Part shown: positions 1-64,000 of the stretch, piece after piece
How positions within the stretch are numbered: position 1 is the first letter of the stretch
Layout of the letters: each line of letters begins with the position of its first letter
Notes under the pieces: generated by a model
Told to the model about the DNA's origin: nothing
Database searches by the model: none
Seen by the model: only the letters and a program-made list of their open reading frames with translations
IMG/VR virus record: IMGVR_UViG_3300042892_002240
Span: 28,495 to 92,494 of that record
Direction: 5' to 3' (one strand)
DNA: 64,000 bases
Origin: a virus
Made by a program: the position numbers and the translations under genes

Positions 1-17
1 GCACCGACTTTTTAAAT

Positions 18-1163
18 ATGAATACTGGAAACGCGGCTTTTCTTATGCCAAACCCAGTGCGTTTAATGTTTGCATCTTTGTTTATGCTAGACGGATTTGT
101 TACCGCAACTAATGTTGAATTCTTAAAGTTCAGCACTAAAATGGTGCCTGTAACTTGCAAAGTAAGCATTTCAATGATGGCTGTATACATTGGATTTGCA
201 AGAAAAGACACATTTTTAACTACACAATTTCAATCAGCAGCTGATGCTGAAAATGAAGCAAGACGAGCCGATGAAGCAGGGAGTAGGGAACTTCTTGAAG
301 CTTTAAACATCACAGGTAAGTCTGTTACGTGGGGGTTTAACTGGGAGTTTACCAAAGGGATGGCGAACGACGGAACACTAAGTGGTCAAACAGATGTTGA
401 CAATTTTGAAGTATTTCCCGCTAATCCTAATGATATTAACAACGGTAACCCTTTAACGGTTGGCCTTGCTGTAAAAACAAAACCATCAAAATACGTTAAT
501 ACTAATAACAACGCCCCCGAAGAACTTAATGAAAACTTTGTTTTTAGATTTGATAAAGTTAAACCTAAAAGGGGCAGCGGACGAGACACTGATGAAATTT
601 TAAGATTATACGAAGAAGACGCTCAATTTACTGTATCTTATAATTGGTCGTGCAGAATATATGGAGACCCAACACGAAACTCTACTAATGGTGGGTGGTT
701 AAACACAACAGATCCTAACCGTATTATAATAGCCGCAACTGAAGAACAATCTTGGATTAATAAACGTTTTTCTGACAGTGTTTCTAGGGCGCTTGATGAC
801 AACAATGATTGTGTGTTGCTTGGATTATACCAAGGTTCTAAAAGTGCTTCAAGCAAAAGCGAGTGGGGTGCGGGAACAAGTGGGGATAACCATGGTGACT
901 CTAACGCTCGTAGATTACTAATTCGTGGTAAGCGGGGAAAAGTAGCTGAATTAACAAATGGTGCTGCTTCTGCTAGACAAAACGCAAACGGATCCGGGTA
1001 CTACATAGTTGTTTGGCAACTTGAAATGACAGGGCTTGTTGCTGGATTGCGCCCTCACTCGAGGCCTGCCCCAGAACAACAATGTATCGTACAAATAAAA
1101 AACTCTAGCGAGAGATTATACATAAATTATAACAACTTAGATTGGACAGCTGGAGGTTCCTAA
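18..1163 (+). CDS. Tail/baseplate-associated structural protein, probably truncated at the window edge
   Basis: 381-aa ORF directly upstream of the LysM, hub and wedge genes; called from context only. Confidence 0.45.
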   Translation: MNTGNAAFLMPNPVRLMFASLFMLDGFVTATNVEFLKFSTKMVPVTCKVSISMMAVYIGFARKDTFLTTQFQSAADAENEARRADEAGSRELLEALNITGKSVTWGFNWEFTKGMANDGTLSGQTDVDNFEVFPANPNDINNGNPLTVGLAVKTKPSKYVNTNNNAPEELNENFVFRFDKVKPKRGSGRDTDEILRLYEEDAQFTVSYNWSCRIYGDPTRNSTNGGWLNTTDPNRIIIAATEEQSWINKRFSDSVSRALDDNNDCVLLGLYQGSKSASSKSEWGAGTSGDNHGDSNARRLLIRGKRGKVAELTNGAASARQNANGSGYYIVVWQLEMTGLVAGLRPHSRPAPEQQCIVQIKNSSERLYINYNNLDWTAGGS

Positions 1164-1164
1164 T

Positions 1165-1407
1165 ATGGCTACATACACTAGTTCTAACCGATACAGATTG
1201 TCCGTAGCAAACACCACCGCTGATAGGGTTGCTTACACAACACGTAGCTACTACCAATACACTTCCAAACAAGGTGACACTTTTCAAATCATTGCTTCAA
1301 AAATCTTAAATGATGGTACACGCTATTGGGAAATTGCAGATTTTAATCCTCAAATTCAATGGCCGGATGTAATTCCTGCTGGAACAACCCTTCGGATACC
1401 TAGATGA
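1165..1407 (+). CDS. LysM-domain / P2 gpX-like baseplate protein
   Basis: YTSKQGDTFQIIASKILNDGTRYWEIADFNP...IPAGTTLRIP is a LysM-type motif; lies before the hub gene. Confidence 0.85.
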   Translation: MATYTSSNRYRLSVANTTADRVAYTTRSYYQYTSKQGDTFQIIASKILNDGTRYWEIADFNPQIQWPDVIPAGTTLRIPR

Positions 1408-2567
1408 TTATCCATAGTGGCAACCCACTTTCTCCAAAAACCTATATTGCTTTACATAATGTTGAAGTTGACTATCATTCAATCCAACAAGCAACTTTAG
1501 ACCTTTGTGTTAACAAACACGATATGGTTGTTTTAAAACTTGCAGGTATTCCTGCAAAATACATTACTGACTATATTGACGCACCAGTGAGATTAAATAT
1601 ATCTTCTGGGCCAGGTAGGTTTCAGGACTTTTGTGGACGTGTGTTGTACGTTGAACCCGAATCTGATAGCCGTGAGCCTCTTGTAAACAGAAGCCCTTTT
1701 CAAACAGTGCGTCTAGTTTGTTTTGGTGCATCAATGTCAATGATGGGCGCAAAAAGTAAACTTTGGGAAAATGTAAGTATTAAATCAATTGCTGAAGAGT
1801 TGTGTAATACCTATCGGTTTAGCCTTGATGTAATTGATGACAACTTCATTTTACCTAGACTTATGCAAAAAGGTGAGTCTGACTGGGCTTTTTTAATTCG
1901 CATATGTGAAAAATACGGGTATTCCGTTACTGTCCATGGGACTCACATGCACATCTGGGACCCTTTTAAAGCCATTGGGAGGCGCCCCTCATACGAAGAG
2001 TTAACTTCTGTTTCTGCAAAAATTGCTGCGGCTCCAGGAAACATCCTCAGTTTTAAAGGTACTTTTGGGTACGTAACTCCACAAGGTTACTCAACTAACT
2101 ACGAAGTTAGCTCGCTTGACAGTGATGGTGTTTCACAAACTGTTTCTAGCACTGCATTTTTAACGGGATCATGGTCTGGGGTTAACCACCCATCTAAATT
2201 TAACAACGTAGTTTTAGAGGCTGTACAGACAATTGCAGAGGCTGAAAAAATAGTTGGTGCAAAAGAACGACGCACATTCCCGTTTAATGCAAGTGTAGAG
2301 ATTAGCGCAGGTTCTGGAATTGTTCCCGGTGGAGTTGTTAAAGTAACTGGTTACAACTCACACTTTGACGGTTTGTGGTATGTTCGGGACGTAAAACATA
2401 CCATTGGTGGCTCTAGTTATTTTACAAAACTAGAAATTAGTAGAGACTTTAATACCTCTGAATCTTTTGTAGTACCCCCAACACAACTAGCACAAGCAGC
2501 CCCAGAGCCTGAGTTTGTTGCAGGAGAATGGCGCGCAAGTTCAGAAAGAGTAAATGCGTATGTATAA
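1404..2567 (+). CDS. Baseplate hub protein (P2 gpD/VgrG-like)
   Basis: QKGESDWAFLIRICEKYGY and FDGLWYVRDVKHTI motifs are typical of late-control-D/hub proteins. Confidence 0.85.
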   Translation: MIIHSGNPLSPKTYIALHNVEVDYHSIQQATLDLCVNKHDMVVLKLAGIPAKYITDYIDAPVRLNISSGPGRFQDFCGRVLYVEPESDSREPLVNRSPFQTVRLVCFGASMSMMGAKSKLWENVSIKSIAEELCNTYRFSLDVIDDNFILPRLMQKGESDWAFLIRICEKYGYSVTVHGTHMHIWDPFKAIGRRPSYEELTSVSAKIAAAPGNILSFKGTFGYVTPQGYSTNYEVSSLDSDGVSQTVSSTAFLTGSWSGVNHPSKFNNVVLEAVQTIAEAEKIVGAKERRTFPFNASVEISAGSGIVPGGVVKVTGYNSHFDGLWYVRDVKHTIGGSSYFTKLEISRDFNTSESFVVPPTQLAQAAPEPEFVAGEWRASSERVNAYV

Positions 2568-3318
2568 CGGGATGCAAATATATCGAGCAGTAGTAACTGC
2601 GTCGTCTTCAACTACTGGTTCTCTTTACGTTTCTATTCCATCAGTGCTTGGCACAAGCACAAGCATCGCTGTATCTACTATTGGCCGAGCAGCAGTATCT
2701 GGTGTATGGGCTGTTCCTAATGTTGGGGAACAAGTCCTTGTAGCAGTAGAAGACGACAAGTTTTCTAATGTGTTTTTGTTGTACCCAGTTGAGCCTCCAG
2801 TAATCGCAGTTGAGCCTCCAGTAATCGCAGATGCGTCTGTTACTACAGATAAATTAGCCAATGCGTCTGTTACTACAGATAAATTAGCCGATGATTCAGT
2901 AGTAAACGAAAACCTTGACATGTACCGCATGAGAGTTAGGCGGGTAACCCCACAAACTGTAGGCCCTTTATCAACTGGTCTTATTGAATTTGACACTTTA
3001 GATTTTGAAAAATACAATAATAACTCATGGATTGGGGGGCTTCCAAGTCAGGCAATTTTTCCCCAATCTGGATTATACGCAATTAGTGTAACAATAACTA
3101 CAAGTGCTGCTGCTGGAACGCAAACCGCAATGCTTACAGTAGATAATTTTGTGTCTGCTACTCCGGTAACGTCTTTTGCGGGAGCTTTGTCAATAGTACT
3201 TACATGTAATATGTTTTTTTATGGCACAGAGGTACTTTCACTTAAAGTTGTTAATTCAAACAGCAGTTTGAGCAGATCATACACAGCAATGTTATCAATG
3301 ATATTACTAACGGAGTAA
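2554..3318 (+). CDS. Baseplate spike (gp5/gpV OB-fold N-terminus) with a beta-rich C-terminal domain
   Basis: WAVPNVGEQVLVAVE OB-fold motif; lies between the hub and gp25-like genes. Confidence 0.7.
   Translation: MRMYNGMQIYRAVVTASSSTTGSLYVSIPSVLGTSTSIAVSTIGRAAVSGVWAVPNVGEQVLVAVEDDKFSNVFLLYPVEPPVIAVEPPVIADASVTTDKLANASVTTDKLADDSVVNENLDMYRMRVRRVTPQTVGPLSTGLIEFDTLDFEKYNNNSWIGGLPSQAIFPQSGLYAISVTITTSAAAGTQTAMLTVDNFVSATPVTSFAGALSIVLTCNMFFYGTEVLSLKVVNSNSSLSRSYTAMLSMILLTE
2786..2890 (+). repeat. In-frame tandem duplications in the spike gene (21 nt x2, then 30 nt x2)
   Basis: cagttgagcctccagtaatcg twice (VEPPVIA) and atgcgtctgttactacagataaattagcc twice (ASVTTDKLA). Confidence 0.9.
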
Positions 3319-3320
3319 CT

Positions 3321-3731
3321 ATGAAAGCTATTAAAATTCCATTTCAATTTAGCGGTGGTAAGACTGCTACAACTTCATCTATGTCTGTGGCTACAGAGCA
3401 GAAAATTGTAAACGTTCTTGTGACCCAAAAGTATGAACGTGTTATGCGCCACAAATACGGCTTTGGTATCCAAACTTTACTATTTGATGTAATAGATGAA
3501 ATTGAGCTTACAGACCATATTGTAGAAGCAAAGCTAGATATCCAAGCGGCAGTTAGTGATGTATCTATCCTTGATGTAAAGCTTGCCCCAACAAACTCTA
3601 TAGCGGCTTTTGGGTCACCAGAGACTACACTAGGTATAACAGTAGTTTACAAACTACCTTTAGGTTCCCCTCAATTAGTAAAGTTTGATGTAGTTTCCCC
3701 AACGAATCTTACTGAAGATTCATTTATTTAG
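3321..3731 (+). CDS. Baseplate wedge protein, gp25/gpW-like
   Basis: LVTQKYERVMRHKYGFGIQTLLFD matches the gp25-family pattern. Confidence 0.85.
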   Translation: MKAIKIPFQFSGGKTATTSSMSVATEQKIVNVLVTQKYERVMRHKYGFGIQTLLFDVIDEIELTDHIVEAKLDIQAAVSDVSILDVKLAPTNSIAAFGSPETTLGITVVYKLPLGSPQLVKFDVVSPTNLTEDSFI

Positions 3732-3740
3732 GAGTAAGAA

Positions 3741-5186
3741 ATGGCACTTGAAAGACCAGGGTTTGACTTTGCAAGCCGAGATTATTCAAATATTCGTAGA
3801 GACCTTTTAGCCCGAGCTGAAAGGACTGTACCGGAATGGACGGACAGAGACCCGTCTGACTTTTCTATGGTCCTAGTTGACATGTGGGCATACATGGGGG
3901 ACATCCTCCATTACTACATTGACCGTGCTGCGGGAGAATCTTTTCTAGACACGGCTACTCAAAGAGAAAGTGTATTGGCCTTAGCTAACCTTTTTGATTA
4001 CAAACCACGCAATAGGACTGCAGCAAGAGCAACAGTTTACGTATCAAACTCAACTTCCTCGTCAGTTCCTATTGTTATCCCTGCTGAAACTGTGTTTTCT
4101 GGTTCTTTTAATAACACACTATACAATTTTTACTCAGAAAATGAAGTATCGGTTGCTGGTGGTGGAACAGTTGCGGTTACTGTAAAAGAAGGATCTATTA
4201 TATCTGCAGAACAATTAACTACCTCTGCATCTGGTCAGATTGGGCAAAGGTATTCTCTTTCAAAAACAAATGTTATTCCAAATACTGTTCAGGTATCAGT
4301 AGACGAAGATGGTACTTCATATATAAACTGGACAAGGGTTGAAGACACCAACGTTGTCGCTTCTGGTGTTAACGCCTACGCTGTTTATGTAAACTCAGCA
4401 AATACAACTGAAGTTGTTTTTGGCAACAGATTGAGTGGTCGTATTCCTCCAACTGGAGTAAAGATCCAAGCAAAGTACAAAATTACCAGTGGTTATTCTG
4501 GAAATGTTGGAACAAACTCAATTACTTCTATTAGGACTGCCATTTCTGGATTGTCGGTAGCTTCATCAACTTCTGCAGTTGGTGGGACTGACGGAGAAAC
4601 AGTTGCGTCATTAAAAACGTCTATTAAATCAATTATCAAATCTCAAGATCGTGCAGTAACTTTAGGCGACTTTGTTAATAGAGCTTTGTTGGTTGATGGT
4701 GTGTACAAAGCAGTATGTCAATTTGCCCCAAATGCTGGAGGTGGAAGTGTAACTGTTTATGCAATCCCCTACATTGCTGACTTCACTTCAGCTTCTGCAG
4801 GTTCCTACGCATTAGAAACTGACACAAAGACAAGCATTAACACATCATTGCAAGCGGTGGCTACCTTGGGCGTAACAGTTACTACTGCAGCTTCTGTTAC
4901 ATTTGTTCCTAAATCAATTTCTGCATCAGTAACAATTAACAATTCATATGTGCAATCATCAGTTGTTACCGCTGTTACTGCTGCTTTAACTGACTTGTTT
5001 GAATTAGACAGCTTAGATTTTGGTGAAGCACTAAACCTTGGTGTTGTGTACAAAACAATTCATGGAATTGAAGGAGTTGAGTACTCAACTGTTGCACTCA
5101 CTGGTAGTGATCCTACCAATATTCAATTTATGAAAAAAGGAAGTATTACAATTGTGCCTACTGGAGGAATTACTAGTTCGTCATGA
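3741..5186 (+). CDS. Baseplate wedge protein, gpJ/gp6-like
   Basis: FASRDY...PEWTDRDPSDFSMVLVD, FLDTATQRESV, FGNRLSGRIP and GGTDGET...QDRAVTLGDF motifs. Confidence 0.9.
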   Translation: MALERPGFDFASRDYSNIRRDLLARAERTVPEWTDRDPSDFSMVLVDMWAYMGDILHYYIDRAAGESFLDTATQRESVLALANLFDYKPRNRTAARATVYVSNSTSSSVPIVIPAETVFSGSFNNTLYNFYSENEVSVAGGGTVAVTVKEGSIISAEQLTTSASGQIGQRYSLSKTNVIPNTVQVSVDEDGTSYINWTRVEDTNVVASGVNAYAVYVNSANTTEVVFGNRLSGRIPPTGVKIQAKYKITSGYSGNVGTNSITSIRTAISGLSVASSTSAVGGTDGETVASLKTSIKSIIKSQDRAVTLGDFVNRALLVDGVYKAVCQFAPNAGGGSVTVYAIPYIADFTSASAGSYALETDTKTSINTSLQAVATLGVTVTTAASVTFVPKSISASVTINNSYVQSSVVTAVTAALTDLFELDSLDFGEALNLGVVYKTIHGIEGVEYSTVALTGSDPTNIQFMKKGSITIVPTGGITSSS

Positions 5187-6919
5187 CACGTAAATCTTTT
5201 ACTCTTAGAAATATTAACTCTCCTTATGGTTCTTATTTAGCGTATCCATCAAATGGTGCTTCAGCACCTGGAATGGCCGCTAGGGCAGATGATGACACTC
5301 GTCTCCGTTCTGACGATATCCAGTTAGCACCAGTCCTCACATCTAACTTAATTCCAGGAACACCTGGTTCTTTGGTTGGCTTTTTTGGTGCTGAAGTAAC
5401 AGACTACACAAGCATTAACCTATCTTGGGCAGCACCCCTTGTTGAAACAATACCATCGTCAATCCCTGCTGCTACAAGAGTAATTATTGTTTATTCTGCT
5501 TTTGGAGAACCCCCAACTATTAGTGATGGGAACATCCTTGTAGACACTAACAACACAACCACGTACACTCATACTGTTCCTGAAGGGGTGTGGGCCTATT
5601 ACACCATATTTGTAAAATATGAGTCTATTGCTGGTGGAGCATTTTATGAAGCTGCTGAATCTTTGTCTGTTTTAGTACCTAAAAACTATGGTAGTTCTAG
5701 TGGCTTGTATTCAAAAATACCTTTGTATTACAGAATTTTAGATGGCGACATGGACTTTGGTGATGGGGGCCCCCTTAACAAGTACCTTTCAACTATTGGT
5801 TGGGACATTGACAAAGTAAGAACTGAAATTGATTATTTAATGACTTTTAAAGACCCGCAAATTGCGGATGGCCAAGCATTGGACTACTTAGCAAAAGACT
5901 TTGGAGTTAATTTAGAAAGTCGTGAATTAGGTGCTTATCGCCTTAGAAATATCCTAGGTAGCATTGGCACACTCCGCAGATCAATTGGAACTGTTTCCGG
6001 AATTGAAACGTTTATGACTGCTTTAACCGGCTCTAACGTAACAGTTGATACTGTAAACAAAGTTATAAAAGTGCACGCTCAAAGAATTAACTTAATTAAA
6101 GACCCAAACATATATTTTGGCCTTGACAGTGTTTTTGACATGGGTTCACCTGCAGGTGCATTTACAACGTCATATGACGCTGGATTTTATGACACTACGT
6201 CATACCCTGCTTCAGCAACCTTTGATGGTGGTTCTGCGTCAGCTACTGGTTCTGTTGGGACTAACCCAAACGCAAAATGGACAATAGCTTATGGAACAAC
6301 AACTTCGTTGTTGTTAACTACAAACGACGATGTAAAAGTTAGCTATGGGGACACTTTCTATTTTTCTGTACAAGATTCATCAACCGTAAGTGCACAAGCA
6401 GCTATTACAAAAGTTGGGCTATACACCTCTGGTGCTGTTGTGGTTGTTGAAGACTCTGCACCAAAAACTATTGGTAGTACAAAATATTGGAAGTTTGTAA
6501 TTCCAAGTTCTGTTTCTGCTAACACCCCTGTTTTTCTAGGTATTACTTATCAAAACGCTTTAATTACTGACCCTGCGACGGCATTTAGAAGAATGCTGCT
6601 TGAAAGATTTATTAATGGGCAGTACTTTGATGGTGACACAGTTTTAGGTGGGTGGCTTGTAGGTGCGTCATCTAACGTGTCTGATTACCGCTGGTATGAC
6701 TCGGCCAGACCAGACGCAACTCAAGACACTTTAAGAAACAACTCTTTTTCTGTGTACAACGCCAACTACCAAAAAACTAAGGTAGTAGCAAACAGACTTC
6801 TAATGGATATACTCCCAATTACACAACTTAGTACTAGCGCAACCCAATATAGTAATCAAGCTAGTATCCCAAGCCCTTTGTGGTCAATTAGGTTTAACTA
6901 TGTTCCAGGAGACACATGA
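5183..6919 (+). CDS. Baseplate wedge / tail protein (gpI-like domain plus extension)
   Basis: LYSKIPLYYR...LDYLAKDFGV...GTVSGIETFMTALTG pattern; follows the gpJ-like gene. Confidence 0.7.
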   Translation: MTRKSFTLRNINSPYGSYLAYPSNGASAPGMAARADDDTRLRSDDIQLAPVLTSNLIPGTPGSLVGFFGAEVTDYTSINLSWAAPLVETIPSSIPAATRVIIVYSAFGEPPTISDGNILVDTNNTTTYTHTVPEGVWAYYTIFVKYESIAGGAFYEAAESLSVLVPKNYGSSSGLYSKIPLYYRILDGDMDFGDGGPLNKYLSTIGWDIDKVRTEIDYLMTFKDPQIADGQALDYLAKDFGVNLESRELGAYRLRNILGSIGTLRRSIGTVSGIETFMTALTGSNVTVDTVNKVIKVHAQRINLIKDPNIYFGLDSVFDMGSPAGAFTTSYDAGFYDTTSYPASATFDGGSASATGSVGTNPNAKWTIAYGTTTSLLLTTNDDVKVSYGDTFYFSVQDSSTVSAQAAITKVGLYTSGAVVVVEDSAPKTIGSTKYWKFVIPSSVSANTPVFLGITYQNALITDPATAFRRMLLERFINGQYFDGDTVLGGWLVGASSNVSDYRWYDSARPDATQDTLRNNSFSVYNANYQKTKVVANRLLMDILPITQLSTSATQYSNQASIPSPLWSIRFNYVPGDT

Positions 6920-7170
6920 ACTACATAATTAGTGCATTAGCTGTTTACAAGCTGCTTCAAGTAATTGACTCTTTACTACCAAGAGAACCAATGCCATGGG
7001 TTAAAAACATTGCTGGGGTTATTCTTGGGTATGCGGCAGCATTGATAGTTGACATTGACAAGTGGTATGTGGCCGGGTTGGTAGTTGCCACTATTGCTGG
7101 TAGCGTCCAGTTAGTATTGAGGTTAACAACACTGTTGGGCGACTCAATAGAAAGAAAAACCCTACGTTAA
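6916..7170 (+). CDS. Small membrane protein, possibly holin-like
   Basis: 84 aa with 2-3 hydrophobic helices and a basic C-terminus. Confidence 0.5.
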   Translation: MNYIISALAVYKLLQVIDSLLPREPMPWVKNIAGVILGYAAALIVDIDKWYVAGLVVATIAGSVQLVLRLTTLLGDSIERKTLR

Positions 7171-7180
7171 GGAGAACCAC

Positions 7181-7909
7181 TTGAAAGAGTTTTACGGAAT
7201 TGTTGGTGCTGGATCTGCGCCAAAGAAAGTAATTGATGCCGCATTAAATGATATTGGCACTCAATCGTCATTTATTATTCCGTGGTACGGAAGCATGTCT
7301 AAAGGTTTAGAAGTTGTGTACGACTGGGTTCTTGACAATGACGTGTCTTTTATTATCGCTGCTTTAGAGGGTGTTAAAAAAGTTCCTAAATCTCTAGCTG
7401 AAAAAGCAGGAGGTATTGTGAATGTTGAAGATGTAAATGACTACATTCTGTGGGACCTTAAAGGTAAAGAAGTTCCTGGTATGTCATTAGTTCTTTGGGA
7501 TGAAGAAGATGAACCTTCATCAACGCGACTTGCAGCAATGTCAATTGGTATGCAATTGCCAACCCTTGAACTTACAAATGGCCTTGTTCCTATTATGCTG
7601 GATGACTCACCAGATGTGCAGGTTGTTGTAAGTGATGAGTTGCCAGACATTGATGAAGCTGCATATGACAGAGAAACCCTTGAAATCATGCCAACTGCGT
7701 TAGTTAAGCGAATGGCAAAAGATAAAGGGTTTGAACCTAAATCAAAAGAAGAAGCAGTAGAAATGCTTTCGCCTACAAAAGAAGATGAGAAAGTCATTGG
7801 TTCTATTATCTTCCTAATGAACGACGGTTCAGAAATTGGGTTTAATGGCACTGAAGCAATCCTTAAAGAAATGTTTAAGATTGTGGCCAAGCATTCTGTG
7901 CAATGGTAA
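7181..7909 (+). CDS. Hypothetical protein
   Basis: 242-aa ORF with an aaggag RBS; short helical HeH-like segment near the C-terminus. Confidence 0.6.
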   Translation: MKEFYGIVGAGSAPKKVIDAALNDIGTQSSFIIPWYGSMSKGLEVVYDWVLDNDVSFIIAALEGVKKVPKSLAEKAGGIVNVEDVNDYILWDLKGKEVPGMSLVLWDEEDEPSSTRLAAMSIGMQLPTLELTNGLVPIMLDDSPDVQVVVSDELPDIDEAAYDRETLEIMPTALVKRMAKDKGFEPKSKEEAVEMLSPTKEDEKVIGSIIFLMNDGSEIGFNGTEAILKEMFKIVAKHSVQW

Positions 7910-7926
7910 ACCTACTTACATAAAAG

Positions 7927-7953
7927 AAAAGGCCCCCTTGCGGGGGCTTTTTC
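7927..7953. terminator. Bidirectional intrinsic terminator
   Basis: aaaag-gccccc-ttgc-gggggc-ttttt between convergent genes. Confidence 0.85.
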
Positions 7954-7986
7954 ATTTCTAGTGATAACTACCACTAGTTAGTGAGT

Positions 7987-8103
7987 TCACTTCTTCTTAG
8001 CAACTGCCTTTTTCTTTGCAGGAGCCGCCTTCTTCTTAGCGGGGCCCTTGCCAAAGCCGGGATCCTTCTTATCTTTCAAACCACATCCACATGCTGTGCA
8101 CAT
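7987..8103 (-). CDS. 38-aa Lys/Ala-rich histone-H1-like peptide with an N-terminal CxxCxC
   Basis: Read manually, below the ORF-track cutoff: MCTACGCGLKDKKDPGFGKGPAKKKAAPAKKKAVAKKK; ggaggt RBS upstream. Confidence 0.75.
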   Translation of the reverse strand: MCTACGCGLKDKKDPGFGKGPAKKKAAPAKKKAVAKKK

Positions 8104-8148
8104 ATTATTTACCTCCCTTCCTATATTTGCTTGTCTTTTTAGCAGCCA

Positions 8149-8448
8149 TCAGCAGTCCCAAGCACGAAGAGATTTGTTAATACGAGAATCTGGGTCATTA
8201 GCTGTCTTGGCTGAAGTATTCTTCTTCTTCATACCTTCCATACGTGCACAAAAAGACTCACGACGTGCTGCTGACTTTTCAGACTTAGCTGCTTGTTCTT
8301 TTTTCACCGGAGGCTTGAGGTTGCTGCCCGGGTTTGCCTTTTCATAAGACTTGCGTCCCTTTTCATTAAGACCACCCTTAGGGTCCTTGCCTTCGGCACG
8401 AGACCAAGCGGCTGTCTTTTTTGCTGGGGCTTTTTTCTTTGCTGCCAT
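8149..8448 (-). CDS. Small basic phage protein (DUF6321-like)
   Basis: AWSRAEGKDPKGGLNEKGRKSY...RRESFCARM...DPDSRINKSLRAWDC, a pattern I recognise from aquatic phages. Confidence 0.7.
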   Translation of the reverse strand: MAAKKKAPAKKTAAWSRAEGKDPKGGLNEKGRKSYEKANPGSNLKPPVKKEQAAKSEKSAARRESFCARMEGMKKKNTSAKTANDPDSRINKSLRAWDC

Positions 8449-8458
8449 ATTGGCTCCT

Positions 8459-8893
8459 TTATTTGGTTGAGGCCCGAAGTTGCCAGGACCATTTATTGTG
8501 GTTGTCAATGCGATCAGCAAGGAAATTCATAATTCCTTGTTCGTCTTTCTTTTGAGCCTCATCAAATGCTTTTTTAAGAGATTTAAGAAGGGCTTCATTT
8601 GCCGTCAACAGGGACTTGGCCATTGCTTTTGGATTAGGTTGTACATCTTTAAAATCAAGGGTGCGAAGATCTAAGAACTTTTGCAGGCTAAATGGAGCGT
8701 AATCGTCAAGTTTACGAATGTTTTCTGCAATTAGGTCAATTGACCCATAGGCATCTTCGTAGATTTCTGAAAACAAAGCGTGATATTGGCTAAAATCAGA
8801 ACCTTCTACATTCCAATGGTATCCATGGGCCATAAAGTAAAAAGTGACTACATCTGAAACAAGCACTTTGAGAGCTTTAACAAGGGCTTCCAT
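8459..8893 (-). CDS. dps: Dps family ferritin-like DNA-protection protein
   Basis: AHGYHWNVEGSDFSQYHALFSEIYE...IDLIAENIR ferroxidase signature; HNKWSWQL C-terminus. Confidence 0.92.
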   Translation of the reverse strand: MEALVKALKVLVSDVVTFYFMAHGYHWNVEGSDFSQYHALFSEIYEDAYGSIDLIAENIRKLDDYAPFSLQKFLDLRTLDFKDVQPNPKAMAKSLLTANEALLKSLKKAFDEAQKKDEQGIMNFLADRIDNHNKWSWQLRASTK

Positions 8894-9035
8894 TTTGTCT
8901 CCTACAAAAATACTGGGGTATGTGAAGTATACCCCACACACCCCAGCGTTTTGTAAAAACGCCAGGCTGAAGAACCACCAACTAACCTGGCAGCCCCAGT
9001 ATAGAGGGTCTTTTTAAAAGATTACAACCCGGCTG

Positions 9036-9065
9036 TTGCAAAAGCCACAAGATCTCGTGTACAGT
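9036..9065 (+). promoter_or_regulatory. Sigma70-type promoter for the replication operon
   Basis: TTGCAA-18 nt-TACAGT upstream of the ATG at 9075. Confidence 0.5.
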
Positions 9066-9074
9066 CATGGACCC

Positions 9075-10316
9075 ATGACCACCAACGTTTTTGACGGCCC
9101 TTTCTTAGCAGTCCCAGTTTGGGCTGTTGGGGAAATTAGGGATTACGGACAGCCCCGAGATTTACAAGTCTTGCTTGGGTTGGTCGCCCTTATGGAACGC
9201 CGAACCAAAGAAATTGCAGCTTCTGTAATACAGATAGCCGAGTATGTTGGTGTCTCAAAAGAGACCGCAAAACGGTCACTAAAGTGGTTGGCAGACCACA
9301 AAGTAATCACAGTTATCCACAGGCAAAAACCATTAGTAAATGTTTACACACTGCACTACACACCGCCCGTTAAACACGGAGATAGGGTCATGGGTGACCC
9401 TATGATGGGGTCACGAGAGACCCTATATGGGGTCACAGAAGACCCTATGGTGGGGTCACAGGTGACCCTATCTACAACAACAAAAGACCAGCATGATGAA
9501 CCTTTTTCAAATTTCAATATAAAGATACTAAATAGAAGTACTAAAGAGATAGTAAAGAAAGCCGCAAGCGGCACGGAGGGCGAGATGATTTTAGGTTCAG
9601 ATCCAGACGATCCAGTTAGTGGTTTTGAACTTCCCCCAAAGAAAAAAGTACCTAGAAAAACAAATCAGTTTGTTAACCATTTCCTCAGCAACAAACACTC
9701 AATCATGTCTAGCTCACACAGTCCAAAAGATGTAATGATTTTAAGAAAAACGTTTAGCACCTTGATTGACTCAGGTTTAACAGAGTTCACCATCATGCAA
9801 ATGGTCACAAAATTCTTTTCGGTACAACGTTGGCGGGAAGCAGACAACACTGTTTTGTTATTTTGCACCAAAGACATCCAACAGAAATTGATGGAGCAGG
9901 TTGAAACAACAGTAGTTTCAGACAACCCCGTATTGTCCCTGATGATGAATGACTTTGAGCGCCTAGATCTTGATATCCCCTGGCCAGCAGCAATGGACTT
10001 AGTTCTTAAAAAAGTTGTCATTCGTCACGGCATGGATGTTTGCTACAGATATCCTGAAATTGTTGCTGAGTTAATAACCATCCACAACGGTGCGTTTTAC
10101 TCAGATGAATTTAATACTTCTTTGTCTGCGCTAAACTCTCTTATAAGAGTTATATCCGGAGAAGAACAAGAAGACTCAGCGTTGCTTTTAAAAGAAGTTG
10201 CGCACTTGGGTTTACCAGAAGAACTACTTAAACTTTCAAGTTCCAATCTACGTCTACCAGCGGATTCCATTGTTGAAGCGGTCTACAACTACCGAAGGGC
10301 AACCCATGGACGATGA
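9075..10316 (+). CDS. Replication initiator with an N-terminal winged HTH
   Basis: SVIQIAEYVGVSKETAKRSLKWLADHKVI HTH; internal iterons; upstream of the DnaC-like and DnaB genes. Confidence 0.75.
   Translation: MTTNVFDGPFLAVPVWAVGEIRDYGQPRDLQVLLGLVALMERRTKEIAASVIQIAEYVGVSKETAKRSLKWLADHKVITVIHRQKPLVNVYTLHYTPPVKHGDRVMGDPMMGSRETLYGVTEDPMVGSQVTLSTTTKDQHDEPFSNFNIKILNRSTKEIVKKAASGTEGEMILGSDPDDPVSGFELPPKKKVPRKTNQFVNHFLSNKHSIMSSSHSPKDVMILRKTFSTLIDSGLTEFTIMQMVTKFFSVQRWREADNTVLLFCTKDIQQKLMEQVETTVVSDNPVLSLMMNDFERLDLDIPWPAAMDLVLKKVVIRHGMDVCYRYPEIVAELITIHNGAFYSDEFNTSLSALNSLIRVISGEEQEDSALLLKEVAHLGLPEELLKLSSSNLRLPADSIVEAVYNYRRATHGR
9382..9560. promoter_or_regulatory. Putative replication origin: four palindromic iterons plus an AT-rich tract
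   Basis: GGGTCA-N4-WGACCCTAT at 9385, 9408, 9430 and 9453, followed by an AT-rich stretch at about 9500-9560. Confidence 0.75.
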
Positions 10317-10674
10317 CGACGACACCTACCACGAATACACCTTTAACAGCGTAGAAGACATTTTTGTTTTTGTTGAATGGGTAAGGGCCAATTTTGATGA
10401 TGCCGAAGAATACGAAACATGGTTTTTGTACGCGATGGACGATGACATCCCCCCAACAACTTTTTGCACAAGAGGGAAAAAGGTTGAACAACCCCTACAC
10501 TCCTGTGTAGAGTGCAAAGCCCAGTTCCTAACACAAGCCGGGTTAGACGTCCATCAAAAAGTAGTGCACAAGAATAAGAAGAAGATCCAAAAGCAGTTTT
10601 GGGAGATTGTAAACAACTCCTACGAGAACCACCAAGAGGAAACTAATGACAAAGGAATTTCAGACCCCGACTGA
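10306..10674 (+). CDS. Acidic protein with a C2H2 zinc finger
   Basis: CVECKAQFLTQAGLDVHQKVVH = C-x2-C-x12-H-x4-H. Confidence 0.65.
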   Translation: MDDDDDTYHEYTFNSVEDIFVFVEWVRANFDDAEEYETWFLYAMDDDIPPTTFCTRGKKVEQPLHSCVECKAQFLTQAGLDVHQKVVHKNKKKIQKQFWEIVNNSYENHQEETNDKGISDPD

Positions 10675-11233
10675 TTGGAAGTCAGCAGCATGGTGGCGTA
10701 ATCGTTCACCTGAAGAGCGCGTGTTTCACGCAAAGGTTCCACCACGCTTTTACAGCGTTGAAGACATTACGGTTACTTCTAGCGTTAGCAAATGGCTTGC
10801 TAATTACAAACCAGGCGACAGCTTAATTCTTCATGGTAAATCCGGCACTGGCAAAACTACTGTTGCTCAAGCAATTCTTCGTGAGTTAATTTCTTCCCAC
10901 AAGTTGTCAGGCAGGTTTGTAACTTCTGATCGTTACCTTGAGATGCTCAAAGATCAGTTTGATAGCGAGAACGTTCTCCCATCCATGTACTCAAGCCCTT
11001 ACTTGGTTAAGTACATTCAAGGCGTATTTGACATCTTGCTTCTTGACGGGGTTGGCCAAGAAAGGGAAACAGACTTTTCTATCCACGAGATTGGGAGCCT
11101 TATCCGCCGCCGCTACGAAGACATGCGCACAACCATTATCACGACTACGTTAGGCACAACTGATTTCACCCGCAGGTACGGAGAGCGTGTAAAGAGTGCT
11201 GTCATTGACATGCACGAAGAAAAGGTGTCTTAG
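10646..11233 (+). CDS. DnaC/IstB-like AAA+ helicase loader
   Basis: Walker A GKSGTGKT; LLLDGVG Walker B region; IRRRYEDMRTTIITT. Confidence 0.85.
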   Translation: MTKEFQTPTDWKSAAWWRNRSPEERVFHAKVPPRFYSVEDITVTSSVSKWLANYKPGDSLILHGKSGTGKTTVAQAILRELISSHKLSGRFVTSDRYLEMLKDQFDSENVLPSMYSSPYLVKYIQGVFDILLLDGVGQERETDFSIHEIGSLIRRRYEDMRTTIITTTLGTTDFTRRYGERVKSAVIDMHEEKVS

Positions 11234-11234
11234 C

Positions 11235-11678
11235 ATGGAAGGCGGCAACATTTCCCAAAGTGTCCGTTCAGGACAAGCTTGTTTTTTTGAAGACTTACTT
11301 GTTTCCCGCCCCACAGGCGCTTCTTTAATAAAATCAAAATATTACGAAAAAACAGGTGACTGGAAATCTGCGTTAAAACTTTGGAAACCAAATGACCTTC
11401 CTTTAAAGTCTTTAATTGACACAGTTGAAAGGTTGCATGTCTCAACTGAAGTTATAACTTTTTTAAGTCCCGATGCCGTAGAACCTATTTATCAATGGTT
11501 AGTTCGCAAAGGCGTTATGACTAATGTTGAATACTACGAAAGCGTAGAGGACTACAGCGTTGACCTCCGGTATAACCGATCAATAACAACCGTCTATGTA
11601 GCAAAACAAGAAGATGCACTTATACTTGGCCCCCGGTCTACAGTCGTAAGTCCGAACACTCAGTGGGGAAGATTTTAA
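11235..11678 (+). CDS. Hypothetical protein
   Basis: Tightly packed ORF in the replication operon; its stop overlaps the DnaB start. Confidence 0.6.
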   Translation: MEGGNISQSVRSGQACFFEDLLVSRPTGASLIKSKYYEKTGDWKSALKLWKPNDLPLKSLIDTVERLHVSTEVITFLSPDAVEPIYQWLVRKGVMTNVEYYESVEDYSVDLRYNRSITTVYVAKQEDALILGPRSTVVSPNTQWGRF

Positions 11679-12931
11679 TGGCATCCAGCGAGCTCTATCT
11701 AATCTCAAAAGTAATTCACGAAAAAGATGCCTCTGCTCCAGTCAAGGCTGGACTTAAGCCAGATCACTTAACGGGTGAGTGGTCAGACATTTGGCGTTGG
11801 ATTTTAGAGTTCCAACAAACACACGGTTCCGTACCTACGGAACGCGTACTACTACGAGAGTACGGTGGGGTAACACTCCAAGACGTAAAAGATGAGCCAT
11901 TTTCGAGGCTGCTTGATGAAATCTTTGAGGCGTATAGAAAACGCTGTTTGTTGGATGCACTACAACCAGCAATCAACGCCTTAAACGCCGACGATGTAAA
12001 CGCCGCTTTAGCATCCCTTACTTCAGGCATTCAAAAAGCTTCAGTGGAAGCGGCACGCCTACGTGATGTTGACATTATTCAAAACTGGGAAAACCGTATT
12101 AACCGCTACGAAGAGATGCGTTTACAACCAAACGCTTTACGTGGTATTCCTACTGGGTTCTATGGTCTTGACAAAATCACTCACGGACTGCGCCCACAAC
12201 AATTCATTGTGTTTGCTGGAGAACCAAAACGTGGTAAATCTCTATTTGCCTTGATCCTCGCCAACTCAGCGCACGTTCATGGTAAACGCCCGTTGTTTGT
12301 TTCTTTTGAAATGAGCATTGAAGAGCAAGAAGCTCGCTATGACTCTTTGATTGCCAAAGTTCCGTATGACAGGATTTTGTCAGGAGATCTAAATACAAAG
12401 GACATGACCAAGATTCACAAAGCTTTATCTATCCGCAAACACATGCAGCCTTTTGTATTCAGTGAAGACACCGCGTCGTTGACTACAGTCAGTGCATTAG
12501 CAAGCAAGGTGCAGGAGTATTCTCCAGACGTGCTATTTGTTGACGGTGTGTATTTGATGGATGATGAAGAGGGTGAAGCAAAAGGTAGCCCCCAAGCGTT
12601 GACTAACATTACGCGTGCATTAAAGCGTATGGCTCAGCGTTTTGACATCCCTGTTGTTGCTACAACTCAGGTTTTGTCTTGGAAGCTACAGAACCGCAAG
12701 ACTCGTGCAGTTACTGCTGACGCAATTGGGTACACCTCTTCATTTGCTCAAGATGCCGACTTGATTCTTGGTGTAGAGCGCAACCCAGACATTGATGACC
12801 AAGCAATTATTAGAGTTGTCTTAGCTCGTACAGCCCCTACTGGAGAAGTACACGTTAAATGGGATTGGACAACCATGGAGTTTGAGGAGGTTATGGGTGA
12901 TGCAGAAGCAACTGACCCCTCATTTGACTGA
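11678..12931 (+). CDS. dnaB: DnaB-like replicative helicase
   Basis: GIPTGFYGLDKITHGL, AGEPKRGKS, SFEMS, VLFVDGVYLM and QDADLIL motifs. Confidence 0.92.
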   Translation: MASSELYLISKVIHEKDASAPVKAGLKPDHLTGEWSDIWRWILEFQQTHGSVPTERVLLREYGGVTLQDVKDEPFSRLLDEIFEAYRKRCLLDALQPAINALNADDVNAALASLTSGIQKASVEAARLRDVDIIQNWENRINRYEEMRLQPNALRGIPTGFYGLDKITHGLRPQQFIVFAGEPKRGKSLFALILANSAHVHGKRPLFVSFEMSIEEQEARYDSLIAKVPYDRILSGDLNTKDMTKIHKALSIRKHMQPFVFSEDTASLTTVSALASKVQEYSPDVLFVDGVYLMDDEEGEAKGSPQALTNITRALKRMAQRFDIPVVATTQVLSWKLQNRKTRAVTADAIGYTSSFAQDADLILGVERNPDIDDQAIIRVVLARTAPTGEVHVKWDWTTMEFEEVMGDAEATDPSFD

Positions 12932-13820
12932 TCTTAGTGACATTCTAAAAGTCTCAGGGGTAGAAGTACTCCGTGTTAGTGATCGGGAAATAACAGGTAG
13001 GTGCCCAGTCCACGAAAGGGTTACTGGTCACGCAGACAACTCCCCTTCTTGGAGCATGAACGCGTCTACCGGACTTTGGCTTTGCTTTTCATGTGGAGCA
13101 CGTGGCACTCTTTCTATGCTCCTTTCCGAATTATCGGGAGAAGCAGGTATATCAGCTCAACAGTTTTTAATTAACGCTGGCATGCAGCGGCTTACTAGCT
13201 CAGACGCGTCTACTTACCAAGTCCCACAGAAACTAGATACTGAAGCTTTTTTTAAGTTTGAAAGAGTCTCCGATAAGCATTGCTTTTCAAAACACCTTGA
13301 TCCCGACATTATCTACCGTTACGGCGTTAGGTGGAACCCAACCAACAAGTCATGGTGCATACCCATTATTTCAAGCATGGGTAGCCTCATGGGGTGGCAA
13401 GAAAAACGACCGGGTTGGGTACGTAACTTTCCTGTTGGCATTGAAAAGTCCAAGACCTTATTTGGTGTAGAACGTTTCAGGAGCAAGACTTCGGTCCTTG
13501 TTGAATCTCCATTAGACGTAATTCGTTTTGCCATGGTGTTTTCTAAACCCCAAGCTGTCGCATCCTTTGGTGCTCAAGTTTCAAAAAGCCAAATGGACCT
13601 GCTTTTACACATGTCAGACACGATTGTTATAGCCATGGACAATGACGAGGCTGGGATTGAATCCAGCAAACGCCTGTACAAGAACCTCGGGACTCCCCGT
13701 AAGGGTATAAAGTGGTGGAACTACTCCACTACTAGTGCTAAAGATATTGGCGACATGACAGACGACGAAATAGAAACCGGACTACTAACTGCTACCGTTG
13801 TTCCTCCCTGGATTCGGTAA
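12900..13820 (+). CDS. DNA primase (CHC2 zinc finger plus TOPRIM)
   Basis: CPVH...CFSCG zinc finger; LVESPLD; AMDNDEAG; KDIGD. Confidence 0.9.
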   Translation: MQKQLTPHLTDLSDILKVSGVEVLRVSDREITGRCPVHERVTGHADNSPSWSMNASTGLWLCFSCGARGTLSMLLSELSGEAGISAQQFLINAGMQRLTSSDASTYQVPQKLDTEAFFKFERVSDKHCFSKHLDPDIIYRYGVRWNPTNKSWCIPIISSMGSLMGWQEKRPGWVRNFPVGIEKSKTLFGVERFRSKTSVLVESPLDVIRFAMVFSKPQAVASFGAQVSKSQMDLLLHMSDTIVIAMDNDEAGIESSKRLYKNLGTPRKGIKWWNYSTTSAKDIGDMTDDEIETGLLTATVVPPWIR

Positions 13821-15367
13821 TGTTTAAAGGAAAGCTTTACCCATATCAAGAAGAGTCGGTAACCAAAATGGTTGACCGTGGGCAAATGCTTTTAGGCCTT
13901 GTAATGGGTGCTGGCAAAACCGTAACTACTATTGCAGCCGTTGAAGAGTTGTTTGTTCTCAATGAGATTGACAAGTGCTTGATCATTGTTCCAGCTTCAT
14001 TAAAATACCAATGGAAACGGGAAATAGAAAGATTTACTGATTCTCGCGTAATAGTCATTGACGGTACACCAAAAGCCCGTGAAAAACTGTGGAGAGTAGC
14101 AATATCAGCAAGATACATTGTTGCCAATCCAGAAAGCCTTACAAAAGATGTTGAACATTTAAACCGGCTAAATGTTCAAGCAGTTGTTGTTGACGAAGCA
14201 ACCATTATTAAATCAAGGGTAAGCAAAAGATCTAAGTTAATTAAACGCATTGGCAAAAAAGTTAACTACCGGTTTGCCCTAACAGGGCAGCCAATTGAAA
14301 ACCGGCCAGAAGAGTTGTTTTCAATTATGGAATTTGTTGACCCAAGCATCCTGGGTAAGTTTGATTTGTTTGACCGTACTTTTATTGTTAGGGACCACTT
14401 TGGTAGACCCACTAGGTACAGGAATTTGGACAGCATGCACGCTTCGTTATCTGAATGTCTAATCCGCAAGACGCGAGAAGACATTGCAGATCAACTTCCA
14501 AAGATTGTTCATCAAACCATTCCAGTTCCCTTTGATGTAAAAGGTGCAATTTTATACAAAGCTATTTCTGCTGACTTATTGCATCAGCTACAACAGGCCA
14601 TGAGTAGCCATGGTGGTTCATTTAGCTTATGGAACCATTACAACGACCCAGAGTCAAATGCTGCGCAAGGCCAAATTATGTCTAGGTTGACAACCTTAAG
14701 AATGCTTTGTGACAACCCAGAATTAGTAAAACATTCTGCCCTTCTATACAGGGACCCATCAAAGCCAGATCAAGGCAGCGCATATGCCGACCTCCTAGAT
14801 AGTAAAGGCATGTTAACCGGGGTATCTGAAACTCCAAAATTGTCTGCTGTTTTAGATTACATTGAAGAAGTTCTGGCTGAAGATCCAATTAACAAAGTTG
14901 TTTTATTTTCTTTCTTTAAAGACAACCTTCGTTACATCCAAAAAGCCACTTCTAAGATAACAAACTCAGTCTTATTCATGGGTGGTATGAACGCCGAAGA
15001 AAAAGACGAAGCTAAGCAGTTATTCTCTAATGACCCCAACACACGCTTGTTCTTATCTTCAGATGCTGGTGGATACGGCGTTGACCTTCCAATGGCCAAC
15101 TACCTTATTTCCTATGACCTTCCTTGGAGCAGCGGAAAGCTTGAACAAAGAGAAGCTCGAATTATTCGTTTGTCATCCACTTTTGATCACGTAACCATTG
15201 CTACATTTGTCATGCAAGGTTCAATTGAAGAACGACAATACGAAATGCTCCAACAGAAACGTTCCATTAGTGAGGCGTTTATTGATGGAAAACATCACGA
15301 CGTACGTGGTGGTTTTGACATTACATTAGGTAGCCTAACAACATTCCTACGAGACTCAAAGGTTTAA
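13820..15367 (+). CDS. SNF2-family helicase
   Basis: MGAGKT, VVDEA, LTGQPIEN, GGYGVDL and QREARIIR motifs. Confidence 0.9.
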   Translation: MFKGKLYPYQEESVTKMVDRGQMLLGLVMGAGKTVTTIAAVEELFVLNEIDKCLIIVPASLKYQWKREIERFTDSRVIVIDGTPKAREKLWRVAISARYIVANPESLTKDVEHLNRLNVQAVVVDEATIIKSRVSKRSKLIKRIGKKVNYRFALTGQPIENRPEELFSIMEFVDPSILGKFDLFDRTFIVRDHFGRPTRYRNLDSMHASLSECLIRKTREDIADQLPKIVHQTIPVPFDVKGAILYKAISADLLHQLQQAMSSHGGSFSLWNHYNDPESNAAQGQIMSRLTTLRMLCDNPELVKHSALLYRDPSKPDQGSAYADLLDSKGMLTGVSETPKLSAVLDYIEEVLAEDPINKVVLFSFFKDNLRYIQKATSKITNSVLFMGGMNAEEKDEAKQLFSNDPNTRLFLSSDAGGYGVDLPMANYLISYDLPWSSGKLEQREARIIRLSSTFDHVTIATFVMQGSIEERQYEMLQQKRSISEAFIDGKHHDVRGGFDITLGSLTTFLRDSKV

Positions 15368-15368
15368 A

Positions 15369-15824
15369 ATGATCAACAAACCAAAACTTCCAGATAGAGA
15401 AGATGCCAACATTCCTACAAAAGAGCTTCTTGGGCGGATTGCTGAGGAGTACAAAAAGGCAAAAGAATTTGCCGAAAGCACCGCTAAGCGTGCCGATGAA
15501 CTAAAGAAAGAACTTGTTCGTCAGGTCTCCCAGTACGGTACCCCAGACGACAAGGGACACAAATGGATGGCCGCCGGCAATATGCAATTAAAGCATGAGC
15601 GTCGTGTTGGTAAAGCCTTTGACCTAGCTTCAGCAATTGATTGGGCAAAACAAACTGGAATTTGGGATGCCGTAAAAGAAATTGTTGAAACAACCAATGA
15701 AGACTTAATCTTGCGGTACTCATGGGAACACCCCGAGCATCAAGACACAGTTGCAAGGTTTTACACAGAACGTGAAACTTGGGCTTTTAAATTAGTTGAT
15801 CAAAAAAGCTACGACGACGAATAA
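15369..15824 (+). CDS. Hypothetical coiled-coil protein
   Basis: 151 aa in the replication operon; loosely resembles 38717..39073. Confidence 0.55.
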   Translation: MINKPKLPDREDANIPTKELLGRIAEEYKKAKEFAESTAKRADELKKELVRQVSQYGTPDDKGHKWMAAGNMQLKHERRVGKAFDLASAIDWAKQTGIWDAVKEIVETTNEDLILRYSWEHPEHQDTVARFYTERETWAFKLVDQKSYDDE

Positions 15825-16267
15825 TGTCAAAAGACCCTCTTGATCTTTTTAACTCCCTTCCGGATTACCCGGGAAAGACGCCGCCTAAAAACAGACAAGA
15901 AACAACAAAAAAGTTTAAGCCCATTGCCGAAGACCGGCTAAATGGGGCAAAGCCAACCATTTTTGTAATTAACGGTGTTGAGCAGCACTTCTTTTTAGTA
16001 GGGGATTTAGCAAAAGCCCTTAATAGGAGACCGGTTACAATCCGGAAGTGGGAACTTAACGGGTGGTTACCAAAAGCAAAGTACCGGACAACTTCTCCCA
16101 AGGGAACACAAATTCCTGGAAAAGTTCAAAAAGGACGTAGGCTTTACTCTTTGAATCAGGTAGAGTTTCTAATTACCGCGTTGTCGCGGTATGAGATAGA
16201 CAACCCAGCTAAGGCCAACTGGGACGGCTTCAGACAACACATCAAAAACGAATGGCCCAACGATTAA
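15824..16267 (+). CDS. MerR-like HTH DNA-binding protein
   Basis: VGDLAKALNRRPVTIRKWELNGWLP...GRRLYS. Confidence 0.8.
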   Translation: MSKDPLDLFNSLPDYPGKTPPKNRQETTKKFKPIAEDRLNGAKPTIFVINGVEQHFFLVGDLAKALNRRPVTIRKWELNGWLPKAKYRTTSPKGTQIPGKVQKGRRLYSLNQVEFLITALSRYEIDNPAKANWDGFRQHIKNEWPND

Positions 16268-16273
16268 GGAAAA

Positions 16274-16984
16274 ATGATGAGCAGATATGATGATGATGAC
16301 GAAGAGACCATGGAAGAAGCACCAGTGCGTGCTACTTCTAACCTCAAGTTAGTAGTAGAGGACAAGGAAGAAGAGCCCGAAGCGGACGAAGCCCCTGCGG
16401 CTAGTTCAATCCGCCGTGGTTGGGGTGCTGCTGAAACAGTCAAGCACGCCGATTCTCCTTTTGCCCAGCGCCTACGAGTTACCGAAGAACCAACAATTGT
16501 TAAATTTGTTGAAGACGAGCCTTACGCTTCTTACCGCCAACACTGGGTAGAGCGTTCGGGGCAGAAGTCATTTACTTGTATTGCCGAGTCGGACCCCAAA
16601 GGGTGCCCACTTTGTGACGCTGGTATGCGCCCCTCAACTCGCTTTGCGTTCAACGTAATTCAAATGACCTCAGATGGTGAACCCACTTTGAAGTCCTACG
16701 AAGTTGGCCCACGAGTTATTGACCAACTTAAGAATTTCCATAACGACCCACGCCAAGGCCCATTGTCCAAGCATTTTTGGGCAGTTAGCCGTTCAGGCAA
16801 GGGTGCCACCTCAGCCACCAATCATCAGTTGGTTAAAGAGCGTGACCTTGAGGAATGGAACATTGACCAGTTAACAACAGAGACCTTTAAGCTTCTTAAG
16901 TCAAAAGCTTACGGTCCTGAGATTATTCAGATTCCTTCACGCAAGGATCTTCAGCAGATCGTTCTTGACGACCTGGATAGCTGA
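16274..16984 (+). CDS. Single-stranded DNA-binding protein (gp32-like, zinc-binding)
   Basis: QHWV...FTC...CPLC...RFAFNV pattern; lies next to the polymerase. Confidence 0.7.
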   Translation: MMSRYDDDDEETMEEAPVRATSNLKLVVEDKEEEPEADEAPAASSIRRGWGAAETVKHADSPFAQRLRVTEEPTIVKFVEDEPYASYRQHWVERSGQKSFTCIAESDPKGCPLCDAGMRPSTRFAFNVIQMTSDGEPTLKSYEVGPRVIDQLKNFHNDPRQGPLSKHFWAVSRSGKGATSATNHQLVKERDLEEWNIDQLTTETFKLLKSKAYGPEIIQIPSRKDLQQIVLDDLDS

Positions 16985-16986
16985 AG

Positions 16987-19074
16987 TTGGAGACAAACTT
17001 GTCTAACGTAGGGGGCTTAACGGCCCCCTACGTTGTCTCTACGATAGAAGAACTACACGACATTGTTGCAGAAGTGACAAGGGTAGGTGCTTTTGCTTTT
17101 GACGTTGAGACCTTTGGTGCCGTAGACAGGCATCCTGACGTTTTAAAACATATTGAAAAAGAATGGCAAAGCCATGTTGCCACCCTTACTACAAAGAATG
17201 ATGACATCCTTGCTAGATCAAGGGACATTGTTTGTGGTCGGTGGAGAAACACCCTTGCTCTTGACCCTATGCGCAATAGCGTGTTTTGGTTGGGTATTGC
17301 TACAGAGGGTAAATCTTGGGCTATCCCTATGGGGCACCCAAATGGTGAAATCATTATTCCCGAAGAACGTGGTGATGGTACAACTATCCCACCGGAGGGC
17401 TACAGGAAATTTACGGCCAGTGGAAAAGAGTCCATGGCTAAGTCAAGGTACTTTAAACCTGCAGTATTCAGCGACCCACCAAGTCAGCTAACTTGCGCAG
17501 AGGTTTTTGAAGTCCTTAAACCTTTGTTCTTTAGCGACATTGTTAAGATTGGCCACAACGTAAAGTTTGACGCACGGTCTGTCAGAAAATACTTTGACGG
17601 TGAATTGCCCGCAGAGCCTTTCTTAGACACAATGATTATGCAGCACATAGTCAATGAGAACCTTTCTGAGTACAGCTTGACCCATATCATCTCTCATAAC
17701 TTTGAGGGGCACAACGCTTATCATGCAGATGGGAAGCTTGGCGCAATCATTATGGATGTGCCATTTTCAAAAGCCACAAAGTATGTGCACCTGGATGTTC
17801 GTTGGACATGGTTGCTTTACAAGACACTATGGCGCAAGATCTCTTCTGTACCTGAGCTACTCTCCTGCCTAAGGCAAGATATGCGAGTGCTCCATGTACT
17901 AATGGAGATGGAAGACACTGGGATTCCTGTTAATCACAGAGCAATGGTTGCTCTTGGAAAGCAACTAGAAATACGCCTTAGTGAGCTTCTGCTTGGCATG
18001 ATGGACTACGCCCCTCCTGGTTTCAACCCGGATAGCGTTAAACACAAACAACAATTACTGTTTAACAAGAAGCGTGAGGGTGGGTTAGGTCTAAAGCCAA
18101 CCAAGACAACCCCTAAGGGTACTGCTTCAGTAGATGAGGAAAGTCTTCACAATCTTGAAAGCAAACATCCAATTGTTCCAATGATGATTGAGTGGTCTGA
18201 AACTAAAAAGCTCGTGTCAACTTACGTTGACGGGTTGCTCCCCAAACTTCATCACGGTGGGCTTCACCCCTCTTTTCACTTGCACAGAACCGCAACTGGA
18301 AGATTGTCTTCAAGCAACCCTAATCTTCAAAACATTCCACGAGAGAGCAGCGTACGAAGCCTGTTTGTTGCCCCCGAGGGTTACCAACTACTTGTTGCTG
18401 ACTACGACCAAATTGAGCTTCGTGTTATGTGCATGTTTTCTCATGATCCCAAAATGAGCGAATTCTTCTTGACGGGATCGGACATCCACTCGGGTGCTGC
18501 GGCGCTGGTCCTAGGCAAGCCAATAGAGGAAGTTACCTCAGAAGAGAGGCAGCTTGGCAAAGGCGTCAACTTCCTGACTGCCTACGGTGGGGGGTCACAG
18601 AAGCTAGCCAGGACTACTGGTATTGACGAAGAACATGCCCGATTTGTGATTGATCAGTATTACAGACAGTTCTCTGGCATTACAAAATGGAAGCAAGATG
18701 TCATTGCAGAGGGTAGGCGCAAGGGTTATGTGCAGACAATTTCTGGCCGTAGACGCCATTTGCCTGACCTATCTGCATCAGACAACACTTTACGCTCCCG
18801 TGCAGAACGACAAGCGGTAAATGCAGTTGTTCAAGGTTCTGCAGCAGACATTTGCAAAAAAGCAATGATTGATGTGTATGATGACCTAACACCAAAAGGG
18901 GCAAAAATGCTTGTGCAAGTACACGACGAATTAGTTGTACTCGTAAAGGATTCAGACGTAGATGAGTTTATGCCCTTGCTTATGTCATCAATGGGTGATG
19001 GGGTCGTTTACGAAGGTATACCATTAAAGGTATCGTGTGACTCAGCAGGTAGTTGGTCTGAGGCGAAAGGTTAG
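16987..19074 (+). CDS. polA: Family A DNA polymerase with 3'-5' exonuclease domain
   Basis: FDVET, GHNVKFD, TATGRLSSSNPNLQNIP, ADYDQIELR, KGVNF...YG, VVQGSAAD and QVHDE motifs. Confidence 0.95.
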   Translation: METNLSNVGGLTAPYVVSTIEELHDIVAEVTRVGAFAFDVETFGAVDRHPDVLKHIEKEWQSHVATLTTKNDDILARSRDIVCGRWRNTLALDPMRNSVFWLGIATEGKSWAIPMGHPNGEIIIPEERGDGTTIPPEGYRKFTASGKESMAKSRYFKPAVFSDPPSQLTCAEVFEVLKPLFFSDIVKIGHNVKFDARSVRKYFDGELPAEPFLDTMIMQHIVNENLSEYSLTHIISHNFEGHNAYHADGKLGAIIMDVPFSKATKYVHLDVRWTWLLYKTLWRKISSVPELLSCLRQDMRVLHVLMEMEDTGIPVNHRAMVALGKQLEIRLSELLLGMMDYAPPGFNPDSVKHKQQLLFNKKREGGLGLKPTKTTPKGTASVDEESLHNLESKHPIVPMMIEWSETKKLVSTYVDGLLPKLHHGGLHPSFHLHRTATGRLSSSNPNLQNIPRESSVRSLFVAPEGYQLLVADYDQIELRVMCMFSHDPKMSEFFLTGSDIHSGAAALVLGKPIEEVTSEERQLGKGVNFLTAYGGGSQKLARTTGIDEEHARFVIDQYYRQFSGITKWKQDVIAEGRRKGYVQTISGRRRHLPDLSASDNTLRSRAERQAVNAVVQGSAADICKKAMIDVYDDLTPKGAKMLVQVHDELVVLVKDSDVDEFMPLLMSSMGDGVVYEGIPLKVSCDSAGSWSEAKG

Positions 19075-19078
19075 CACT

Positions 19079-19510
19079 ATGGCAATGAGCCCAATAGACA
19101 AACGCAATTTTTACTTATCCCTATCTATTATGGAAGGACAAAAGATTGCTTCAAACGCAGGGTTTGCTGTTCCTTCTGCAGAAGTGCAGGAAAGCGAAAT
19201 AGTAGACACTATTAGTAAATGGGTCATCCTTACAGGTTTAGGCATTTTTGACAATGTAAAACAATGCTCTGATTGGATGCTAGAAGTTGTTAAAGTGCAC
19301 AATGATTTAGATGACGACGAATTAGAAAGCACCCAAAACGTGTTGATGTCCTTTGGTATGTCTTTAATATCCCACCTGGTAGACAATGAATTACTTGAAC
19401 TTCCAGAAACCACGCATGCCCCAGTTTCAGAATTAAACAGAGAAGCATTACTAAACTTATTGTCGTTTAGAACCGACAGTGAAGATGATGAGGAGGAAGA
19501 CGATGAGTGA
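19079..19510 (+). CDS. Hypothetical protein
   Basis: ORF within the operon, with an acidic tail. Confidence 0.6.
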   Translation: MAMSPIDKRNFYLSLSIMEGQKIASNAGFAVPSAEVQESEIVDTISKWVILTGLGIFDNVKQCSDWMLEVVKVHNDLDDDELESTQNVLMSFGMSLISHLVDNELLELPETTHAPVSELNREALLNLLSFRTDSEDDEEEDDE

Positions 19511-19904
19511 TTGGTGGTCACGTAAACTTACAGGTAACGCTCCAGCAGCCCCTGCTCGTACTTTTAACACCCCAGTTTCTACACCACCAATTGGTATACG
19601 GCAAAACACCATGGCTGTTACCCCCTTGCATAGTCAAGATGTTGCCCAGCAACAAGTGCTTGATGAAGGCCGATCTGCAACAGATCAAATTGGCATGAGT
19701 GACGCAATCCGTTTATGGAAAGGCGGAGAAGCTCACAGACGTGACGGTAACTCTAGTTGCCCGTCATGCGGTAGTGGTCTAGTTTTTTCTAGAACAGGTA
19801 GAAGTGGTACAACAGTTAATGGTAACGCCCCAGCACCACGATGTTTTTCATGTGGGTGGAATGGTATGTACGAACAGGCAGACCAAATTTCTTGGTCAGC
19901 ATAA
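19503..19904 (+). CDS. Hypothetical zinc-ribbon protein
   Basis: CPSCG...CFSCG. Confidence 0.65.
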   Translation: MSDWWSRKLTGNAPAAPARTFNTPVSTPPIGIRQNTMAVTPLHSQDVAQQQVLDEGRSATDQIGMSDAIRLWKGGEAHRRDGNSSCPSCGSGLVFSRTGRSGTTVNGNAPAPRCFSCGWNGMYEQADQISWSA

Positions 19905-19917
19905 CGAGGAGAACAAA

Positions 19918-20934
19918 TTGAAAACCGAAGAGCATGAGACGCTTGCGTCTATTATTGCATCCATTAACAAGAAGTACGGCGAAGACATTGTTGTACAAGG
20001 TAACCGTGTAAAAGAAGAACTTCCCCGCATTACAACTGGCATCCTTGCCTATGACTTAATGCTTGGTGGTGGCTGGCCTATGAATCAGTGGTCTGAAATC
20101 ATTGGGGATGAATCATCCGGTAAGACTGCAATTGCTTATAAAACTATTGCAGCCAATCAAGCGTTAGACCCTGAGTGGATTGCTATGTGGGTTGCAGCAG
20201 AAGAGTTTGTGCCTGAGTACGCCGCAGCAATTGGTGTTGACTTAGAACGTTTGTGGGTTGTTGAAACAAACATTATGGAACACGCTTATGATCTGATTAT
20301 TCGGACCATGCAGAACCGTGCCGTTGACTGTATTGTCCTAGACTCGCTTCCGGCACTTGTACCTAGTGATGAAAACGAAAAAACAATGGCAGAGTTCCAA
20401 ATGGGGCTTGGTGCACGACTTACTGGTAAGTTCTTCCGTAAGTCATCCAAAGCACAGAAACGTTCTATGGTTAATGAAGACCGTGGTTGTACTGGCTTGA
20501 TCATTAACCAATGGCGTGAAAAGATTGGCGTCATGTACGGTGACCCCCGCACTACACCAGGCGGTAAAGCCAAGAACTTCCATTACTTCTGTCGCGTTGA
20601 AGTAAAACGGGATGAATGGATTAAAGAAAAAGACGAGTCAGTAGGCCAAACTATTCGTGGGCGTACCATGAAGAACAAGACTTACAAGCCACAACAAGTA
20701 GCACAGGTAGATTTTTACTTTACTGACTCAAATGGTTTCTCCCTTGGGGAGTTTGACACCATTAAAGACATTGTAAACATTTGTATTGCTACAGAAATTG
20801 TTACTCGTGGTGGTGCTTACTACAACTACGATGGCCAGAAATGGCAAGGTAAGGATGCTTTGTTGCAAGCCGTAAGAGAAGACCTAGAGTTGCAAGCAGT
20901 ACTCAAACAGAAAGCTACAGAGAAGTTTCTATGA
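19918..20934 (+). CDS. recA: RecA recombinase
   Basis: GDESSGKT, IVLDSLPAL and IINQWREKIGVMYGDPRTTPGGKA motifs; gaggag RBS before a TTG start. Confidence 0.95.
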   Translation: MKTEEHETLASIIASINKKYGEDIVVQGNRVKEELPRITTGILAYDLMLGGGWPMNQWSEIIGDESSGKTAIAYKTIAANQALDPEWIAMWVAAEEFVPEYAAAIGVDLERLWVVETNIMEHAYDLIIRTMQNRAVDCIVLDSLPALVPSDENEKTMAEFQMGLGARLTGKFFRKSSKAQKRSMVNEDRGCTGLIINQWREKIGVMYGDPRTTPGGKAKNFHYFCRVEVKRDEWIKEKDESVGQTIRGRTMKNKTYKPQQVAQVDFYFTDSNGFSLGEFDTIKDIVNICIATEIVTRGGAYYNYDGQKWQGKDALLQAVREDLELQAVLKQKATEKFL

Positions 20935-21269
20935 TTCTTGGTCGTGAAGACCCCAAAGATAAACAACGACAAATAATGAAAGCTTCTAAAAAGCAGGAAT
21001 TACGTTCTGCTAAGGCTTACAATGGAAGTCGTAACGCAGGATCAGGTTCTGGGTGGATGCGTAAAAATGACGTGCGCACCCATGACATGCTTATAGAAAA
21101 CAAATTGACATACAATGAAAAGTCTTACTCAATTAAGTCCAAGGAACTACAGGAGTTAACGCAACGTGCTGTACTTGAAGATCGTCTTCCTGTGCTTCAG
21201 TTCGACCTTGGCGGGCGTAATTACGTCATTCTTAATGAAGCAGACTTCCAAATGATTATTGGAGAATAA
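20931..21269 (+). CDS. Holliday junction resolvase-like PD-(D/E)xK nuclease
   Basis: QE...GSGSG...KNDV...LIENK pattern. Confidence 0.7.
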   Translation: MILGREDPKDKQRQIMKASKKQELRSAKAYNGSRNAGSGSGWMRKNDVRTHDMLIENKLTYNEKSYSIKSKELQELTQRAVLEDRLPVLQFDLGGRNYVILNEADFQMIIGE

Positions 21270-21451
21270 TGGACAAATACGATTATTATTGCGCAGGAAT
21301 GCTAGATGGCACTAATGATTTTAAAAAATCTGATGTTGACTGGCAAACTATTGCTAAAAATTTGTACAAAATTATTCAACAAGGAACAAAAATGCCTGTA
21401 CATTTAGGGATTCAATACATTGACGACTACTTGGAGGCAACACGTGACTGA
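21269..21451 (+). CDS. Hypothetical protein
   Basis: 60-aa ORF with RBS, overlapping its neighbours. Confidence 0.55.
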   Translation: MDKYDYYCAGMLDGTNDFKKSDVDWQTIAKNLYKIIQQGTKMPVHLGIQYIDDYLEATRD

Positions 21452-22313
21452 TACACCATGGAACATGCAAGACTATAAAACTATGATGCGTGCAAAAGGT
21501 CGGTTGCTTCCTATTGTAGAACAAGTAGCTGCTAGAGAAGCAGCATCAAAAAACTCACATAGAGATACCAAGCATCTCCATCCAAGTGAGCTATCTAAAA
21601 AAGATTGGTGTGCTCGGGCCGCTGTATACAAGATTACTGATGTTCCAGGATCAGACGAATCAGTTGCTTTTGGTCGTCTAAACATTTTTGCTGAAGGGAA
21701 CTCTATTCATGCTAAATGGCAGACGTGGTTATGGAAAGCAGGAATCCTCTCGGGGGTATGGAATTGCAAAGCGTGTGGCGTTGTTTGGGTTGGTGTCTCC
21801 CCTACTGCTTGTGTTAGTTGTAAGTCTGATCGGATTAAGTACGGCGAGGTTCCTCTATCTAATGATGAACACCGGATACTCGGGCACGCGGATGGAGAGA
21901 TATGCGATAAAGACGGCGCAGCACTCATCGAGATCAAGAGCGTAGGTATTGGTACAGTTCGGTTTGAAAAACCCTCTTTGTTTATGGACTACAGCAAGGG
22001 TGAACTTACAATTGACAAAGTATGGAAAGAAATCAAAACACCATTTGCTTCCCATATTCGCCAAGGCAACATCTACATGTACTGCACTGGCATTGACACC
22101 ATGGTTTTTATCTATGAGTGGAAGCCCACGCAAGAGGTAAAAGAGTTTGTAGTTAAATACAACCCTGACATTATGGAACCCATCCTAGAAAATTGCAAAA
22201 CAGTAATTGAGCATCTTGATAATGAGACAACTCCAGATCGCCCATCTTGGGCAACAGTTAGTTCTTGTTCAGGATGCAAGTTTTGCCCGTACAAGAAAGT
22301 GTGTTGGAAATGA
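21444..22313 (+). CDS. Cas4-like / RecB-family exonuclease
   Basis: HPSE...WC, GHADG, IEIKS, QGNIY and C-terminal CKFCPYKKVC. Confidence 0.85.
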   Translation: MTDTPWNMQDYKTMMRAKGRLLPIVEQVAAREAASKNSHRDTKHLHPSELSKKDWCARAAVYKITDVPGSDESVAFGRLNIFAEGNSIHAKWQTWLWKAGILSGVWNCKACGVVWVGVSPTACVSCKSDRIKYGEVPLSNDEHRILGHADGEICDKDGAALIEIKSVGIGTVRFEKPSLFMDYSKGELTIDKVWKEIKTPFASHIRQGNIYMYCTGIDTMVFIYEWKPTQEVKEFVVKYNPDIMEPILENCKTVIEHLDNETTPDRPSWATVSSCSGCKFCPYKKVCWK

Positions 22314-22813
22314 CCCGAATCATATCTAGCGTTCCTACGGAGGAGAACCCAGCAATTGTTAGGTTTAATTCCAAGTTTGTACTCCCTAGTCGTCCTGGGG
22401 AATCCGCACCCTCTATTCCCCGCAATCTTGATGATATGAGCGACCGGGAGCTAATGGAACTGTACTCTCAGTTCATGGCTTGGGTTTCCTACAGCAAAGC
22501 GGAGCTTGTAAAAGCAGAAATTGAAGAAGAATCTGGCATTCATAAAAGCCGAGTAATTGAAGCTACTGCGTTGATTGACCAATGGGGTATTAGCGCCAAA
22601 GGGGACTTAGTAACCCTGGCCAAAGCACGACGAGACATTGACCCCAAGGTTGTTGCACAGCAAGAAAAAAACCAAATCTCAAAGGCTTACCGAAAGCTAG
22701 TAGAGACTATGTTTGAATCCTGCGAACGTGGAGCACAATTGCTTTCACGAGAGCTAAGTCGTAGAATTGGTTTAAACGGTAAAGAACAACGTACATCACG
22801 GTTTGGAGCATAA
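22310..22813 (+). CDS. Hypothetical helical protein, possibly a recombination mediator
   Basis: Coiled-coil ORF among recombination genes. Confidence 0.5.
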   Translation: MTRIISSVPTEENPAIVRFNSKFVLPSRPGESAPSIPRNLDDMSDRELMELYSQFMAWVSYSKAELVKAEIEEESGIHKSRVIEATALIDQWGISAKGDLVTLAKARRDIDPKVVAQQEKNQISKAYRKLVETMFESCERGAQLLSRELSRRIGLNGKEQRTSRFGA

Positions 22814-22977
22814 AATGACAACATGGCATGAAGTTGGCGCTAAAAACGCTCAAATAGAAAACGAACGCAGGCGTCAAGACGCTAACGCTCGTGCGTCAAT
22901 TGGCCCTATTAGTGATGTAAACCAGACTCTTAAAGAAATTAAAGCATTATTAATTGAAATCCGAGAAGCCATTAAAA

Positions 22978-23340
22978 ATGGCGAATAAAGCAAAACAAAA
23001 GGGAACTTCCTTTGAAACCCTAATTCGTCAATACCTAAACGACAATGGTTTCCCGGTAGCACACCGAACCGTCCTTAAAGGCGGGGGGGACACTGGGGAC
23101 ATCAATGGCATTAGGAATAAAGCAAATCGTCAAGTTGCTGTACAATGTAAAAACCAAAAGGCGTTTGCCCTTAGCCAATGGTTAAACGCCACTATTGAGC
23201 AAGCAGACAATTTAGGTGGTGCAGTTCCCGCTTTGGTTGTTAAACGCCCAGGTAAGGGTGAAAAAGCCGTGGGTGATTCCTACGCTGTGCTTAGGTTATC
23301 TGATTTGGTTCAATTACTTAATGAGGCTGGTTACTTCTAA
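22978..23340 (+). CDS. Holliday junction resolvase (Hjc-like)
   Basis: KQKGTSFE...GDTGDI...VAVQCKN. Confidence 0.8.
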   Translation: MANKAKQKGTSFETLIRQYLNDNGFPVAHRTVLKGGGDTGDINGIRNKANRQVAVQCKNQKAFALSQWLNATIEQADNLGGAVPALVVKRPGKGEKAVGDSYAVLRLSDLVQLLNEAGYF

Positions 23341-23399
23341 ACTTATGTACCACAGTGCATGTTGCATTACCCGTACATAAAGTAAATGGAGACACCCCC

Positions 23400-23684
23400 A
23401 TGTCAGACGAAGAACAAATTGAAGACATCGTAAAAGTATCCGGCACAAGTAACCCACAAAGCGTTGGGTCTATTGTTGCCCGCTCGGTTGTAGCAGGACA
23501 GTCACCCAAGATTCGCGCAATTGGCGCAAGTGCTGTAAACCAAGCTTCTAAAGCTTGTGCTATTGCTAGAGGGTTTGTTGCACCAAGAGGCATTGACCTC
23601 TTGTTTGTAATCGGCTTTGATGACATTAAAGGTGATAACGGAGAAACAATCTCAGCTATTACATTCAGACCAGTCGCCCGATAG
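23400..23684 (+). CDS. spoVS: SpoVS family (Alba-like) protein
   Basis: VKVSGTSNPQSVGSIVA...IRAIGASAVNQASKACAIARGFVAPRGIDL matches the SpoVS consensus. Confidence 0.9.
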   Translation: MSDEEQIEDIVKVSGTSNPQSVGSIVARSVVAGQSPKIRAIGASAVNQASKACAIARGFVAPRGIDLLFVIGFDDIKGDNGETISAITFRPVAR

Positions 23685-23741
23685 TACTTCTTTAAAAGTG
23701 GTAATATTTGATAGAGCTGCTACAACTATGCGAGGTTTCTA

Positions 23742-26700
23742 ATGGCAAAAAAGACCCCTAAAGTTATCAAATCTGGTAACAACAGAGAAAACACTAAAAA
23801 CCCAACACCGGCTGCGGAAAAGTCAGAACCCAAAGCAAAAAGAACTAAGACGCAAGCTAAAGCAGATCGTCAATTAAAAATTCAAATTGATGCTGAAGCT
23901 CGTGACTTAATATACGACGATCCAAGCTTAAGCATGGAAGAAGCTCGCTCAGAAATTATTGCTCGTCGTTACAAGCTTGACGAAAAAGTTGCTAATGAAG
24001 ATGACACTGCCGAAGCCCGAGAAGTTGCGGTAGACCCAACAGACATCACTAGTGCGGACACCGGTGAAGCTCGCATTGCTGACACCACTGAATTTTCGGA
24101 CCTTGAAAACACAGGGGAAAACGTTCAAACAGAGACTTTTGACCCTACAACCATCCGTGGTTACACCCCAGAAGAGGGTGCACCATTAGGTGGTCCTGAT
24201 AAAGAAACATACGCATATTTATCCCCTGAAGAGCGTGTTGCTAAATTAGCTGATCAAAGACTTGCAGCTGGCGCTGAAGGCGGTCTTGACGATCAAACAA
24301 CTTTGCCTGCAGACTTGCGTAGTACAACACCTCGTCCAGGGAGAACTCCTCGTCGTTCAATCTTTTCAAGAAGAGGACAAGTTGCTCAAAGTTACGTAGA
24401 CACTCTTGATGTTTCTGACGAAGCTGCGCAAGGAAAAATGGATTCAAACAGGCGTGGTGCAGCCTTTGCTGTAGGCGGTACGCCACTTGCAGAAGGGGAA
24501 CTTGGCCCCCGTTTAACGTCCCCAATTTATAATGACACTGACCCCCGCAGATCAGCGACTACACGTACTCCAGAAGAAATTGTTATGGACAGAAAGCCAG
24601 GAACCCCAGGACGCAGCCTTGGTGGCGGGTTAATCCTAGGTCGTCGTTTTAGAGGTAGAAAAGGATACAACCAAACCCCAGGTGTCGTTGAAGTTAACGA
24701 AGATAACGCAACAAGGGCTCTAATTGGCAACGTTGATTTAGCCATTCAAAACGCAATGAGTAGTGTTGGTGCACGCCCAGCAGGACCAAGAAGTTCTGGG
24801 GCAGACCTTACCGTTGAACAAGCTCGTACCTCTCCAGAACTTAGAGGAGCTTTGCAACAAGGAAGCATGCAAGGTGTGCTTTCTACTCAAACAGGCGACG
24901 ACGTAACTCAAATGGTTGGCTCGTTCACAACCCGAGATAGCTCCGCCCGTACTTCAGGAACAATGCCTGCAGAGGAAGCAGATGCTGCGTCACGCGAAAC
25001 AACTCGTGTAGTTCCTAAAATTGACGCAAGTGGCAATGAAATGAAAGATCCTCGCAATGCTGATGTAACTTTGACAGAGCTTGCCAATCCTCGTGTTGCC
25101 CCACGCCCAGCAGCATTTCCTGAAGAAGGATTCGCAATCCCTTCAATTTTTGGTAGCCAGCAATTTCGAATGACTGCTGAATACTTACAGGCACGCAATG
25201 ACGCAGAAACAGCCGCACGCGCAAGAGCCACTAGCGGTAGGGTTAAAGACGCAGATTTTGCTGCTTCTCCTGTAGGGCAAGAAGCCGCAGCACGTGCAGA
25301 GGCCAACGAACCATTGCCTCACACCATGGTTCCAAACCCAGCGTTCACTCCTGTTGATGAACAAGGTATGCCTTATGAAGAAGGCCCAGAAGCTGACGCT
25401 GAACGAATTGGTATGGCAGAAGCAATGGCTAGAGGACGTCGCTCTACCGGTCGTTCATTCCGCGTTAGAAAAACCGGCCGTACCGGTGAATCTAGAAACA
25501 GAGACTTTGTTAGCACCCGTACTCCAGGACAAGATGAGTACTACCCTACAAAACCAGAGTACAAAAAAGTAATTAGAGTTGCACCAGGTTCCGCAACAAG
25601 ACAATACGCTAAAGATGAAAACGGAAAAACAATCCTTGACGAAAGAGGAAAGCCAGTACCGTTGCGCGATGCTGAGGGCAAACCGGTTGTTTCTGCACAG
25701 GAAACAAAAACTGTGGATGAACCTACTGGCAGAAGAGTAGCTGATTACGGCCCAGAAACTGCTGTTGGCCCAGATATTGTTAGAGAAGCTACCGCTGCAT
25801 TGCGTGAATCAAACGGTGGCATGACAGAAGAGCAGGCACTTGAAGGTGCTACTTTGTTTACAGCAGCTGAAGATGAAGCTCAAAAATCTAGGGAATCAGA
25901 AATGGTTCATCAAGGCCAAACTGCTGGGATTTCTGATCATGGTGAAGTTTCCACAACCACTGGTTCTGGTAAAAACCCTCTTCCAAAAGATGTTACGGCA
26001 CGTAAAGCCCTTATCCCAGCAACTGTTGGTGGAACTGTTCAAGCTGACATTATTGACCCGGAAAAAAAGGTTACTAAAAAGGTATTAGATCCAACTACTG
26101 GAAAAATGGTTAACCAAGAGGTATCTCAGTTGGTTGAGCATGTTACTGCTGGTGTTGCTGACCCAGAAAAAAAAGCACGTATTGCTGAAGGTTTGTTAGT
26201 TAAAACAACCGACACTCAATTTACTGCTCCAAAAGAAGACGAGTTTGGTGTAGAAATTGAAGAAGAAGCAGAAACAAACCCACTTGATACTGGTGTAGAC
26301 AAAACGCCTGCAAGAGGGTACTCCCCAACAATGCGCCCTCACCCACTCACTGGAACCCCAGCACCAGAGTTTAAAGACACTGGTCGTCCAAGAAGAGATA
26401 AAGTTCAACATGAAGCAGCTTTAGCAGAGTGGTCAAAGTACAACACAGTTGATAAGTCCCCAGAAGCTATTCAACAAGCAAGAGACCTACAACAAGCAAG
26501 CCGTATTGCTGAACGTGATCAAAGACTTGCAGATTCGGGCAATAGTCCAGAAGCCTTGCAAAGAAGCAACGATGCAAAAGCTGCAGATATTGCAGCCGGC
26601 ATTGCAGCAAGTACCCCAGAAGCTATAGCAGCCAACGCAGAAGCTGCTAAAGCAGACGCAGCCAAACGCAAAGAACAGAGTGATGCTACTGCACGACGCC

Positions 26701-27890
26701 AAAGAGAAAACCCTCCTTTGGAAGCCTCGGCTCCACCAGGAACTCCTTCTAAAGAAGAGCTTGCAGTTGCAGAGAAATCAGGCAGATCAGTAGAAGAGGT
26801 TATGGCTGCCCCCGCAGCAATTGCCGCAAAGACTGCAGCAGAAGCAAAAGAAAGAAAAGCCAATGACCCGTATGACGAAGCAAACACGCCAACCCTTGCA
26901 ATTGGCGGCGGTAGCAGGATACGCAACGCTGTTTACCCACAAACATTACCTTCAGGAGCAGCACACCCTTCTGCTGGTCAGATAGTCCGTACTCGTAATG
27001 GCGCTGTTGTTGAACACGACGTGGCTACACACACCCCACGTTTTGATGAAAACGGGAACTTTAGCCACCTTGAGAGCACCCTTCCTGCGTACGAACAAAA
27101 GGTTGAACCAATCACTTTGTCAAGAGTTTCTCCTGAGGATAGGTTCCGTATTGAGACGGCTAACAAGTTATTGGCAAAAGAAGGAAAGCCTGCAATTGTT
27201 GCTACAAGCGCAAACCGTGGCGTTCTTGAACCTGGCGTAGAAGACCATGGCACTACTTTTGGAGCAATTCCAGGTATTGTTCCGCCTTCACCAACTGTCA
27301 CTAGGCCGGTTAGCACTAGCGTTCCTGGAGCAGGTGTTTCACAGCGCATTGTTAGAGATGCCAGCGGTGAAATTGACAGAGCAGCATCAAGCGGAACTGT
27401 TACATCTATGGATGTTACTGTTGCCAACCCACGTTGGCACCTTGGAAGCCAGGTTAGAGTTGGTCAGCCAGCGGTAACAACTAGAGGAGTCTCTTCCCCT
27501 AATGCACCTATTACTAATCAACGTCAAGAAGCACTTGCTCAACTACGTAGACGTCCTGGCCAACCATTGGAAGGTCAGCCAATGCCTCGTAGAGCGCAAG
27601 AAGGTATTATTGTGCAACCGTCTGGGTACATCCACCCAGCGTTAACCAGGGATGCTGTTGCTAGAGGCGCCAACTCAGGTACTACAGAATCACGACCTGC
27701 ATTCTTGGTTGAAAACCCTGCCACCCAGGGCCCAGGCACTTATGTATCTCCGGATGCAACTGCACAACCAATTAATGCAAATTCACGACGGGTTGCAGAA
27801 CGACGATTTGGTCCTGCAATGGACCGCACTGCAGAGGAAGAACAAGCCCGCATAACTAGCGCAATGGGTGGCGGACAGTTTAATAAGTGA
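23742..27890 (+). CDS. Very large low-complexity protein (1382 aa), probably disordered
   Basis: Long ORF rich in A/P/T/R/E/G; no domain recognised. Confidence 0.75.
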   Translation: MAKKTPKVIKSGNNRENTKNPTPAAEKSEPKAKRTKTQAKADRQLKIQIDAEARDLIYDDPSLSMEEARSEIIARRYKLDEKVANEDDTAEAREVAVDPTDITSADTGEARIADTTEFSDLENTGENVQTETFDPTTIRGYTPEEGAPLGGPDKETYAYLSPEERVAKLADQRLAAGAEGGLDDQTTLPADLRSTTPRPGRTPRRSIFSRRGQVAQSYVDTLDVSDEAAQGKMDSNRRGAAFAVGGTPLAEGELGPRLTSPIYNDTDPRRSATTRTPEEIVMDRKPGTPGRSLGGGLILGRRFRGRKGYNQTPGVVEVNEDNATRALIGNVDLAIQNAMSSVGARPAGPRSSGADLTVEQARTSPELRGALQQGSMQGVLSTQTGDDVTQMVGSFTTRDSSARTSGTMPAEEADAASRETTRVVPKIDASGNEMKDPRNADVTLTELANPRVAPRPAAFPEEGFAIPSIFGSQQFRMTAEYLQARNDAETAARARATSGRVKDADFAASPVGQEAAARAEANEPLPHTMVPNPAFTPVDEQGMPYEEGPEADAERIGMAEAMARGRRSTGRSFRVRKTGRTGESRNRDFVSTRTPGQDEYYPTKPEYKKVIRVAPGSATRQYAKDENGKTILDERGKPVPLRDAEGKPVVSAQETKTVDEPTGRRVADYGPETAVGPDIVREATAALRESNGGMTEEQALEGATLFTAAEDEAQKSRESEMVHQGQTAGISDHGEVSTTTGSGKNPLPKDVTARKALIPATVGGTVQADIIDPEKKVTKKVLDPTTGKMVNQEVSQLVEHVTAGVADPEKKARIAEGLLVKTTDTQFTAPKEDEFGVEIEEEAETNPLDTGVDKTPARGYSPTMRPHPLTGTPAPEFKDTGRPRRDKVQHEAALAEWSKYNTVDKSPEAIQQARDLQQASRIAERDQRLADSGNSPEALQRSNDAKAADIAAGIAASTPEAIAANAEAAKADAAKRKEQSDATARRQRENPPLEASAPPGTPSKEELAVAEKSGRSVEEVMAAPAAIAAKTAAEAKERKANDPYDEANTPTLAIGGGSRIRNAVYPQTLPSGAAHPSAGQIVRTRNGAVVEHDVATHTPRFDENGNFSHLESTLPAYEQKVEPITLSRVSPEDRFRIETANKLLAKEGKPAIVATSANRGVLEPGVEDHGTTFGAIPGIVPPSPTVTRPVSTSVPGAGVSQRIVRDASGEIDRAASSGTVTSMDVTVANPRWHLGSQVRVGQPAVTTRGVSSPNAPITNQRQEALAQLRRRPGQPLEGQPMPRRAQEGIIVQPSGYIHPALTRDAVARGANSGTTESRPAFLVENPATQGPGTYVSPDATAQPINANSRRVAERRFGPAMDRTAEEEQARITSAMGGGQFNK

Positions 27891-27902
27891 TAACCTGACC
27901 AT

Positions 27903-28193
27903 ATGACATCACTATTTGCAGCAAACGGATTACTAGAAACAACTGAAGGCAAGACTTCAACACTTCTAACAGGTGGTGGGGAATGGTCTCCAGAAGAGAT
28001 TAAAGCAATGACACCACGTCTGGCTACCCAAGCAGAGTACAACTTTAGAGCAAAGCAAGAAGCGGATAAGAAAATTAAACAAGCTGAAGAAAACGCCTAC
28101 AACATGGAATTAATGAAAAACTACAAAAACAACGTAAAGACATTCCGAATTTACGACCCGATCACAAAGACGTATTCTCCGCCTAATAAGTAA
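27903..28193 (+). CDS. Hypothetical protein
   Basis: 96-aa ORF colinear with the operon. Confidence 0.55.
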   Translation: MTSLFAANGLLETTEGKTSTLLTGGGEWSPEEIKAMTPRLATQAEYNFRAKQEADKKIKQAEENAYNMELMKNYKNNVKTFRIYDPITKTYSPPNK

Positions 28194-28197
28194 CTAT

Positions 28198-28362
28198 ATG
28201 TCACCAAAGAAGAACCAAAATGATTGGCGCACCCTAGCCAACAACCAAGATTACGCTGATCAATTTGATGACTGGTACACAGAAGAAGCAATTCGGGATA
28301 CCAAAAACAAGCGTCGTGAAAAGGATCGACATGCCAGCAAAGAAGATAACTTCTATTATTAA
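28198..28362 (+). CDS. Hypothetical 54-aa protein
   Basis: Read manually: MSPKKNQNDWRTLANNQDYADQFDDWYTEE...; fills the gap directly after the previous stop. Confidence 0.5.
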   Translation: MSPKKNQNDWRTLANNQDYADQFDDWYTEEAIRDTKNKRREKDRHASKEDNFYY

Positions 28363-28466
28363 AAGGAATGAAGAAGCCCGCAGGCAAGCGGCGCCTAGAC
28401 CCATTTCTATGGTTGGCGCTGGTAGCCAAGGTGGGATGTTAACGGGCATGGGAACTGGTGGAGATC

Positions 28467-28979
28467 GTGGCTAGTCAGCAAGCTGCCAATCAACAAACAT
28501 TTACAAACTGGGGCAGCAGTTACGACCCCTACTCCAATGACGCTCAGACGGCAGCACTTGGACCAACCCCTACCTTTCGTAACCCTAAAGACGCTCGTTT
28601 AGCCGCCTGGGGCTCTTCCCCAGACACACAGTATCCAGATGGGTACCTTGGCACCTTATCGGCCAACAGGCGCCAGGATAAGGTTACAAACGCCATTCAA
28701 CGCAATAACGCTCGCCCATACACCAGAGGCGTCCACAAAGGTGAGCGTATTAACCCCGGTGACTACGTTTGGCCCGATGAATTCAACCCCATGACTGGCT
28801 TGTTACTGCAATCACAAGGTAAGAAGTTTGCTCCAACTGGGGCTGTAAACGCTCACCTTACTAACGGTGGTAAGGCTGGGCCTAAAGGCGTACCGGGAAG
28901 CTTGAATCGCCCCAAGCAAGAAGTAATCAACCTCCAGAGGCAGTCAATGCTCAAATCATTAGCTCCGTCCTGGAAGTGA
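28467..28979 (+). CDS. Hypothetical protein
   Basis: YPDGYLGT...YTRGVHKGERI..DYVWP segment looks like a conserved core. Confidence 0.65.
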   Translation: MASQQAANQQTFTNWGSSYDPYSNDAQTAALGPTPTFRNPKDARLAAWGSSPDTQYPDGYLGTLSANRRQDKVTNAIQRNNARPYTRGVHKGERINPGDYVWPDEFNPMTGLLLQSQGKKFAPTGAVNAHLTNGGKAGPKGVPGSLNRPKQEVINLQRQSMLKSLAPSWK

Positions 28980-29027
28980 CATTAAATAACCTGATAGAAT
29001 TATCACAACTTAACAAAGGACTTTATT

Positions 29028-29468
29028 ATGGCATTTAACCTTCCAGGCATTTTAGGACGCAATAACCAAGCACGACAAGATCGCCTTAATGAAGTTCATA
29101 ACGATACACTCCGTCGAGCAAAAAGTGATGTTGACAATGCAATATTTAGTCGGGAACAAGCACTTAACAGTAAAGACGCATCTCCTGACAGTTTTTCTCG
29201 TAGATCAAACAATTCAAAAGCAAAAACTGAGGTTTCACTTGCGGGTACTGCACAAGATTCTTTGTATGGACATAAACTTAACGCTGTTAAAACAGCTAAA
29301 GAGCATGTTTCTAACTTAAAAGAAAAAAGTTTATTAGGCAAAGGTGAAGACCGCCGCAAACTGGGTGAGGTTAGTTCTGCTAAAAAAGATGCTAAAGCAT
29401 TGGCTGCAGACGCTGAAAGTTTTAACCCTATGAAGAAAAAAATATACAACCCGCTAGCTGAGTTATAA
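29028..29468 (+). CDS. Basic hypothetical protein (paralog 1)
   Basis: Begins MAFNLPGILGRNNQARQ. Confidence 0.7.
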   Translation: MAFNLPGILGRNNQARQDRLNEVHNDTLRRAKSDVDNAIFSREQALNSKDASPDSFSRRSNNSKAKTEVSLAGTAQDSLYGHKLNAVKTAKEHVSNLKEKSLLGKGEDRRKLGEVSSAKKDAKALAADAESFNPMKKKIYNPLAEL

Positions 29469-29478
29469 AGGAGCCATC

Positions 29479-29913
29479 ATGGCATTTAACATTCCAGGAA
29501 TTTTAGGACGTAACCGTCAAGCACGCCAAAGCATGGTTGAAAATACTATAGCTGATGCTCACCAAGCAGGTGAAAGCCGTTTTCAAGACAAGTATCATGA
29601 CACCAGAGAGCAGTTAGTAGACAGCATTGGTAAAAAGAAGGCTGAAAAAAGTGCTCGAGTTATTGGTCAAATGGGATACGAGAACGTAACTAACGACAGC
29701 ATGACTGACGCTGTTAGTAAAGCAGCTTCAAAAGTTGAAGAATTAAAATATGCCCGTGCTAATAGCAAATGGGACGAAGAAGTGGAACGCCGCCCAGGCC
29801 GTGGAGAAGTACGCGGTGCTAAAAAAGATGTAAAAGCTTTGAAAAAAGCTGAAGTTAAAGTAGCACGCCATTTAAATAACGCATGGAACGAACCTCCCCT
29901 AAACGAGGACTGA
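29479..29913 (+). CDS. Basic hypothetical protein (paralog 2)
   Basis: Begins MAFNIPGILGRNRQARQ. Confidence 0.7.
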   Translation: MAFNIPGILGRNRQARQSMVENTIADAHQAGESRFQDKYHDTREQLVDSIGKKKAEKSARVIGQMGYENVTNDSMTDAVSKAASKVEELKYARANSKWDEEVERRPGRGEVRGAKKDVKALKKAEVKVARHLNNAWNEPPLNED

Positions 29914-29918
29914 AACTT

Positions 29919-31574
29919 ATGGCTACTCCTCGTAAACCAGGTATGTGGGCTGATGGTATGCCAATTGCTCCAGGCTCTCGCCTTCGCGTAGATCGCCCAA
30001 CTCTTGCCGCAAAGAAGATTAGGCCTACTTTAAGTCTTACTTCTAATCAAGATGATGCACCACCCATGGGTATGGCTCGCCCACAGATTCCTGCCCACCT
30101 AAAAGCTCCGGTTTACAACGAACCAGATCCAGCTGGAGGTATGGCCCGCCCACAACTTCCCGAACACTTAAGAAATCTACAGCAAGGAAAGTAATCATGG
30201 CACGCCCCTGGCAGTCACGACAAGAGTTTCTTACGGATCAGGCTTTGCAGTCTGCTATTAGCGATCCTGAAACTATTCGCAAGACCCGCCCTGTTGTGCC
30301 CCAGCAGCTATTCCCCGAACGTGAAGGCTTTAGTAAACAAGAAGGCACTATTCAAACAATTCTAAACATTGATCGTTACATGCCTACTAAGCGTTCATGG
30401 TTGTCTGGTATGCCAGTTATGCGCACATCTATTGAAGATGGTAGTTTTGAAGGCTCAGGAAGATACTCAATGAACAGTATGTGGGGTGGCTAATGAAGAG
30501 TGAATGGGACCCAATGGGTGGGGATATCACCCAAGCATCTACTTTAGGTAAAAACCCAGCCCAAACCAATATGGCAGCTAGTTCGGTTACAACTGGATAC
30601 GCACGGGATTTGGCAGAGGCGGGCCATGGTCCAGGAAGCGACCCTGCTTTGTTTCGTCACAAAAAAGCAAACATGTCAGGAAATGCGCTTTTACCCACAC
30701 CTTCATTTGAAAAATCTCAAGGTAATACTCCACGAGCAATGCAACGTGCTGACATGCCTAAGACAAGGATGGTTGTCTAATGCCTAGAGAAGACTTAAGT
30801 CCTTTGTCAACCTCTAACAGAGGTGCTACATCCAACCTTTTAATGGCTGGTAGCACAGTTAAAAGTGGCATGGATGTCAAGCTAGAAATGCGCTACGGTG
30901 GTCAAGCAGACGCTGGTTCTTACTCTGGCCATATGGGTTCTATCATGGATAATGGTGGAGCTTTCATGCAAGACAGGGTAAACCGTCGAGGTAGTTTTGG
31001 TGGCGGTAGCAGTTTTGGTGGCGGTGGCGGTGGTGTAGGTGGTACTGCTCGTAACTATGGCCCAGGTAACCCTGGTGGTTACAACTGGAACACTGTTGAT
31101 AAAGGCGTTAACTTTGTTAAGAAGAAACTAAAAAATGTAAATAACGCTATGACCCAAAGCAGAAACGATTACAATCGTAATCTTATTGAGAACAAAATTG
31201 ACGAAATTCGTGACCAAGTTAAAAGCACAAAAAAACAAATAAAAAGTTGGAACGCACCAATTAAAGCAGCCAACAAACGTTTTCCTGGGATGCCCCCCCT
31301 ACCTACAATCCCCACTCCATGGGCTCAATCGCCCTGATAGGATATAACTATGGCAGTTAACGAATCCCGATCAATGAACGACGACCTCCACTCAGGTGTT
31401 AATGATGGTCGCCTAAAGAGCATTACCCCTGATCGTGGGGGTGTTGTTGATATGGCTGAGGTTACAGTTCGGGCAAACCTGCTTCAAACACAGTATGGAA
31501 TGTCTGACCTTATGAATAGAGTTCAGACCCCAAACGTAGACAACAACTTTGAAACAGGGTATGCTGAAGACTGA
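29919..31574 (+). CDS. Run of five small G/P/M/R-rich hypothetical genes (29919-30194, 30197-30493, 30493-30780, 30780-31337, 31350-31574)
   Basis: Abutting or overlapping same-strand ORFs. Confidence 0.6.
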
Positions 31575-31621
31575 ATAGTGTTGTCAAAGTGACAACGTTG
31601 TACTACTAATTAGGAGCACAA

Positions 31622-32077
31622 ATGCCTCGGCTATTGACTTGCCAGTCGTGCGGCACAATGTACCGTATGCGGGACTACGAAGGACCAACTGAGTATGACA
31701 TGGAGCTCATTGAGCTCTGTCAGAGGCACCTTGGTCAAGCTGCTGACCCAAACCCTGACTCTCACCTATCTCTCATTCTGCGTTGTGATGAAGAAACGTG
31801 GGCCAAGCTTGGGGATGAAACCCAAGTTAAAAAAGAACTTATGCAAAATGAGATTGAAGTTCGTGAAGTTCGTGACGATCTTAAAGTGGAAGCACTCAAG
31901 TGTTTTGCTAGGCACTCAAGCCCCAAGCAAGGTTGCATTGATTACGAAGATGAGTCTAAGACTATTGGCCGCAAAATTGGTGTACCTCAAGCACACAGGC
32001 AATACCTCTGCCACTATTGTCCAGCCCAAGCATTTGTAACTCATGGCATTCGCAAGAAAAAGGGTATGTACGACTAG
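31622..32077 (+). CDS. Hypothetical zinc-binding protein
   Basis: CQSC, C...H...C and YLCHYCP motifs; ggag RBS. Confidence 0.65.
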   Translation: MPRLLTCQSCGTMYRMRDYEGPTEYDMELIELCQRHLGQAADPNPDSHLSLILRCDEETWAKLGDETQVKKELMQNEIEVREVRDDLKVEALKCFARHSSPKQGCIDYEDESKTIGRKIGVPQAHRQYLCHYCPAQAFVTHGIRKKKGMYD

Positions 32078-32550
32078 TGATCATTTTTAACTTTGATGTA
32101 CTCGCACGACCGGGTGCGTCACTAGCAGTACGCCAACCAGACCCAGACGGCAGGGCAATTTGGCGCATGATGTTTGAACACTACACAGGGCGTATTTGTG
32201 TTGTTTCAACTACTGAATACCCAAAGATTCAATTTGAGGAATGGTTAAAACGGGAACAATTTAAAGCTTCTGTTTATGAGTTTTTAGATGTACCAGATGC
32301 GGTTCTTAAAGCTGAGCGTGTTCACATCATTGGTTCATCTTTTGGCAGAATCACTTGGTATGTAGACAACGACCCTCTTGCCTGCGCAGAAACTCTTAAA
32401 TTAGGCATTCCTACCTTGTTGGTTGCTTCTCCTTACATTGTTAGACCTGAGTGGGGTGGCACCAAAACAACTAAGGAATGGGGAACCCTTGTAACAGAGA
32501 TGGACGAACAAGCCTTAAAAGCATCTGAAAAGTCTTGGAGGGAAATGTGA
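32077..32550 (+). CDS. Degenerate HAD-fold-like protein
   Basis: IIFNFDVL...CVVST...WYVDND follows HAD motif order but lacks the first Asp. Confidence 0.45.
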   Translation: MIIFNFDVLARPGASLAVRQPDPDGRAIWRMMFEHYTGRICVVSTTEYPKIQFEEWLKREQFKASVYEFLDVPDAVLKAERVHIIGSSFGRITWYVDNDPLACAETLKLGIPTLLVASPYIVRPEWGGTKTTKEWGTLVTEMDEQALKASEKSWREM

Positions 32551-33977
32551 AAGTGTTCTTTGGTGGGGCTGAGAAAGGCTCCCACAGAAACATCCTGTTA
32601 GCTAATGACGTTGAGTACATGGCAGTCAATTTGACTCATTTGCCTATTCCTAAAACTAAAGAATTCAGCATTCCTAATACGTTTAAAAACGCTGGGGTTA
32701 TTGTGTACACCTCTGAGGGTGACGAAGACACAAATAGATACAATGACTTTATTCGGCAGCATGCTGATGACCTTGCCTTTGTAGTGGGTCGCCCTGATTA
32801 TGACGGAGAATGGCTTGGGGAAAAGTACATTCCTGTGTGGTCAGATGGTGATGACTTAGAACGCTTAGCTTGGTTGTGCCAACGCCATGGTCGGGCAGCT
32901 ATCTCAGACAAAGCAATTAATGCTAAAACTCTTCCCCGAATTAGGTCGCTGTCACAAAGATGGGGCGCTGCATTGCTCGGTATTACTAGCAAGCCAGACA
33001 TCATTGAAGCCCTTCCTTGGGCAGCAGTAATTGTTGGTTCATGGACTAGCACTTTGCGTTATGGGGAAACTCAAATCTGGGACGGACACGCTTTGCGACG
33101 ATATCCAGCTCAACAAAAAGAGTCGTCTAGACGGAAGCACCGGCCCGACATTATTCGTCTAGGAATTGACTTTGATGCTGTTATGGAAGACGACGTAACT
33201 ACTGTTGGAGCGTTAGCAATTCGTTCTTGGCTAGCTTGGGAAGACCATACAAATTTGGGCTATGACCCTGAAGAAGGTGTAGACGAAGAGGAGTTTGTAA
33301 ACAATGAAGAGGGGGAGATAGCAACTATACCCCCTGAAACCCATAGTGGGGTTAAACCGGCTTCTAGGGGGTCTGGTATTGCTACCGGCCCTATAGAAAA
33401 GCGGCACGACAGTGAACGGCTATTACTCCCTGTTATGGGTATTGAGCACATTGTTTCAATGGGTACACAAATGCCTAATGAGCAGGGAGAAGTCATTGAA
33501 ATCGACCCTGCAGAAACCGCTGTCATTAGATATCAATCAAACCCATTGCGACAGTGTGATAGTTGCTATCTGGCCTCAAGATGTCCTGCATTCAAGGAAC
33601 ATTCAGATTGTGGTTTTAGATTGCCTATTGAGATCCGTACAAAGGATCAACTTAACGCCGTTTTGCAAGCCATGATTGAAATGCAAGCAAGCCGAGTTTT
33701 GTTTGCTAGGTTTGCCGAAGAGCTTGAGGGCCAAGGTCTTGACCCAGCTTTGTCGTCTGAAATGGATCGCTTGTTTTCGCTCATTGACAAGTTTAAGAAC
33801 ATCTCAGATACCCGAGATCTCATGAGAATTGAGGTTGAGGCAAGGGGTGGAGCCGGCGTTCTCTCTAGATTGTTTGGAAGCAAAGCAGGGGAATCAGCCA
33901 AGCAACTTCCTGGCGGGGGTATGAGTGCTAGTCGCACTGATCAGTTTATTTCTGATGTAATCAATATTGGCGAATAA
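32547..33977 (+). CDS. Two-domain protein: TGT/DpdA-like barrel (uncertain) plus a Cys-rich/helical C-terminal domain
   Basis: LLGIT...LPWAAVIVGSWTSTLRYG; acidic linker; CDSCYLASRCP...C. Confidence 0.45.
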   Translation: MKVFFGGAEKGSHRNILLANDVEYMAVNLTHLPIPKTKEFSIPNTFKNAGVIVYTSEGDEDTNRYNDFIRQHADDLAFVVGRPDYDGEWLGEKYIPVWSDGDDLERLAWLCQRHGRAAISDKAINAKTLPRIRSLSQRWGAALLGITSKPDIIEALPWAAVIVGSWTSTLRYGETQIWDGHALRRYPAQQKESSRRKHRPDIIRLGIDFDAVMEDDVTTVGALAIRSWLAWEDHTNLGYDPEEGVDEEEFVNNEEGEIATIPPETHSGVKPASRGSGIATGPIEKRHDSERLLLPVMGIEHIVSMGTQMPNEQGEVIEIDPAETAVIRYQSNPLRQCDSCYLASRCPAFKEHSDCGFRLPIEIRTKDQLNAVLQAMIEMQASRVLFARFAEELEGQGLDPALSSEMDRLFSLIDKFKNISDTRDLMRIEVEARGGAGVLSRLFGSKAGESAKQLPGGGMSASRTDQFISDVINIGE

Positions 33978-34013
33978 TGGTGTATGCTAAGTTCCCCTAC
34001 TAAAGGATGTACG

Positions 34014-34627
34014 ATGAACAACTCGCATAACTCCATAGAAGAACTTGACCCATATCAAACTGCCGAGCAGCTAGTAAAGATGGCCATTGACTTAGGTTCA
34101 GATACTTTAAGCATGACTATCAATGATGTATCAAAATCATTAGTTGAAGCAGCCCACTTGATTACCCATCTTGCCGATGAATCAAACCATTACCGTTTAA
34201 AGACTCAAGTAGTGGTCAATGTAAACGGGACAGATCTACTGGTTGACCAAGCAGTGGTAGACAAGCTGTTTGCTTCTACTGTTCAGAATCTCATTACTAA
34301 TGCCCTGAATGAAACTACGGTCTGATGGATACTGACGCTTCAAAGCAGGCAATGATTAACGCCCTGACACAACGTGTTGAGCAACTTGAAGAAGTGTTAC
34401 AAAGTATTCTTCCCCCAGCAATGTCGTATTACTCAGAAGAGTTATTTGCTGCTGGGTGGTTGACTGGTTTAGAGAAAGAACTACCCCAGCACGTATCATC
34501 TATTGACAAGGCCGCTACTCTTCTTGGTATGATACCTGTATCGTGGCATTATAAGGAAGAGAACTCGATTTGGCACACAACTTGGAAAAAGTACCCAATT
34601 ACGTCTACCAAGACCGACGACGTTTAG
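34014..34627 (+). CDS. Two small hypothetical genes (34014-34325, 34325-34627)
   Basis: Stop/start overlap. Confidence 0.55.
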
Positions 34628-34769
34628 CTTCTGCTATTTTTTTAACTACCATTGTTTCAGTATCTAATTCTTTTTCAAAGAACGGAACTGGTTGGCCTTT
34701 CTTATCTACTTTTGGATTCTTTTTTATCCTAACAACTGGACCACTTGTACTTGGAAAACTACTTGACAT
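34605..34769 (-). CDS. Possible 54-aa basic protein
   Basis: Read manually: MSSSFPSTSGPVVRIKKNPKVDKKGQPVPFFEKELD...; looks more protein-like than the + strand ORF 34570..34791. Confidence 0.4.
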   Translation of the reverse strand: MSSSFPSTSGPVVRIKKNPKVDKKGQPVPFFEKELDTETMVVKKIAEAKRRRSW

Positions 34770-34809
34770 TTTGGGTGAAAAAGATGTTTAAAGAAATTAA
34801 TAACAACTA

Positions 34810-35184
34810 ATGGATTGGCTTGAGCAATCTGCTTGCCGTGGTAAAAATGTTGACATGTGGTATGCGCCACTAGATGCATCAAACCCTAATGATTACTACG
34901 CTGTAGGTAAAACTGCTTGTAGAAATTGTTCTGTGTGGAAAGATTGCATGAAGTTAGGTGCAGAAGAAACATGGGGCATGTGGGGTGGGTTAACACCACA
35001 AGAGCGTAGAGGTACAGTAAAACTTCAACACGGAACACTTGAGAGTTACCGAAAAGGTTGCCGGTGTACTCCGTGTATTGATGAATCAATTGCTGCTATG
35101 GACTACATCATGCCAATAGTTCTTCCTTCTCGCGGAGAAACTTTTGATGTAAAGTCCCTGCTCTACGCACTAATTAATCCTTGA
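34810..35184 (+). CDS. whiB: WhiB-family transcription factor with an extra HG...Y..GCRC..C module
   Basis: WLEQSAC, CRNCSVWKDC, GMWGGLTPQER. Confidence 0.9.
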   Translation: MDWLEQSACRGKNVDMWYAPLDASNPNDYYAVGKTACRNCSVWKDCMKLGAEETWGMWGGLTPQERRGTVKLQHGTLESYRKGCRCTPCIDESIAAMDYIMPIVLPSRGETFDVKSLLYALINP

Positions 35185-35277
35185 TGTAGGGAGTTACCGT
35201 CATGAGATGGTAACATATGTGTATGGCCCTACCCCCAAAGTAGGGCCTTTCCATATCCCCTATCAAGGAGAAAACTA

Positions 35278-35787
35278 TTGCGTAAACTTACCCTCACGAG
35301 TGCAGTCATTGTGGGCGCTCTACTACTCACAAACTGTAACGGAACAGTAAGGACACAAGAAGTTCCAATCTCAGTAACTACCACAACAATTACCCCACAA
35401 ACAACTACATCCACTACATCCACAACAACTACGACAACCACAACAACTACGACAACACTTGTTCCATTAGGTTCTAAATGCGAAGAACTCGCCCCCATTG
35501 CTTTACAAGCTGGCTGGCCCCAAGAACTACTTGTAGATGTTCTTGAAGAAGCATGGTCAGAGTCACGTTGTTTAAATATCATTCCAGGACACCCAAACTG
35601 GAATGGTCATGATTATGGCCCTCTTCAGATCAACCAAGTTTGGTCTAATGAAGTTGAAGACTTCTTTGGAAGTTGGGACATGGTTCAAGATCCTCTTGTG
35701 AACTTCACATGGGCTTGGGAAATGTACAAATGGTTTGACGACCATAAAGGTTGCGGGTTCATACCTTGGACTCGTAGTTGCAAGTAA
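35278..35787 (+). CDS. Exported lytic transglycosylase (SLT-like) with a Thr-rich stalk; possible lipoprotein
   Basis: Signal peptide ending LLLTNC; poly-Thr linker; AWSESRC...DYGPLQIN. Confidence 0.8.
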   Translation: MRKLTLTSAVIVGALLLTNCNGTVRTQEVPISVTTTTITPQTTTSTTSTTTTTTTTTTTTLVPLGSKCEELAPIALQAGWPQELLVDVLEEAWSESRCLNIIPGHPNWNGHDYGPLQINQVWSNEVEDFFGSWDMVQDPLVNFTWAWEMYKWFDDHKGCGFIPWTRSCK

Positions 35788-35852
35788 TTGCGTTACTGCC
35801 TTTAACTGTGTAGTATGTACTAAGAATGAAAACCCTTACAAAAGGACAACAA

Positions 35853-36050
35853 ATGGATCTCAATAACATTGGAGGAACATCTGAAGTAGCGGAGCTACTG
35901 GGATGCCCTAAGCAACAAATTCACGCTTTGCGCAAGCGAGCTAACTTTCCAAAGCCAATTAAAATCTTGGCTGCAACGCCCTTGTGGAACTTAGATGACA
36001 TCAGGAACTTTGCTACTACATGGATTCGCAGAACACCAACAGATAAATAA
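35853..36050 (+). CDS. AlpA/excisionase-like HTH protein
   Basis: GTSEVAELLGCPKQQIHALRKRANFPKPI...PLW. Confidence 0.8.
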   Translation: MDLNNIGGTSEVAELLGCPKQQIHALRKRANFPKPIKILAATPLWNLDDIRNFATTWIRRTPTDK

Positions 36051-36051
36051 C

Positions 36052-36225
36052 ATGGGTAGCAGTTCCCTACCCGCAGGGTATTACAAATGCCCCCAATGCA
36101 ACAGTGGGATAAAGGTGCACGTACCTCTAGTTACTGCACCCACCCATTGTTGTGGGGTAGGTAAAAAGACGTACACAATGCAACTTGTTGAAGGACACAA
36201 TGAAACTAGGAATCGCATCAGGTGA
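36052..36225 (+). CDS. Small zinc-ribbon protein
   Basis: YKCPQC...HCC. Confidence 0.5.
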   Translation: MGSSSLPAGYYKCPQCNSGIKVHVPLVTAPTHCCGVGKKTYTMQLVEGHNETRNRIR

Positions 36226-37267
36226 TTGGCAAGCCCCGCTTAGACCCGAAGAGAACCACCGATGGGGTGGATCAGGATGGGCACGAATTGGCCAATACTT
36301 AAAGTACCTACCTGAAGATACGGTCATTGGTACATTGGCCTGGAACAACGAAGATCACTTTGTAATTATTGATCACCTCACAAAAGAGCAATGTGAAGTT
36401 GACACCATCCTCATGCAACGTTTGATGCATGGAGGTATCAACGAACACATTTCTCAAGCCCAAGCCTACGGTCAAAAGTTTATTAATGATATTGACGACT
36501 GGTATTGGGGAGTATCTCCTTCCAACAAAGCGTTTAACCACAACCACCCTCAAGTAAACCCTAATGAAAACATTAACCATTACAGAGGGACTATTGCTAA
36601 ATCAGACATGGTGCTTTGTAGCACTCCTTACTTGCAAGATCGTTTACGTGATTTGGTAAAAGGTGAAATGATTCTGCTAGAAAACACCATTGATTTATCT
36701 AGGTTTACACAACACATTGACTCCGGAGACACAGCCCCAACTGTTGGTTGGGTAGGCAGTACCGCTCATAGAAGTGGGGACATTGAAACGCTTCGTGGTG
36801 TACTAGACGTAATGGCAAAACGTGGTGACATCAAGCTTTATCATGGTGGAAACCACATGAGCTATCCAACCTTTGCATCTCTACTTAACGTTTCAGACGA
36901 ATTAGTTTCTACGGCCCCGCTACACCCTATTGAAACTTACGCAACGCTCATGTCCATGGACATTGGGATCATTCCGTTACGTGACTTCCCATTCAACCGC
37001 TGCAAGTCAGATATCAAAGGAATGGAGTACGCAGCTTCAGGCATTCCTTTTATTGCGCAAAACTTAGATGCCTATGTAAAACTTCATGAACAATTAGGTG
37101 TTGGCAGAGTAGCTAAGAAACCTGCTGATTGGATTAAGCACTTAAAACAACTGATTGCTGATCCGGAGTTGCGCAAAGAAGAGGGAATGCGCAACAGAGA
37201 AGCAATTGCATCAAGAGATATATCTTTTGGTGCTAAACGATTTGTTGATGCAATTAACAGCCTGTAG
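36200..37267 (+). CDS. GT-B glycosyltransferase (GT4-like)
   Basis: VGWVGS, DIGIIPL...FNRCKSDIKGMEYAASGIPFI. Confidence 0.85.
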   Translation: MKLGIASGDWQAPLRPEENHRWGGSGWARIGQYLKYLPEDTVIGTLAWNNEDHFVIIDHLTKEQCEVDTILMQRLMHGGINEHISQAQAYGQKFINDIDDWYWGVSPSNKAFNHNHPQVNPNENINHYRGTIAKSDMVLCSTPYLQDRLRDLVKGEMILLENTIDLSRFTQHIDSGDTAPTVGWVGSTAHRSGDIETLRGVLDVMAKRGDIKLYHGGNHMSYPTFASLLNVSDELVSTAPLHPIETYATLMSMDIGIIPLRDFPFNRCKSDIKGMEYAASGIPFIAQNLDAYVKLHEQLGVGRVAKKPADWIKHLKQLIADPELRKEEGMRNREAIASRDISFGAKRFVDAINSL

Positions 37268-37277
37268 GATACACACT

Positions 37278-37709
37278 ATGAACGAGACCACTGTTGTATC
37301 TGCATTAGTTGACCTTCCTCAATTAAAAGAATGGGGGGATGGTAGATGGCGTGTAAAAGCAGCATGCGCTAACAGCGACACCGAAAAGTTCTTCCCTAAC
37401 AGAGATGGGGTTGACGCTGCCATGATTGTTGCTCAGGCACAGCTATGTTGTGCTACATGCACAGTGCGTAAAGAATGTTTAGAGTTTGCGCTAACTAACA
37501 AGCTTAAGTATGGTATTTGGGGTGGAGTAACTTCTCGGAATCGCCGTGGTTTAGAGTTAGAGCATGCTGAAGAAGCATCAAAGCTAACAGCAACTGGTCT
37601 TATTAAAATATTGCGTAAATTAAAAGACGCAACTCCTTTAAAAACTTCAGCAAAAATGATGAATTTGGATTTAGATGAGTTTCGTGAGCTTTTATCTCAA
37701 AAAAAGTAG
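37278..37709 (+). CDS. whiB: WhiB-family transcription factor (second copy)
   Basis: WRVKAAC...FFP...CATCTVRKECLEFAL...GIWGG. Confidence 0.9.
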   Translation: MNETTVVSALVDLPQLKEWGDGRWRVKAACANSDTEKFFPNRDGVDAAMIVAQAQLCCATCTVRKECLEFALTNKLKYGIWGGVTSRNRRGLELEHAEEASKLTATGLIKILRKLKDATPLKTSAKMMNLDLDEFRELLSQKK

Positions 37710-38180
37710 TTACATTTCTTTTTGAAGGCTGTCAGGGTTGTACCCAATGTCCTCAAGGAAGCCACGCAGTCGGTTAATCTCTGCTCGCATAGCGTGGTAC
37801 AAGTGCTGGCGCTCAATGTTCTCAATGAGCGACACTTTTTCTAAATGTTCAGGATTGCAGCAAAGGGTGTTGCGACATAAGTGGTCTAGTGTCTCAACCT
37901 TAGTAAGGGAAACATGCATGTGTTGTTCGTATGACCACCGGTGAGCTTGGAAAGCTTTGTTACCAACGTACATACGACCATACCCTTTATCAACAGGGCC
38001 AGTCCATGTCCAACAGCCATCATCTTGCTTTTTGATGTGTTTCCAGAACTTATCTTCTGGGAGCTTTGATTTATCAATAATATGCATGCGTCCATCGCGT
38101 TGCATTTGCTTGTAGTGGGCTGCGCACAGCCCTTTGGCTACAGCTTTTTCGTTACATACTGGACCTCTACACATGTACAT
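37710..38180 (-). CDS. HNH endonuclease
   Basis: CWTWTG...GYG...AHRWSY...LDHLCRNTLCCNPEHLE; N-terminal C..C...GLCAAHY module. Confidence 0.9.
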   Translation of the reverse strand: MYMCRGPVCNEKAVAKGLCAAHYKQMQRDGRMHIIDKSKLPEDKFWKHIKKQDDGCWTWTGPVDKGYGRMYVGNKAFQAHRWSYEQHMHVSLTKVETLDHLCRNTLCCNPEHLEKVSLIENIERQHLYHAMRAEINRLRGFLEDIGYNPDSLQKEM

Positions 38181-38345
38181 ACTAATCTCCTTGGACGGCG
38201 CCACAATTGCGCAGACACATAGTCTAACCCAGGTTCGCCCCTTACCCCATAACAATCAGCACGGATGCATGTTTTGTGCTGTATGGGGCAGGGGGAGGAA
38301 AGATCCCGACAAGAAAGGGTAGATGTCAGGCCCTGGCTTCTTTCC

Positions 38346-38705
38346 TTACGTCCTTTGTTTGTAGTTTTCCGTCTTTCTACGGAGTTCAACTGGGTGGCCT
38401 AGTTTTGCTAGATGCCTAATTCTTTGATAAATGGTTTGGTGGCTACGCTCAAGCATGTTAGCAATGTTAACTGCACGCTCCCCGTTATTCCAGCTCGCAA
38501 TGAGTTTCTCATCTTCTTCCCTCGTCCAATGTCGTGACTGACGCTTTTGACTTCCGTAGATTGTAAACATAAATCGCTCAGGATCTACGTCATACGCATT
38601 GGCTATAAGAGTTAAACCAATCTTTGGATCAAGGTGTCCGTCAATCATCAACTTAAAGATTACCTTGAGATCAAGGGTTGCTACAGTTTCATATTCACAT
38701 TCCAT
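38346..38705 (-). CDS. Myb/SANT-like HTH protein
   Basis: WTREEDEKL...IANMLERSHQTIYQRIRHL. Confidence 0.7.
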   Translation of the reverse strand: MECEYETVATLDLKVIFKLMIDGHLDPKIGLTLIANAYDVDPERFMFTIYGSQKRQSRHWTREEDEKLIASWNNGERAVNIANMLERSHQTIYQRIRHLAKLGHPVELRRKTENYKQRT

Positions 38706-38716
38706 GGTTTCCTCTT

Positions 38717-39592
38717 TCACTTAACTCGTAGTTGCGAGTATGGGGTTTTGTTGGTGACTGACTCAGCTACATCAGCTGTAATCTTGCCTAAGCTAAACGC
38801 AGCATCAAACAACTGAGTCTTAACTGCTGGCTCAGTGATCTGTTTAAACACTGCAGGAGACACCAGCTTCTTCAATGTCTCAATGTCAAACGAGCGACGC
38901 TCTGCCTGAACTAAAGAGACGACTTTGCCGTCTACTTCTACCTTGTCAAGAGACTCACTAAGCATCGCCGTCTTAAGTTCTTCTTCAAGACCCTTAAGTA
39001 ACGTTGCCCATGAGTCTGCTTCTTTCTTTGCAGCTAAGTAACTTCTTACTGTGGTTTCCATATTGTTTGTCATGATGATAATTTACCTTCTCTCGCTAGT
39101 TGTAACAACTTTTCTAATGAACAATCAGGCCCAAGTACTACTACAACAACCTGATTTGGTTGCGGGCCACTAATTACTTTTGGTTCTACCGAACCAACTA
39201 ACTTAAGTTGCTTAGGAATAATGAACGTGCTACCAACACCCTCAATATCCACAAGCATCTTTCTCTGTTCCGGGTGTCCATCGGGCATAACGTCAGGGTC
39301 TACGACTTCAGCCATAAGCCCCTTGTATGGCCCGCTTGAAACCTCCACGGACATTCCTTTTCTTAAGGCTTTTGCGCCTACCATTTTGTTACCTTTCTGT
39401 GGGTCACACTACTGTTGGGAGTACGTTTAATGTAAAGAGGAACTCATCGAGCACCTCTAGAGCGTCGTGTGTCTCGTCGCTGTTGTCAAACCTTGCAGAG
39501 TCAAGCAAGTGCTCAAGAGCCTTGATTTCGTCACTGCTAAAGATGACCACAGTAATGGGTCCACTGTTTTCTGATGATTTGATAATTGTCAT
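38717..39592 (-). CDS. Three small genes (38717-39073; 39070-39384, KOW-motif protein; 39404-39592)
   Basis: KOW-like KGMSVEVSSGPYKGLMAEV in the middle gene; tight packing. Confidence 0.6.
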
Positions 39593-39609
39593 TGTTTTCC
39601 CTTTGTTTG

Positions 39610-41046
39610 TTATCGGTATGTGTTAATAAGACTGTCTTGTATTTCTTCTAGCAAGTATTCACCCTTGCCATCTACTATTTCCCCTGCAGAAAACGCTTTG
39701 CTTTCTAACAGGCCCCATAACCGCTCATCAATTGTCCATGAGCCATCAATACTGGCCAAGCAAACTTCTACTGTTACATCGTTTATCTGGCCAATTCTGT
39801 GGAGCCTATCTTCTACTTGTGTTAGATCACTGGGTGACCAAGGTAATTGTGTGATTAATACATGGTGGTTTCTGCCATCACCATGCAATGTCAACCCAAC
39901 ACCAACTGACTTGATCTGCCCAATCATTACTCGTGCTTCACCACTATTAAAAGCACGTATAGATTCTGCTTTCATGTTGTCATCCATGCGACCGTTGAAC
40001 TCAACTACACCGTACTTACTAAGTTCCTCACTCAGGCTTTCCATGACATCATGATGCTCAGCAACTATAAAGAGCCCATGGTCTTCTGGCAAGGTCTCTT
40101 TAAATAACTCTTTTGCACGTTCTACTACCCCCTTTACTTTGCACGCCCCTGCTAGCTTCCGCATAGTAGTGAGCTTTACTAACGCTTCATTACGCATTGC
40201 GCCACGCCACTCTTTACCAGCCCCTGCTAAGTACGCGACTAAATCCTCTTCAGCAAGTAAATAATCTTTGACGGGCTGACCTCTTCCTTCAATATGGACA
40301 CCAGCACGACCTTTGTTGGGCAGGTCTAGCACATCATCTCTTTTAAGCCGCAGCATAAACGATGAGATCATCGCTGCATTGAGCCCAAGAGAGTCAACGT
40401 TGGCACGCTTACCAAACTTATTGCGCTTACCATTACCATCTAGCTCCACCGGACAGTAGTAGTTCCAAAAGACACCCTTACCACCAATGGCTTTCCAAGC
40501 TTCGTCACCAAGTATTTCTATTTGAGCACCCATCTCCATGTTCCTACCATTGGGGGTAGGTGTACCAGACATAAGTATCTTGAATCCGCTTATTGTCTTA
40601 GATATCTTTATGACTGCTTGTGTACGCCTGGCAGAGATGTTCTTAACACGGTGAGACTCATCAACAACAAGAGTCTTGAACCTACCTAGCAACGACAATG
40701 GGTCATCTGCTAACTCAGGTGTCCAATTTGCTATTACTGAATCTCCAATGATGTACACATCGGCTAAGGGAAGATCTTTAGGATACGATCCCCTAAGAAC
40801 TTCCACAGTCAAGTGTGGGGCAAACTTCTCTAACTCTTTTACCCAAGTTAAACGCAAGGACGGTGGGACGACTACAAGGGCTGGGGATTCACCCAACTCT
40901 TTTGCTCTGCTAATAACTTCAATTGCACATGCTGTTTTGCCAAGGCCCATGTCAAGAGCTAAGTAAGCCTGCTTCTTGTCCATGACAAACTCAACGGCTG
41001 CTTCTTGGTGAAACATTAACGGAGTAGGTACCACCGCTTTCATCAC
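39610..41046 (-). CDS. SNF2-family helicase (second copy)
   Basis: DMGLGKT, VVDESH, MSGTP, GVGLTL and QVEDRLHRIGQ motifs. Confidence 0.9.
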   Translation of the reverse strand: MMKAVVPTPLMFHQEAAVEFVMDKKQAYLALDMGLGKTACAIEVISRAKELGESPALVVVPPSLRLTWVKELEKFAPHLTVEVLRGSYPKDLPLADVYIIGDSVIANWTPELADDPLSLLGRFKTLVVDESHRVKNISARRTQAVIKISKTISGFKILMSGTPTPNGRNMEMGAQIEILGDEAWKAIGGKGVFWNYYCPVELDGNGKRNKFGKRANVDSLGLNAAMISSFMLRLKRDDVLDLPNKGRAGVHIEGRGQPVKDYLLAEEDLVAYLAGAGKEWRGAMRNEALVKLTTMRKLAGACKVKGVVERAKELFKETLPEDHGLFIVAEHHDVMESLSEELSKYGVVEFNGRMDDNMKAESIRAFNSGEARVMIGQIKSVGVGLTLHGDGRNHHVLITQLPWSPSDLTQVEDRLHRIGQINDVTVEVCLASIDGSWTIDERLWGLLESKAFSAGEIVDGKGEYLLEEIQDSLINTYR

Positions 41047-41153
41047 TCTAACTCCTCCTCGTCGCCGTAGTAATCTTTTTCTTCTCGGTATCTATCGTCT
41101 GCCCGTTGTTCAGCGTCGCAACCGCAACATGGTCTGTCTTCGCATTGGCACAT
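41043..41153 (-). CDS. 36-aa Cys-rich microprotein
   Basis: Read manually: MCQCEDRPCCGCDAEQRADDRYREEKDYYGDEEELE; aaggag RBS; overlaps the SNF2 start. Confidence 0.65.
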   Translation of the reverse strand: MCQCEDRPCCGCDAEQRADDRYREEKDYYGDEEELE

Positions 41154-41167
41154 CTTTTTCTCCTTAA

Positions 41168-41413
41168 TTAGTTGTTGATGAACTCATCAGGAACTTGCAC
41201 TGTAGTAGTCCAACCACGATTGGATCGCCATTGCATGTACATGATGTTTTTAATTGCAGTGAATAGTGCGACAAGGAACATTGCTATACCTACACCCAAA
41301 TACACTTTGTTTGATTCAATTACTAACAACCGCCCAATTGTTATCACCATTAGAAAACTAATAACAACTTGTTTGATAACTGCTCGCTTAGGCGAAACCA
41401 CTAAATTTCCCAC
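41168..41413 (-). CDS. Small membrane protein
   Basis: Two hydrophobic segments. Confidence 0.5.
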   Translation of the reverse strand: MGNLVVSPKRAVIKQVVISFLMVITIGRLLVIESNKVYLGVGIAMFLVALFTAIKNIMYMQWRSNRGWTTTVQVPDEFINN

Positions 41414-42087
41414 AACTCTACCTCGTTTCTTTTTACAAACTCGTAAGCTTTATTAAAAGCGTTAGTACTTAATTCTTGCGTTGCTTGCTCATGGCAATTG
41501 CATCCATCGTGTTCGTTGTCTGCTTCAGAACAATCTTCTTCGTACTTGAGGTCATCATACCCATAAGTTTCATAAAACACCAATATGCCTCCAATCCAAA
41601 CGTGCGCACCACCAAACCCCATACCCCACTCTTCATAACTATTAATGAAGTGCAGTCGTGGAAACTTAGATGATACGTACGACCAGAAGTTGTTTTCAAA
41701 TGGCCCCCATGCGGTTTCGTAGTTAAACGATAATGTTTTAGATGTTTCTCCTAATTCATGCCGTTCAAAACACCTTGTCTCACAATCACCCCATTTGGTA
41801 CCCCACTCGGCATTTGCCCATTCATAACTGTTCTTGTGTCCAGTTATTTTTAGGCACAACTCTTGATGCTCTTTTATTAGCTGATCTTTTTCAAAAGCCA
41901 ACTCAAGAGTAAAGGGATGCTTGTTGTACTTCTTAAGCTTTACAGGGTCCCTTGTAAGTACCGCTGGCATCTTTTTTAAGTTTGTCAAACTTGTTGTGCC
42001 ATCTTTGTTTGTGACTTTTAAAAGAAGCTTTTCGAGCTGCTTCTGGTTACCTCTTATGACTGTTGTGTTGTTACACCAGTTGGGCAT
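41401..42087 (-). CDS. DUF1281/YubB-like ferredoxin-fold protein
   Basis: MPNWCNN start; WANAEWGTKWG; FNYETAWGP. Confidence 0.8.
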   Translation of the reverse strand: MPNWCNNTTVIRGNQKQLEKLLLKVTNKDGTTSLTNLKKMPAVLTRDPVKLKKYNKHPFTLELAFEKDQLIKEHQELCLKITGHKNSYEWANAEWGTKWGDCETRCFERHELGETSKTLSFNYETAWGPFENNFWSYVSSKFPRLHFINSYEEWGMGFGGAHVWIGGILVFYETYGYDDLKYEEDCSEADNEHDGCNCHEQATQELSTNAFNKAYEFVKRNEVELWEI

Positions 42088-42132
42088 GTTTCTCCTTTGT
42101 TATTGGACCTGACCACGATTGAGCCATGGCGT

Positions 42133-44637
42133 TTACCATCTTTCTCTGTACTCAAAGTCCTCGGGTGGTTCAGGCGGTTCGTTAAGCATTCTCCAATAAG
42201 AATCAACGCAGCTGTCATAGTGGCTACTATCACGCCAATCGCCTTCGTCTAGACCGGGGTTCTCTTTTAAGAACTCGTCTAACCCCTCCCAGTAAGAGTC
42301 TGTGTCGTTGTATAACTCACAGGCATTTTCAAAATCATCTGCTGCTTTGCACATGTCTTGAAATGGTTGTTCAAGCCATGCGTCGTAGTTAGTACCCATT
42401 GATGTATATACTCCATTCCTCGTCTGTCATGTTGTCACGATTACGTTCTGAACAACCCCAACACTCACCAGTATCTGCATCATGATCTATACGACTAGAG
42501 GCAACATACTTTTGCCCACAATCGCACATACCTAATTCAGTATCGTCGTAGTTAGCGCCCATTACTCACTCTCACAGTCGTGTCCGTATAGCCATTCGGC
42601 ATGGTCAATTTCATTAGTGTGATCAAAGATCCGATCACATTCAGCACATTTGTCAACAAGCAGATGACCCCACCCGTCACAGTGAGTGCATTCAACGTAG
42701 TCTGTTACTCCATTCCACGTGCCACCATGGCCCTTACAGTCAGGGCACATCTTTTTAGTTGTAGCAATAGGGCTACCCATTCTTTTTCCTCGCTTTTGCA
42801 CTCAGGGTCATTCCAACCCATGCCCAAATTCTCCATTCTTCTTGGGGCAACAAACCACCATTCTCTTTGCCACCCCATTGCTCTAATGCTTCAAGCACAC
42901 CACAGTCACTACAGATTTCTGTCTTGTCATCTGTGCGGCTAATGGCACCCGGGTACTGCCCACGCTCGGAAGCGTTGGGCACAGCACCTAGGCACCTTGG
43001 GCAGGTATGGTCAGGGAACTTTTCACTCATGCTTTTACTCCTAATTCGTTGATTGCGTTGACGTACGCGATAGCAGACAACTCTTCTAATTGCTTGGTTG
43101 CTGCTTCAATGATTTGCTTTAGGGTATCAACAAGGTTGGGGCCATCGCAGTGTTCCTTGAAGAATACATTTACCGTGTGATCTCCTGCATTTAATTGCAA
43201 TGTTCTAAACGGCACAGCAGAAAGAACGGGGTCTGTAAAGTCCCCAAACTCCATGCTCACTCTGCTATCACCACGTAGGTGAACGCTTGTTGATGTTCTT
43301 GTGTAGTCGTAACTCATTTTGTTTCCTTTGCTGTTTTTATTAGGTCTGATGCAAGCTCTTGCAATTCTTCAATTTTTTGCATAACGTTTTCAACTGCTTC
43401 GTTGATGGCATCTGCTAACGCCCCAACGCCAGTCTCATTCATAATTTGTAACTCTTCATCTCTTGGGTGCAGAGCCACGGTTAATTTACCGTCGTCATTC
43501 TGAATATGCAAATACATAACGATGCGCTGGCGCTTGGGATGTTGTGAAGGACGAATGTCATTAACATTGTCAGGGTCGTCAACGGGTGCACCCCAACCTC
43601 TAATGGCCAGTACTGCTCCATGAGCAACGCCATATGTTGCTACTGCGTCCATTAAGTCGTATGGGTTGTCAGCTTCAGCAACAACACACGGCTCATTGTC
43701 TTTCCATACGCCTAGATCCCATACGGTTGCTGGGGCGTTGTCCCAACCCTCGTATTCTTTAAAGTACATTTCATCAAAGGCGATGAAGTCTTGCTCATTC
43801 ATGGTGGTTCTCCTTATTGTTGGTTTATTGGACTGCGGCACTATTAAAGATGTTGCTGTACTAACTAAATGGGTCAGCCCATTTTCTTTGTTCTTGCTCT
43901 GACAGTGATGCATCCATCACATTCTCATAATCAACATAATAAGTTGATATGAGTTTGTCAATGCGATCAAGCCTTTTGCGTAAGTTTCGGTTGCGTAACA
44001 ACCTCCACCAAGGTGTTTCAATTAGGACTGTTTCTACTAATGAAGCTTCAATGCGAGCCTCATAGAGTTTTTGCGCTAAGAACTTATTGTTCAACATGTT
44101 CCTCCGGTGAATCTATTCCGCACTTGGGACAGTACGAGTCATACTCATGGTCACATGGATCGTCGTAAGGTGCTGGTAACTTAGGCATCTGTGCCAACAA
44201 CTTACTGACTACTCCACGAATATCCAACAAGACATCAGCAACTTCTGATACAGGGGTCATGCTATGGCCTGCATTGTTTTCTAATGACTTATCAACCATT
44301 GCCATTACTTCTAAACAAACAGCGATAGTGGCAATTGTTTCAAACGATTGAAATTTTGTTATGGTGTCGCTCATTATTTCATAGCTCCATAGAACACACC
44401 GGCGTAGCCAAGCAGAAACTCCGAGACAAGATAATCAATCTCAATTGTTGATCTACTTTCGCTGTAGTCTGTCATGTCTTCTACAAACACCATGTAAAGC
44501 AAGATGATGTCTGAGATATCTTTTCGTGGATTTTCATTGCTTTTATCCACTCCGTATGGCACGTCTCGCTCTCCAAGCTTTACACCTCTTTCAAAAGCTT
44601 TCTCTGCTAGCGTTTCCAATGTGGGGTCTGGTCTCAT
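42133..44637 (-). CDS. Cluster of about ten small acidic or Cys-containing hypothetical genes
   Basis: Head-to-tail ORFs with RBSs, e.g. 42133-42399, 42773-43030, 43027-43317, 43314-43802, 43861-44097, 44084-44374 and 44374-44637. Confidence 0.6.
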
Positions 44638-44779
44638 AGGTCATCCTCTGTTTCTTTGTCATTGGTTTCGTCATCAAACGGCAACACTGTTTCAGGTCGT
44701 GGAAGTTCTATATAACCTCCAAAGATATCCCTGACGTAGGTGCCGTTGGATAGGTAACTGTATGTTGGTTCTTCTGTTG

Positions 44780-45163
44780 TCATTCTGCCTCCGTAGTTAC
44801 TAGGTCATGCTTGTGGTCTAACCACATTTTGAATGGTGGGTAAAGGCCAGCAATACGCTCTAATGCTTTCTCAGGTACTGAATGGCTATCCCCATCGTAG
44901 ACGCCATTGGCATCAAGCGCCCCAACGATTACACAAGTACCTACAAGCACTTGTCCAAACAATGCTGTGGCAATTGGGTTGATGTCAAGCCCTAATAGCA
45001 AGCCCTCGTCATGTACATAACCAACGATCTCTAAGTCGCTGTTATGCACACAGTCAAACCAACCTCCGACTGCATTGTTGAGGTACTCACCGATACCACT
45101 TTCTTTGGTATGCAGGTTGACCCCTACCACATTGTCTGTACCAATTTGAATGACCTTGATCAT
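44780..45163 (-). CDS. DUF3846-like protein
   Basis: LNNAVGGWFDCV...YVHDEGLLLGLDINPIA...LVGTCVIVG. Confidence 0.75.
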   Translation of the reverse strand: MIKVIQIGTDNVVGVNLHTKESGIGEYLNNAVGGWFDCVHNSDLEIVGYVHDEGLLLGLDINPIATALFGQVLVGTCVIVGALDANGVYDGDSHSVPEKALERIAGLYPPFKMWLDHKHDLVTTEAE

Positions 45164-46139
45164 TTGTTTTCCTCCTTGATTAATAGGTGAGATTGGACGG
45201 AGACCAGGGCTCGGATGAGCGCCGTCTTTTGTTCTTCAGTTAAAGGTTTAGCCATGGTGTCATTCCACTCTGCTTCACACAAATCAGGGCCGTAGTACTC
45301 TTCGTAACGGCCCAACAATGTGCAACGCTCACACTCAGAGATAACTGATTCCTCAGGTTCCGGTGCTTCATTGGCAATGCTCCAAAGCATTCTTTCCTCA
45401 GCTGTTTTGTTTTGAGACAATCGATATTGATAGTCTTTCTCAATATCTGACTCCACACAAGAACATGGGGTGGAACCAATGAACCACCTCATGTCTTTCA
45501 CTAATGAACGCAACACTTTCTTTTTGCTGTTGTTGAACATGCTTCCTCCTATTTGTTTTTCTCTGATAAAGACAGTAAGGCTGCTTCTCTGGCAAGTGCT
45601 TCAGCTTGCTGCATTAACTCTTGCGCTTCTCTAGCCAAGTTCATGCTCTTGCGCATCAAATCACCTACAGCACCACAGCCACCATGATCTATAGACCACT
45701 TGAGGCTAAGGGATGCTAACGCAATTGGCAACTCTCCTTGATAACGACTTTCATCGTCATCATCAGAAATAATTTCTACTTTGTTAGTAGCAAGATCCCA
45801 ACATCCAAACTCAATGGTGTTATGGTCACTTACAACTGCAAGCATGATGATTTGAGATACAACTTCACCTGTATCGGGGTCACGCTTACGGGCGGGCACA
45901 AAGAAGCCAAAGCTTTCTTTTGGAAGCCTGTCAGTTTCGTGACACAAGTTTGCTATAAATGCGTATGAGTCACCCTCATACTCTTCTTTCTCCATTGACG
46001 AGATCTCTGGAAGAAACTCGTCATCTAGAGATAAAGGAACAACACTGGCCCAAAGATCATCAAACGGATCGTTGACTTTGTTGCCAATGTTGTTACTGAA
46101 GTGTTTCCACAAATCGTGGATTGATTTATTAGTAGCCAT
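45160..46139 (-). CDS. Two hypothetical genes (45160-45540, 45549-46139)
   Basis: ORFs with RBSs. Confidence 0.6.
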
Positions 46140-46188
46140 AGCCTCTTCCTTGTGTTAATTGGACCGCATCACGATTGTGATGTGGGTA

Positions 46189-47619
46189 TTAGTACTCCAA
46201 CCCGCGAGTAAGCTTTACGGGCAACTTGTCACCACGGGCAACTTTCTTGAGAGCCTCAACAGTCTCTGCGACGTCGTATGTCATGTGAATGCCATGTTTA
46301 CGAACAATGCTGATGCACTGCTTGGTCAATTCTGTGCGCTGCTGGTCACTCTGACCGTCAGTCACATAACCATCGCATAGCCAGATGAATGGCTCACTCT
46401 TCCTGCGCATTGATAGTGCAAACGCCAGTGCAGGTCCATCTACACCATTGCCACCGTTACCTCTGCGTACATTCTTGACAACCTTGCCACGATCAGCAAG
46501 CACCCAGATGTTGGGCTCATCAGTAGTTGAACCAGTTGAATGGCTGTAACCAATAACTACACACCCAGGCGAAGCCTTGATGATTTGCCACAGGTCATCA
46601 GTATCCAACTGCATTGAACCGGATTGGTCAATCAAGATGACGCCACCAACGCCCCGAATGGTCTTGTCAAACACTCGCTGATCAGGATCAGTGAGCATAC
46701 GACTGATGCGTCGTGGAGCTTTACCAATGTCAGTAGCTACACGACGACGACCGAGACGACCAGCGACCCGTTCAGTCAAAGGGATCTTGTCAATGATAGG
46801 GACTGCAAACCCTGTATCACCACCGATACTAACTTCCTCACCGTGTATGCCATCACTAGCTTTACGCTCGGCTTTGGACCTGGTAACCATGCGTGACAAG
46901 TCACGAGCTAACGGTAGTGTGAATGCCCGATAACCCTTAGGCACAGACGCATACTCAGTTGAAGTCTCACCATCGTCATCCTCTTTGCTAGACACTGCAA
47001 TTGAGTACGGCTCAGTGCTGGCAATACGGCTGGCATGCAGACGATTCCATGAACGCTCGTGTCTCGCACAAACTTTCTTGACATCCTTGGCAAACTGGTA
47101 CATATTTGCGTCAGCACCAGCGTCAACTGCTTTCTTGATACCTCGCATAAACGCAGTGCATGCTTTAGTACCGTAGGTCGCAGAGACCATACGCATGATG
47201 CCCATGAGGTCCTGACCATTGGTAAGAATCTCACCTGAAGTCTGCTCACTGCCATCTTTGAGCATGTCCGTGTCAAAGCCAAGACGCTTTGCCAAGTAAT
47301 TGACACGCAACTCCTCAGCTGACTCAACAAGCTCGGGGTGGATAGTGTCTGCCCAGTCAAGCGGAATAGCAGGCCCAATCTCAGGAGAGACCTTGGCATG
47401 CAATGCTTCATGAGCACGGATCACACGTGACAACTGGTCAGTACCCATTGGAACTTTCATGCGCCGATTCTTGATGTCAGTGAATGCATCACCACGCTGT
47501 GCTGATGCAGACGTGACATTCCACGGAGTATCGTTAGACAGGTCATCTCTGTCTAGCCACTCAGGGAACACACTGACAAGCTTTGGCTTTGGCTTTGGCT
47601 TATCTGTTTTATTGCTCAT
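46189..47619 (-). CDS. vWA-domain protein with an N-terminal HExxH (CobT-like partner of the AAA ATPase)
   Basis: RAHEALH; ILIDQSGSM MIDAS motif; IWLCDG. Confidence 0.8.
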   Translation of the reverse strand: MSNKTDKPKPKPKLVSVFPEWLDRDDLSNDTPWNVTSASAQRGDAFTDIKNRRMKVPMGTDQLSRVIRAHEALHAKVSPEIGPAIPLDWADTIHPELVESAEELRVNYLAKRLGFDTDMLKDGSEQTSGEILTNGQDLMGIMRMVSATYGTKACTAFMRGIKKAVDAGADANMYQFAKDVKKVCARHERSWNRLHASRIASTEPYSIAVSSKEDDDGETSTEYASVPKGYRAFTLPLARDLSRMVTRSKAERKASDGIHGEEVSIGGDTGFAVPIIDKIPLTERVAGRLGRRRVATDIGKAPRRISRMLTDPDQRVFDKTIRGVGGVILIDQSGSMQLDTDDLWQIIKASPGCVVIGYSHSTGSTTDEPNIWVLADRGKVVKNVRRGNGGNGVDGPALAFALSMRRKSEPFIWLCDGYVTDGQSDQQRTELTKQCISIVRKHGIHMTYDVAETVEALKKVARGDKLPVKLTRGLEY

Positions 47620-47691
47620 ATCCCTCCTCAGGGTGTAGTGGGCAGGACGGCGGCACAATTGAATGCGCCACCGTCCCACCCGATTGGTTAC

Positions 47692-48414
47692 TTAGGCATT
47701 AACGCTGTTGACTTTGATGGAGTCAATAATCCCCATCCACATGTCGTTGAATACGAGCTGTGCTGCACGCTCGTCACCCAACACCTTGCGCACTTGATCG
47801 AAAGCCTTCCAAGTACGCAAAGAGATGCGGCGGTCATTGTCAAGGTCACACGACAATGCCGCAGCCGAACGAATGTCCTCTGACAAGAATGTCAAAGCGT
47901 CCGGGTGGGGGCAATTGATGCGCACGACAAGTGGGAAACGATCCTTGAGGGCAGTCGGGAGTTCCCGCATGTCCTCAATGTTGGTCGTCATAACTGCTGA
48001 GAAGCCGGCATTGGGCTTGACTGTACGGTCATTCTCGGGGTGCAAGAATGATGCAGACTCAGGGCTGTCAAGCATGCTGAGCATGAGTGACAACACGTCG
48101 CCAGATGCACGGTCAATTTCGTCAATGATGACGCGACCGCCGACAGAGCCATTGCCTTCCCAAGCACGAAGTACTGCGCCGTCGTGCCATTTCCATGTGC
48201 CACCACCGGTGGGCATGAAGTGACCAGTGATGTCACTACTGGTCATGTCTTCATTACAGATCAAGCGATGTGCTCCACCTGCAATGTTGCCCATGGTGAG
48301 GCCTGCAAACGTTTTGCCAGTTCCTGGCGGCCCGTGCAGAATGATGCGGTCAACGCCAGCCGTAAGCAAGTCTGATACGTCTGCCCAGCACTGGGGTAGG
48401 TTTGATGTGGTCAT
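47692..48414 (-). CDS. MoxR/CbbQ/CobS-type AAA+ ATPase
   Basis: GPPGTGKT, WHDG, IIDEIDRA, MTTN and ALKDRF motifs. Confidence 0.9.
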   Translation of the reverse strand: MTTSNLPQCWADVSDLLTAGVDRIILHGPPGTGKTFAGLTMGNIAGGAHRLICNEDMTSSDITGHFMPTGGGTWKWHDGAVLRAWEGNGSVGGRVIIDEIDRASGDVLSLMLSMLDSPESASFLHPENDRTVKPNAGFSAVMTTNIEDMRELPTALKDRFPLVVRINCPHPDALTFLSEDIRSAAALSCDLDNDRRISLRTWKAFDQVRKVLGDERAAQLVFNDMWMGIIDSIKVNSVNA

Positions 48415-48538
48415 GTTTTCCTCTTCCTGTTTGTTTTGTGCGTTAAAGATGCGCACCCCCTTTTATTAGATGGCATTACAAACTAGACAGCCGCCCGATT
48501 GAACGAGCGGCTGTCCTACTTACCTTGACTTGTTAAGG

Positions 48539-49887
48539 TCAGGCGATGTATTGGCTAACACTCTTATAAGTGCTAGCGTTTACAAACTCTTCCTCACTGA
48601 TGTTAAGAATCGCAATCGCGTTCTCAATCTCTTGGATCTCCCGTGTGCTGATGTTCCTAGGGAAGTCTGGCATTTCAGGGCGCTTGAACTTTTTTGCGTC
48701 CAACTGGAAGCTTATTGAAACACTTCGGGTATGCCCATACATGTAATTACTTATGTCCACGTGGGATACCTTGAGCTTTCCTGAAACAATTGCTTCAAGT
48801 ATTGTTGCTTCAAAGGCCTTAAGTGCATCTTTGTGTGCTTCTCCAGCTTTTTCGTACGCTGCCTTGGCATCCAGACGCTGCTTCAATGCTTTCTGAAGTG
48901 CCTTGATTAAGGCAACACGCTTGACTTTGATGTTCATTGGTTTTCCTCTTCCTTGTGAGCTGTTGTAGGTCGCTCTTCACCTAATAATTCTCCCCTGAAC
49001 AGGAAGAAAAGAAAGAAAGCCACACCAAAAAAGATGAGGCCGACCTCAAAAAGGTCATTGAGTAACTCAATCATTGAGCAACCTCCGTTTGTCCCTGGCT
49101 GGTGGGTTGGCTTTACGCTCAGCCTTACACCAGCACTTTCCACCACATCCATTATCTGAGTGGTCTTTCCATCCCTGTGACTGTGACCAGCCCCAGGAAT
49201 TCTTATTTCGTATTGTTCTGCTCATGTCCCCTCCTTATGGGGTGTTGGACGGCGGCACGATTACATCGCACCGCCGTCCGTTGTTAGTTACTTTGAAGTT
49301 CTTCAGGAAACTCACTGAAGCCGGTAAACCAGCCCCAGAGTTCGGGTAGAACTTTGGCGCACTCTTCCAAGGAGTTATACCCCTTGCAATGCGCCTCCCC
49401 TGCAAGCATGGGAGTGTCGTCACTGGGCAGGTAACCGTTTTCTTGGCGGTACATCTCCCTGATGTCTTCGGGTGCATTGCTGCCCGTGAACATTCGTGGC
49501 TTGACAGCCATGAACATCCATTTTGCACTATCCCGATCCCACATGATTTGAACCGCCGGAGGTGGCAGTTCAAACCCCTCGGGAAGCCCGTTGAATCCGT
49601 CACCGTCAGACATTACGTGCCTGACGCTGACGGCGAGCCTTGAGACGAAGATGCGCAGCAAGGCTCTGCGAATCTACATTAGGCACAACTGCCTTGGCTC
49701 TACGCACTACATCACGGTTGATGATGCGGTGCAACGTGTCGTCTTCCGGAGTCAAACCCCATGTAGGGGCCCACTTCCAGAAGTTCTGGTTTGACTGGAT
49801 GTCAGTCTCGTCACCGAGACTTTCAGCCACTAACTTACCAAGCAAGGAATCCATTATAGATTCTCCCTCTCTGTTTACTATATCCAC
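48539..49887 (-). CDS. Five small hypothetical genes (48539-48937; 48934-49074, membrane; 49067-49225; 49284-about 49613; 49606-49887)
   Basis: Overlapping stop/start pairs and RBSs; 49067-49225 (MSRTIRNKNSWGW...) read manually. Confidence 0.55.
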
Positions 49888-49898
49888 ACGGTGTGGAG

Positions 49899-49971
<73 letters not shown>

Positions 49972-49976
49972 TGGGG

Positions 49977-50511
49977 CTAGAACCCGTCTGTCATAGACAG
50001 CATTTCTAGAATCGGGCTCGCTACTAAAAAGTCACAGATGTTTTTATGCCCCTCTATGACTAACACTGGTTCTCCATTTTTGAGAACCTTGTATTCGGTA
50101 TATTGCACGTCAAACTCATTGACGTGCCAATTAAAAGTGAGATGTATGTCCCACTCTCCTTGTGGGTGGCGTGCTACAAGAGCACGCTTCACCTCACTCA
50201 TCACGGTGCACCACGTGGTTGATAAAACTCTCAACCATGCGCTGCTGCGCAAGTGTCAATTTGCGACAGTCAAACACACCGGGTTGCCCCAGCATGTCTG
50301 TCTCAATGTCCGACCAATAATCTTTCTCATTGGAAGTTATGAGAATATGGTTTGAGTACGCCATAGCGCCACACTCAAACCATTCGTCAACCATGGCGTG
50401 TGCCATTTGTTTGGCACCCGCTTGGTCCTGTATGTCATACGTGACGCCTGATTCGGCAGACGTCAATTCGTTTTCATAACGAATTTCTAACGTAATCAAT
50501 GGTCTTTCCAT
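49977..50511 (-). CDS. Two hypothetical genes (49977-about 50201, 50194-50511)
   Basis: ORF track; RBS before 50511. Confidence 0.55.
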
Positions 50512-50588
50512 TATTACCCCTCCTTGGGTTGTTCCTCTCATTGAGGCTTTTTGGACGCCAGCACGATTTTTGGTCGTGCTTGTCCTAG

Positions 50589-50708
50589 TGGGGCTGAGGG
50601 GAATCGAACCCCTGAGACACTTTCGTGATCCTGTCTTCTGGCTTTTAGTTAATTAATAACAAGCCGCGACTCGGTAATTGAAATTGTTGTGCTCTACCGT
50701 ACAACCCC
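50589..50708 (-). ncRNA. Expanded tRNA-like RNA (element B, 120 nt)
   Basis: Acceptor GGGGTTG/CAGCCCC-A; T-arm AGGGG-TTCGATT-CCCCT; non-canonical D-, anticodon- and variable-position arms. Confidence 0.7.
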
Positions 50709-51000
50709 CAGTGGCATACTGATAAGCCATTTGCCTTGTGCATGCCAGACAAGGACATAGTACGCAGGTTGCTTATCAATCCTGACCCGTCACTATCGGC
50801 ACGGTGCAGCCGTTTGGCAATGGTGCAAGTATTTCGAGACCCATGCATGAACGTATCCATGCACTTCGTGCTATTGCCAAACTTTCCCTCAGGCTACTGC
50901 TGTCACAGTAGATGGCATATCTGACAGGATATAACATCAATCCACGCTTGCCCGTACATTATCCGGGATTCGCATACACTAAGTGTTACCTGAGGTACTC
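50709..51000 (-). ncRNA. Candidate highly structured, pseudoknotted ncRNA
   Basis: At least 9 stems and 4 loop-mediated complementarities visible by eye; no convincing ORF. Confidence 0.65.
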
Positions 51001-51002
51001 GG

Positions 51003-51098
51003 TGGAGGGAAGAGGAATCGAACCTCTTAGGAGAGTGCGTCCGGACGTCTTTTGCGCCCCGCGATGACTCTGGCCTGTGCAACCAGCATTCTCCCCCC
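51003..51098 (-). ncRNA. tRNA-Ala/tmRNA-TLD-like RNA (element A, 96 nt)
   Basis: Acceptor GGGGGGA/TCCCTCC-A with G3:U70 and A73; T-arm AGAGG-TTCGATT-CCTCT; long irregular stalk in place of an anticodon arm. Confidence 0.72.
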
Positions 51099-51134
51099 TG
51101 GGGGTGGCCTTTTTACATCGGCCAGGATGTTCCG

Positions 51135-51350
51135 TCAGTCAAACGGACTGAACTGCGACGACGTATCGTCACAGCGAAACGCAAGGTCTGCTGCGTACAG
51201 TTTGTCTAAATCGACGCTTTGACGAGCTGCCTTGATGACACCCTTTCGGGTCTCACGCAGCAATTGCCGCTCAAACTTACGAGCCAAGCGTTGTTCCCGC
51301 TTGTATTCACGAACCTGGCGGTACGTCGTTGCAACCGACATTGTTTCCAT
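51135..51350 (-). CDS. Basic hypothetical protein
   Basis: 71 aa; aaggaagaggt RBS. Confidence 0.65.
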   Translation of the reverse strand: METMSVATTYRQVREYKREQRLARKFERQLLRETRKGVIKAARQSVDLDKLYAADLAFRCDDTSSQFSPFD

Positions 51351-51509
51351 TATTTACCTCTTCCTTTTAAACTCCCACTCGGTGTGGAAGATCAATTTGG
51401 ACGGCGACACGGGCGCCGAGGCGCCCAGTCAAGCCAGTCCGAGAATGGGCACCTGTAGCGCCAAAGGGGGATATGTCGCTTTATGGGGCAGGTGCTACTC
51501 CCAATCAGA

Positions 51510-51837
51510 CCTCATATGCTGATTAGATGGTGCGAACCAAGTGATTTATTTGTGGAACTTCCCCAAGAATGGGGAGTCCGATGGTGTTAAATGCAACTGA
51601 CCTTTGTGCTGATACGCACAGGCCAGAATGACTGACACCGCAGCCACTTTTTGAGGGTCAAGCTCTGGCCAGCCCTCTGCTTTTGACAGGCCATTGCGAT
51701 TTTTGATTGCCTTTATGATGAAGGCTTGTTCCCTAGCTGAGAACAAACCCTCAATCTTTTTCCTCTTTTTGAACATGCTGTACTCATTTCTGCCCGCAGG
51801 CAATAGGAGGTTCGCACCAACTAATCAACATATGAGG
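51510..51837. repeat. 29-bp inverted repeat (51510-51538 / 51809-51837) enclosing a small ORF
   Basis: cctcatatgctgattagatggtgcgaacc versus ggttcgcaccaactaatcaacatatgagg; 27/29 complementary. Confidence 0.9.
51546..51776 (-). CDS. Hypothetical 76-aa basic protein inside the inverted repeat
   Basis: MFKKRKKIEGLFSAREQAFIIKAIK...; no clear RBS. Confidence 0.45.
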   Translation of the reverse strand: MFKKRKKIEGLFSAREQAFIIKAIKNRNGLSKAEGWPELDPQKVAAVSVILACAYQHKGQLHLTPSDSPFLGKFHK

Positions 51838-52074
51838 CCATAAGACCTATGGGAATATGGACGGTGCCTCAGTTGCCCGAGGCACCGTCCTCCCGTTTTG
51901 ATTAGATGGAGGAGGTGACAACGCCCAAGCCCTCTATTAGCCAGAGGTAATCTCTTGGGAGGGCAAGGACGCCATCTCCACAATGGCTCACTATCAGGAA
52001 CACTCCAGTGATGCCCACCATAGATTGTCCCTCTATAACTGCTTACCTTGCTATGTCGTCCCCACGAGTACCTC

Positions 52075-52644
52075 TCAGGCTGAGAGGAGTGCTAGGAATT
52101 CTGCCTTTTGGGCAGGAGTCCACTTGCCGACGTGCTTCTTGGCGCCATTGAATGACGAGGTGCCAAGTTGGGCATCGGTACGAGGAGTACTCTCACCCTT
52201 GGGGGTGATAGCACTCGTCAGTTTGCCAACAGCCTCGGCTGCTGTGCCACGGGCGATAGACGCCCAAACTGACTTACGGTCGATTTCGTCGACCCTCGCC
52301 AAGAGGGTAACCAACTGTTGGGGGTGAACCCCAATAGCAGTCTCTCCCTTGAAGAGTTTGCCAACTGCCATAAAAGCGAACAAAGCGTTCGCACTGACAG
52401 CGTGCACCTCGGAGACGGCAATGATGGCGTCGAATCGGCCAACCTTGAAAGTCGCCATATGACTCTCGATGGAGGAGACAGCAACGCTGCCCATTTCCAA
52501 CTGAGCCACAGAGAGGAGACCCATCTCTTCCGTGTGCTTAGAGGCAAGGATCATTGAGTCATTGAAGACCTTATTGATCGTTGCGATTGATACGACATTA
52601 GTAACCTCAGTCGTTGGTTGGTTTGCGGTTGCGGTAGCGTTCAT
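52075..52644 (-). CDS. Hypothetical protein; first gene of the leftward region
   Basis: 189 aa; gaaaggtg RBS. Confidence 0.7.
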   Translation of the reverse strand: MNATATANQPTTEVTNVVSIATINKVFNDSMILASKHTEEMGLLSVAQLEMGSVAVSSIESHMATFKVGRFDAIIAVSEVHAVSANALFAFMAVGKLFKGETAIGVHPQQLVTLLARVDEIDRKSVWASIARGTAAEAVGKLTSAITPKGESTPRTDAQLGTSSFNGAKKHVGKWTPAQKAEFLALLSA

Positions 52645-53075
52645 TGCTAGGCACCTTTCTGTTTAGGGAATGGAATTTGCTATAACAACTCGCGGGGACT
52701 AGATAACAATGGATAAGCAGGGGTCGCAATTTAGAATGAGCTAATTCTCAAACTTTAGCCCTATTTCTAGGACTAAATTACAACTTTGTAGAGGGGCAAC
52801 CTATGGTAGGTACCACTAGACCCACGAACCACTGTGGAATGTGCTTCTATTCATAGAGTCCTACTGTTTGACAGTCAGGCGAAGAGTATTGCCCCCCTTA
52901 CGGGGGTACTCACCTCGGAGACACTCTCGGTCGGGGCGACGGTGTGTCCCGTCGCTCACGCTCCCGTTGGGGAGGGGCGTCATTAGAGACCAGAGGTGGA
53001 CTCCAAAGGGTCAGGACCCAGCCCCCGATGATTGCCTAATTGCTGAATAGCCCTATTCCGAACTGGGGGGTTACC

Positions 53076-53212
53076 TGTGGATAAGTAGGCACCTGTGGAT
53101 AACTTTATATAGCCCTATTCTCCCTGTGGATAACTATTCATGATGCAATGCTCCAACGCGCAGGTTGGGCCAACATGTACAAAATATACATCGCCCAACC
53201 GTCTGTGGATAA
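53076..53212. promoter_or_regulatory. Cluster of four perfect DnaA boxes
   Basis: TGTGGATAA (reverse complement of TTATCCACA) at 53076, 53094, 53125 and 53204, all in the same orientation. Confidence 0.8.
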
Positions 53213-53226
53213 GGTAATATTTAAAT

Positions 53227-55979
53227 ATGACGCTTAACCCTACCCAGTTCAATACACAAAAAAGGGTAGTTGATCCTGACGAGGCACACCCCAATGCTAA
53301 AGGGTTTAGCAATACTGGTCACCCTATATATGATCACAATGAATTTGTAAACTCTAAGTTTGAAAAGGGATGGATTAACACAGACGGAGACATCATCCAA
53401 GTACCAGAACACGGTGTTTATGAGCCACAATATGCCTATGGGTCTGGGATGGTGAGGTTGCATGTCAACCAAGGGAGATCACCATTTTTAGGTTTAGAAA
53501 TACGTGACAATAGACCCACCCAACAGCAACTAACCACTATCAGTGGACTCCACACACAATCACAGTCTAAGAAACTTTTACTAGATGTGCTTAAAACAAA
53601 CACAGATGATTCTGTAGATATGGAAAGTTATGAGCATGACGGTACCTCAAATAGTATTACAAAATTTATTAAGAAATCAACATCACATTTGTAACGGTAT
53701 TTCTAATCTCGAGGGGTAAATGATTCTAACTTCGAGGGGTCGGCCCAACCGTCACATGGATAATGTAATATAGAACTATTCTTAACTAAGGAGTTAACCA
53801 TGGCATCAGATCACAGGGGACAACCCCTACATGCAGGCAAGCGTACTGACGATGAAATGCATGCAACTCGATTAGCTAAGGTAATACAGACTCATGCAAA
53901 TAACGCAAATCAAGATGCGGGGGACCCACCCGTATCACTACAGTCGGCACAAGACCATCTTGATGGGTACCGTAATGGCCGACACAGAGATTATGATCCA
54001 GAAATTCAGAAAATAAAAACCGTAATAAAAAGTTCTTTTAAAAACAGGCATGATAACCAATATGGTTTTGAGGATATATTAGATTCCCTATAATCGTATT
54101 CGGCCCAACCGTTTGTGGCTTTGATTGTTACCATTCGGCTAATGCTCTATTAGTTGTGTAAGATTGGTTCAGTCAGGTGGCGTAAAAATTCGCCGTTAGG
54201 TTTGGAGTATTTATGGCAACAATGACAGGACCAGGGTACCCAGATGACGATCCAGATCGTAGGCCATCTAATAGCATGAAATGGCCCAGAGAAGGAAAAT
54301 CTGGTGGGTGGCATGGTCTTGAAGTGCACTTACCTCAAACAAACATTCTTCCTGATCCTGAAGCCAATGCTCATAACTATGCAGGTTGGGCAAGATCTAA
54401 AGAAGAAGCTGCAAAAGACCCTGATAACGTAGTACCAGACGAAAGTAAGATTTTTGGTATTAAACCAAAGCCCCACCTAAGTGACGGCCAATTTGATGGC
54501 ATAGTACATGTTGATGGGGACGGCAATTCAAGATGGATTACTAGCAGTGAGTTTCTAGGTATGGCACATGAACTTGGTGAAGCACTTACTCCCGGTAACA
54601 GAATTGATCCACACGACGATCCAGATAATCCCAGTACCCCAGAAGGCCCGCGAAATCAAGAAAACCTTATTGCTGGTCCTGGCATTCCATTACCACCGCA
54701 TCTTCGACCTAAGTACAATCCAAATAGAGCATTTAAGCCAAACAGCAAAAAGAAACCCCCCACCGGTCCTCCTGTATGACTCTCAACCCTAACCAGTTAG
54801 AAGGTATGCACTATGTCGGCATTTCATGCACTAAATAGAAATCAACTACAGGATATGCCACATGGTCGAGCAATTGGGGAATCTTTAGATTATGATCATT
54901 TAACTGATTCTGATAAAGTTGGATATGAATTAGCTGAAGATTTTAAAAACGCTAGGGGTGTTGATGCTCTAACATCTCTTCGTGGGAGAGTTGCGGAAGC
55001 AGCTCAAAAACTTGCCGCTGCCCATCAAAATTACCAAAAAACAGGTGTATGGGATCACAGTACTTTTAATGTACCTAATCCACGTGGGGGTGAATTCTCT
55101 AAACACCCTATTTGGGAAACTACTAACTGGCCAAAATTTTGGAATGATCAAGGTGGCACGGACGAAGAGTTTTCACCAAGAGCACTTAAATCTATGATTT
55201 CTCGACAATCTGCATTGCACGCTAGAGCATTGTCACATATTGACACACGTATTGCTAATGCTCAAAACTTTCAAAAAGGGAATATACCAAACCATTTTAG
55301 TTCTCTGTTGCCAGAAGACCTTCCTGAAGATACTCAAGCTGAATTAGTAACTCGTGGTAAAGAGTTAAATAACCCAGGAACTGCTTCAATCCTTCACCCT
55401 AACCGAACAGATACTTCCCATGTGTTCCATCAAGGAACATCATTACTAGAAAATGATGTACTAGACCCAAATAAAACTGGAACTAATATAGATAAAGGGG
55501 ACGTTAACACAACGGTATTGAATAATTATGGCCGTGATGAAGTACTTAGACAGTTAATTAGTAAAAAAGAAGATGGTGAAGCAAAAGGTAACGAAGATTT
55601 ACTTGACAAACATATTGCTGAGTTAGAAAACGGTGGGGATTATTTATCGTTTTACCCAATTAGCAACATGAATATAAACCAATATCGAAGAACCAGTGAA
55701 CCTACTTCTACCATGTACGCTGCTAGAACTCCTTATAGAGCCCCCTACGCACAGGGTGACGAACTTAAATATAGTGGCCAACTACGACCATACGCATCAG
55801 TGACTAGCCCAAATATTTATCGTGGTGCTAATGCTGCCGGTATTCTCGCTCCTCGGGATACCAATCCAGCGGCAGCGGCTATTTTTGAAAGAATTGCAAC
55901 GCGCAATGAAGCTCAAGAACCTGCAATTGCTAACGCCATGACTGTCATGTCTGGCGGAAAGTATAAACCTGTCGAATAG
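53227..55979 (+). CDS. Four orphan genes (53227-53694, 53800-54093, 54213-54779, 54813-55979)
   Basis: Long hydrophilic ORFs, each with a putative promoter or RBS. Confidence 0.65.
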
Positions 55980-55993
55980 GCTAACATCTACTT

Positions 55994-57139
55994 ATGGCTT
56001 TAGGAAATCAATTCAACAAAACCTATTGGGAAAACCCTAATTCTGGGAATATACACGCCTTTGAACCTATTGGTATGTCAAAGACTCCTGAGGACGACTT
56101 TCCGGGAAGAACCACTGAGAATGCTCAAATTAAACATACGCGTAACCCAAGTAACGAGTCAATTGAAAACTATCAAGGTTTGTTGTTTAACCCATACGAA
56201 GGTACTGGCCTCCCAGCAGACCCACTAGTTCCCCCCGCAGACAGACGGGCTGCTGTAAATAAAGTTTTGAGACTTGGAGATGTTGGCAGTAAAGACCCAG
56301 TTCAAATCGGTAGGGACAATCAAGGGTATGTAGAAAAGCAAAACAGGGATTTTACAAATTACAAAAGTACTGGTGTATTTAGAAAAGTACTTAATGTTGT
56401 AAATAGGAACGTAAATTCAATGATTGGGTATAAAAAGGCTGAAGGAGATAGGAAACTACTTAGCAACCTTATTGTAAATTCCAGTATGCCTATGCAAGAA
56501 ATTCAAAAATTAGAAAATACTGTACAAATGCCAACTATGCGTACACGTGGTGCAGTGTACAGCGAAAGTACTGGAAGTTTTAGTCCTCGATCAAAACGTA
56601 TAAACATTGCAAGAGGTAGATCTTTTCACCAAACTCGGGACACTCTAATGCACGAATTGGGCCATGCTCAAGATCCCGCCATCACAGAACCTCAAACTTG
56701 GAGACAATCACAAAAAGCTGACCCCCTTGAAGAGGGTGTTGCAGATGGGTACAAAGATGCAATGCGAACTGGAAACTTGTCGCGTGATTTTGTTCCAGAA
56801 TTTTATAATGATGGTGGCTACACAACTAATTCCCGTATATGGAACAGCCCAGAACAACGCGCCCTATACGCAGCCACTAGAGCACATCGAGCAACAAACC
56901 CAAACCAACACAATCCAGTGCCAAGAAGGTCATGGTACAAAACTTCTGGGGGTTCTAGAGAAGATAATTTGCGGCATAGTGATGATTCTATGCTTCATCA
57001 CCTTGTCTCAAACAACCCACACCTTTATGACATCTTAGATAAAGAAGGTTTAGGAGACGCTGCTAGAGGATCTAGCCAACGCCATTTAGAACGCACTTAC
57101 GGACCTGCTCCAGAGCAGCTAAAGTTATTTGAAGATTAA
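55994..57139 (+). CDS. Zincin-type metallopeptidase-like protein
   Basis: TLMHELGHAQD (HExxH) followed by EEGVAD; C-terminal EQLKLF. Confidence 0.7.
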   Translation: MALGNQFNKTYWENPNSGNIHAFEPIGMSKTPEDDFPGRTTENAQIKHTRNPSNESIENYQGLLFNPYEGTGLPADPLVPPADRRAAVNKVLRLGDVGSKDPVQIGRDNQGYVEKQNRDFTNYKSTGVFRKVLNVVNRNVNSMIGYKKAEGDRKLLSNLIVNSSMPMQEIQKLENTVQMPTMRTRGAVYSESTGSFSPRSKRINIARGRSFHQTRDTLMHELGHAQDPAITEPQTWRQSQKADPLEEGVADGYKDAMRTGNLSRDFVPEFYNDGGYTTNSRIWNSPEQRALYAATRAHRATNPNQHNPVPRRSWYKTSGGSREDNLRHSDDSMLHHLVSNNPHLYDILDKEGLGDAARGSSQRHLERTYGPAPEQLKLFED

Positions 57140-57149
57140 AGGAGATCCT

Positions 57150-57955
57150 ATGGATGATATTGGAAAAATTGCAGATCACCGTGGCCGTAAGAATATTCAT
57201 GGTGGAAAGCCCACTCATGACGCTCAGTACGCTGTTGTTACCGCCATGGAAAACAAGTATGACCGTGAAGGTTTCCCTGTTGACACTACCCCTTATGAAG
57301 CACAAGACCCCATGGGGGCCTAATAGCCATGCCTATTACTGCTGTGGGCGCTCCAGACCCAGACAATGAGCCTGAGTTCAAAAGCATGTATGAAGGCTAC
57401 ACGCCTAACATTCAAGATAGTAACGAAATGGCTTTAATTGAAAAGAAAAAGCGTCAGGAAAAGCAAGCGCATGCTCGCTTAAAGAAAACTGGCGATGCAA
57501 GGCACCCAGCTACTATCAAAGCTGCACAGAGAAAAGAACAGCGTAGCGCCGAACAAACTGATTATGAAGCAAAATCTTCGTACTACACTAATCCTTTTAG
57601 CCGTACTAACGACGAAGGTGATGTAATTAATCCAGCTGACGCTAATGCTTGCAATCAAGGTACTCGGTACGGTAGTTTCAGCCATGGAACAAACAGCTGT
57701 GGCTGTAACGGATGCGATTAAGGAGCAAGAATGGACTTTAATGAGTGGCTTAAACTAGGTATGGAAAGCAATTGGTGTGGTCCGGTGGTCTGTGAGACCC
57801 ACGATGGCCTCCCAATGAGCGAGCAAGAGAACGAAGAGTTCTGGGAAAGCGACCCTTGCATCCATATTATTCGTCTCTATGAAGACGAAGACCACGCAAA
57901 AGCTGTTGAAGATGCACACTCTCCTTCAGTTTGGCGTAAACCTTATAGTCAATGA
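57150..57955 (+). CDS. Three small hypothetical genes (about 57150-57323, 57329-57721, 57731-57955)
   Basis: ORFs, two with clear RBSs. Confidence 0.55.
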
Positions 57956-58584
57956 CCAAAATCCATCACTTTTATCACGTCTATGCAGACGGTGATTGGC
58001 ATTTTAAGCTAAGTGATCACATTAGGGCGTTAAAAACTTACGGTTTGTACGAAAAACTTGAGTCTTTTAACATTGGCTGCGTTGGTTCTGATGAAAATTT
58101 CAATAATGTTGTTGCATTTTTACAAGAAAATGACATTAAATGCACAATTGTGGGTCATGCACACGCTGGTTGGGAGCAAATTACTCTAAACCACCTGTGG
58201 TTGCAGGCAAAAACACATCAAAATGATATATTTTTGTATTGCCACACTAAAGGCGCTGCAAATAACAGTGAATTAAATGAGTTATGGCGTAAAGGAATGA
58301 CTAGAAAGCTAGTTGTTGAGTGGGAACACTGTTTAACTTTGTTAGAACAAGGGCATTCTACTTTAGGGTGCCATTATTTCCCAGATAACCCAGATAATCC
58401 AAACCCATTTTGGGGTGGAAACTTCTGGTGGGCTACTGGGAGCCACATAAACCTATTAAAAATGTGTGGAAACAACAAAAGACACGAAGCAGAATCTTGG
58501 ATTGGCACAATTCATACGCATGAGGGTTACAAACCTGCAGGTGTTTGGAATGCACCTATAGCTTCACCTACTGAAGGGTATTAA
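57952..58584 (+). CDS. Putative glycosyltransferase-like protein
   Basis: FLYCHTKG...WRKGM...FWGGNFWWA pattern; convergent with a GT gene. Confidence 0.5.
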   Translation: MTKIHHFYHVYADGDWHFKLSDHIRALKTYGLYEKLESFNIGCVGSDENFNNVVAFLQENDIKCTIVGHAHAGWEQITLNHLWLQAKTHQNDIFLYCHTKGAANNSELNELWRKGMTRKLVVEWEHCLTLLEQGHSTLGCHYFPDNPDNPNPFWGGNFWWATGSHINLLKMCGNNKRHEAESWIGTIHTHEGYKPAGVWNAPIASPTEGY

Positions 58585-59662
58585 GGTGCTCAACCATGCG
58601 ATGCCCACATGTTTCTAATGAAAAATGATCTTCCATATCTTTTTTAGCCCGATTACCAAGCTTTTTAGCTTCTGATTGATTAAAGTACACGTATCTCATT
58701 GCGTGGGAAGCTTCGTTTACGTTTGGTTCGGCCCAGCGTGCGTCTGCTTGGTAGGGGAACGCGTTGGGTCCGGCAAATGTGTATTCCCAAGAAATAGGAA
58801 TTGAATTATTTTCCGTCATAAAATCCATGTTTCCTGAATACCCAGTAGCAATCACTGGTTTACCTAAGCACATAGCTTCCGAAATAGTTAATCCAAGGCC
58901 CTCTGACCGGTGTAACGACACATAGCAATCACATAGATTTCGTAACGCACTTACTTTAGAGTGATCAAAATGCTCATTAAAGAAAATAATGTCTTTGCGC
59001 CCTTCTGCGTAAGCCATTAAATCATTTAACTGCCCAGGGAAAACGTGCTCATTTACAGATTTAATGACAAGGATTGGCCCTTCATTTTCAATAAATGCTT
59101 GTTTAAAAGCCCTTATAACAGCTTGTGGGTTTTTTCGGGCAGTACTACTACAAAAATCAAATGTAAACAAAAACATAAATCGGTCATTATCTATGTTAAA
59201 AACGTCACGTTTTATTGATTCGTCTACCTCAGGGGGTAATAAAGGTAACGGCATATGCACAACTTTTACGTTTTCAGGAGCATACTTTGAAATTGTTTCT
59301 TGAATAAATTTAGTTGGTGCCCATAGTTCATTTACGTACTGGTAACCAACGTGGCAACGCTGTGGAAATTCTTCTAATTCCCAAAACCATTGACCAATAA
59401 CATACCTATTACGAAACGGGTCAGGACCAAAGGTGCGGTACACATCCGGCAATTCAGTTGCATTTACTGAAATGATGGCAGTATCGTGTTGCCAAACATT
59501 TTCTGTTGGAAAATAATGGTTATTTCTATGATTTGGAACTGTTGTTAACATTGTAGATACGGGGTAGTTAACACTACGAAGAGACCTTACAAGTAATCTT
59601 CCGGCTTCTGCTAATCCAAATTCCCCATTAAAAAACCCAATTGCGTCTACTCCAGGCAACAT
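58568..59662 (-). CDS. GT-B glycosyltransferase (GT4)
   Basis: WFWELE, RKNPQAVIRAF, CDCYVSLHRSEGLGLTISEAMCLGKPVIATGYSGNMDFM. Confidence 0.9.
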   Translation of the reverse strand: MLPGVDAIGFFNGEFGLAEAGRLLVRSLRSVNYPVSTMLTTVPNHRNNHYFPTENVWQHDTAIISVNATELPDVYRTFGPDPFRNRYVIGQWFWELEEFPQRCHVGYQYVNELWAPTKFIQETISKYAPENVKVVHMPLPLLPPEVDESIKRDVFNIDNDRFMFLFTFDFCSSTARKNPQAVIRAFKQAFIENEGPILVIKSVNEHVFPGQLNDLMAYAEGRKDIIFFNEHFDHSKVSALRNLCDCYVSLHRSEGLGLTISEAMCLGKPVIATGYSGNMDFMTENNSIPISWEYTFAGPNAFPYQADARWAEPNVNEASHAMRYVYFNQSEAKKLGNRAKKDMEDHFSLETCGHRMVEHLNTLQ

Positions 59663-60006
59663 CTATTACTCCTTAATAGGTCCCCTTGATACTACCGTAT
59701 CAACACTTTGGTATACTGAGCAAGTGTTACTAACTTATACCATCCACACTCAAATGATGCATGATGCACGCTCACAAGCGGTGCGTCGGGCAACATCTGA
59801 AGGTTGGAAGCGTGTGAGTGTTACGGCTGTCAAAAAAGTTGCAGACCAAACGTACGAAGTATCTGTCGTTCTATCAGTATAATGTCAGATAGCAAATGTG
59901 ACACATCCACGCAGTGCGTGTACTGCGGTGGAGAAATGAAACCTGAACACGCTCATTACAAATGTAAAGATTGCGGGCAAAGAGACGCCTGCTGTGAAGG
60001 AGTATA

Positions 60007-61299
60007 TTGATAAGAAAAGCTTTCTGGAATATCATAAGTATCTCAAGATGGTCCCTCATAGCTTTATCAATATTTCCAATGTCAACAGCAAAAGCTGATG
60101 GCCAAATAACTATTACGGAAATTACCGACTTTTGGTTCTCCTACTCAGAACCAACTCAGTTTTTGGCACAAACATATCAGTCACCTGGATTTGAGTCAGA
60201 CCCACAACTTTGGTTATACAACGACGATACTGGGGAATTAATCATTTCTAATGACGATTACATCGGTCTTCAATCTAAAATTGACTTAGAGGTACCAGCA
60301 GGTAATTACCGCTTACGAGCAGGTACTTGTTGCTGGGAACCTAATGTATGGCGTGATGGAGTTGTTTGGAACATTCAATACGAATTGTCATACAATGGGT
60401 TGCAGAGTGATTCACCAACCACTACTATTCCAGAAACCACCACAACTGTACCGGAGACTACGACAACATGGGCCCCAACTACAACATCCACGGAACCGCC
60501 GACGACGAGTACTACTACTGCCCCAACAACGACTGTGCCTGTAACGGAAGTTCCAACCACCGTGGAAACGACAACTACGACTACGACAAGCACAACCTCG
60601 CTGCCGTTATCGGAGACTACGAGCACTACTGTTGCGGACACTGTGGCGCCTTCTACAATGCCTACGACGAGCCCATCTGTAACGACTGTGGAGCCCCCTC
60701 AAACTTCTCTGACTCCTACAACTACTTTAAGTCCCTTTTTCCCGACACCCCTGACGACCTTGCCGAACACTACGACAACATCTTTGGCTCCTACAACAAT
60801 TCCGGAGAATATAGAACCACCTATAACGACCGCACCTGAAGAAGAAATAGTAATACCTGATAACCCTACGCCAGAAGAAGTTAATGAATTAGCGGAAGAA
60901 CTAGTCTTGTCAATTGATGAGCTATCTGACGAAGAGATCACCAACCTAGTAGAATCTATAGATGTAAGTGAACTAACCGAGGAATCAATCTCCGCTGTTT
61001 TTAGCGAAGAAGTACTTAACGAACTATCTGATGACCAGGTTACAGAACTTATTGACGCAATCGTCCCAAGTGAATTGTCTGATGATCAGGCTTTGGCGCT
61101 TTCAGAAGCACTAACAGATGCCCCAGACAACGTAAAACAAGAGTTTGAGCAACAGCTTGATGTATTTGGTGGACAGTTTGATACTTATGTAGCAACTGGT
61201 TCCGCCGTCCCAGTAGGCGCACGACGAGTAATTGTAGCTGCGGCAGTAGCAGCTTTTGCCATGCCAGCCCCTTCTAGCTCCTCAAGGAAGCAACCATGA
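60007..61299 (+). CDS. Exported/membrane-anchored protein: beta-sandwich domain, Thr/Pro stalk, acidic repeats
   Basis: Signal peptide ending AKA; DPQLWLY...NDD...GNYRLRA; T/P-rich linker; ELSDDQ-type repeats; hydrophobic C-terminus. Confidence 0.7.
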   Translation: MIRKAFWNIISISRWSLIALSIFPMSTAKADGQITITEITDFWFSYSEPTQFLAQTYQSPGFESDPQLWLYNDDTGELIISNDDYIGLQSKIDLEVPAGNYRLRAGTCCWEPNVWRDGVVWNIQYELSYNGLQSDSPTTTIPETTTTVPETTTTWAPTTTSTEPPTTSTTTAPTTTVPVTEVPTTVETTTTTTTSTTSLPLSETTSTTVADTVAPSTMPTTSPSVTTVEPPQTSLTPTTTLSPFFPTPLTTLPNTTTTSLAPTTIPENIEPPITTAPEEEIVIPDNPTPEEVNELAEELVLSIDELSDEEITNLVESIDVSELTEESISAVFSEEVLNELSDDQVTELIDAIVPSELSDDQALALSEALTDAPDNVKQEFEQQLDVFGGQFDTYVATGSAVPVGARRVIVAAAVAAFAMPAPSSSSRKQP

Positions 61300-61484
61300 T
61301 TAAGAAATTCTTTAAAGAAACGTCCGCCCTCTCTTGGACCCTTGGTGGTACAGCTTTAGTACTTATTACACTTAGTGGCCCTACTAAAGTAATTGGTCTC
61401 TGGATTTCAGCATTTTCCCTAATTGTCCATTTCTTGGGCGTTCTCTTTAGTCCAGATGAAGAAAAGGAAGAGGATACAGAATGA
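61296..61484 (+). CDS. Small two-TM membrane protein
   Basis: Two hydrophobic helices. Confidence 0.6.
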   Translation: MIKKFFKETSALSWTLGGTALVLITLSGPTKVIGLWISAFSLIVHFLGVLFSPDEEKEEDTE

Positions 61485-61612
61485 AAAAAGTTGTACTATT
61501 GTTATTACTCTTAAGCGTATCCGCATGCACAGACAGATACAGGAACCCAGCAGATGACCCAAGAAACCAGACCACAACGATCAGTCCCATCACGGCGACG
61601 CCTCTCCCCTGA
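61481..61612 (+). CDS. 43-aa lipoprotein
   Basis: Read manually: MKKVVLLLLLLSVSAC-TDRYRNPADDP...; lipobox VSAC; gagga RBS. Confidence 0.7.
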   Translation: MKKVVLLLLLLSVSACTDRYRNPADDPRNQTTTISPITATPLP

Positions 61613-61850
61613 CGAGATTGAAGCCAGAACACGGGCGGTTGTAATCATATGCTTAGTAAGCGTTTTATTAGGGAGTGTTGGAGCCCTGCTTTATTCTTTG
61701 ATTTTTGTTTATCAGCCGGCGGAGCAATCACCAAATGATGCGGCTTTTCTCAAGATCCTTGAGCCTCTTATGTTTAGCATTGGCGGCGCCCTTACTGGTT
61801 TGGCTGCTGGTCGTGCTATGTCTTCTGGCAAAAAAGAAGATGATGAGTGA
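61554..61850 (+). CDS. Two-TM membrane protein
   Basis: Two hydrophobic helices. Confidence 0.65.
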   Translation: MTQETRPQRSVPSRRRLSPDEIEARTRAVVIICLVSVLLGSVGALLYSLIFVYQPAEQSPNDAAFLKILEPLMFSIGGALTGLAAGRAMSSGKKEDDE

Positions 61851-62101
61851 TGGAACCCATCTACATTCCCATCGCCGTGGCCCTTATTGGAGGGCCAGTA
61901 ATGTGGTTTCTAAGCCGTTTTGACAAACGGAACACAGAACAACACGGTGCAAACATGGAGATACTTGAAAGAGTAGAAACTAAACTTGACCGAATGGATG
62001 GGAAAGTAGATCGGGTAGACGAGAAGGTTGAACGGTTAGATAACCGTGTTACTAACCTTGAGTCCCCAAAAGCTACCGTTAGGCGCAAAAAGATAGCTTA
62101 A
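61847..62101 (+). CDS. Single-TM plus coiled-coil protein, as seen in lysis cassettes
   Basis: N-terminal TM followed by heptads LERVETKLDRMDGKVDRVDEKVERLD. Confidence 0.65.
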   Translation: MMEPIYIPIAVALIGGPVMWFLSRFDKRNTEQHGANMEILERVETKLDRMDGKVDRVDEKVERLDNRVTNLESPKATVRRKKIA

Positions 62102-62132
62102 TTATTAAATTTCTATGAGTTAGAATGGTGCT

Positions 62133-62870
62133 ATGACAACTACGGTTAACTACACAATCGAAAAGGGCATTTCATGGGAACGCCTTATTATTGTTCAAGA
62201 TGGCCGCACACGTCGAAATATCCGCCCCACCTCAGCAAGGGGCAGCATTAAAACTAGTACTACTGGTAGAAAAGAATTTACCATTACGTTTACAGCTGAA
62301 GGTGGCCTATTACTATGCCTTACAGAAGAAGAGACTGCAGACCTTCCTTCTGGAAACCTAGAGTTTGATGTTGTTGCTACATACGCTAAAAAAGCGCCGT
62401 ATTACGGAGCAAGCACCGAAATAACACGACCTGTTGCAAAGGGTACAATCACTGTTATCGGATTAGATAACATCACCCCGATGGAGGACACACAAGCAAT
62501 GGAAATCCGATTTAAACAACGTATTGATTTCCGCCGTACATTTACTTGGCGTGACTCTACAGACACTATTATCTCTGTACAAAATGCTTATATGCAGGCA
62601 AAAGACTCAACTGGAGCAACAGTCCTTGACCTCCGGTGGTACAGCACTAAGCCTAGCGAAGAAACAATTGTTGCTCTTACCGGAGCACGGCGTGGTTATT
62701 TGGCCCCAATTGCTGGTGCCACATTAGAAATGCACGTATCAGATAAGAACACAATCCCAGCAGGGGCATACCCATTTGACATGTTTGTACAAGATTCAGC
62801 AGGGGATTGGGATTGTCTCGCATCAGGAACAGTGGTTGTTGAAGCGGCAGTATCGGCTCCCCCCACATGA
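62133..62870 (+). CDS. Virion structural protein with two tandem beta-sandwich repeats
   Basis: The two halves share a pattern (LPSGNLEFDV...GTITV / IPAGAYPFDM...GTVVV); lies upstream of the fibre genes. Confidence 0.6.
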   Translation: MTTTVNYTIEKGISWERLIIVQDGRTRRNIRPTSARGSIKTSTTGRKEFTITFTAEGGLLLCLTEEETADLPSGNLEFDVVATYAKKAPYYGASTEITRPVAKGTITVIGLDNITPMEDTQAMEIRFKQRIDFRRTFTWRDSTDTIISVQNAYMQAKDSTGATVLDLRWYSTKPSEETIVALTGARRGYLAPIAGATLEMHVSDKNTIPAGAYPFDMFVQDSAGDWDCLASGTVVVEAAVSAPPT

Positions 62871-63292
62871 CAACAGTAGAAGTAACTAAAAACCCAAGCA
62901 AATATGTAACGGTAACCAAAACATCTACAATCTCTACTGTTTCTAAGCCATTAGAAGGTGTATTAGAAGTACGAGACCCTGGTGTTGCTGGCCCACCCAA
63001 TACTCTTACAATCGGGACTGTTGTATCTGGGGCTGCGCCTGCGGTCTCAATTACTGGTATAGCCCCAACTCAAACAATTAACTTTGTATTACCAGTTGGT
63101 GGTAATTACACGCATACCCAATCAACAGCGTCTTCAACTTGGACAATTACCCACAACCTTGGCTTTAGCCCCGCAGTATCCGTAGTGGACAGCGGGGGTA
63201 ACCATGTTATAGGTGATGTAAACTATGTGTCGGTTAACGTTTTAACAGTTTCATTCTCAGCCCCATTTGGGGGTTCGGCTTACTTATCGTGA
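62867..63292 (+). CDS. Minor tail / fibre-associated protein
   Basis: YTHTQSTASSTWTITHNLGFSPAVSVVD...FSAPFGGSAYLS. Confidence 0.7.
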   Translation: MTTVEVTKNPSKYVTVTKTSTISTVSKPLEGVLEVRDPGVAGPPNTLTIGTVVSGAAPAVSITGIAPTQTINFVLPVGGNYTHTQSTASSTWTITHNLGFSPAVSVVDSGGNHVIGDVNYVSVNVLTVSFSAPFGGSAYLS

Positions 63293-63298
63293 GGTACC

Positions 63299-64000
63299 AT
63301 GTCTAAGTTTCTAAATAATCTTGATCTCAATGGCAATTCATTGTACAATGTTAGGTTACAAAACCTAGCTACGGCACCAGCAACCAGCGCAGCCGCAGGT
63401 GGTATCTACTACGATACCGTTGGTAACGTTATTAAGTTCCATAACGGGACATCTTGGATAACCGTATCAGTTGGTGGTCCAAACACTTACCAACCTCTTG
63501 ATGCTGACCTTACAGCTATTGCCGCGCTTACTGCTACCGAAGGCTTCCTCAGGACTAATGGTGCTGGAACTTGGACTGTTGACACCAACACCTACCTAAC
63601 CTCAAGTACTGGTGTAACCACGGTTAACGGTTCTAGTGGTGCTATTTCTAATGTGGCCCTAACTACTAATACTTTGGCACAATTTGCTGCTACTACGTCT
63701 TCCCAGCTAGCAGGGGTGATTTCAGACGAGACTGGTACTGGCGCGTTGGTTTTTGCTAACACCCCAACATTTGTTAGCCCTATTCTTGGTACTCCTACAT
63801 CAGGAACATTGACTAATGCAACTGGTCTCCCCATTACAACTGGTGTTTCTGGGCTTGGTACAGGTGTTGCTACGTTCCTGGCCACCCCGTCATCTGCCAA
63901 CTTGGCATCTGCAGTTACAGATGAAACTGGTTCTGGATTACTAGTTTTTGGTACCAGCCCTGCAATTACTACCTCCATTACTACTGGTAGTGCTTCTTTT
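63299..64000 (+). CDS. Tail fibre protein, running off the window
   Basis: Open frame MSKFLNNLDLNGNSLYNVRLQNLATAP...; repeated (I/V)(S/T)DETG(T/S)GxLVF; not in the ORF track because it has no stop in the window. Confidence 0.75.
   Translation, partial: MSKFLNNLDLNGNSLYNVRLQNLATAPATSAAAGGIYYDTVGNVIKFHNGTSWITVSVGGPNTYQPLDADLTAIAALTATEGFLRTNGAGTWTVDTNTYLTSSTGVTTVNGSSGAISNVALTTNTLAQFAATTSSQLAGVISDETGTGALVFANTPTFVSPILGTPTSGTLTNATGLPITTGVSGLGTGVATFLATPSSANLASAVTDETGSGLLVFGTSPAITTSITTGSASF

What the first reader, a model, noticed from the sequence alone, without database searches (positions are those of the whole stretch)
38191..51890. Ten copies of a bipartite hairpin element upstream of leftward genes
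Seen (+ strand): TTGGAC GGCGC CACAATT (38191), TTGGAC CTGAC CACGATT (42103), TTGGAC TGCGG CACTATT (43828), TTGGAC CGCAT CACGATT (46159), CAGGAC GGCGG CACAATT (47643), CTAGAC AGCCG CCCGATT (48483), TTGGAC GGCGG CACGATT (49245), TTGGAC GCCAG CACGATT (50551), TTGGAC GGCGA CACGGGC (51397), ATGGAC GGTGC CTCAGTT (51857). All are intergenic, in the same orientation, and 10-80 nt 5' of a minus-strand start codon. The fixed-length N5 spacer varies but usually has a matching partner arm (GGCGG/CCGCC, AGCCG/CGGCT, GGTGC/GCACC, CGCAT/ATGTG), which looks like compensatory change. Pairing is weak in the copies at 38191 and 42103. I noticed no copies in the rightward regions. Inference: possible roles are a hairpin promoter for a phage factor (cf. 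N4 virion RNAP), an RNA processing/stabilisation site before each early gene (cf. T7 RNase III sites), an operator, or a recombination site for exchanging gene cassettes.
Basis: partly seen in the sequence, partly recalled or inferred. Interest (0 to 1): 0.8.

Follow-up and report, generated by a model that had tools for sequence, protein, structure and literature searches.

The report
Repeated box-hairpin between phage gene units
An uncultured actinobacterial phage marks the head of each gene unit in one 15-kb block with the same 18-base signal, often folded into an RNA hairpin; it is probably a lineage-specific transcription signal, a known type of feature whose function here is untested.

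Summary
The window is part of a 92.5-kb myovirus-like IMG/VR genome with two WhiB genes, so the host is probably an actinobacterium.

- **Motif.** On the coding (minus) strand it reads AAYCGTG-N5-GTC(C/T)AA.
- **Distribution.** A weight-matrix scan finds 11 copies, all on the minus strand, against about 0.35 in shuffles. Ten lie in gaps of the leftward block (window 38191-51874), 10-70 nt before a ribosome-binding site and start codon.
- **Relatives.** Two complete relatives (core proteins 50-90% identical) and several partial ones carry the box only in the homologous block, on the coding strand. Five unrelated phages sharing only the CobS/CobT module have none.
- **Hairpins.** About 40% of copies are perfect 12-13-bp hairpins with the box as loop end and 3' arm. 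Eight of 13 pairs show compensatory changes. Non-Watson-Crick pairs are G.U 23 versus A.C 2, so the hairpin works in sense RNA. The other copies keep the box without the hairpin.
- **Not found.** No phage RNA polymerase, sigma factor or recombinase, and no Rfam family or cultured relative.

Best reading (about 0.4): a DNA-level transcription signal for each unit, overlaid upstream by an RNA hairpin without a U tract. Rivals are an RNA processing or stability site and an operator. Our scan had not noted this elsewhere.

The parts
51857..51892 (-). Copy 1, first in the direction of transcription. Variant box AACTGAG-GCACC-GTCCAT inside a perfect 14-bp hairpin, after the first leftward gene and about 180 nt of non-coding sequence.
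   Evidence: dG -31.0 sense, -26.3 antisense; 13/13 pairs. The ortholog in L008 differs by compensatory and G.U changes.
51397..51440 (-). Copy 2. Degenerate box GCCCGTG-TCGCC-GTCCAA in an offset hairpin, 46 nt before the ATG at 51350.
   Evidence: dG -29.5; 19.8 bits. This region is absent from L008.
50551..50586 (-). Copy 3. Box AATCGTG-CTGGC-GTCCAA in a bulged hairpin. It directly follows a tRNA-like element and lies 39 nt before the ATG at 50511.
   Evidence: dG -15.1; 20.0 bits. The tmRNA-like sub-threshold Rfam hit ends at 50586.
49245..49279 (-). Copy 4. Consensus box AATCGTG-CCGCC-GTCCAA as the 3' arm of a 15-bp hairpin. The hairpin starts about 9 nt after the upstream stop codon, and the box ends 19 nt before the ATG at 49225.
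   Evidence: dG -28.9 sense, -23.2 antisense; 2 G.U pairs; 13/13; 28.7 bits.
48483..48516 (-). Copy 5. Variant box AATCGGG-CGGCT-GTCTAG in a 13-bp hairpin, 68 nt before the start of the AAA_5 (CobS-like) ATPase gene.
   Evidence: the only copy flagged as terminator-like; dG -26.1 sense, -20.1 antisense; AAA_5.
47643..47680 (-). Copy 6. Box AATTGTG-CCGCC-GTCCTG in a 17-bp hairpin, 23 nt before the start of the 476-aa CobT-like gene.
   Evidence: dG -33.6 sense, -21.2 antisense; 4 G.U pairs; 13/13.
46159..46195 (-). Copy 7. Box AATCGTG-ATGCG-GTCCAA in a short imperfect hairpin that overlaps the CobT-like stop codon, 19 nt before the ATG at 46139.
   Evidence: dG -14.6. A box follows the CobT-like gene in every box-bearing relative.
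43828..43845 (-). Copy 8. Box AATAGTG-CCGCA-GTCCAA with no hairpin, 25 nt before the ATG at 43802.
   Evidence: dG -1.7; 8/13, at the chance level; 18.3 bits.
42103..42120 (-). Copy 9. Box AATCGTG-GTCAG-GTCCAA with no hairpin, 15 nt before the ATG at 42087.
   Evidence: In L008 the N5 word differs at 3 of 5 bases while both conserved blocks are unchanged.
38191..38228 (-). Copy 10, the last. Box AATTGTG-GCGCC-GTCCAA abuts the ribosome-binding site and ends 10 nt before the ATG of the HNH endonuclease gene. Only a short GCGC/GCGC stem and a TTAGAC base remain of the hairpin.
   Evidence: (HNH). The same arrangement, with the same 10-nt spacing, occurs in G001 and G002.
37710..52644 (-). The leftward gene block that holds every copy. 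It has about 35 tightly packed genes: HNH, HTH, SNF2 helicase, CobS/CobT-like pair, DUF3846, tRNA-Arg, tRNA-like RNAs and many unknowns.

Best explanation
**What it is.** The element marks the boundary of each transcription unit and has two layers.

- **Layer 1, present in every copy.** A bipartite double-stranded DNA box, AAYCGTG-N5-GTC(C/T)AA, extended to CGC-AAY... in relatives with higher GC. It tells the transcription machinery to start or restart at the head of each gene unit. Most likely it is a promoter read by host RNA polymerase together with an unidentified conserved factor. Candidates are the two phage WhiB-like proteins and a conserved 74-aa protein with a weak HTH_17 match.
- **Layer 2, present in about 40% of copies, in the half of the block nearest its start.** The sequence just upstream has evolved to pair with the box in read-through RNA. 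This gives a very stable hairpin (-26 to -34 kcal/mol) without a U tract. The hairpin ends, insulates or stabilises the upstream transcript.

**Shown:** the enrichment, the strand and block restriction, conservation in relatives, purifying selection on the box, covariation in the hairpin, and its sense-strand (RNA) polarity.

**Inferred:** that the box acts on DNA, that it is a promoter, the identity of the factor, and what the hairpin does to the RNA.
For: **Restriction to one block and strand.**
- G000 has 11 of 11 weight-matrix hits on the minus strand, 10 of them in the block. G001 has 6 and G002 has 7, all on the coding strand. All of G001's and six of G002's lie in block gaps; one weak G002 hit lies inside the SNF2 helicase gene.
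- Five phages that share only the CobS/CobT module have no hit in 486 kb.

**Selection on the box.**
- Against L008 (about 90% nucleotide identity) I saw no change in the fixed box positions of nine shared copies by eye, apart from the final A of copy 51857. The N5 word of a copy without a hairpin changed at 3 of 5 bases.
- Hairpins are gained and lost at the same junction while the box stays. After the CobT-like gene the copy is partial in G000, perfect in L126, L133 and L147, and absent in L156.

**Argument for a DNA-level site (inference).** A box buried in a -30 kcal/mol RNA duplex in some copies and unpaired in others cannot be read in one way as RNA. As duplex DNA it is equally accessible in all copies.

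**The hairpin is a real RNA feature.**
- In the 15 hairpin copies (chosen for pairing), 96% of cells pair and 8 of 13 pairs have compensatory changes; 0 of 500 shuffles reach this.
- In the 14 copies with 12-13 of 13 pairs, G.U 23 against A.C 2. The sense strand folds more stably than the antisense strand in most strong copies.

**Little room for another promoter.**
- Sigma-70-type matches in the block are below chance: 14 against 24 expected.
- The gap from hairpin to start codon is often about 20 nt.
- The rightward early genes of the same phage do have TAATAT -10 elements, so the block's signals are of a different type.

**Position by analogy.** In unrelated actinophages, the junction after the CobT-like gene carries a hairpin without a U tract followed by TTGACA-N17-TAnnnT.

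**Register (my reading of the alignment).** A start at the invariant G of GTCC would place AAYCGT at -12 to -7, with A at -11 and T at -7. It would also keep the HNH ribosome-binding site inside a 16-nt leader, a spacing conserved in three genomes.

**Precedents.** Repeated intergenic motifs are recorded in other actinophages (PMC7302621, PMC4351075). Those of halovirus HF2 carry promoters, according to that paper's title (PMC8707807).
Against: - No transcription start has been mapped.
- No phage RNA polymerase and no sigma region 2 or region 4 was found, and no conserved protein is annotated as a sigma factor. A special factor is therefore only postulated.
- The box is not a standard actinobacterial -10. 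G25 and G27 are more conserved than T26, position -12 is A, and no -35 element lies at 16-18 nt.
- The hairpins lack U tracts, while this phage has ordinary terminators with U tracts elsewhere (gaps at 7910-8047 and 35185-35277). Termination at the box is therefore doubtful.
- The sense-RNA hairpin shows that transcripts do read through the box, so one long processed transcript would also fit.
- In G001 and G002 one or two copies fall inside long ORFs with no obvious ribosome-binding site downstream.
- The three complete genomes are related, so agreement between them is not independent evidence.
Confidence: 0.4

Rival explanations
1. The element works only as RNA. The block is made as long polycistronic RNA. 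The hairpin, with its conserved base (GGAC/GUCC), top (CRCG/CGUG) and loop end (AAY), is recognised by a host RNase (RNase III-like) or a phage RNA-binding protein. The RNA is cut into units, leaving a protective 3' hairpin on the upstream piece, as at the T7 early RNase III sites or at REP mRNA stabilisers. Copies without a hairpin are decaying or weaker sites.
For: - The hairpin shows covariation and a G.U excess on the sense strand.
- The hairpins start a few nt after stop codons and lack U tracts.
- The block is rich in other structured RNAs: a tRNA, tRNA-like elements and a tmRNA-like hit. One tRNA-like element runs straight into a copy.
- No separate sigma-A-type promoters are visible in the gaps.
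Against: - 20 of 35 copies have no hairpin above the chance level, yet keep the box.
- The HNH copy without a hairpin keeps its box and spacing in three diverged genomes.
- Where there is no hairpin, N5 drifts freely while the two blocks stay fixed.
- A 12-15-bp stem is shorter than classical RNase III substrates (from general knowledge).
- No Rfam family matches.
Confidence: 0.25
2. The box is an operator for a phage regulator rather than a promoter. One version is a stoperator-like site, where a bound protein blocks elongating polymerase in an orientation-dependent way to shut the block off. Another is a loading site for an antitermination factor that lets polymerase run through the 15-kb block.
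For: - The site is asymmetric, about 18 bp long, lies in short gaps and always points with transcription, many times in one block. This is the same layout as cluster A stoperators as described in PMC4351075.
- Small DNA-binding proteins are conserved nearby: two WhiB proteins and a 74-aa protein with a weak, sub-threshold HTH_17 match that is 70-82% identical in relatives.
Against: - There is no integrase or resolvase, so lysogeny is not indicated.
- No copy overlaps a recognisable promoter, unlike the stoperator systems as I recall them.
- The HTH proteins encoded inside the block are not conserved in relatives that keep the box.
- This reading does not explain why hairpins are built on the box.
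Confidence: 0.18
3. The element is a recombination linker, a cassette site (attC-like), or a small mobile palindromic repeat (REP/MITE-like) that spreads between genes and mediates gene exchange.
For: - Gene content differs from L008 next to several copies: at 51857, 49245, 43828 and 42103.
- The hairpin form with a conserved foot loosely resembles attC and REP elements.
Against: - There is no tyrosine or serine recombinase, and no transposase appeared in the family scans.
- About 4 of 7 differences fall at box junctions against about 2 expected, since differences of gene size must end in gaps anyway.
- One insertion is bounded by repeated ribosome-binding-site sequence, not by the box.
- Copies sit at the same junctions in genomes whose proteins are only 41-68% identical. 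This indicates ancient fixed sites, not mobility.
Confidence: 0.05
4. The element is an N4-type hairpin promoter, read as extruded single-stranded DNA by a phage-encoded, possibly virion-carried, RNA polymerase that sequence profiles cannot recognise.
For: - A hairpin with a conserved sequence precedes each unit.
- Cryptic phage polymerases exist that ordinary profiles miss, for example the one fused to the tape measure protein of Thermus phage P23-45 (PMC10770324).
Against: - There is no PF00940 match (the control genomes do not carry this family either, so the test is weak).
- No conserved large protein carries a DxDxD motif of interest (a crude test).
- The 1382-aa protein is absent from relatives that keep the box.
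- More than half the copies cannot form a hairpin.
- The G.U pairs favour the sense strand, whereas N4 uses the template strand (from memory).
- The stem is 12-17 bp against 5-7 bp in N4.
Confidence: 0.04

Closest known systems
Streptomyces phage phiC31 early region: repeated phage-specific early promoters plus conserved inverted repeats (CIRs)
   Same: In the phiC31 record I saw a 20-nt asymmetric motif (about CCGGGTTGCCGACTCCCTTAC) in at least 8 early-region gaps, 25-40 nt before start codons. It is often preceded by a palindrome or hairpin (CCTACTCACGTGAGTAGG). From memory (Ingham 1993, Wilson 1995, Smith 1999; these papers are not held here), the first motif is a non-sigma-70-like promoter switched on during lytic growth, and the second is the repressor operator. 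In both phages an actinophage gene block is cut into units by a private signal with an adjoining hairpin.
   Different: The sequences differ, sharing only a loose TGCCG-C..TCC core. In phiC31 the palindrome and the promoter are separate elements; here the hairpin is built on the box itself. phiC31 is temperate and has a repressor; this phage has no integrase. The phiC31 promoters were mapped experimentally; the ones here were not.
Repeated short intergenic motifs of SEA-PHAGES actinophages (Microbacterium cluster EC 18-bp asymmetric motif; EG and cluster O inverted repeats; cluster K and EF SAS/ESAS)
   Same: Cluster EC has an 18-bp asymmetric motif repeated 12 times in small gaps, all in one orientation, 21-30 bp before start codons and upstream of the ribosome-binding site; its function is unknown (PMC7302621). 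That matches the layout here. The EG repeats are conserved even where the flanking genes differ.
   Different: The sequences are different. The papers report no RNA-hairpin covariation. SAS motifs sit on the ribosome-binding site itself, which this box does not. Cluster O and EG repeats are symmetric, and a third of the cluster O sites lie in coding sequence.
Cluster A mycobacteriophage stoperators (L5 gp71 sites)
   Same: They are asymmetric, lie in short gaps, are oriented with transcription and occur many times per genome (as described in PMC4351075).
   Different: Stoperators are 13-14 bp, are spread over both genome arms, and belong to temperate phages with a known repressor. Here the sites are confined to one block, no lysogeny genes were found, and many copies form RNA hairpins.
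T7 early-region RNase III processing sites
   Same: Several hairpins with related sequence lie between genes of one co-directional early block, just ahead of the next gene's ribosome-binding site.
   Different: T7 sites are longer, with an internal loop. They do not occur in a form without a hairpin, and their sequence conservation is not concentrated in one arm (from general knowledge). No cleavage has been tested here.
Coliphage N4 virion-RNAP hairpin promoters
   Same: A conserved hairpin lies just upstream of early genes.
   Different: See the fourth rival: there is no polymerase gene, the stem is longer, the strand is the opposite one, and most copies cannot fold.
Halovirus HF2 intergenic repeats
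   Same: Repeated intergenic sequences at the heads of gene units, which carry promoters according to the paper's title; its abstract says they were cloned before a reporter gene (PMC8707807, title and abstract seen).
   Different: It is an archaeal virus with AT-rich TATA-type elements, and there is no hairpin layer.

Membership tests
Sigma-70/sigma-A type promoter | A -10 hexamer TAnnnT, with or without a -35 TTGACA at 16-18 nt | tested here: not met
   The consensus scan finds fewer matches in the block than in shuffles, and none at the boxes. The best register, AAYCGT, has A at -11 and T at -7. However, it has A at -12, its G25 and G27 are more conserved than T26, and the only upstream conserved word (T[AT]RGAC) lies 12-13 nt away.
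Sigma-54 promoter | GG and GC dinucleotides 10 nt apart (TGGCAC-N5-TTGCW), pointing towards the gene | tested here: not met
   The look-alike TTGGAC-N5-CACGATT is on the strand opposite to the genes. It has CG, not GC, at the -12 position. From general knowledge, Actinobacteria lack sigma-54.
Phage single-subunit RNAP promoter (T7 or N4 type) | A cognate phage RNA polymerase gene in the genome | tested here: not met
   PF00940 gives no match in six frames (with the caveat that the control genomes are also silent). The Pfam and PHROG scans of the conserved and block proteins tested found no polymerase.
N4 hairpin promoter | Every promoter forms a short (5-7 bp, 3-nt loop) hairpin on the template strand | tested here: not met
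   20 of 35 copies have no hairpin. The stems are 12-17 bp with 3-9-nt loops. G.U 23 against A.C 2 favours the sense strand.
Intrinsic (Rho-independent) terminator | A GC-rich hairpin followed at once by a U tract | tested here: not met
   Only copy 48483 is followed by a T-rich stretch; the others are followed by AA. Ordinary terminators with U tracts exist elsewhere in this phage.
Structured RNA element (conserved hairpin) | Base pairs kept through compensatory changes, with G.U pairs on one strand only | tested here: met
   This holds for the hairpin subset only. 8 of 13 pairs have double changes, with 0 of 500 shuffles as high and slid controls at 31-44% paired. G.U 23 against A.C 2. Caveats: the subset was chosen for pairing, and the copies are related.
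Cluster A stoperator | An asymmetric site in gaps, oriented with transcription | tested here: met
Cluster A stoperator | A cognate immunity repressor and a temperate life style | tested here: not met
   No integrase or resolvase was found, and no repressor was identified. Binding cannot be tested with these tools.
Integron attC / gene cassette array | An adjacent IntI-type tyrosine recombinase and R''/R' core sites (RYYYAAC ... GTTRRRY) | tested here: not met
   PF00589 is absent. The foot of the hairpin is GGAC/GTCC, not the attC core. Units hold 1-8 genes, and the junctions are conserved across distant relatives.
Start-associated sequence (SAS) of cluster K and EF phages | The motif lies on the ribosome-binding site, 3-8 nt before the start codon | tested here: not met
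   The box ends 10-68 nt before the start codon, and a separate GGAG-type ribosome-binding site follows it.
Rfam families | A match to a curated covariance model | tested here: not met
   In 37-54 kb at E up to 1, the only hits are tRNA-Arg, its antisense artefact, and a sub-threshold tmRNA-like hit.

The most novel reading that the evidence does not exclude
The box is a new promoter class for actinobacterial RNA polymerase redirected by a small phage factor, such as a WhiB-like protein docked on sigma-A or the 74-aa protein with a weak HTH_17 match. This would be an actinobacterial counterpart of T4 sigma appropriation. The promoter would have an RNA insulator built into it: upstream read-through RNA folds onto the promoter sequence itself, so each unit is switched and insulated by one 35-nt module.
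Probability: 0.2. Interest if true: 0.7.

Novelty: new variant of a known kind. Interest (0 to 1): 0.5.

Why it matters
Lineage-specific repeated motifs ahead of genes have been catalogued in many actinophages, but almost none has an assigned function. This one has unusually clear features:

- a fixed bipartite box under strong purifying selection;
- a separable RNA-hairpin layer with covariation and strand polarity;
- a conserved gradient, with hairpin copies first and bare boxes later, seen in three genomes;
- no recognisable phage polymerase or sigma factor.

If the box is a promoter, it points to an unknown way of redirecting actinobacterial RNA polymerase, with two WhiB-like proteins as obvious candidates. 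It would also give a compact promoter-plus-insulator part for Actinobacteria. If it is an RNA processing site, it would show mRNA punctuation in a phage of an uncultured freshwater host. In either case the box is a handy marker for this phage group and for its early-block boundaries in metagenomes.

Tried and rejected
- **Loose pattern search** (up to 2 mismatches): not above chance. Replaced by exact and weight-matrix scans.
- **Scan of viral contigs with a 14-base form of the box:** Uninformative.
- **Cultured relatives:** none for the CobT-like protein, none for the block DNA apart from the tRNA, and none for the hairpin.
- **Family searches:** no match for T7-type RNAP, sigma-70 region 2 or region 4_2, integrase or resolvase.
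- **Regex for DxDxD in large proteins:** nothing suggestive.
- **First block gene (189 aa) as the factor:** its counterpart at the same position in G001 is barely similar (E 0.018). It evolves too fast to read a conserved box.
- **Presence/absence profiling to find the factor:** abandoned. The genomes without the box (G006, G008, G010) share almost nothing with this phage beyond the CobS/CobT module.
- **Host genomes:** the Dps protein finds nothing. CobT-like relatives lie in contigs of Actinomycetota MAGs, many of them Acidimicrobiia and Ilumatobacteraceae, but none carries the box.
- **Other readings considered and dropped by inspection:** ECF-sigma (AAC/CGT or GTC core, but the spacing is wrong), DnaA box, tRNA-like CCA end, CRISPR-repeat mimic, primase or single-strand initiation site, and an antisense promoter on the + strand.
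- **phiC31 papers:** not available in the library.
- **Earlier notes of this scan:** no look-alike stretches in other genomes.

Full report
**Context.** The window is bases 28495-92494 of a 92,494-bp IMG/VR virus record, G000.
- Genes run rightward over most of the genome. They include structural genes, DnaB, primase, a second SNF2 helicase, PolA, RecA, a Holliday junction resolvase, SpoVS and a TGT/DpdA-like protein.
- One block, window 37710-52644, runs leftward. It holds about 35 small, tightly packed genes: HNH endonuclease, an HTH protein, SNF2 helicase, an AAA_5 (CobS-like) ATPase, a 476-aa CobT-like protein with a DxSGS motif, and DUF3846. It also holds tRNA-Arg and a tmRNA-like sub-threshold hit.
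- Two WhiB genes, and PolA best hits in Streptomyces phages at 33% identity, point to an actinobacterial host.
- Relatives of the CobT-like protein lie in contigs of Actinomycetota MAGs, many of them Acidimicrobiia and Ilumatobacteraceae. This is only a weak clue to the host.
- No cultured phage is related at the levels tested.

**The observation.** Read on the coding strand, the motif is AAYCGTG-N5-GTC(C/T)AA.
- The exact pattern occurs 7 times in the genome, all on the minus strand; the reversed control gives none.
- A 21-column weight matrix built from 34 distinct copies gives 11 hits, all on the minus strand. Twenty shuffles gave 0-2 hits each.
- With start codons chosen by ribosome-binding site, the copies are intergenic and end 10-68 nt before a start codon.
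- They occupy essentially every sizeable gap in the block and divide it into units of 1-8 genes.
- The eleventh hit is weak (15.8 bits). It lies antisense inside a rightward CDS outside the window and is not conserved in relatives.

**Relatives.** A search with an alignment of the CobT-like protein gave 65 viral loci.
- The box is present, on the coding strand, in L008 (91% identity), L126/L164 (49%), L133/L135 (44%), L147 (41%) and L156 (34%). It is absent from the rest.
- Whole-record scans put 5-7 copies in G001 (95.6 kb, terminal repeats) and G002 (92.8 kb), all on the coding strand. All but one weak G002 hit inside the SNF2 helicase gene lie in gaps of a single 15-17-kb block homologous to the window's.
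- G001 and G002 share 50-90% identical core proteins with G000, so the three form one phage group.
- In these genomes, which have higher GC, the box extends upstream to CGC-AAY.
- Five other phages (G006-G010, 486 kb) share only the CobS/CobT module and a few accessory genes. They have no copy.
- Copies sit at the same junctions across genomes. One follows the CobT-like gene in every box-bearing genome. One abuts the HNH ribosome-binding site, with the same 10-nt distance to the ATG, in G000, G001 and G002.

**Two layers.** An ungapped alignment of 35 copies shows G33, T34 and C35 invariant, and A21, A22, G25 and G27 at 90% or more.
- Pairing the 13 right-arm positions with the upstream sequence gives a bimodal result. 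Fourteen copies pair at 12-13 of 13 and one at 10 of 13. The other 20 pair at 5-9 of 13, which matches cross-pairing between unrelated copies (mean 8.3).
- In the hairpin class, seven different N5 words each have a perfectly matching left arm.
- On that subset, 8 of 13 pairs show changes on both sides with pairing kept. No shuffle of 500 reaches the observed values, and slid registers drop to 31-44% paired. The caveat is that the subset was selected for pairing and the copies are related.
- The ortholog pair W51857 and L008_3601 differs by compensatory and G.U changes.
- In the 14 copies with 12-13 of 13 pairs, non-Watson-Crick positions are G.U 23 against A.C 2.
- Most strong copies fold 4-12 kcal/mol better on the sense strand than on the antisense strand.
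- The hairpin is therefore selected in the sense strand, most simply as RNA. Transcripts must then read through the box from upstream.
- Hairpin copies lie in the half of the block nearest its start and bare boxes in the far half, in all three complete genomes. This is suggestive but not independent evidence.

**The box is primary.**
- Against L008 (about 90% nucleotide identity in the block) I saw no substitution in the fixed positions of nine shared copies, apart from the last A of one copy.
- The N5 word of a copy without a hairpin changed at 3 of 5 bases.
- At one orthologous junction the hairpin is perfect, partial or absent in different genomes, while the box persists.
- A box that is locked in a -30 kcal/mol duplex in some RNAs and single-stranded in others is hard to read in one way as RNA. 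As duplex DNA it looks the same everywhere.
- This argues, by inference, that the box is a DNA-level site and that the hairpin is a second function laid over it.

**What kind of DNA site.**
- Sigma-70-type matches in the block are below chance, and none lies at the gaps.
- The rightward early genes of the same phage carry their own repeat ending in a TAATAT -10 element. One of these would give a leaderless mRNA. Host-type promoters therefore exist in this phage and look different from the box.
- Gaps between hairpin and start codon are often about 20 nt, which leaves no room for another promoter.
- In unrelated actinophages that carry the CobS/CobT module, the junction after the CobT-like gene holds a G-rich hairpin without a U tract, followed by TTGACA-N17-TAnnnT. 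In the L139 phage the -10 hexamer sits in the loop of a further hairpin. By position, the box stands where others have a promoter.
- If transcription started at the invariant G of GTCC, AAYCGT would lie at -12 to -7, with A at -11 and T at -7. The HNH ribosome-binding site would then sit in a 16-nt leader.
- This register is only moderately convincing. G25 and G27 are more conserved than T26, and there is no -35 element at the right distance.
- No phage polymerase or sigma factor was found. Cryptic phage polymerases are known, however (PMC10770324).
- The conserved small regulators are two WhiB-like proteins and a 74-aa protein with a weak HTH_17 match, clustered at 34.8-37.7 kb next to the end of the block.

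**What the hairpin does.** It is not a standard terminator. Nine of ten copies lack a U tract, while real terminators with U tracts occur elsewhere in this phage. Insulation, pausing, protection of the 3' end, or a processing site are all possible, and none was tested.

**Rejected or weak readings.**
- N4-type promoter: there is no polymerase, the stem is the wrong size, the strand is wrong, and most copies do not fold.
- Sigma-54: wrong strand and wrong dinucleotide.
- attC, cassette or mobile element: there is no recombinase and the junctions are ancient. About 4 of 7 differences from L008 fall at box junctions, and one is bounded by repeated ribosome-binding-site sequence.
- No Rfam family matches.

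**Comparison with known systems.**
- The layout matches the catalogued but unexplained repeats of other actinophages. The closest is the 18-bp asymmetric motif of Microbacterium cluster EC (PMC7302621). It also resembles cluster A stoperators (PMC4351075).
- The nearest system that I recall as experimentally characterised is the phiC31 early region. I could see its repeated 20-nt motif and palindromes directly in the record. Their roles as promoters and operators are from my memory of papers not held here.
- The HF2 intergenic repeats carry promoters according to that paper's title (PMC8707807).

**Verdict.** The feature is real, strongly non-random and conserved. It is a new variant of a known kind. 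The most likely function is a lineage-specific signal for the start of each transcription unit, with an overlaid RNA hairpin (about 0.4). An RNA-only processing or stability site (about 0.25) and an operator (about 0.18) are the serious rivals.

Noticed in passing
window 53160-53226, 53730-53780, 54095-54140: Three rightward early gaps share a repeat, GGCCCAACCGT-N(1-4)-TGTGGATAA(or a variant)-GG/TG-TAATAT. A DnaA-box-like word lies just upstream of a sigma-A-type -10 element. The first copy puts TAATAT 6 nt before the ATG at 53227, which would give a leaderless mRNA. The 'DnaA boxes' may therefore be parts of promoters or operators as much as parts of an origin. G001 and G002 have 5-7 TTATCCACA words at the same divergent region.
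   Followed up: partly
G000:C1:24803-24820 (outside the window, 3.7 kb before its start), minus strand: An eleventh box copy (AATTGTG-ATGGT-GTCCAA, 15.8 bits) lies antisense inside a rightward structural-region CDS. It is not conserved in G001 or G002. It could be chance or an antisense signal.
   Followed up: partly
L139 (for example 364-450, 3601-3645, 5947-6040, 6433-6480) and L136, L143-L145: Unrelated actinophages that share the CobS/CobT module have a repeated textbook promoter, TTGACA-N17-TAGATT. Its -10 hexamer sits in the loop of a 12-15-bp inverted repeat with G.U pairs on the sense strand. It is preceded by a GGGGGGCG-loop-CGCCCCCC hairpin without a U tract.
   Followed up: partly
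window 32535-33977; 23355-23684; 19804-20934: A 480-aa protein matches the PHROG for queuine tRNA-ribosyltransferase (TGT/DpdA-like; possible 7-deazaguanine DNA modification). There is also a SpoVS-family protein and a RecA. All three are 76-88% identical in G001 and G002.
   Followed up: partly
window 46189-48456: The AAA_5 ATPase and the vWA-like 476-aa protein form a mobile CobS/CobT-like pair. It occurs in very different actinophages and in large chromosomal contigs of Acidimicrobiia MAGs. It diverges much faster than the core genes (41-44% against 75-90% identity).
   Followed up: partly
L008:13014-13339: The closest relative carries an extra gene between box copy 9 and the next gene. By eye its product resembles a Myb/SANT domain (not tested). 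The insertion is flanked by a direct repeat of the ribosome-binding-site region (AACAAAGGAGAA), which suggests gene gain by microhomology at ribosome-binding sites.
   Followed up: partly
L126, L164 and L147 next to box copies (for example L126:5185-5195, L147:7885-7900): A second short palindrome, CCTAATNNTTAGG or CTAATCATTAG, flanks many box copies in G001 and G003. It contains stop codons in two frames in each direction. A TAGCCCTATT repeat occurs in the divergent region of G000 and G001.
   Followed up: no
window 50586-50708 and 51003-51098: A sub-threshold Rfam tmRNA hit (28.8 bits against a cut-off of 47) overlaps one of the tRNA-like elements that earlier notes describe. Its 3' end runs directly into box copy 3.
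   Followed up: no
window 52075-52644 and G001:27038-27610: The first gene of the block (189 or 190 aa) keeps its position and length in G000 and G001 but almost no sequence similarity (E 0.018). It is a very fast-evolving first early gene of unknown function.
   Followed up: partly

Follow-up and report, generated by a model that had tools for sequence, protein, structure and literature searches.

A structured-RNA family of lake phages in a tRNA-punctuated arrangement

Comparative sequence analysis of a locus in an uncultured lake phage indicates that the core of a minus-strand non-coding block, here termed D2-D3, is a genuine conserved, modular and pseudoknotted structured-RNA family, absent from Rfam 15 and from GenBank phages. 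The modules of the block exist, are conserved as structures and abut tRNA-type ends. The data point to a new structured-RNA family in a tRNA-punctuated arrangement, for which the mechanism suggested in an earlier note on this DNA, namely that the phage uses tRNA mimics as processing signals to excise a discrete structured RNA, is plausible.

The window analysed here is a 64-kb stretch, the last 64 kb of the 92.5-kb IMG/VR virus record IMGVR_UViG_3300042892_002240 (positions 28,495 to 92,494), a record with 100% completeness by CheckV; the stretch is present in 23 lake DNA sequencing runs (DNA runs from 23 lake-water studies). The RNA block (51098-50589, minus strand) sits within a run of small leftward genes, with a 71-codon ORF upstream (51350-51135, minus strand) and a 115-codon ORF downstream (50541-50194, minus strand). 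A genuine tRNA-Arg(tct) gene, recognized by both ARAGORN and Rfam (49971-49898, minus strand), does not encode its CCA, and the tRNA-Arg(cct) genes of the related contigs L033, L013 and L152 are likewise without encoded CCA. On the minus strand, the block consists of element A (51098-51003), a middle segment of ~294 ORF-free paired bases and element B (50708-50589), which bears out the earlier description of the middle as ORF-poor and densely paired. No credible ORF is conserved across the block between the window and its relatives, and a promoter/terminator scan of the minus strand found none inside or beside it. The plus strand has a hairpin resembling a terminator, T run included, at 51087-51106, which overlaps the 5' acceptor strand of A and the C run upstream; no plus-strand gene ends at this hairpin.

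A and B proved to be tRNA-shaped on the minus strand at the positions that the earlier note had given for them, and both keep the acceptor and T-arm module recognized by RNase P and tRNA 3'-end enzymes. In the 96-nt element A, a 7-bp acceptor stem (51098-51092 paired with 51010-51004) with discriminator A51003 is combined with a 5-bp T stem bearing a canonical T loop and with a 5-bp hairpin whose 7-nt loop has A in place of U at position 33. The 120-nt element B is a five-arm cloverleaf, composed of a 7-bp acceptor (50708-50702 paired with 50596-50590; discriminator A50589), a D-like arm with a large loop, a long bulged central arm, a GNRA-capped extra arm and a canonical T arm (5-bp stem, canonical loop). 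The central arm of B has no anticodon loop, its tip being a 5-nt loop on a 4-bp AU-rich apical helix. Thus, the 7-bp acceptor, the 5-bp T stem and a UUCRANY-type T loop are found in both elements, and a 7-nt anticodon loop with U33 is missing from both. Neither was detected as a canonical tRNA by ARAGORN or by Rfam RF00005 at cut-off, which called only the tRNA-Arg(tct) at 49898-49971, and they surfaced in ARAGORN only at thresholds of 80-90%, with contrived introns. Judged by these features, A and B are tRNA-derived or tRNA-mimicking elements that are no longer able to decode. Within the 64 kb, there are just two exact copies of the 11-nt T-loop word GGTTCGATTCC, one in A and one in B, on the same strand and 414 nt apart, while by our estimate ~0.03 exact matches are expected by chance and, with up to one mismatch, the mean in shuffled sequences was 0.66. 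An attP or integration remnant was rejected as an explanation for the pair: A and B share a 29-nt 3' similarity (76%), yet each has its own matching 5' acceptor strand.

Homologues were sought by several routes. GenBank phages gave no match to the RNA block or to the D2-D3 family. The neighbouring AAA ATPase gene led to 33 related viral loci, three of which (L002, L033 and L013) carry parts of the block, and further D2 copies were obtained by pattern scans of IMG/VR (L254/L299, L291, L307 and L334). Searches with the pattern of the 3' end of A, with the neighbouring 115-aa protein and with a loose D2 pattern returned chance or coding matches only; a loose A-core pattern in metagenomes gave one true match (L152) among 120, and all four matches to the D2 pattern in bacterial genomes were coding.

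A-type elements, found in L002, L033, L013 and L152 besides the window, share a conserved 29-nt core that forms the 5-bp hairpin and the 7-nt loop without U33, and this core is kept across phages whose ATPases are only ~58% identical. Their acceptor and T stems are kept via double changes (G-C to A-U; A-U to U-A), and in the copies of L033, L013 and L152 a U replaces A58 in the T loop. Between the window and L002, the identity of A is 98.9%. B is known from the window and L002 only; each substitution between these two copies is either unpaired (in a loop or bulge) or pair-keeping (C-G to U-G, A-U to G-C, G-C to G-U), including one double change (A-U to G-C), and a 7-nt deletion falls within a loop. 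Because of the double changes in the A-type stems and the loop-only or pair-keeping changes in B, both elements are considered to be structures under selection.

Several other readings of the two elements were tried and rejected. At lowered thresholds, ARAGORN reads A as a tRNA-Met(cat) with a 16-nt intron, but the anticodon stem of this model is not kept in L033; for B, only an odd ARAGORN intron model at lowered thresholds was obtained. A 20-codon ATG frame lies over A behind a purine run in the window and L002, but has no start in L033 and L013, and another frame over A has 8 versus 28 codons. An alanine identity was also discarded, as the G3-U70 pair of A occurs only in the window, being A-U in L002 and G-C in L033 and L013.

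In the metagenome contig L152, the A-type element occurs alone as a stand-alone cassette; copies of an 11-nt palindrome flank it, and also flank the tRNA-Arg of this contig. This palindrome, CTAATGATTAG, and its one-base variants bracket single cassettes (tRNA-Arg, A-type element, small ORFs) in the relatives (L152 84-1395; L033 8262-8648 and 9081; L013 1133-1583) and are absent from the window; in L291, a different palindrome, TTTAATTTCAAATTAAA, brackets cassettes in like manner. The 7-nt loop of the A-type elements (window 51055-51049, minus strand; L033 ~8580-8586; L013 ~1515-1521) takes the forms CAAAAGA, CAAAGGA and CAUAAGA, in which two positions vary and AAG is constant among these three sequence types only. 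AAG is a lysine codon, and the loop could therefore pair with the tRNA-Lys anticodon.

The D2-D3 RNA is found in eight lake-virus contigs, all from lake viromes, in at least three gene contexts. D2 (50813-50881, minus strand) is the conserved core hairpin, with homologues in L033, L013, L254, L291, L307 and L334. Its outer helix P1 (50881-50873 / 50821-50813) closes an internal loop bearing an invariant 9-nt word on the 5' strand, above which lies the apical hairpin P3. D3 (50709-50812, minus strand) is an optional pseudoknotted domain that also occurs in L002, L033 and L334 and, reduced to its core, in L254. It is built of P4 (50804-50801 / 50790-50787), P5 (50784-50781 / 50768-50765), a long-range helix (50778-50771 / 50727-50720), P6 (50754-50749 / 50739-50734) and a pseudoknot, in which the P6 loop (50747-50740) pairs with 50719-50712. 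The P6 loop region holds a self-complementary word in every member (GCAUGC, GCAUAUGC, AUGCAU or CACGUG; window 50754-50734, L254 ~1143-1165, L334 ~9217-9197, L033 ~8476-8496), which would allow two RNA copies to pair with each other as an alternative to the internal pseudoknot.

The closest relative, L002, is a near-identical phage (ATPase 97% identical) in which A, D2, D3 and B follow in the order of the window with D1, the part of the middle segment next to A, missing; the discriminator of A is followed by one C and then by the start of D2. In ~173 nt of D2-D3, the two phages differ by two substitutions and one indel. The aligned blocks and genes around A and D2-D3 are 81-96% identical and broken by unalignable stretches, so that A and D2-D3 are more conserved than the flanking aligned genes. 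In L033 and L013, whose ATPases are ~58% identical to that of the window, a genuine tRNA-Arg(CCT) is joined spacer-free to D2 (discriminator A, C, D2 start). D2 is followed by D3 in L033 and by an unrelated structured module in the place of D3 in L013, after which both contigs continue with a short hairpin, a C-rich tail and an A-type element. Thus, in every member of the phage group of the window (window, L002, L033 and L013), the RNA follows directly, with no spacer, on a tRNA-type 3' end, which is that of A in the window and L002 and that of the genuine tRNA-Arg(CCT) in L033 and L013, and downstream it runs without exception into G1 of a tRNA-like element (B or A-type). As a correction to the earlier note, three bases (CUG) lie between the D3 pseudoknot strand and G1 of B.

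The remaining members, L254, L307, L334 and L291, belong to different phages with different neighbouring genes and have no tRNA or tRNA-like flank; here, the family RNA is preceded by a stop codon and followed by the ribosome-binding site of the adjoining ORF. The shortest member, L307, comprises only D2, a hairpin termed P7 whose 8-nt loop is conserved, and a C-rich tail, whereas the RNA of L334 is complete (D2, D3, P7 and tail). L254 has D2, a trimmed D3 and the tail, without P7, and L291 has an insertion partly matching the module of L013. Because half of the family is without flanks and the A-type element also occurs alone, the flanks are dispensable and do not define the family. The second structured module, partly common to L013 (1290-1483) and L291 (7800-7600, minus strand), replaces or supplements D3, and in L291 the P7 hairpin is present twice, flanking the insert.

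The copy in the window has the P1 helix, the 9-nt word and the P3 hairpin that define the D2 family, and scores 180.8 bits with model R1. A G run in the 3' strand of D2, P7 with its CUGAGYAU loop and the C-rich tail are shared by L033, L013, L291, L307 and L334; L254 has the first and the last of these features, and the window and L002 have none of them. This joint absence shows the window copy to be a derived form, which could be degenerate, and hints that the G run and the C-rich tail may pair with each other.

The pseudoknotted RNA recognized earlier from one sequence is upheld by covariation among its homologues, its helices holding across all eight contigs. In the D2-D3 alignment, 93.8% of the cells are paired compared to 80.2% in shuffles, and double changes occur at 16 of the 31 pairs, scores that were reached by none of 500 shuffles; as the alignment was fitted to the structure, these figures lean toward it, and an independent hand table agrees with them. 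When the partner strands were slid as a control, pairing fell to 31-42%. Moreover, a covariance model on the D2-D3 helices recovered all eight members and nothing else in 0.56 Mb. Pair 6 of P1 takes three forms (C-G, G-C and U-A); P3 is different in every lineage and covaries throughout; P5 shows an A-U to U-A switch; in the long-range helix of D3, two pairs have changed on both sides and one has been deleted from both strands; nearly every pair of P6 has changed; and in P7, CGUC/GACG alternates with CAAC/GUUG. Between the P6 loop and the segment that follows the long-range helix, the window, L254 and L334 retain their pairing, with one double change; in L033, it is reduced to three pairs. Furthermore, 16 of the cells hold G-U pairs, which would turn into A-C mismatches if the plus strand were transcribed, indicating that the RNA is read from the minus strand. 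Comparison of folding energy with shuffled controls gave a mixed picture: B is well below its controls (z -3.6), A less so (z -1.5), and the middle segment is modest and not strand-specific (z -2.3 on the minus strand, -2.7 on the plus strand). Folding energy alone being modest, the case rests on the comparative data.

D1 (50882-51001, minus strand), a multi-hairpin domain with a closing helix at 50995-50989 / 50893-50887, is lineage-specific, being absent from the same junction in L002, L033 and L013. Since L002 lacks exactly 51001-50882 at this junction, D1 is a 120-nt insertion. The ~290-nt RNA of the earlier note is therefore a real segment, but it is a composite of three modules rather than one unit. 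D1 is single-copy in the genome and matches nothing in any retrieved locus, and a repeated mobile element was accordingly rejected. In a metatranscriptome run (X24), one 263-nt contig, with a depth of 2 and possibly from DNA carry-over, corresponds to 51058-50804 at ~95% identity; it covers the 3' half of A, D1 and D2, runs across the A/D1 junction and carries no strand or end information. All ten listed differences of this contig from the window lie in D1. In the hairpin 50938-50928 / 50921-50911, U50936-A50913 is changed to C-G and U50933-G50916 to U-A; G50963 and A50955 have become a C-G pair that lengthens the hairpin 50967-50964 / 50954-50951; and one A-U pair of D1 is lost. This variant supports a folded D1 and favours the predicted minimum-energy hairpin 50938-50928 / 50921-50911 over the GGAT/ATCC stem of the earlier note, which is invariant in X24. 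The loop of this hairpin and that of the next one are perfectly complementary 6-mers, also invariant in X24. No RNA-library contig matched the flanking ORFs, where the relatives diverge.

On these data, we propose that the cassette is a non-coding RNA made as a minus-strand transcript of four separately evolving modules (A, D1, D2-D3 and B), in which A and B, with their minihelix of 7 + 5 bp, canonical T loop and discriminator A, would direct cutting. An acceptor/T-arm minihelix is a sufficient substrate for bacterial RNase P, and CCA-less tRNA genes require endonucleolytic 3' trimming. Host RNase P would thus cut on the 5' side of G1 in each element (51098 in A, 50708 in B), and the tRNA 3'-end pathway would trim past the discriminators 51003 and 50589, as with the CCA-less tRNA-Arg of the phage. 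The transcript would be resolved into three stable RNAs, namely A (~96 nt), D1-D3 (~294 nt) and B (~120 nt), the tRNA-type flanks being the route of this lineage to defined, nuclease-resistant RNA ends. A Y RNA with a 7-bp acceptor-like stem is cleaved by M1 RNA (PMC4201824). The exact T-loop word present twice, the conserved junctions and the sparing of the B helices count in favour of this processing model; the X24 contig bridging the A/D1 junction, the four flank-free members and the lack of a promoter or terminator in the scan count against it. As for the claim that the mimics are processing signals, the abutment on both sides in the window group agrees with it, while the flank-free L254, L307, L334 and L291 and the lone A-type element of L152 do not. 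We consider that release of A, D1-D3 and B by A/B-directed cutting, with co-transcription and cleavage sites inferred, has about an even chance of being correct. The released D2-D3 would act in trans: the 9-nt word in the internal loop of D2 is invariant while the helices covary freely, a contrast suggestive of a specific partner, whether protein or RNA.

The main rival to this processing model, though unlikely in our estimation, is one long structured RNA that is not processed at all. It would be either a 3' untranslated region attached to the 71-codon gene upstream (51350-51135) or a leader belonging to the 115-codon gene downstream (50541-50194), and its tRNA-shaped ends would do no more than cap it against exonucleases or act as a cis-regulatory fold. 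Consistent with an uncut RNA, the family member stops only a few bases short of the next ribosome-binding site in L254, L307 and L334, the RNA-library contig is unbroken over the A/D1 junction, and no internal promoter or terminator was found. However, the downstream genes vary by context, and what comes after the RNA in the window group is a further RNA element rather than an ORF. Moreover, RNase P can hardly be expected to spare an intact minihelix of 7 + 5 bp that bears a canonical T loop.

It is also possible, though we think it quite unlikely, that A and B are the functional parts, as non-decoding mimics interacting with host factors that bind tRNA, and that the D modules are unrelated passengers. 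The mimics might, for instance, decoy tRNA-cleaving defence nucleases, or the A-rich loop of A might pair with the tRNA-Lys anticodon. The conservation of an A-type element on its own in L152, the 29-nt core shared despite ~58% ATPase identity, the selection on the B helices and the constancy of AAG in the loop of A where two other positions vary would fit such a role. Nevertheless, the A-type elements amount to five sequences in two lineages only and B to those of the window and L002, and this reading offers no account of why D2 is invariably joined to tRNA-type ends in four contigs. A combination of this reading with the processing model, which we regard as improbable, would be a tRNA-punctuated phage ncRNA operon, in which the mimics direct RNase P/RNase Z and also act on host tRNA biology (e.g. 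as a tRNA-nuclease decoy or by the AAG loop of A on the tRNA-Lys anticodon) and the RNA self-associates via the P6-loop palindrome.

We hold it to be decidedly improbable that the block is debris, made up of decayed phage tRNA genes and selfish hairpin-rich insertions that shuffle between cassettes without any function for the phage. Debris would account for the strong mosaicism of the region, the recent insertion of D1, the exchange of modules among relatives (such as the L013 module for D3) and the absence of P7 and tail from the window copy. Against it stand the compensatory changes present in all modules, a conservation of A and D2-D3 that exceeds that of the genes around them, and an architecture that stays the same in unrelated phage backgrounds.

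A divergent member of a known tRNA-like class, whether a mini or two-piece tmRNA or a YrlA-type Y RNA, is largely refuted and hardly credible, although the ends of B align to the acceptor and T arm at both ends of the tmRNA model RF00023 (E 1e-9), A has G3-U70 with A73 in the window, and the 5'-strand word of D2 resembles the Y RNA motif GNCGAA (PMC4201824). The tmRNA score of B is 28.8 bits, below the cut-off of 47, with only the two ends aligned and an interior of 80 nt instead of the 328 expected (~330 nt in tmRNA). ARAGORN (-m) found no tmRNA even at the 80% threshold; B has G3-C70, and the G3-U70 pair of A is not conserved; B has no tag frame, resume codon or pseudoknots, and no frame is conserved between the window and L002. 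As to Y RNA, the D2 word has C for the first G of GNCGAA(N)G and, in two members, GAU for GAA; the YrlA model of Rfam gave no match at E up to 10, and no Ro60/TROVE gene was matched in the 92.5-kb genome. GOLLD and ROOL were likewise rejected, with no Rfam match and a conserved core of ~70-200 nt compared to their ~500-800 nt. In agreement with the novelty supposed earlier, the Rfam 15 scans, by gathering threshold and by E-value, matched none of the D2-D3 family members (window and seven relatives) and returned no family for A, D1 and the A-type copies, the only signals being the sub-threshold tmRNA ends.

A 1675-nt contig of another organism in a DNA run (X23) shares 33 nt (3 mismatches) with the T arm and acceptor strand of B (window 50583-50615) and then continues as an apparent tRNA-Ala(CGC), a similarity that may hint at the ancestry of B or at the host.

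Phage ncRNAs are far less charted than phage proteins, and this locus adds to them a covarying family absent from Rfam 15 and from sequenced cultured phages, which is assembled block-wise from optional domains and swapped modules in a mosaic small-gene region of lake phages. Signals for end formation that resemble tRNAs are known from mitochondria, MALAT1 and a herpesvirus. In MALAT1/mascRNA and in the tRNA-miRNA units of murine gammaherpesvirus 68, a non-decoding tRNA shape recruits RNase P/tRNase Z and sets the end of a neighbouring ncRNA. Different from these eukaryotic nuclear systems, the lake phage has a bacterial host and elements on both sides of the RNA, and cleavage is predicted from sequence. 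If the flanks are cut by RNase P/RNase Z, they would be the bacterial-virus counterpart of such signals and would give a concrete role to non-decoding tRNA-shaped phage RNAs.

The closest phage precedent is provided by RNAC and RNAD of phage T4, small stable RNAs from the tRNA gene region whose role is not known (PMC3014915). They are likewise phage-encoded small ncRNAs among tRNA genes, made together with the tRNAs (PMC3014915), but have no relation in sequence or structure to the lake-phage RNA, which is modular and pseudoknotted, is flanked by non-decoding mimics (with one real tRNA-Arg in relatives) and occurs in other phages away from any tRNA. YrlA Y RNAs have a T arm and an acceptor-like stem, some being cut by RNase P and receiving CCA, and a long terminal stem with a conserved 5'-strand word (PMC4201824). 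The stem of D2 also has a conserved 5'-strand word, whereas the tRNA-like parts of the lake-phage locus lie outside this stem and not inside.

The 3' boundary of the RNA block, ahead of the ribosome-binding site of the next ORF, is marked by a hairpin with one copy of an 18-nt motif (50551-50586, minus strand), directly after B. This motif, TTGGACGGCGGCACGATT, and its variants occur in a single orientation just upstream of leftward genes, often in a hairpin, with copies within 38191-51874 of the window at 38191, 43828, 46159, 47643, 49245, 50551 and 51857 (plus-strand coordinates), and could serve as a promoter specific to the phage, as a processing site or as a signal in translation.
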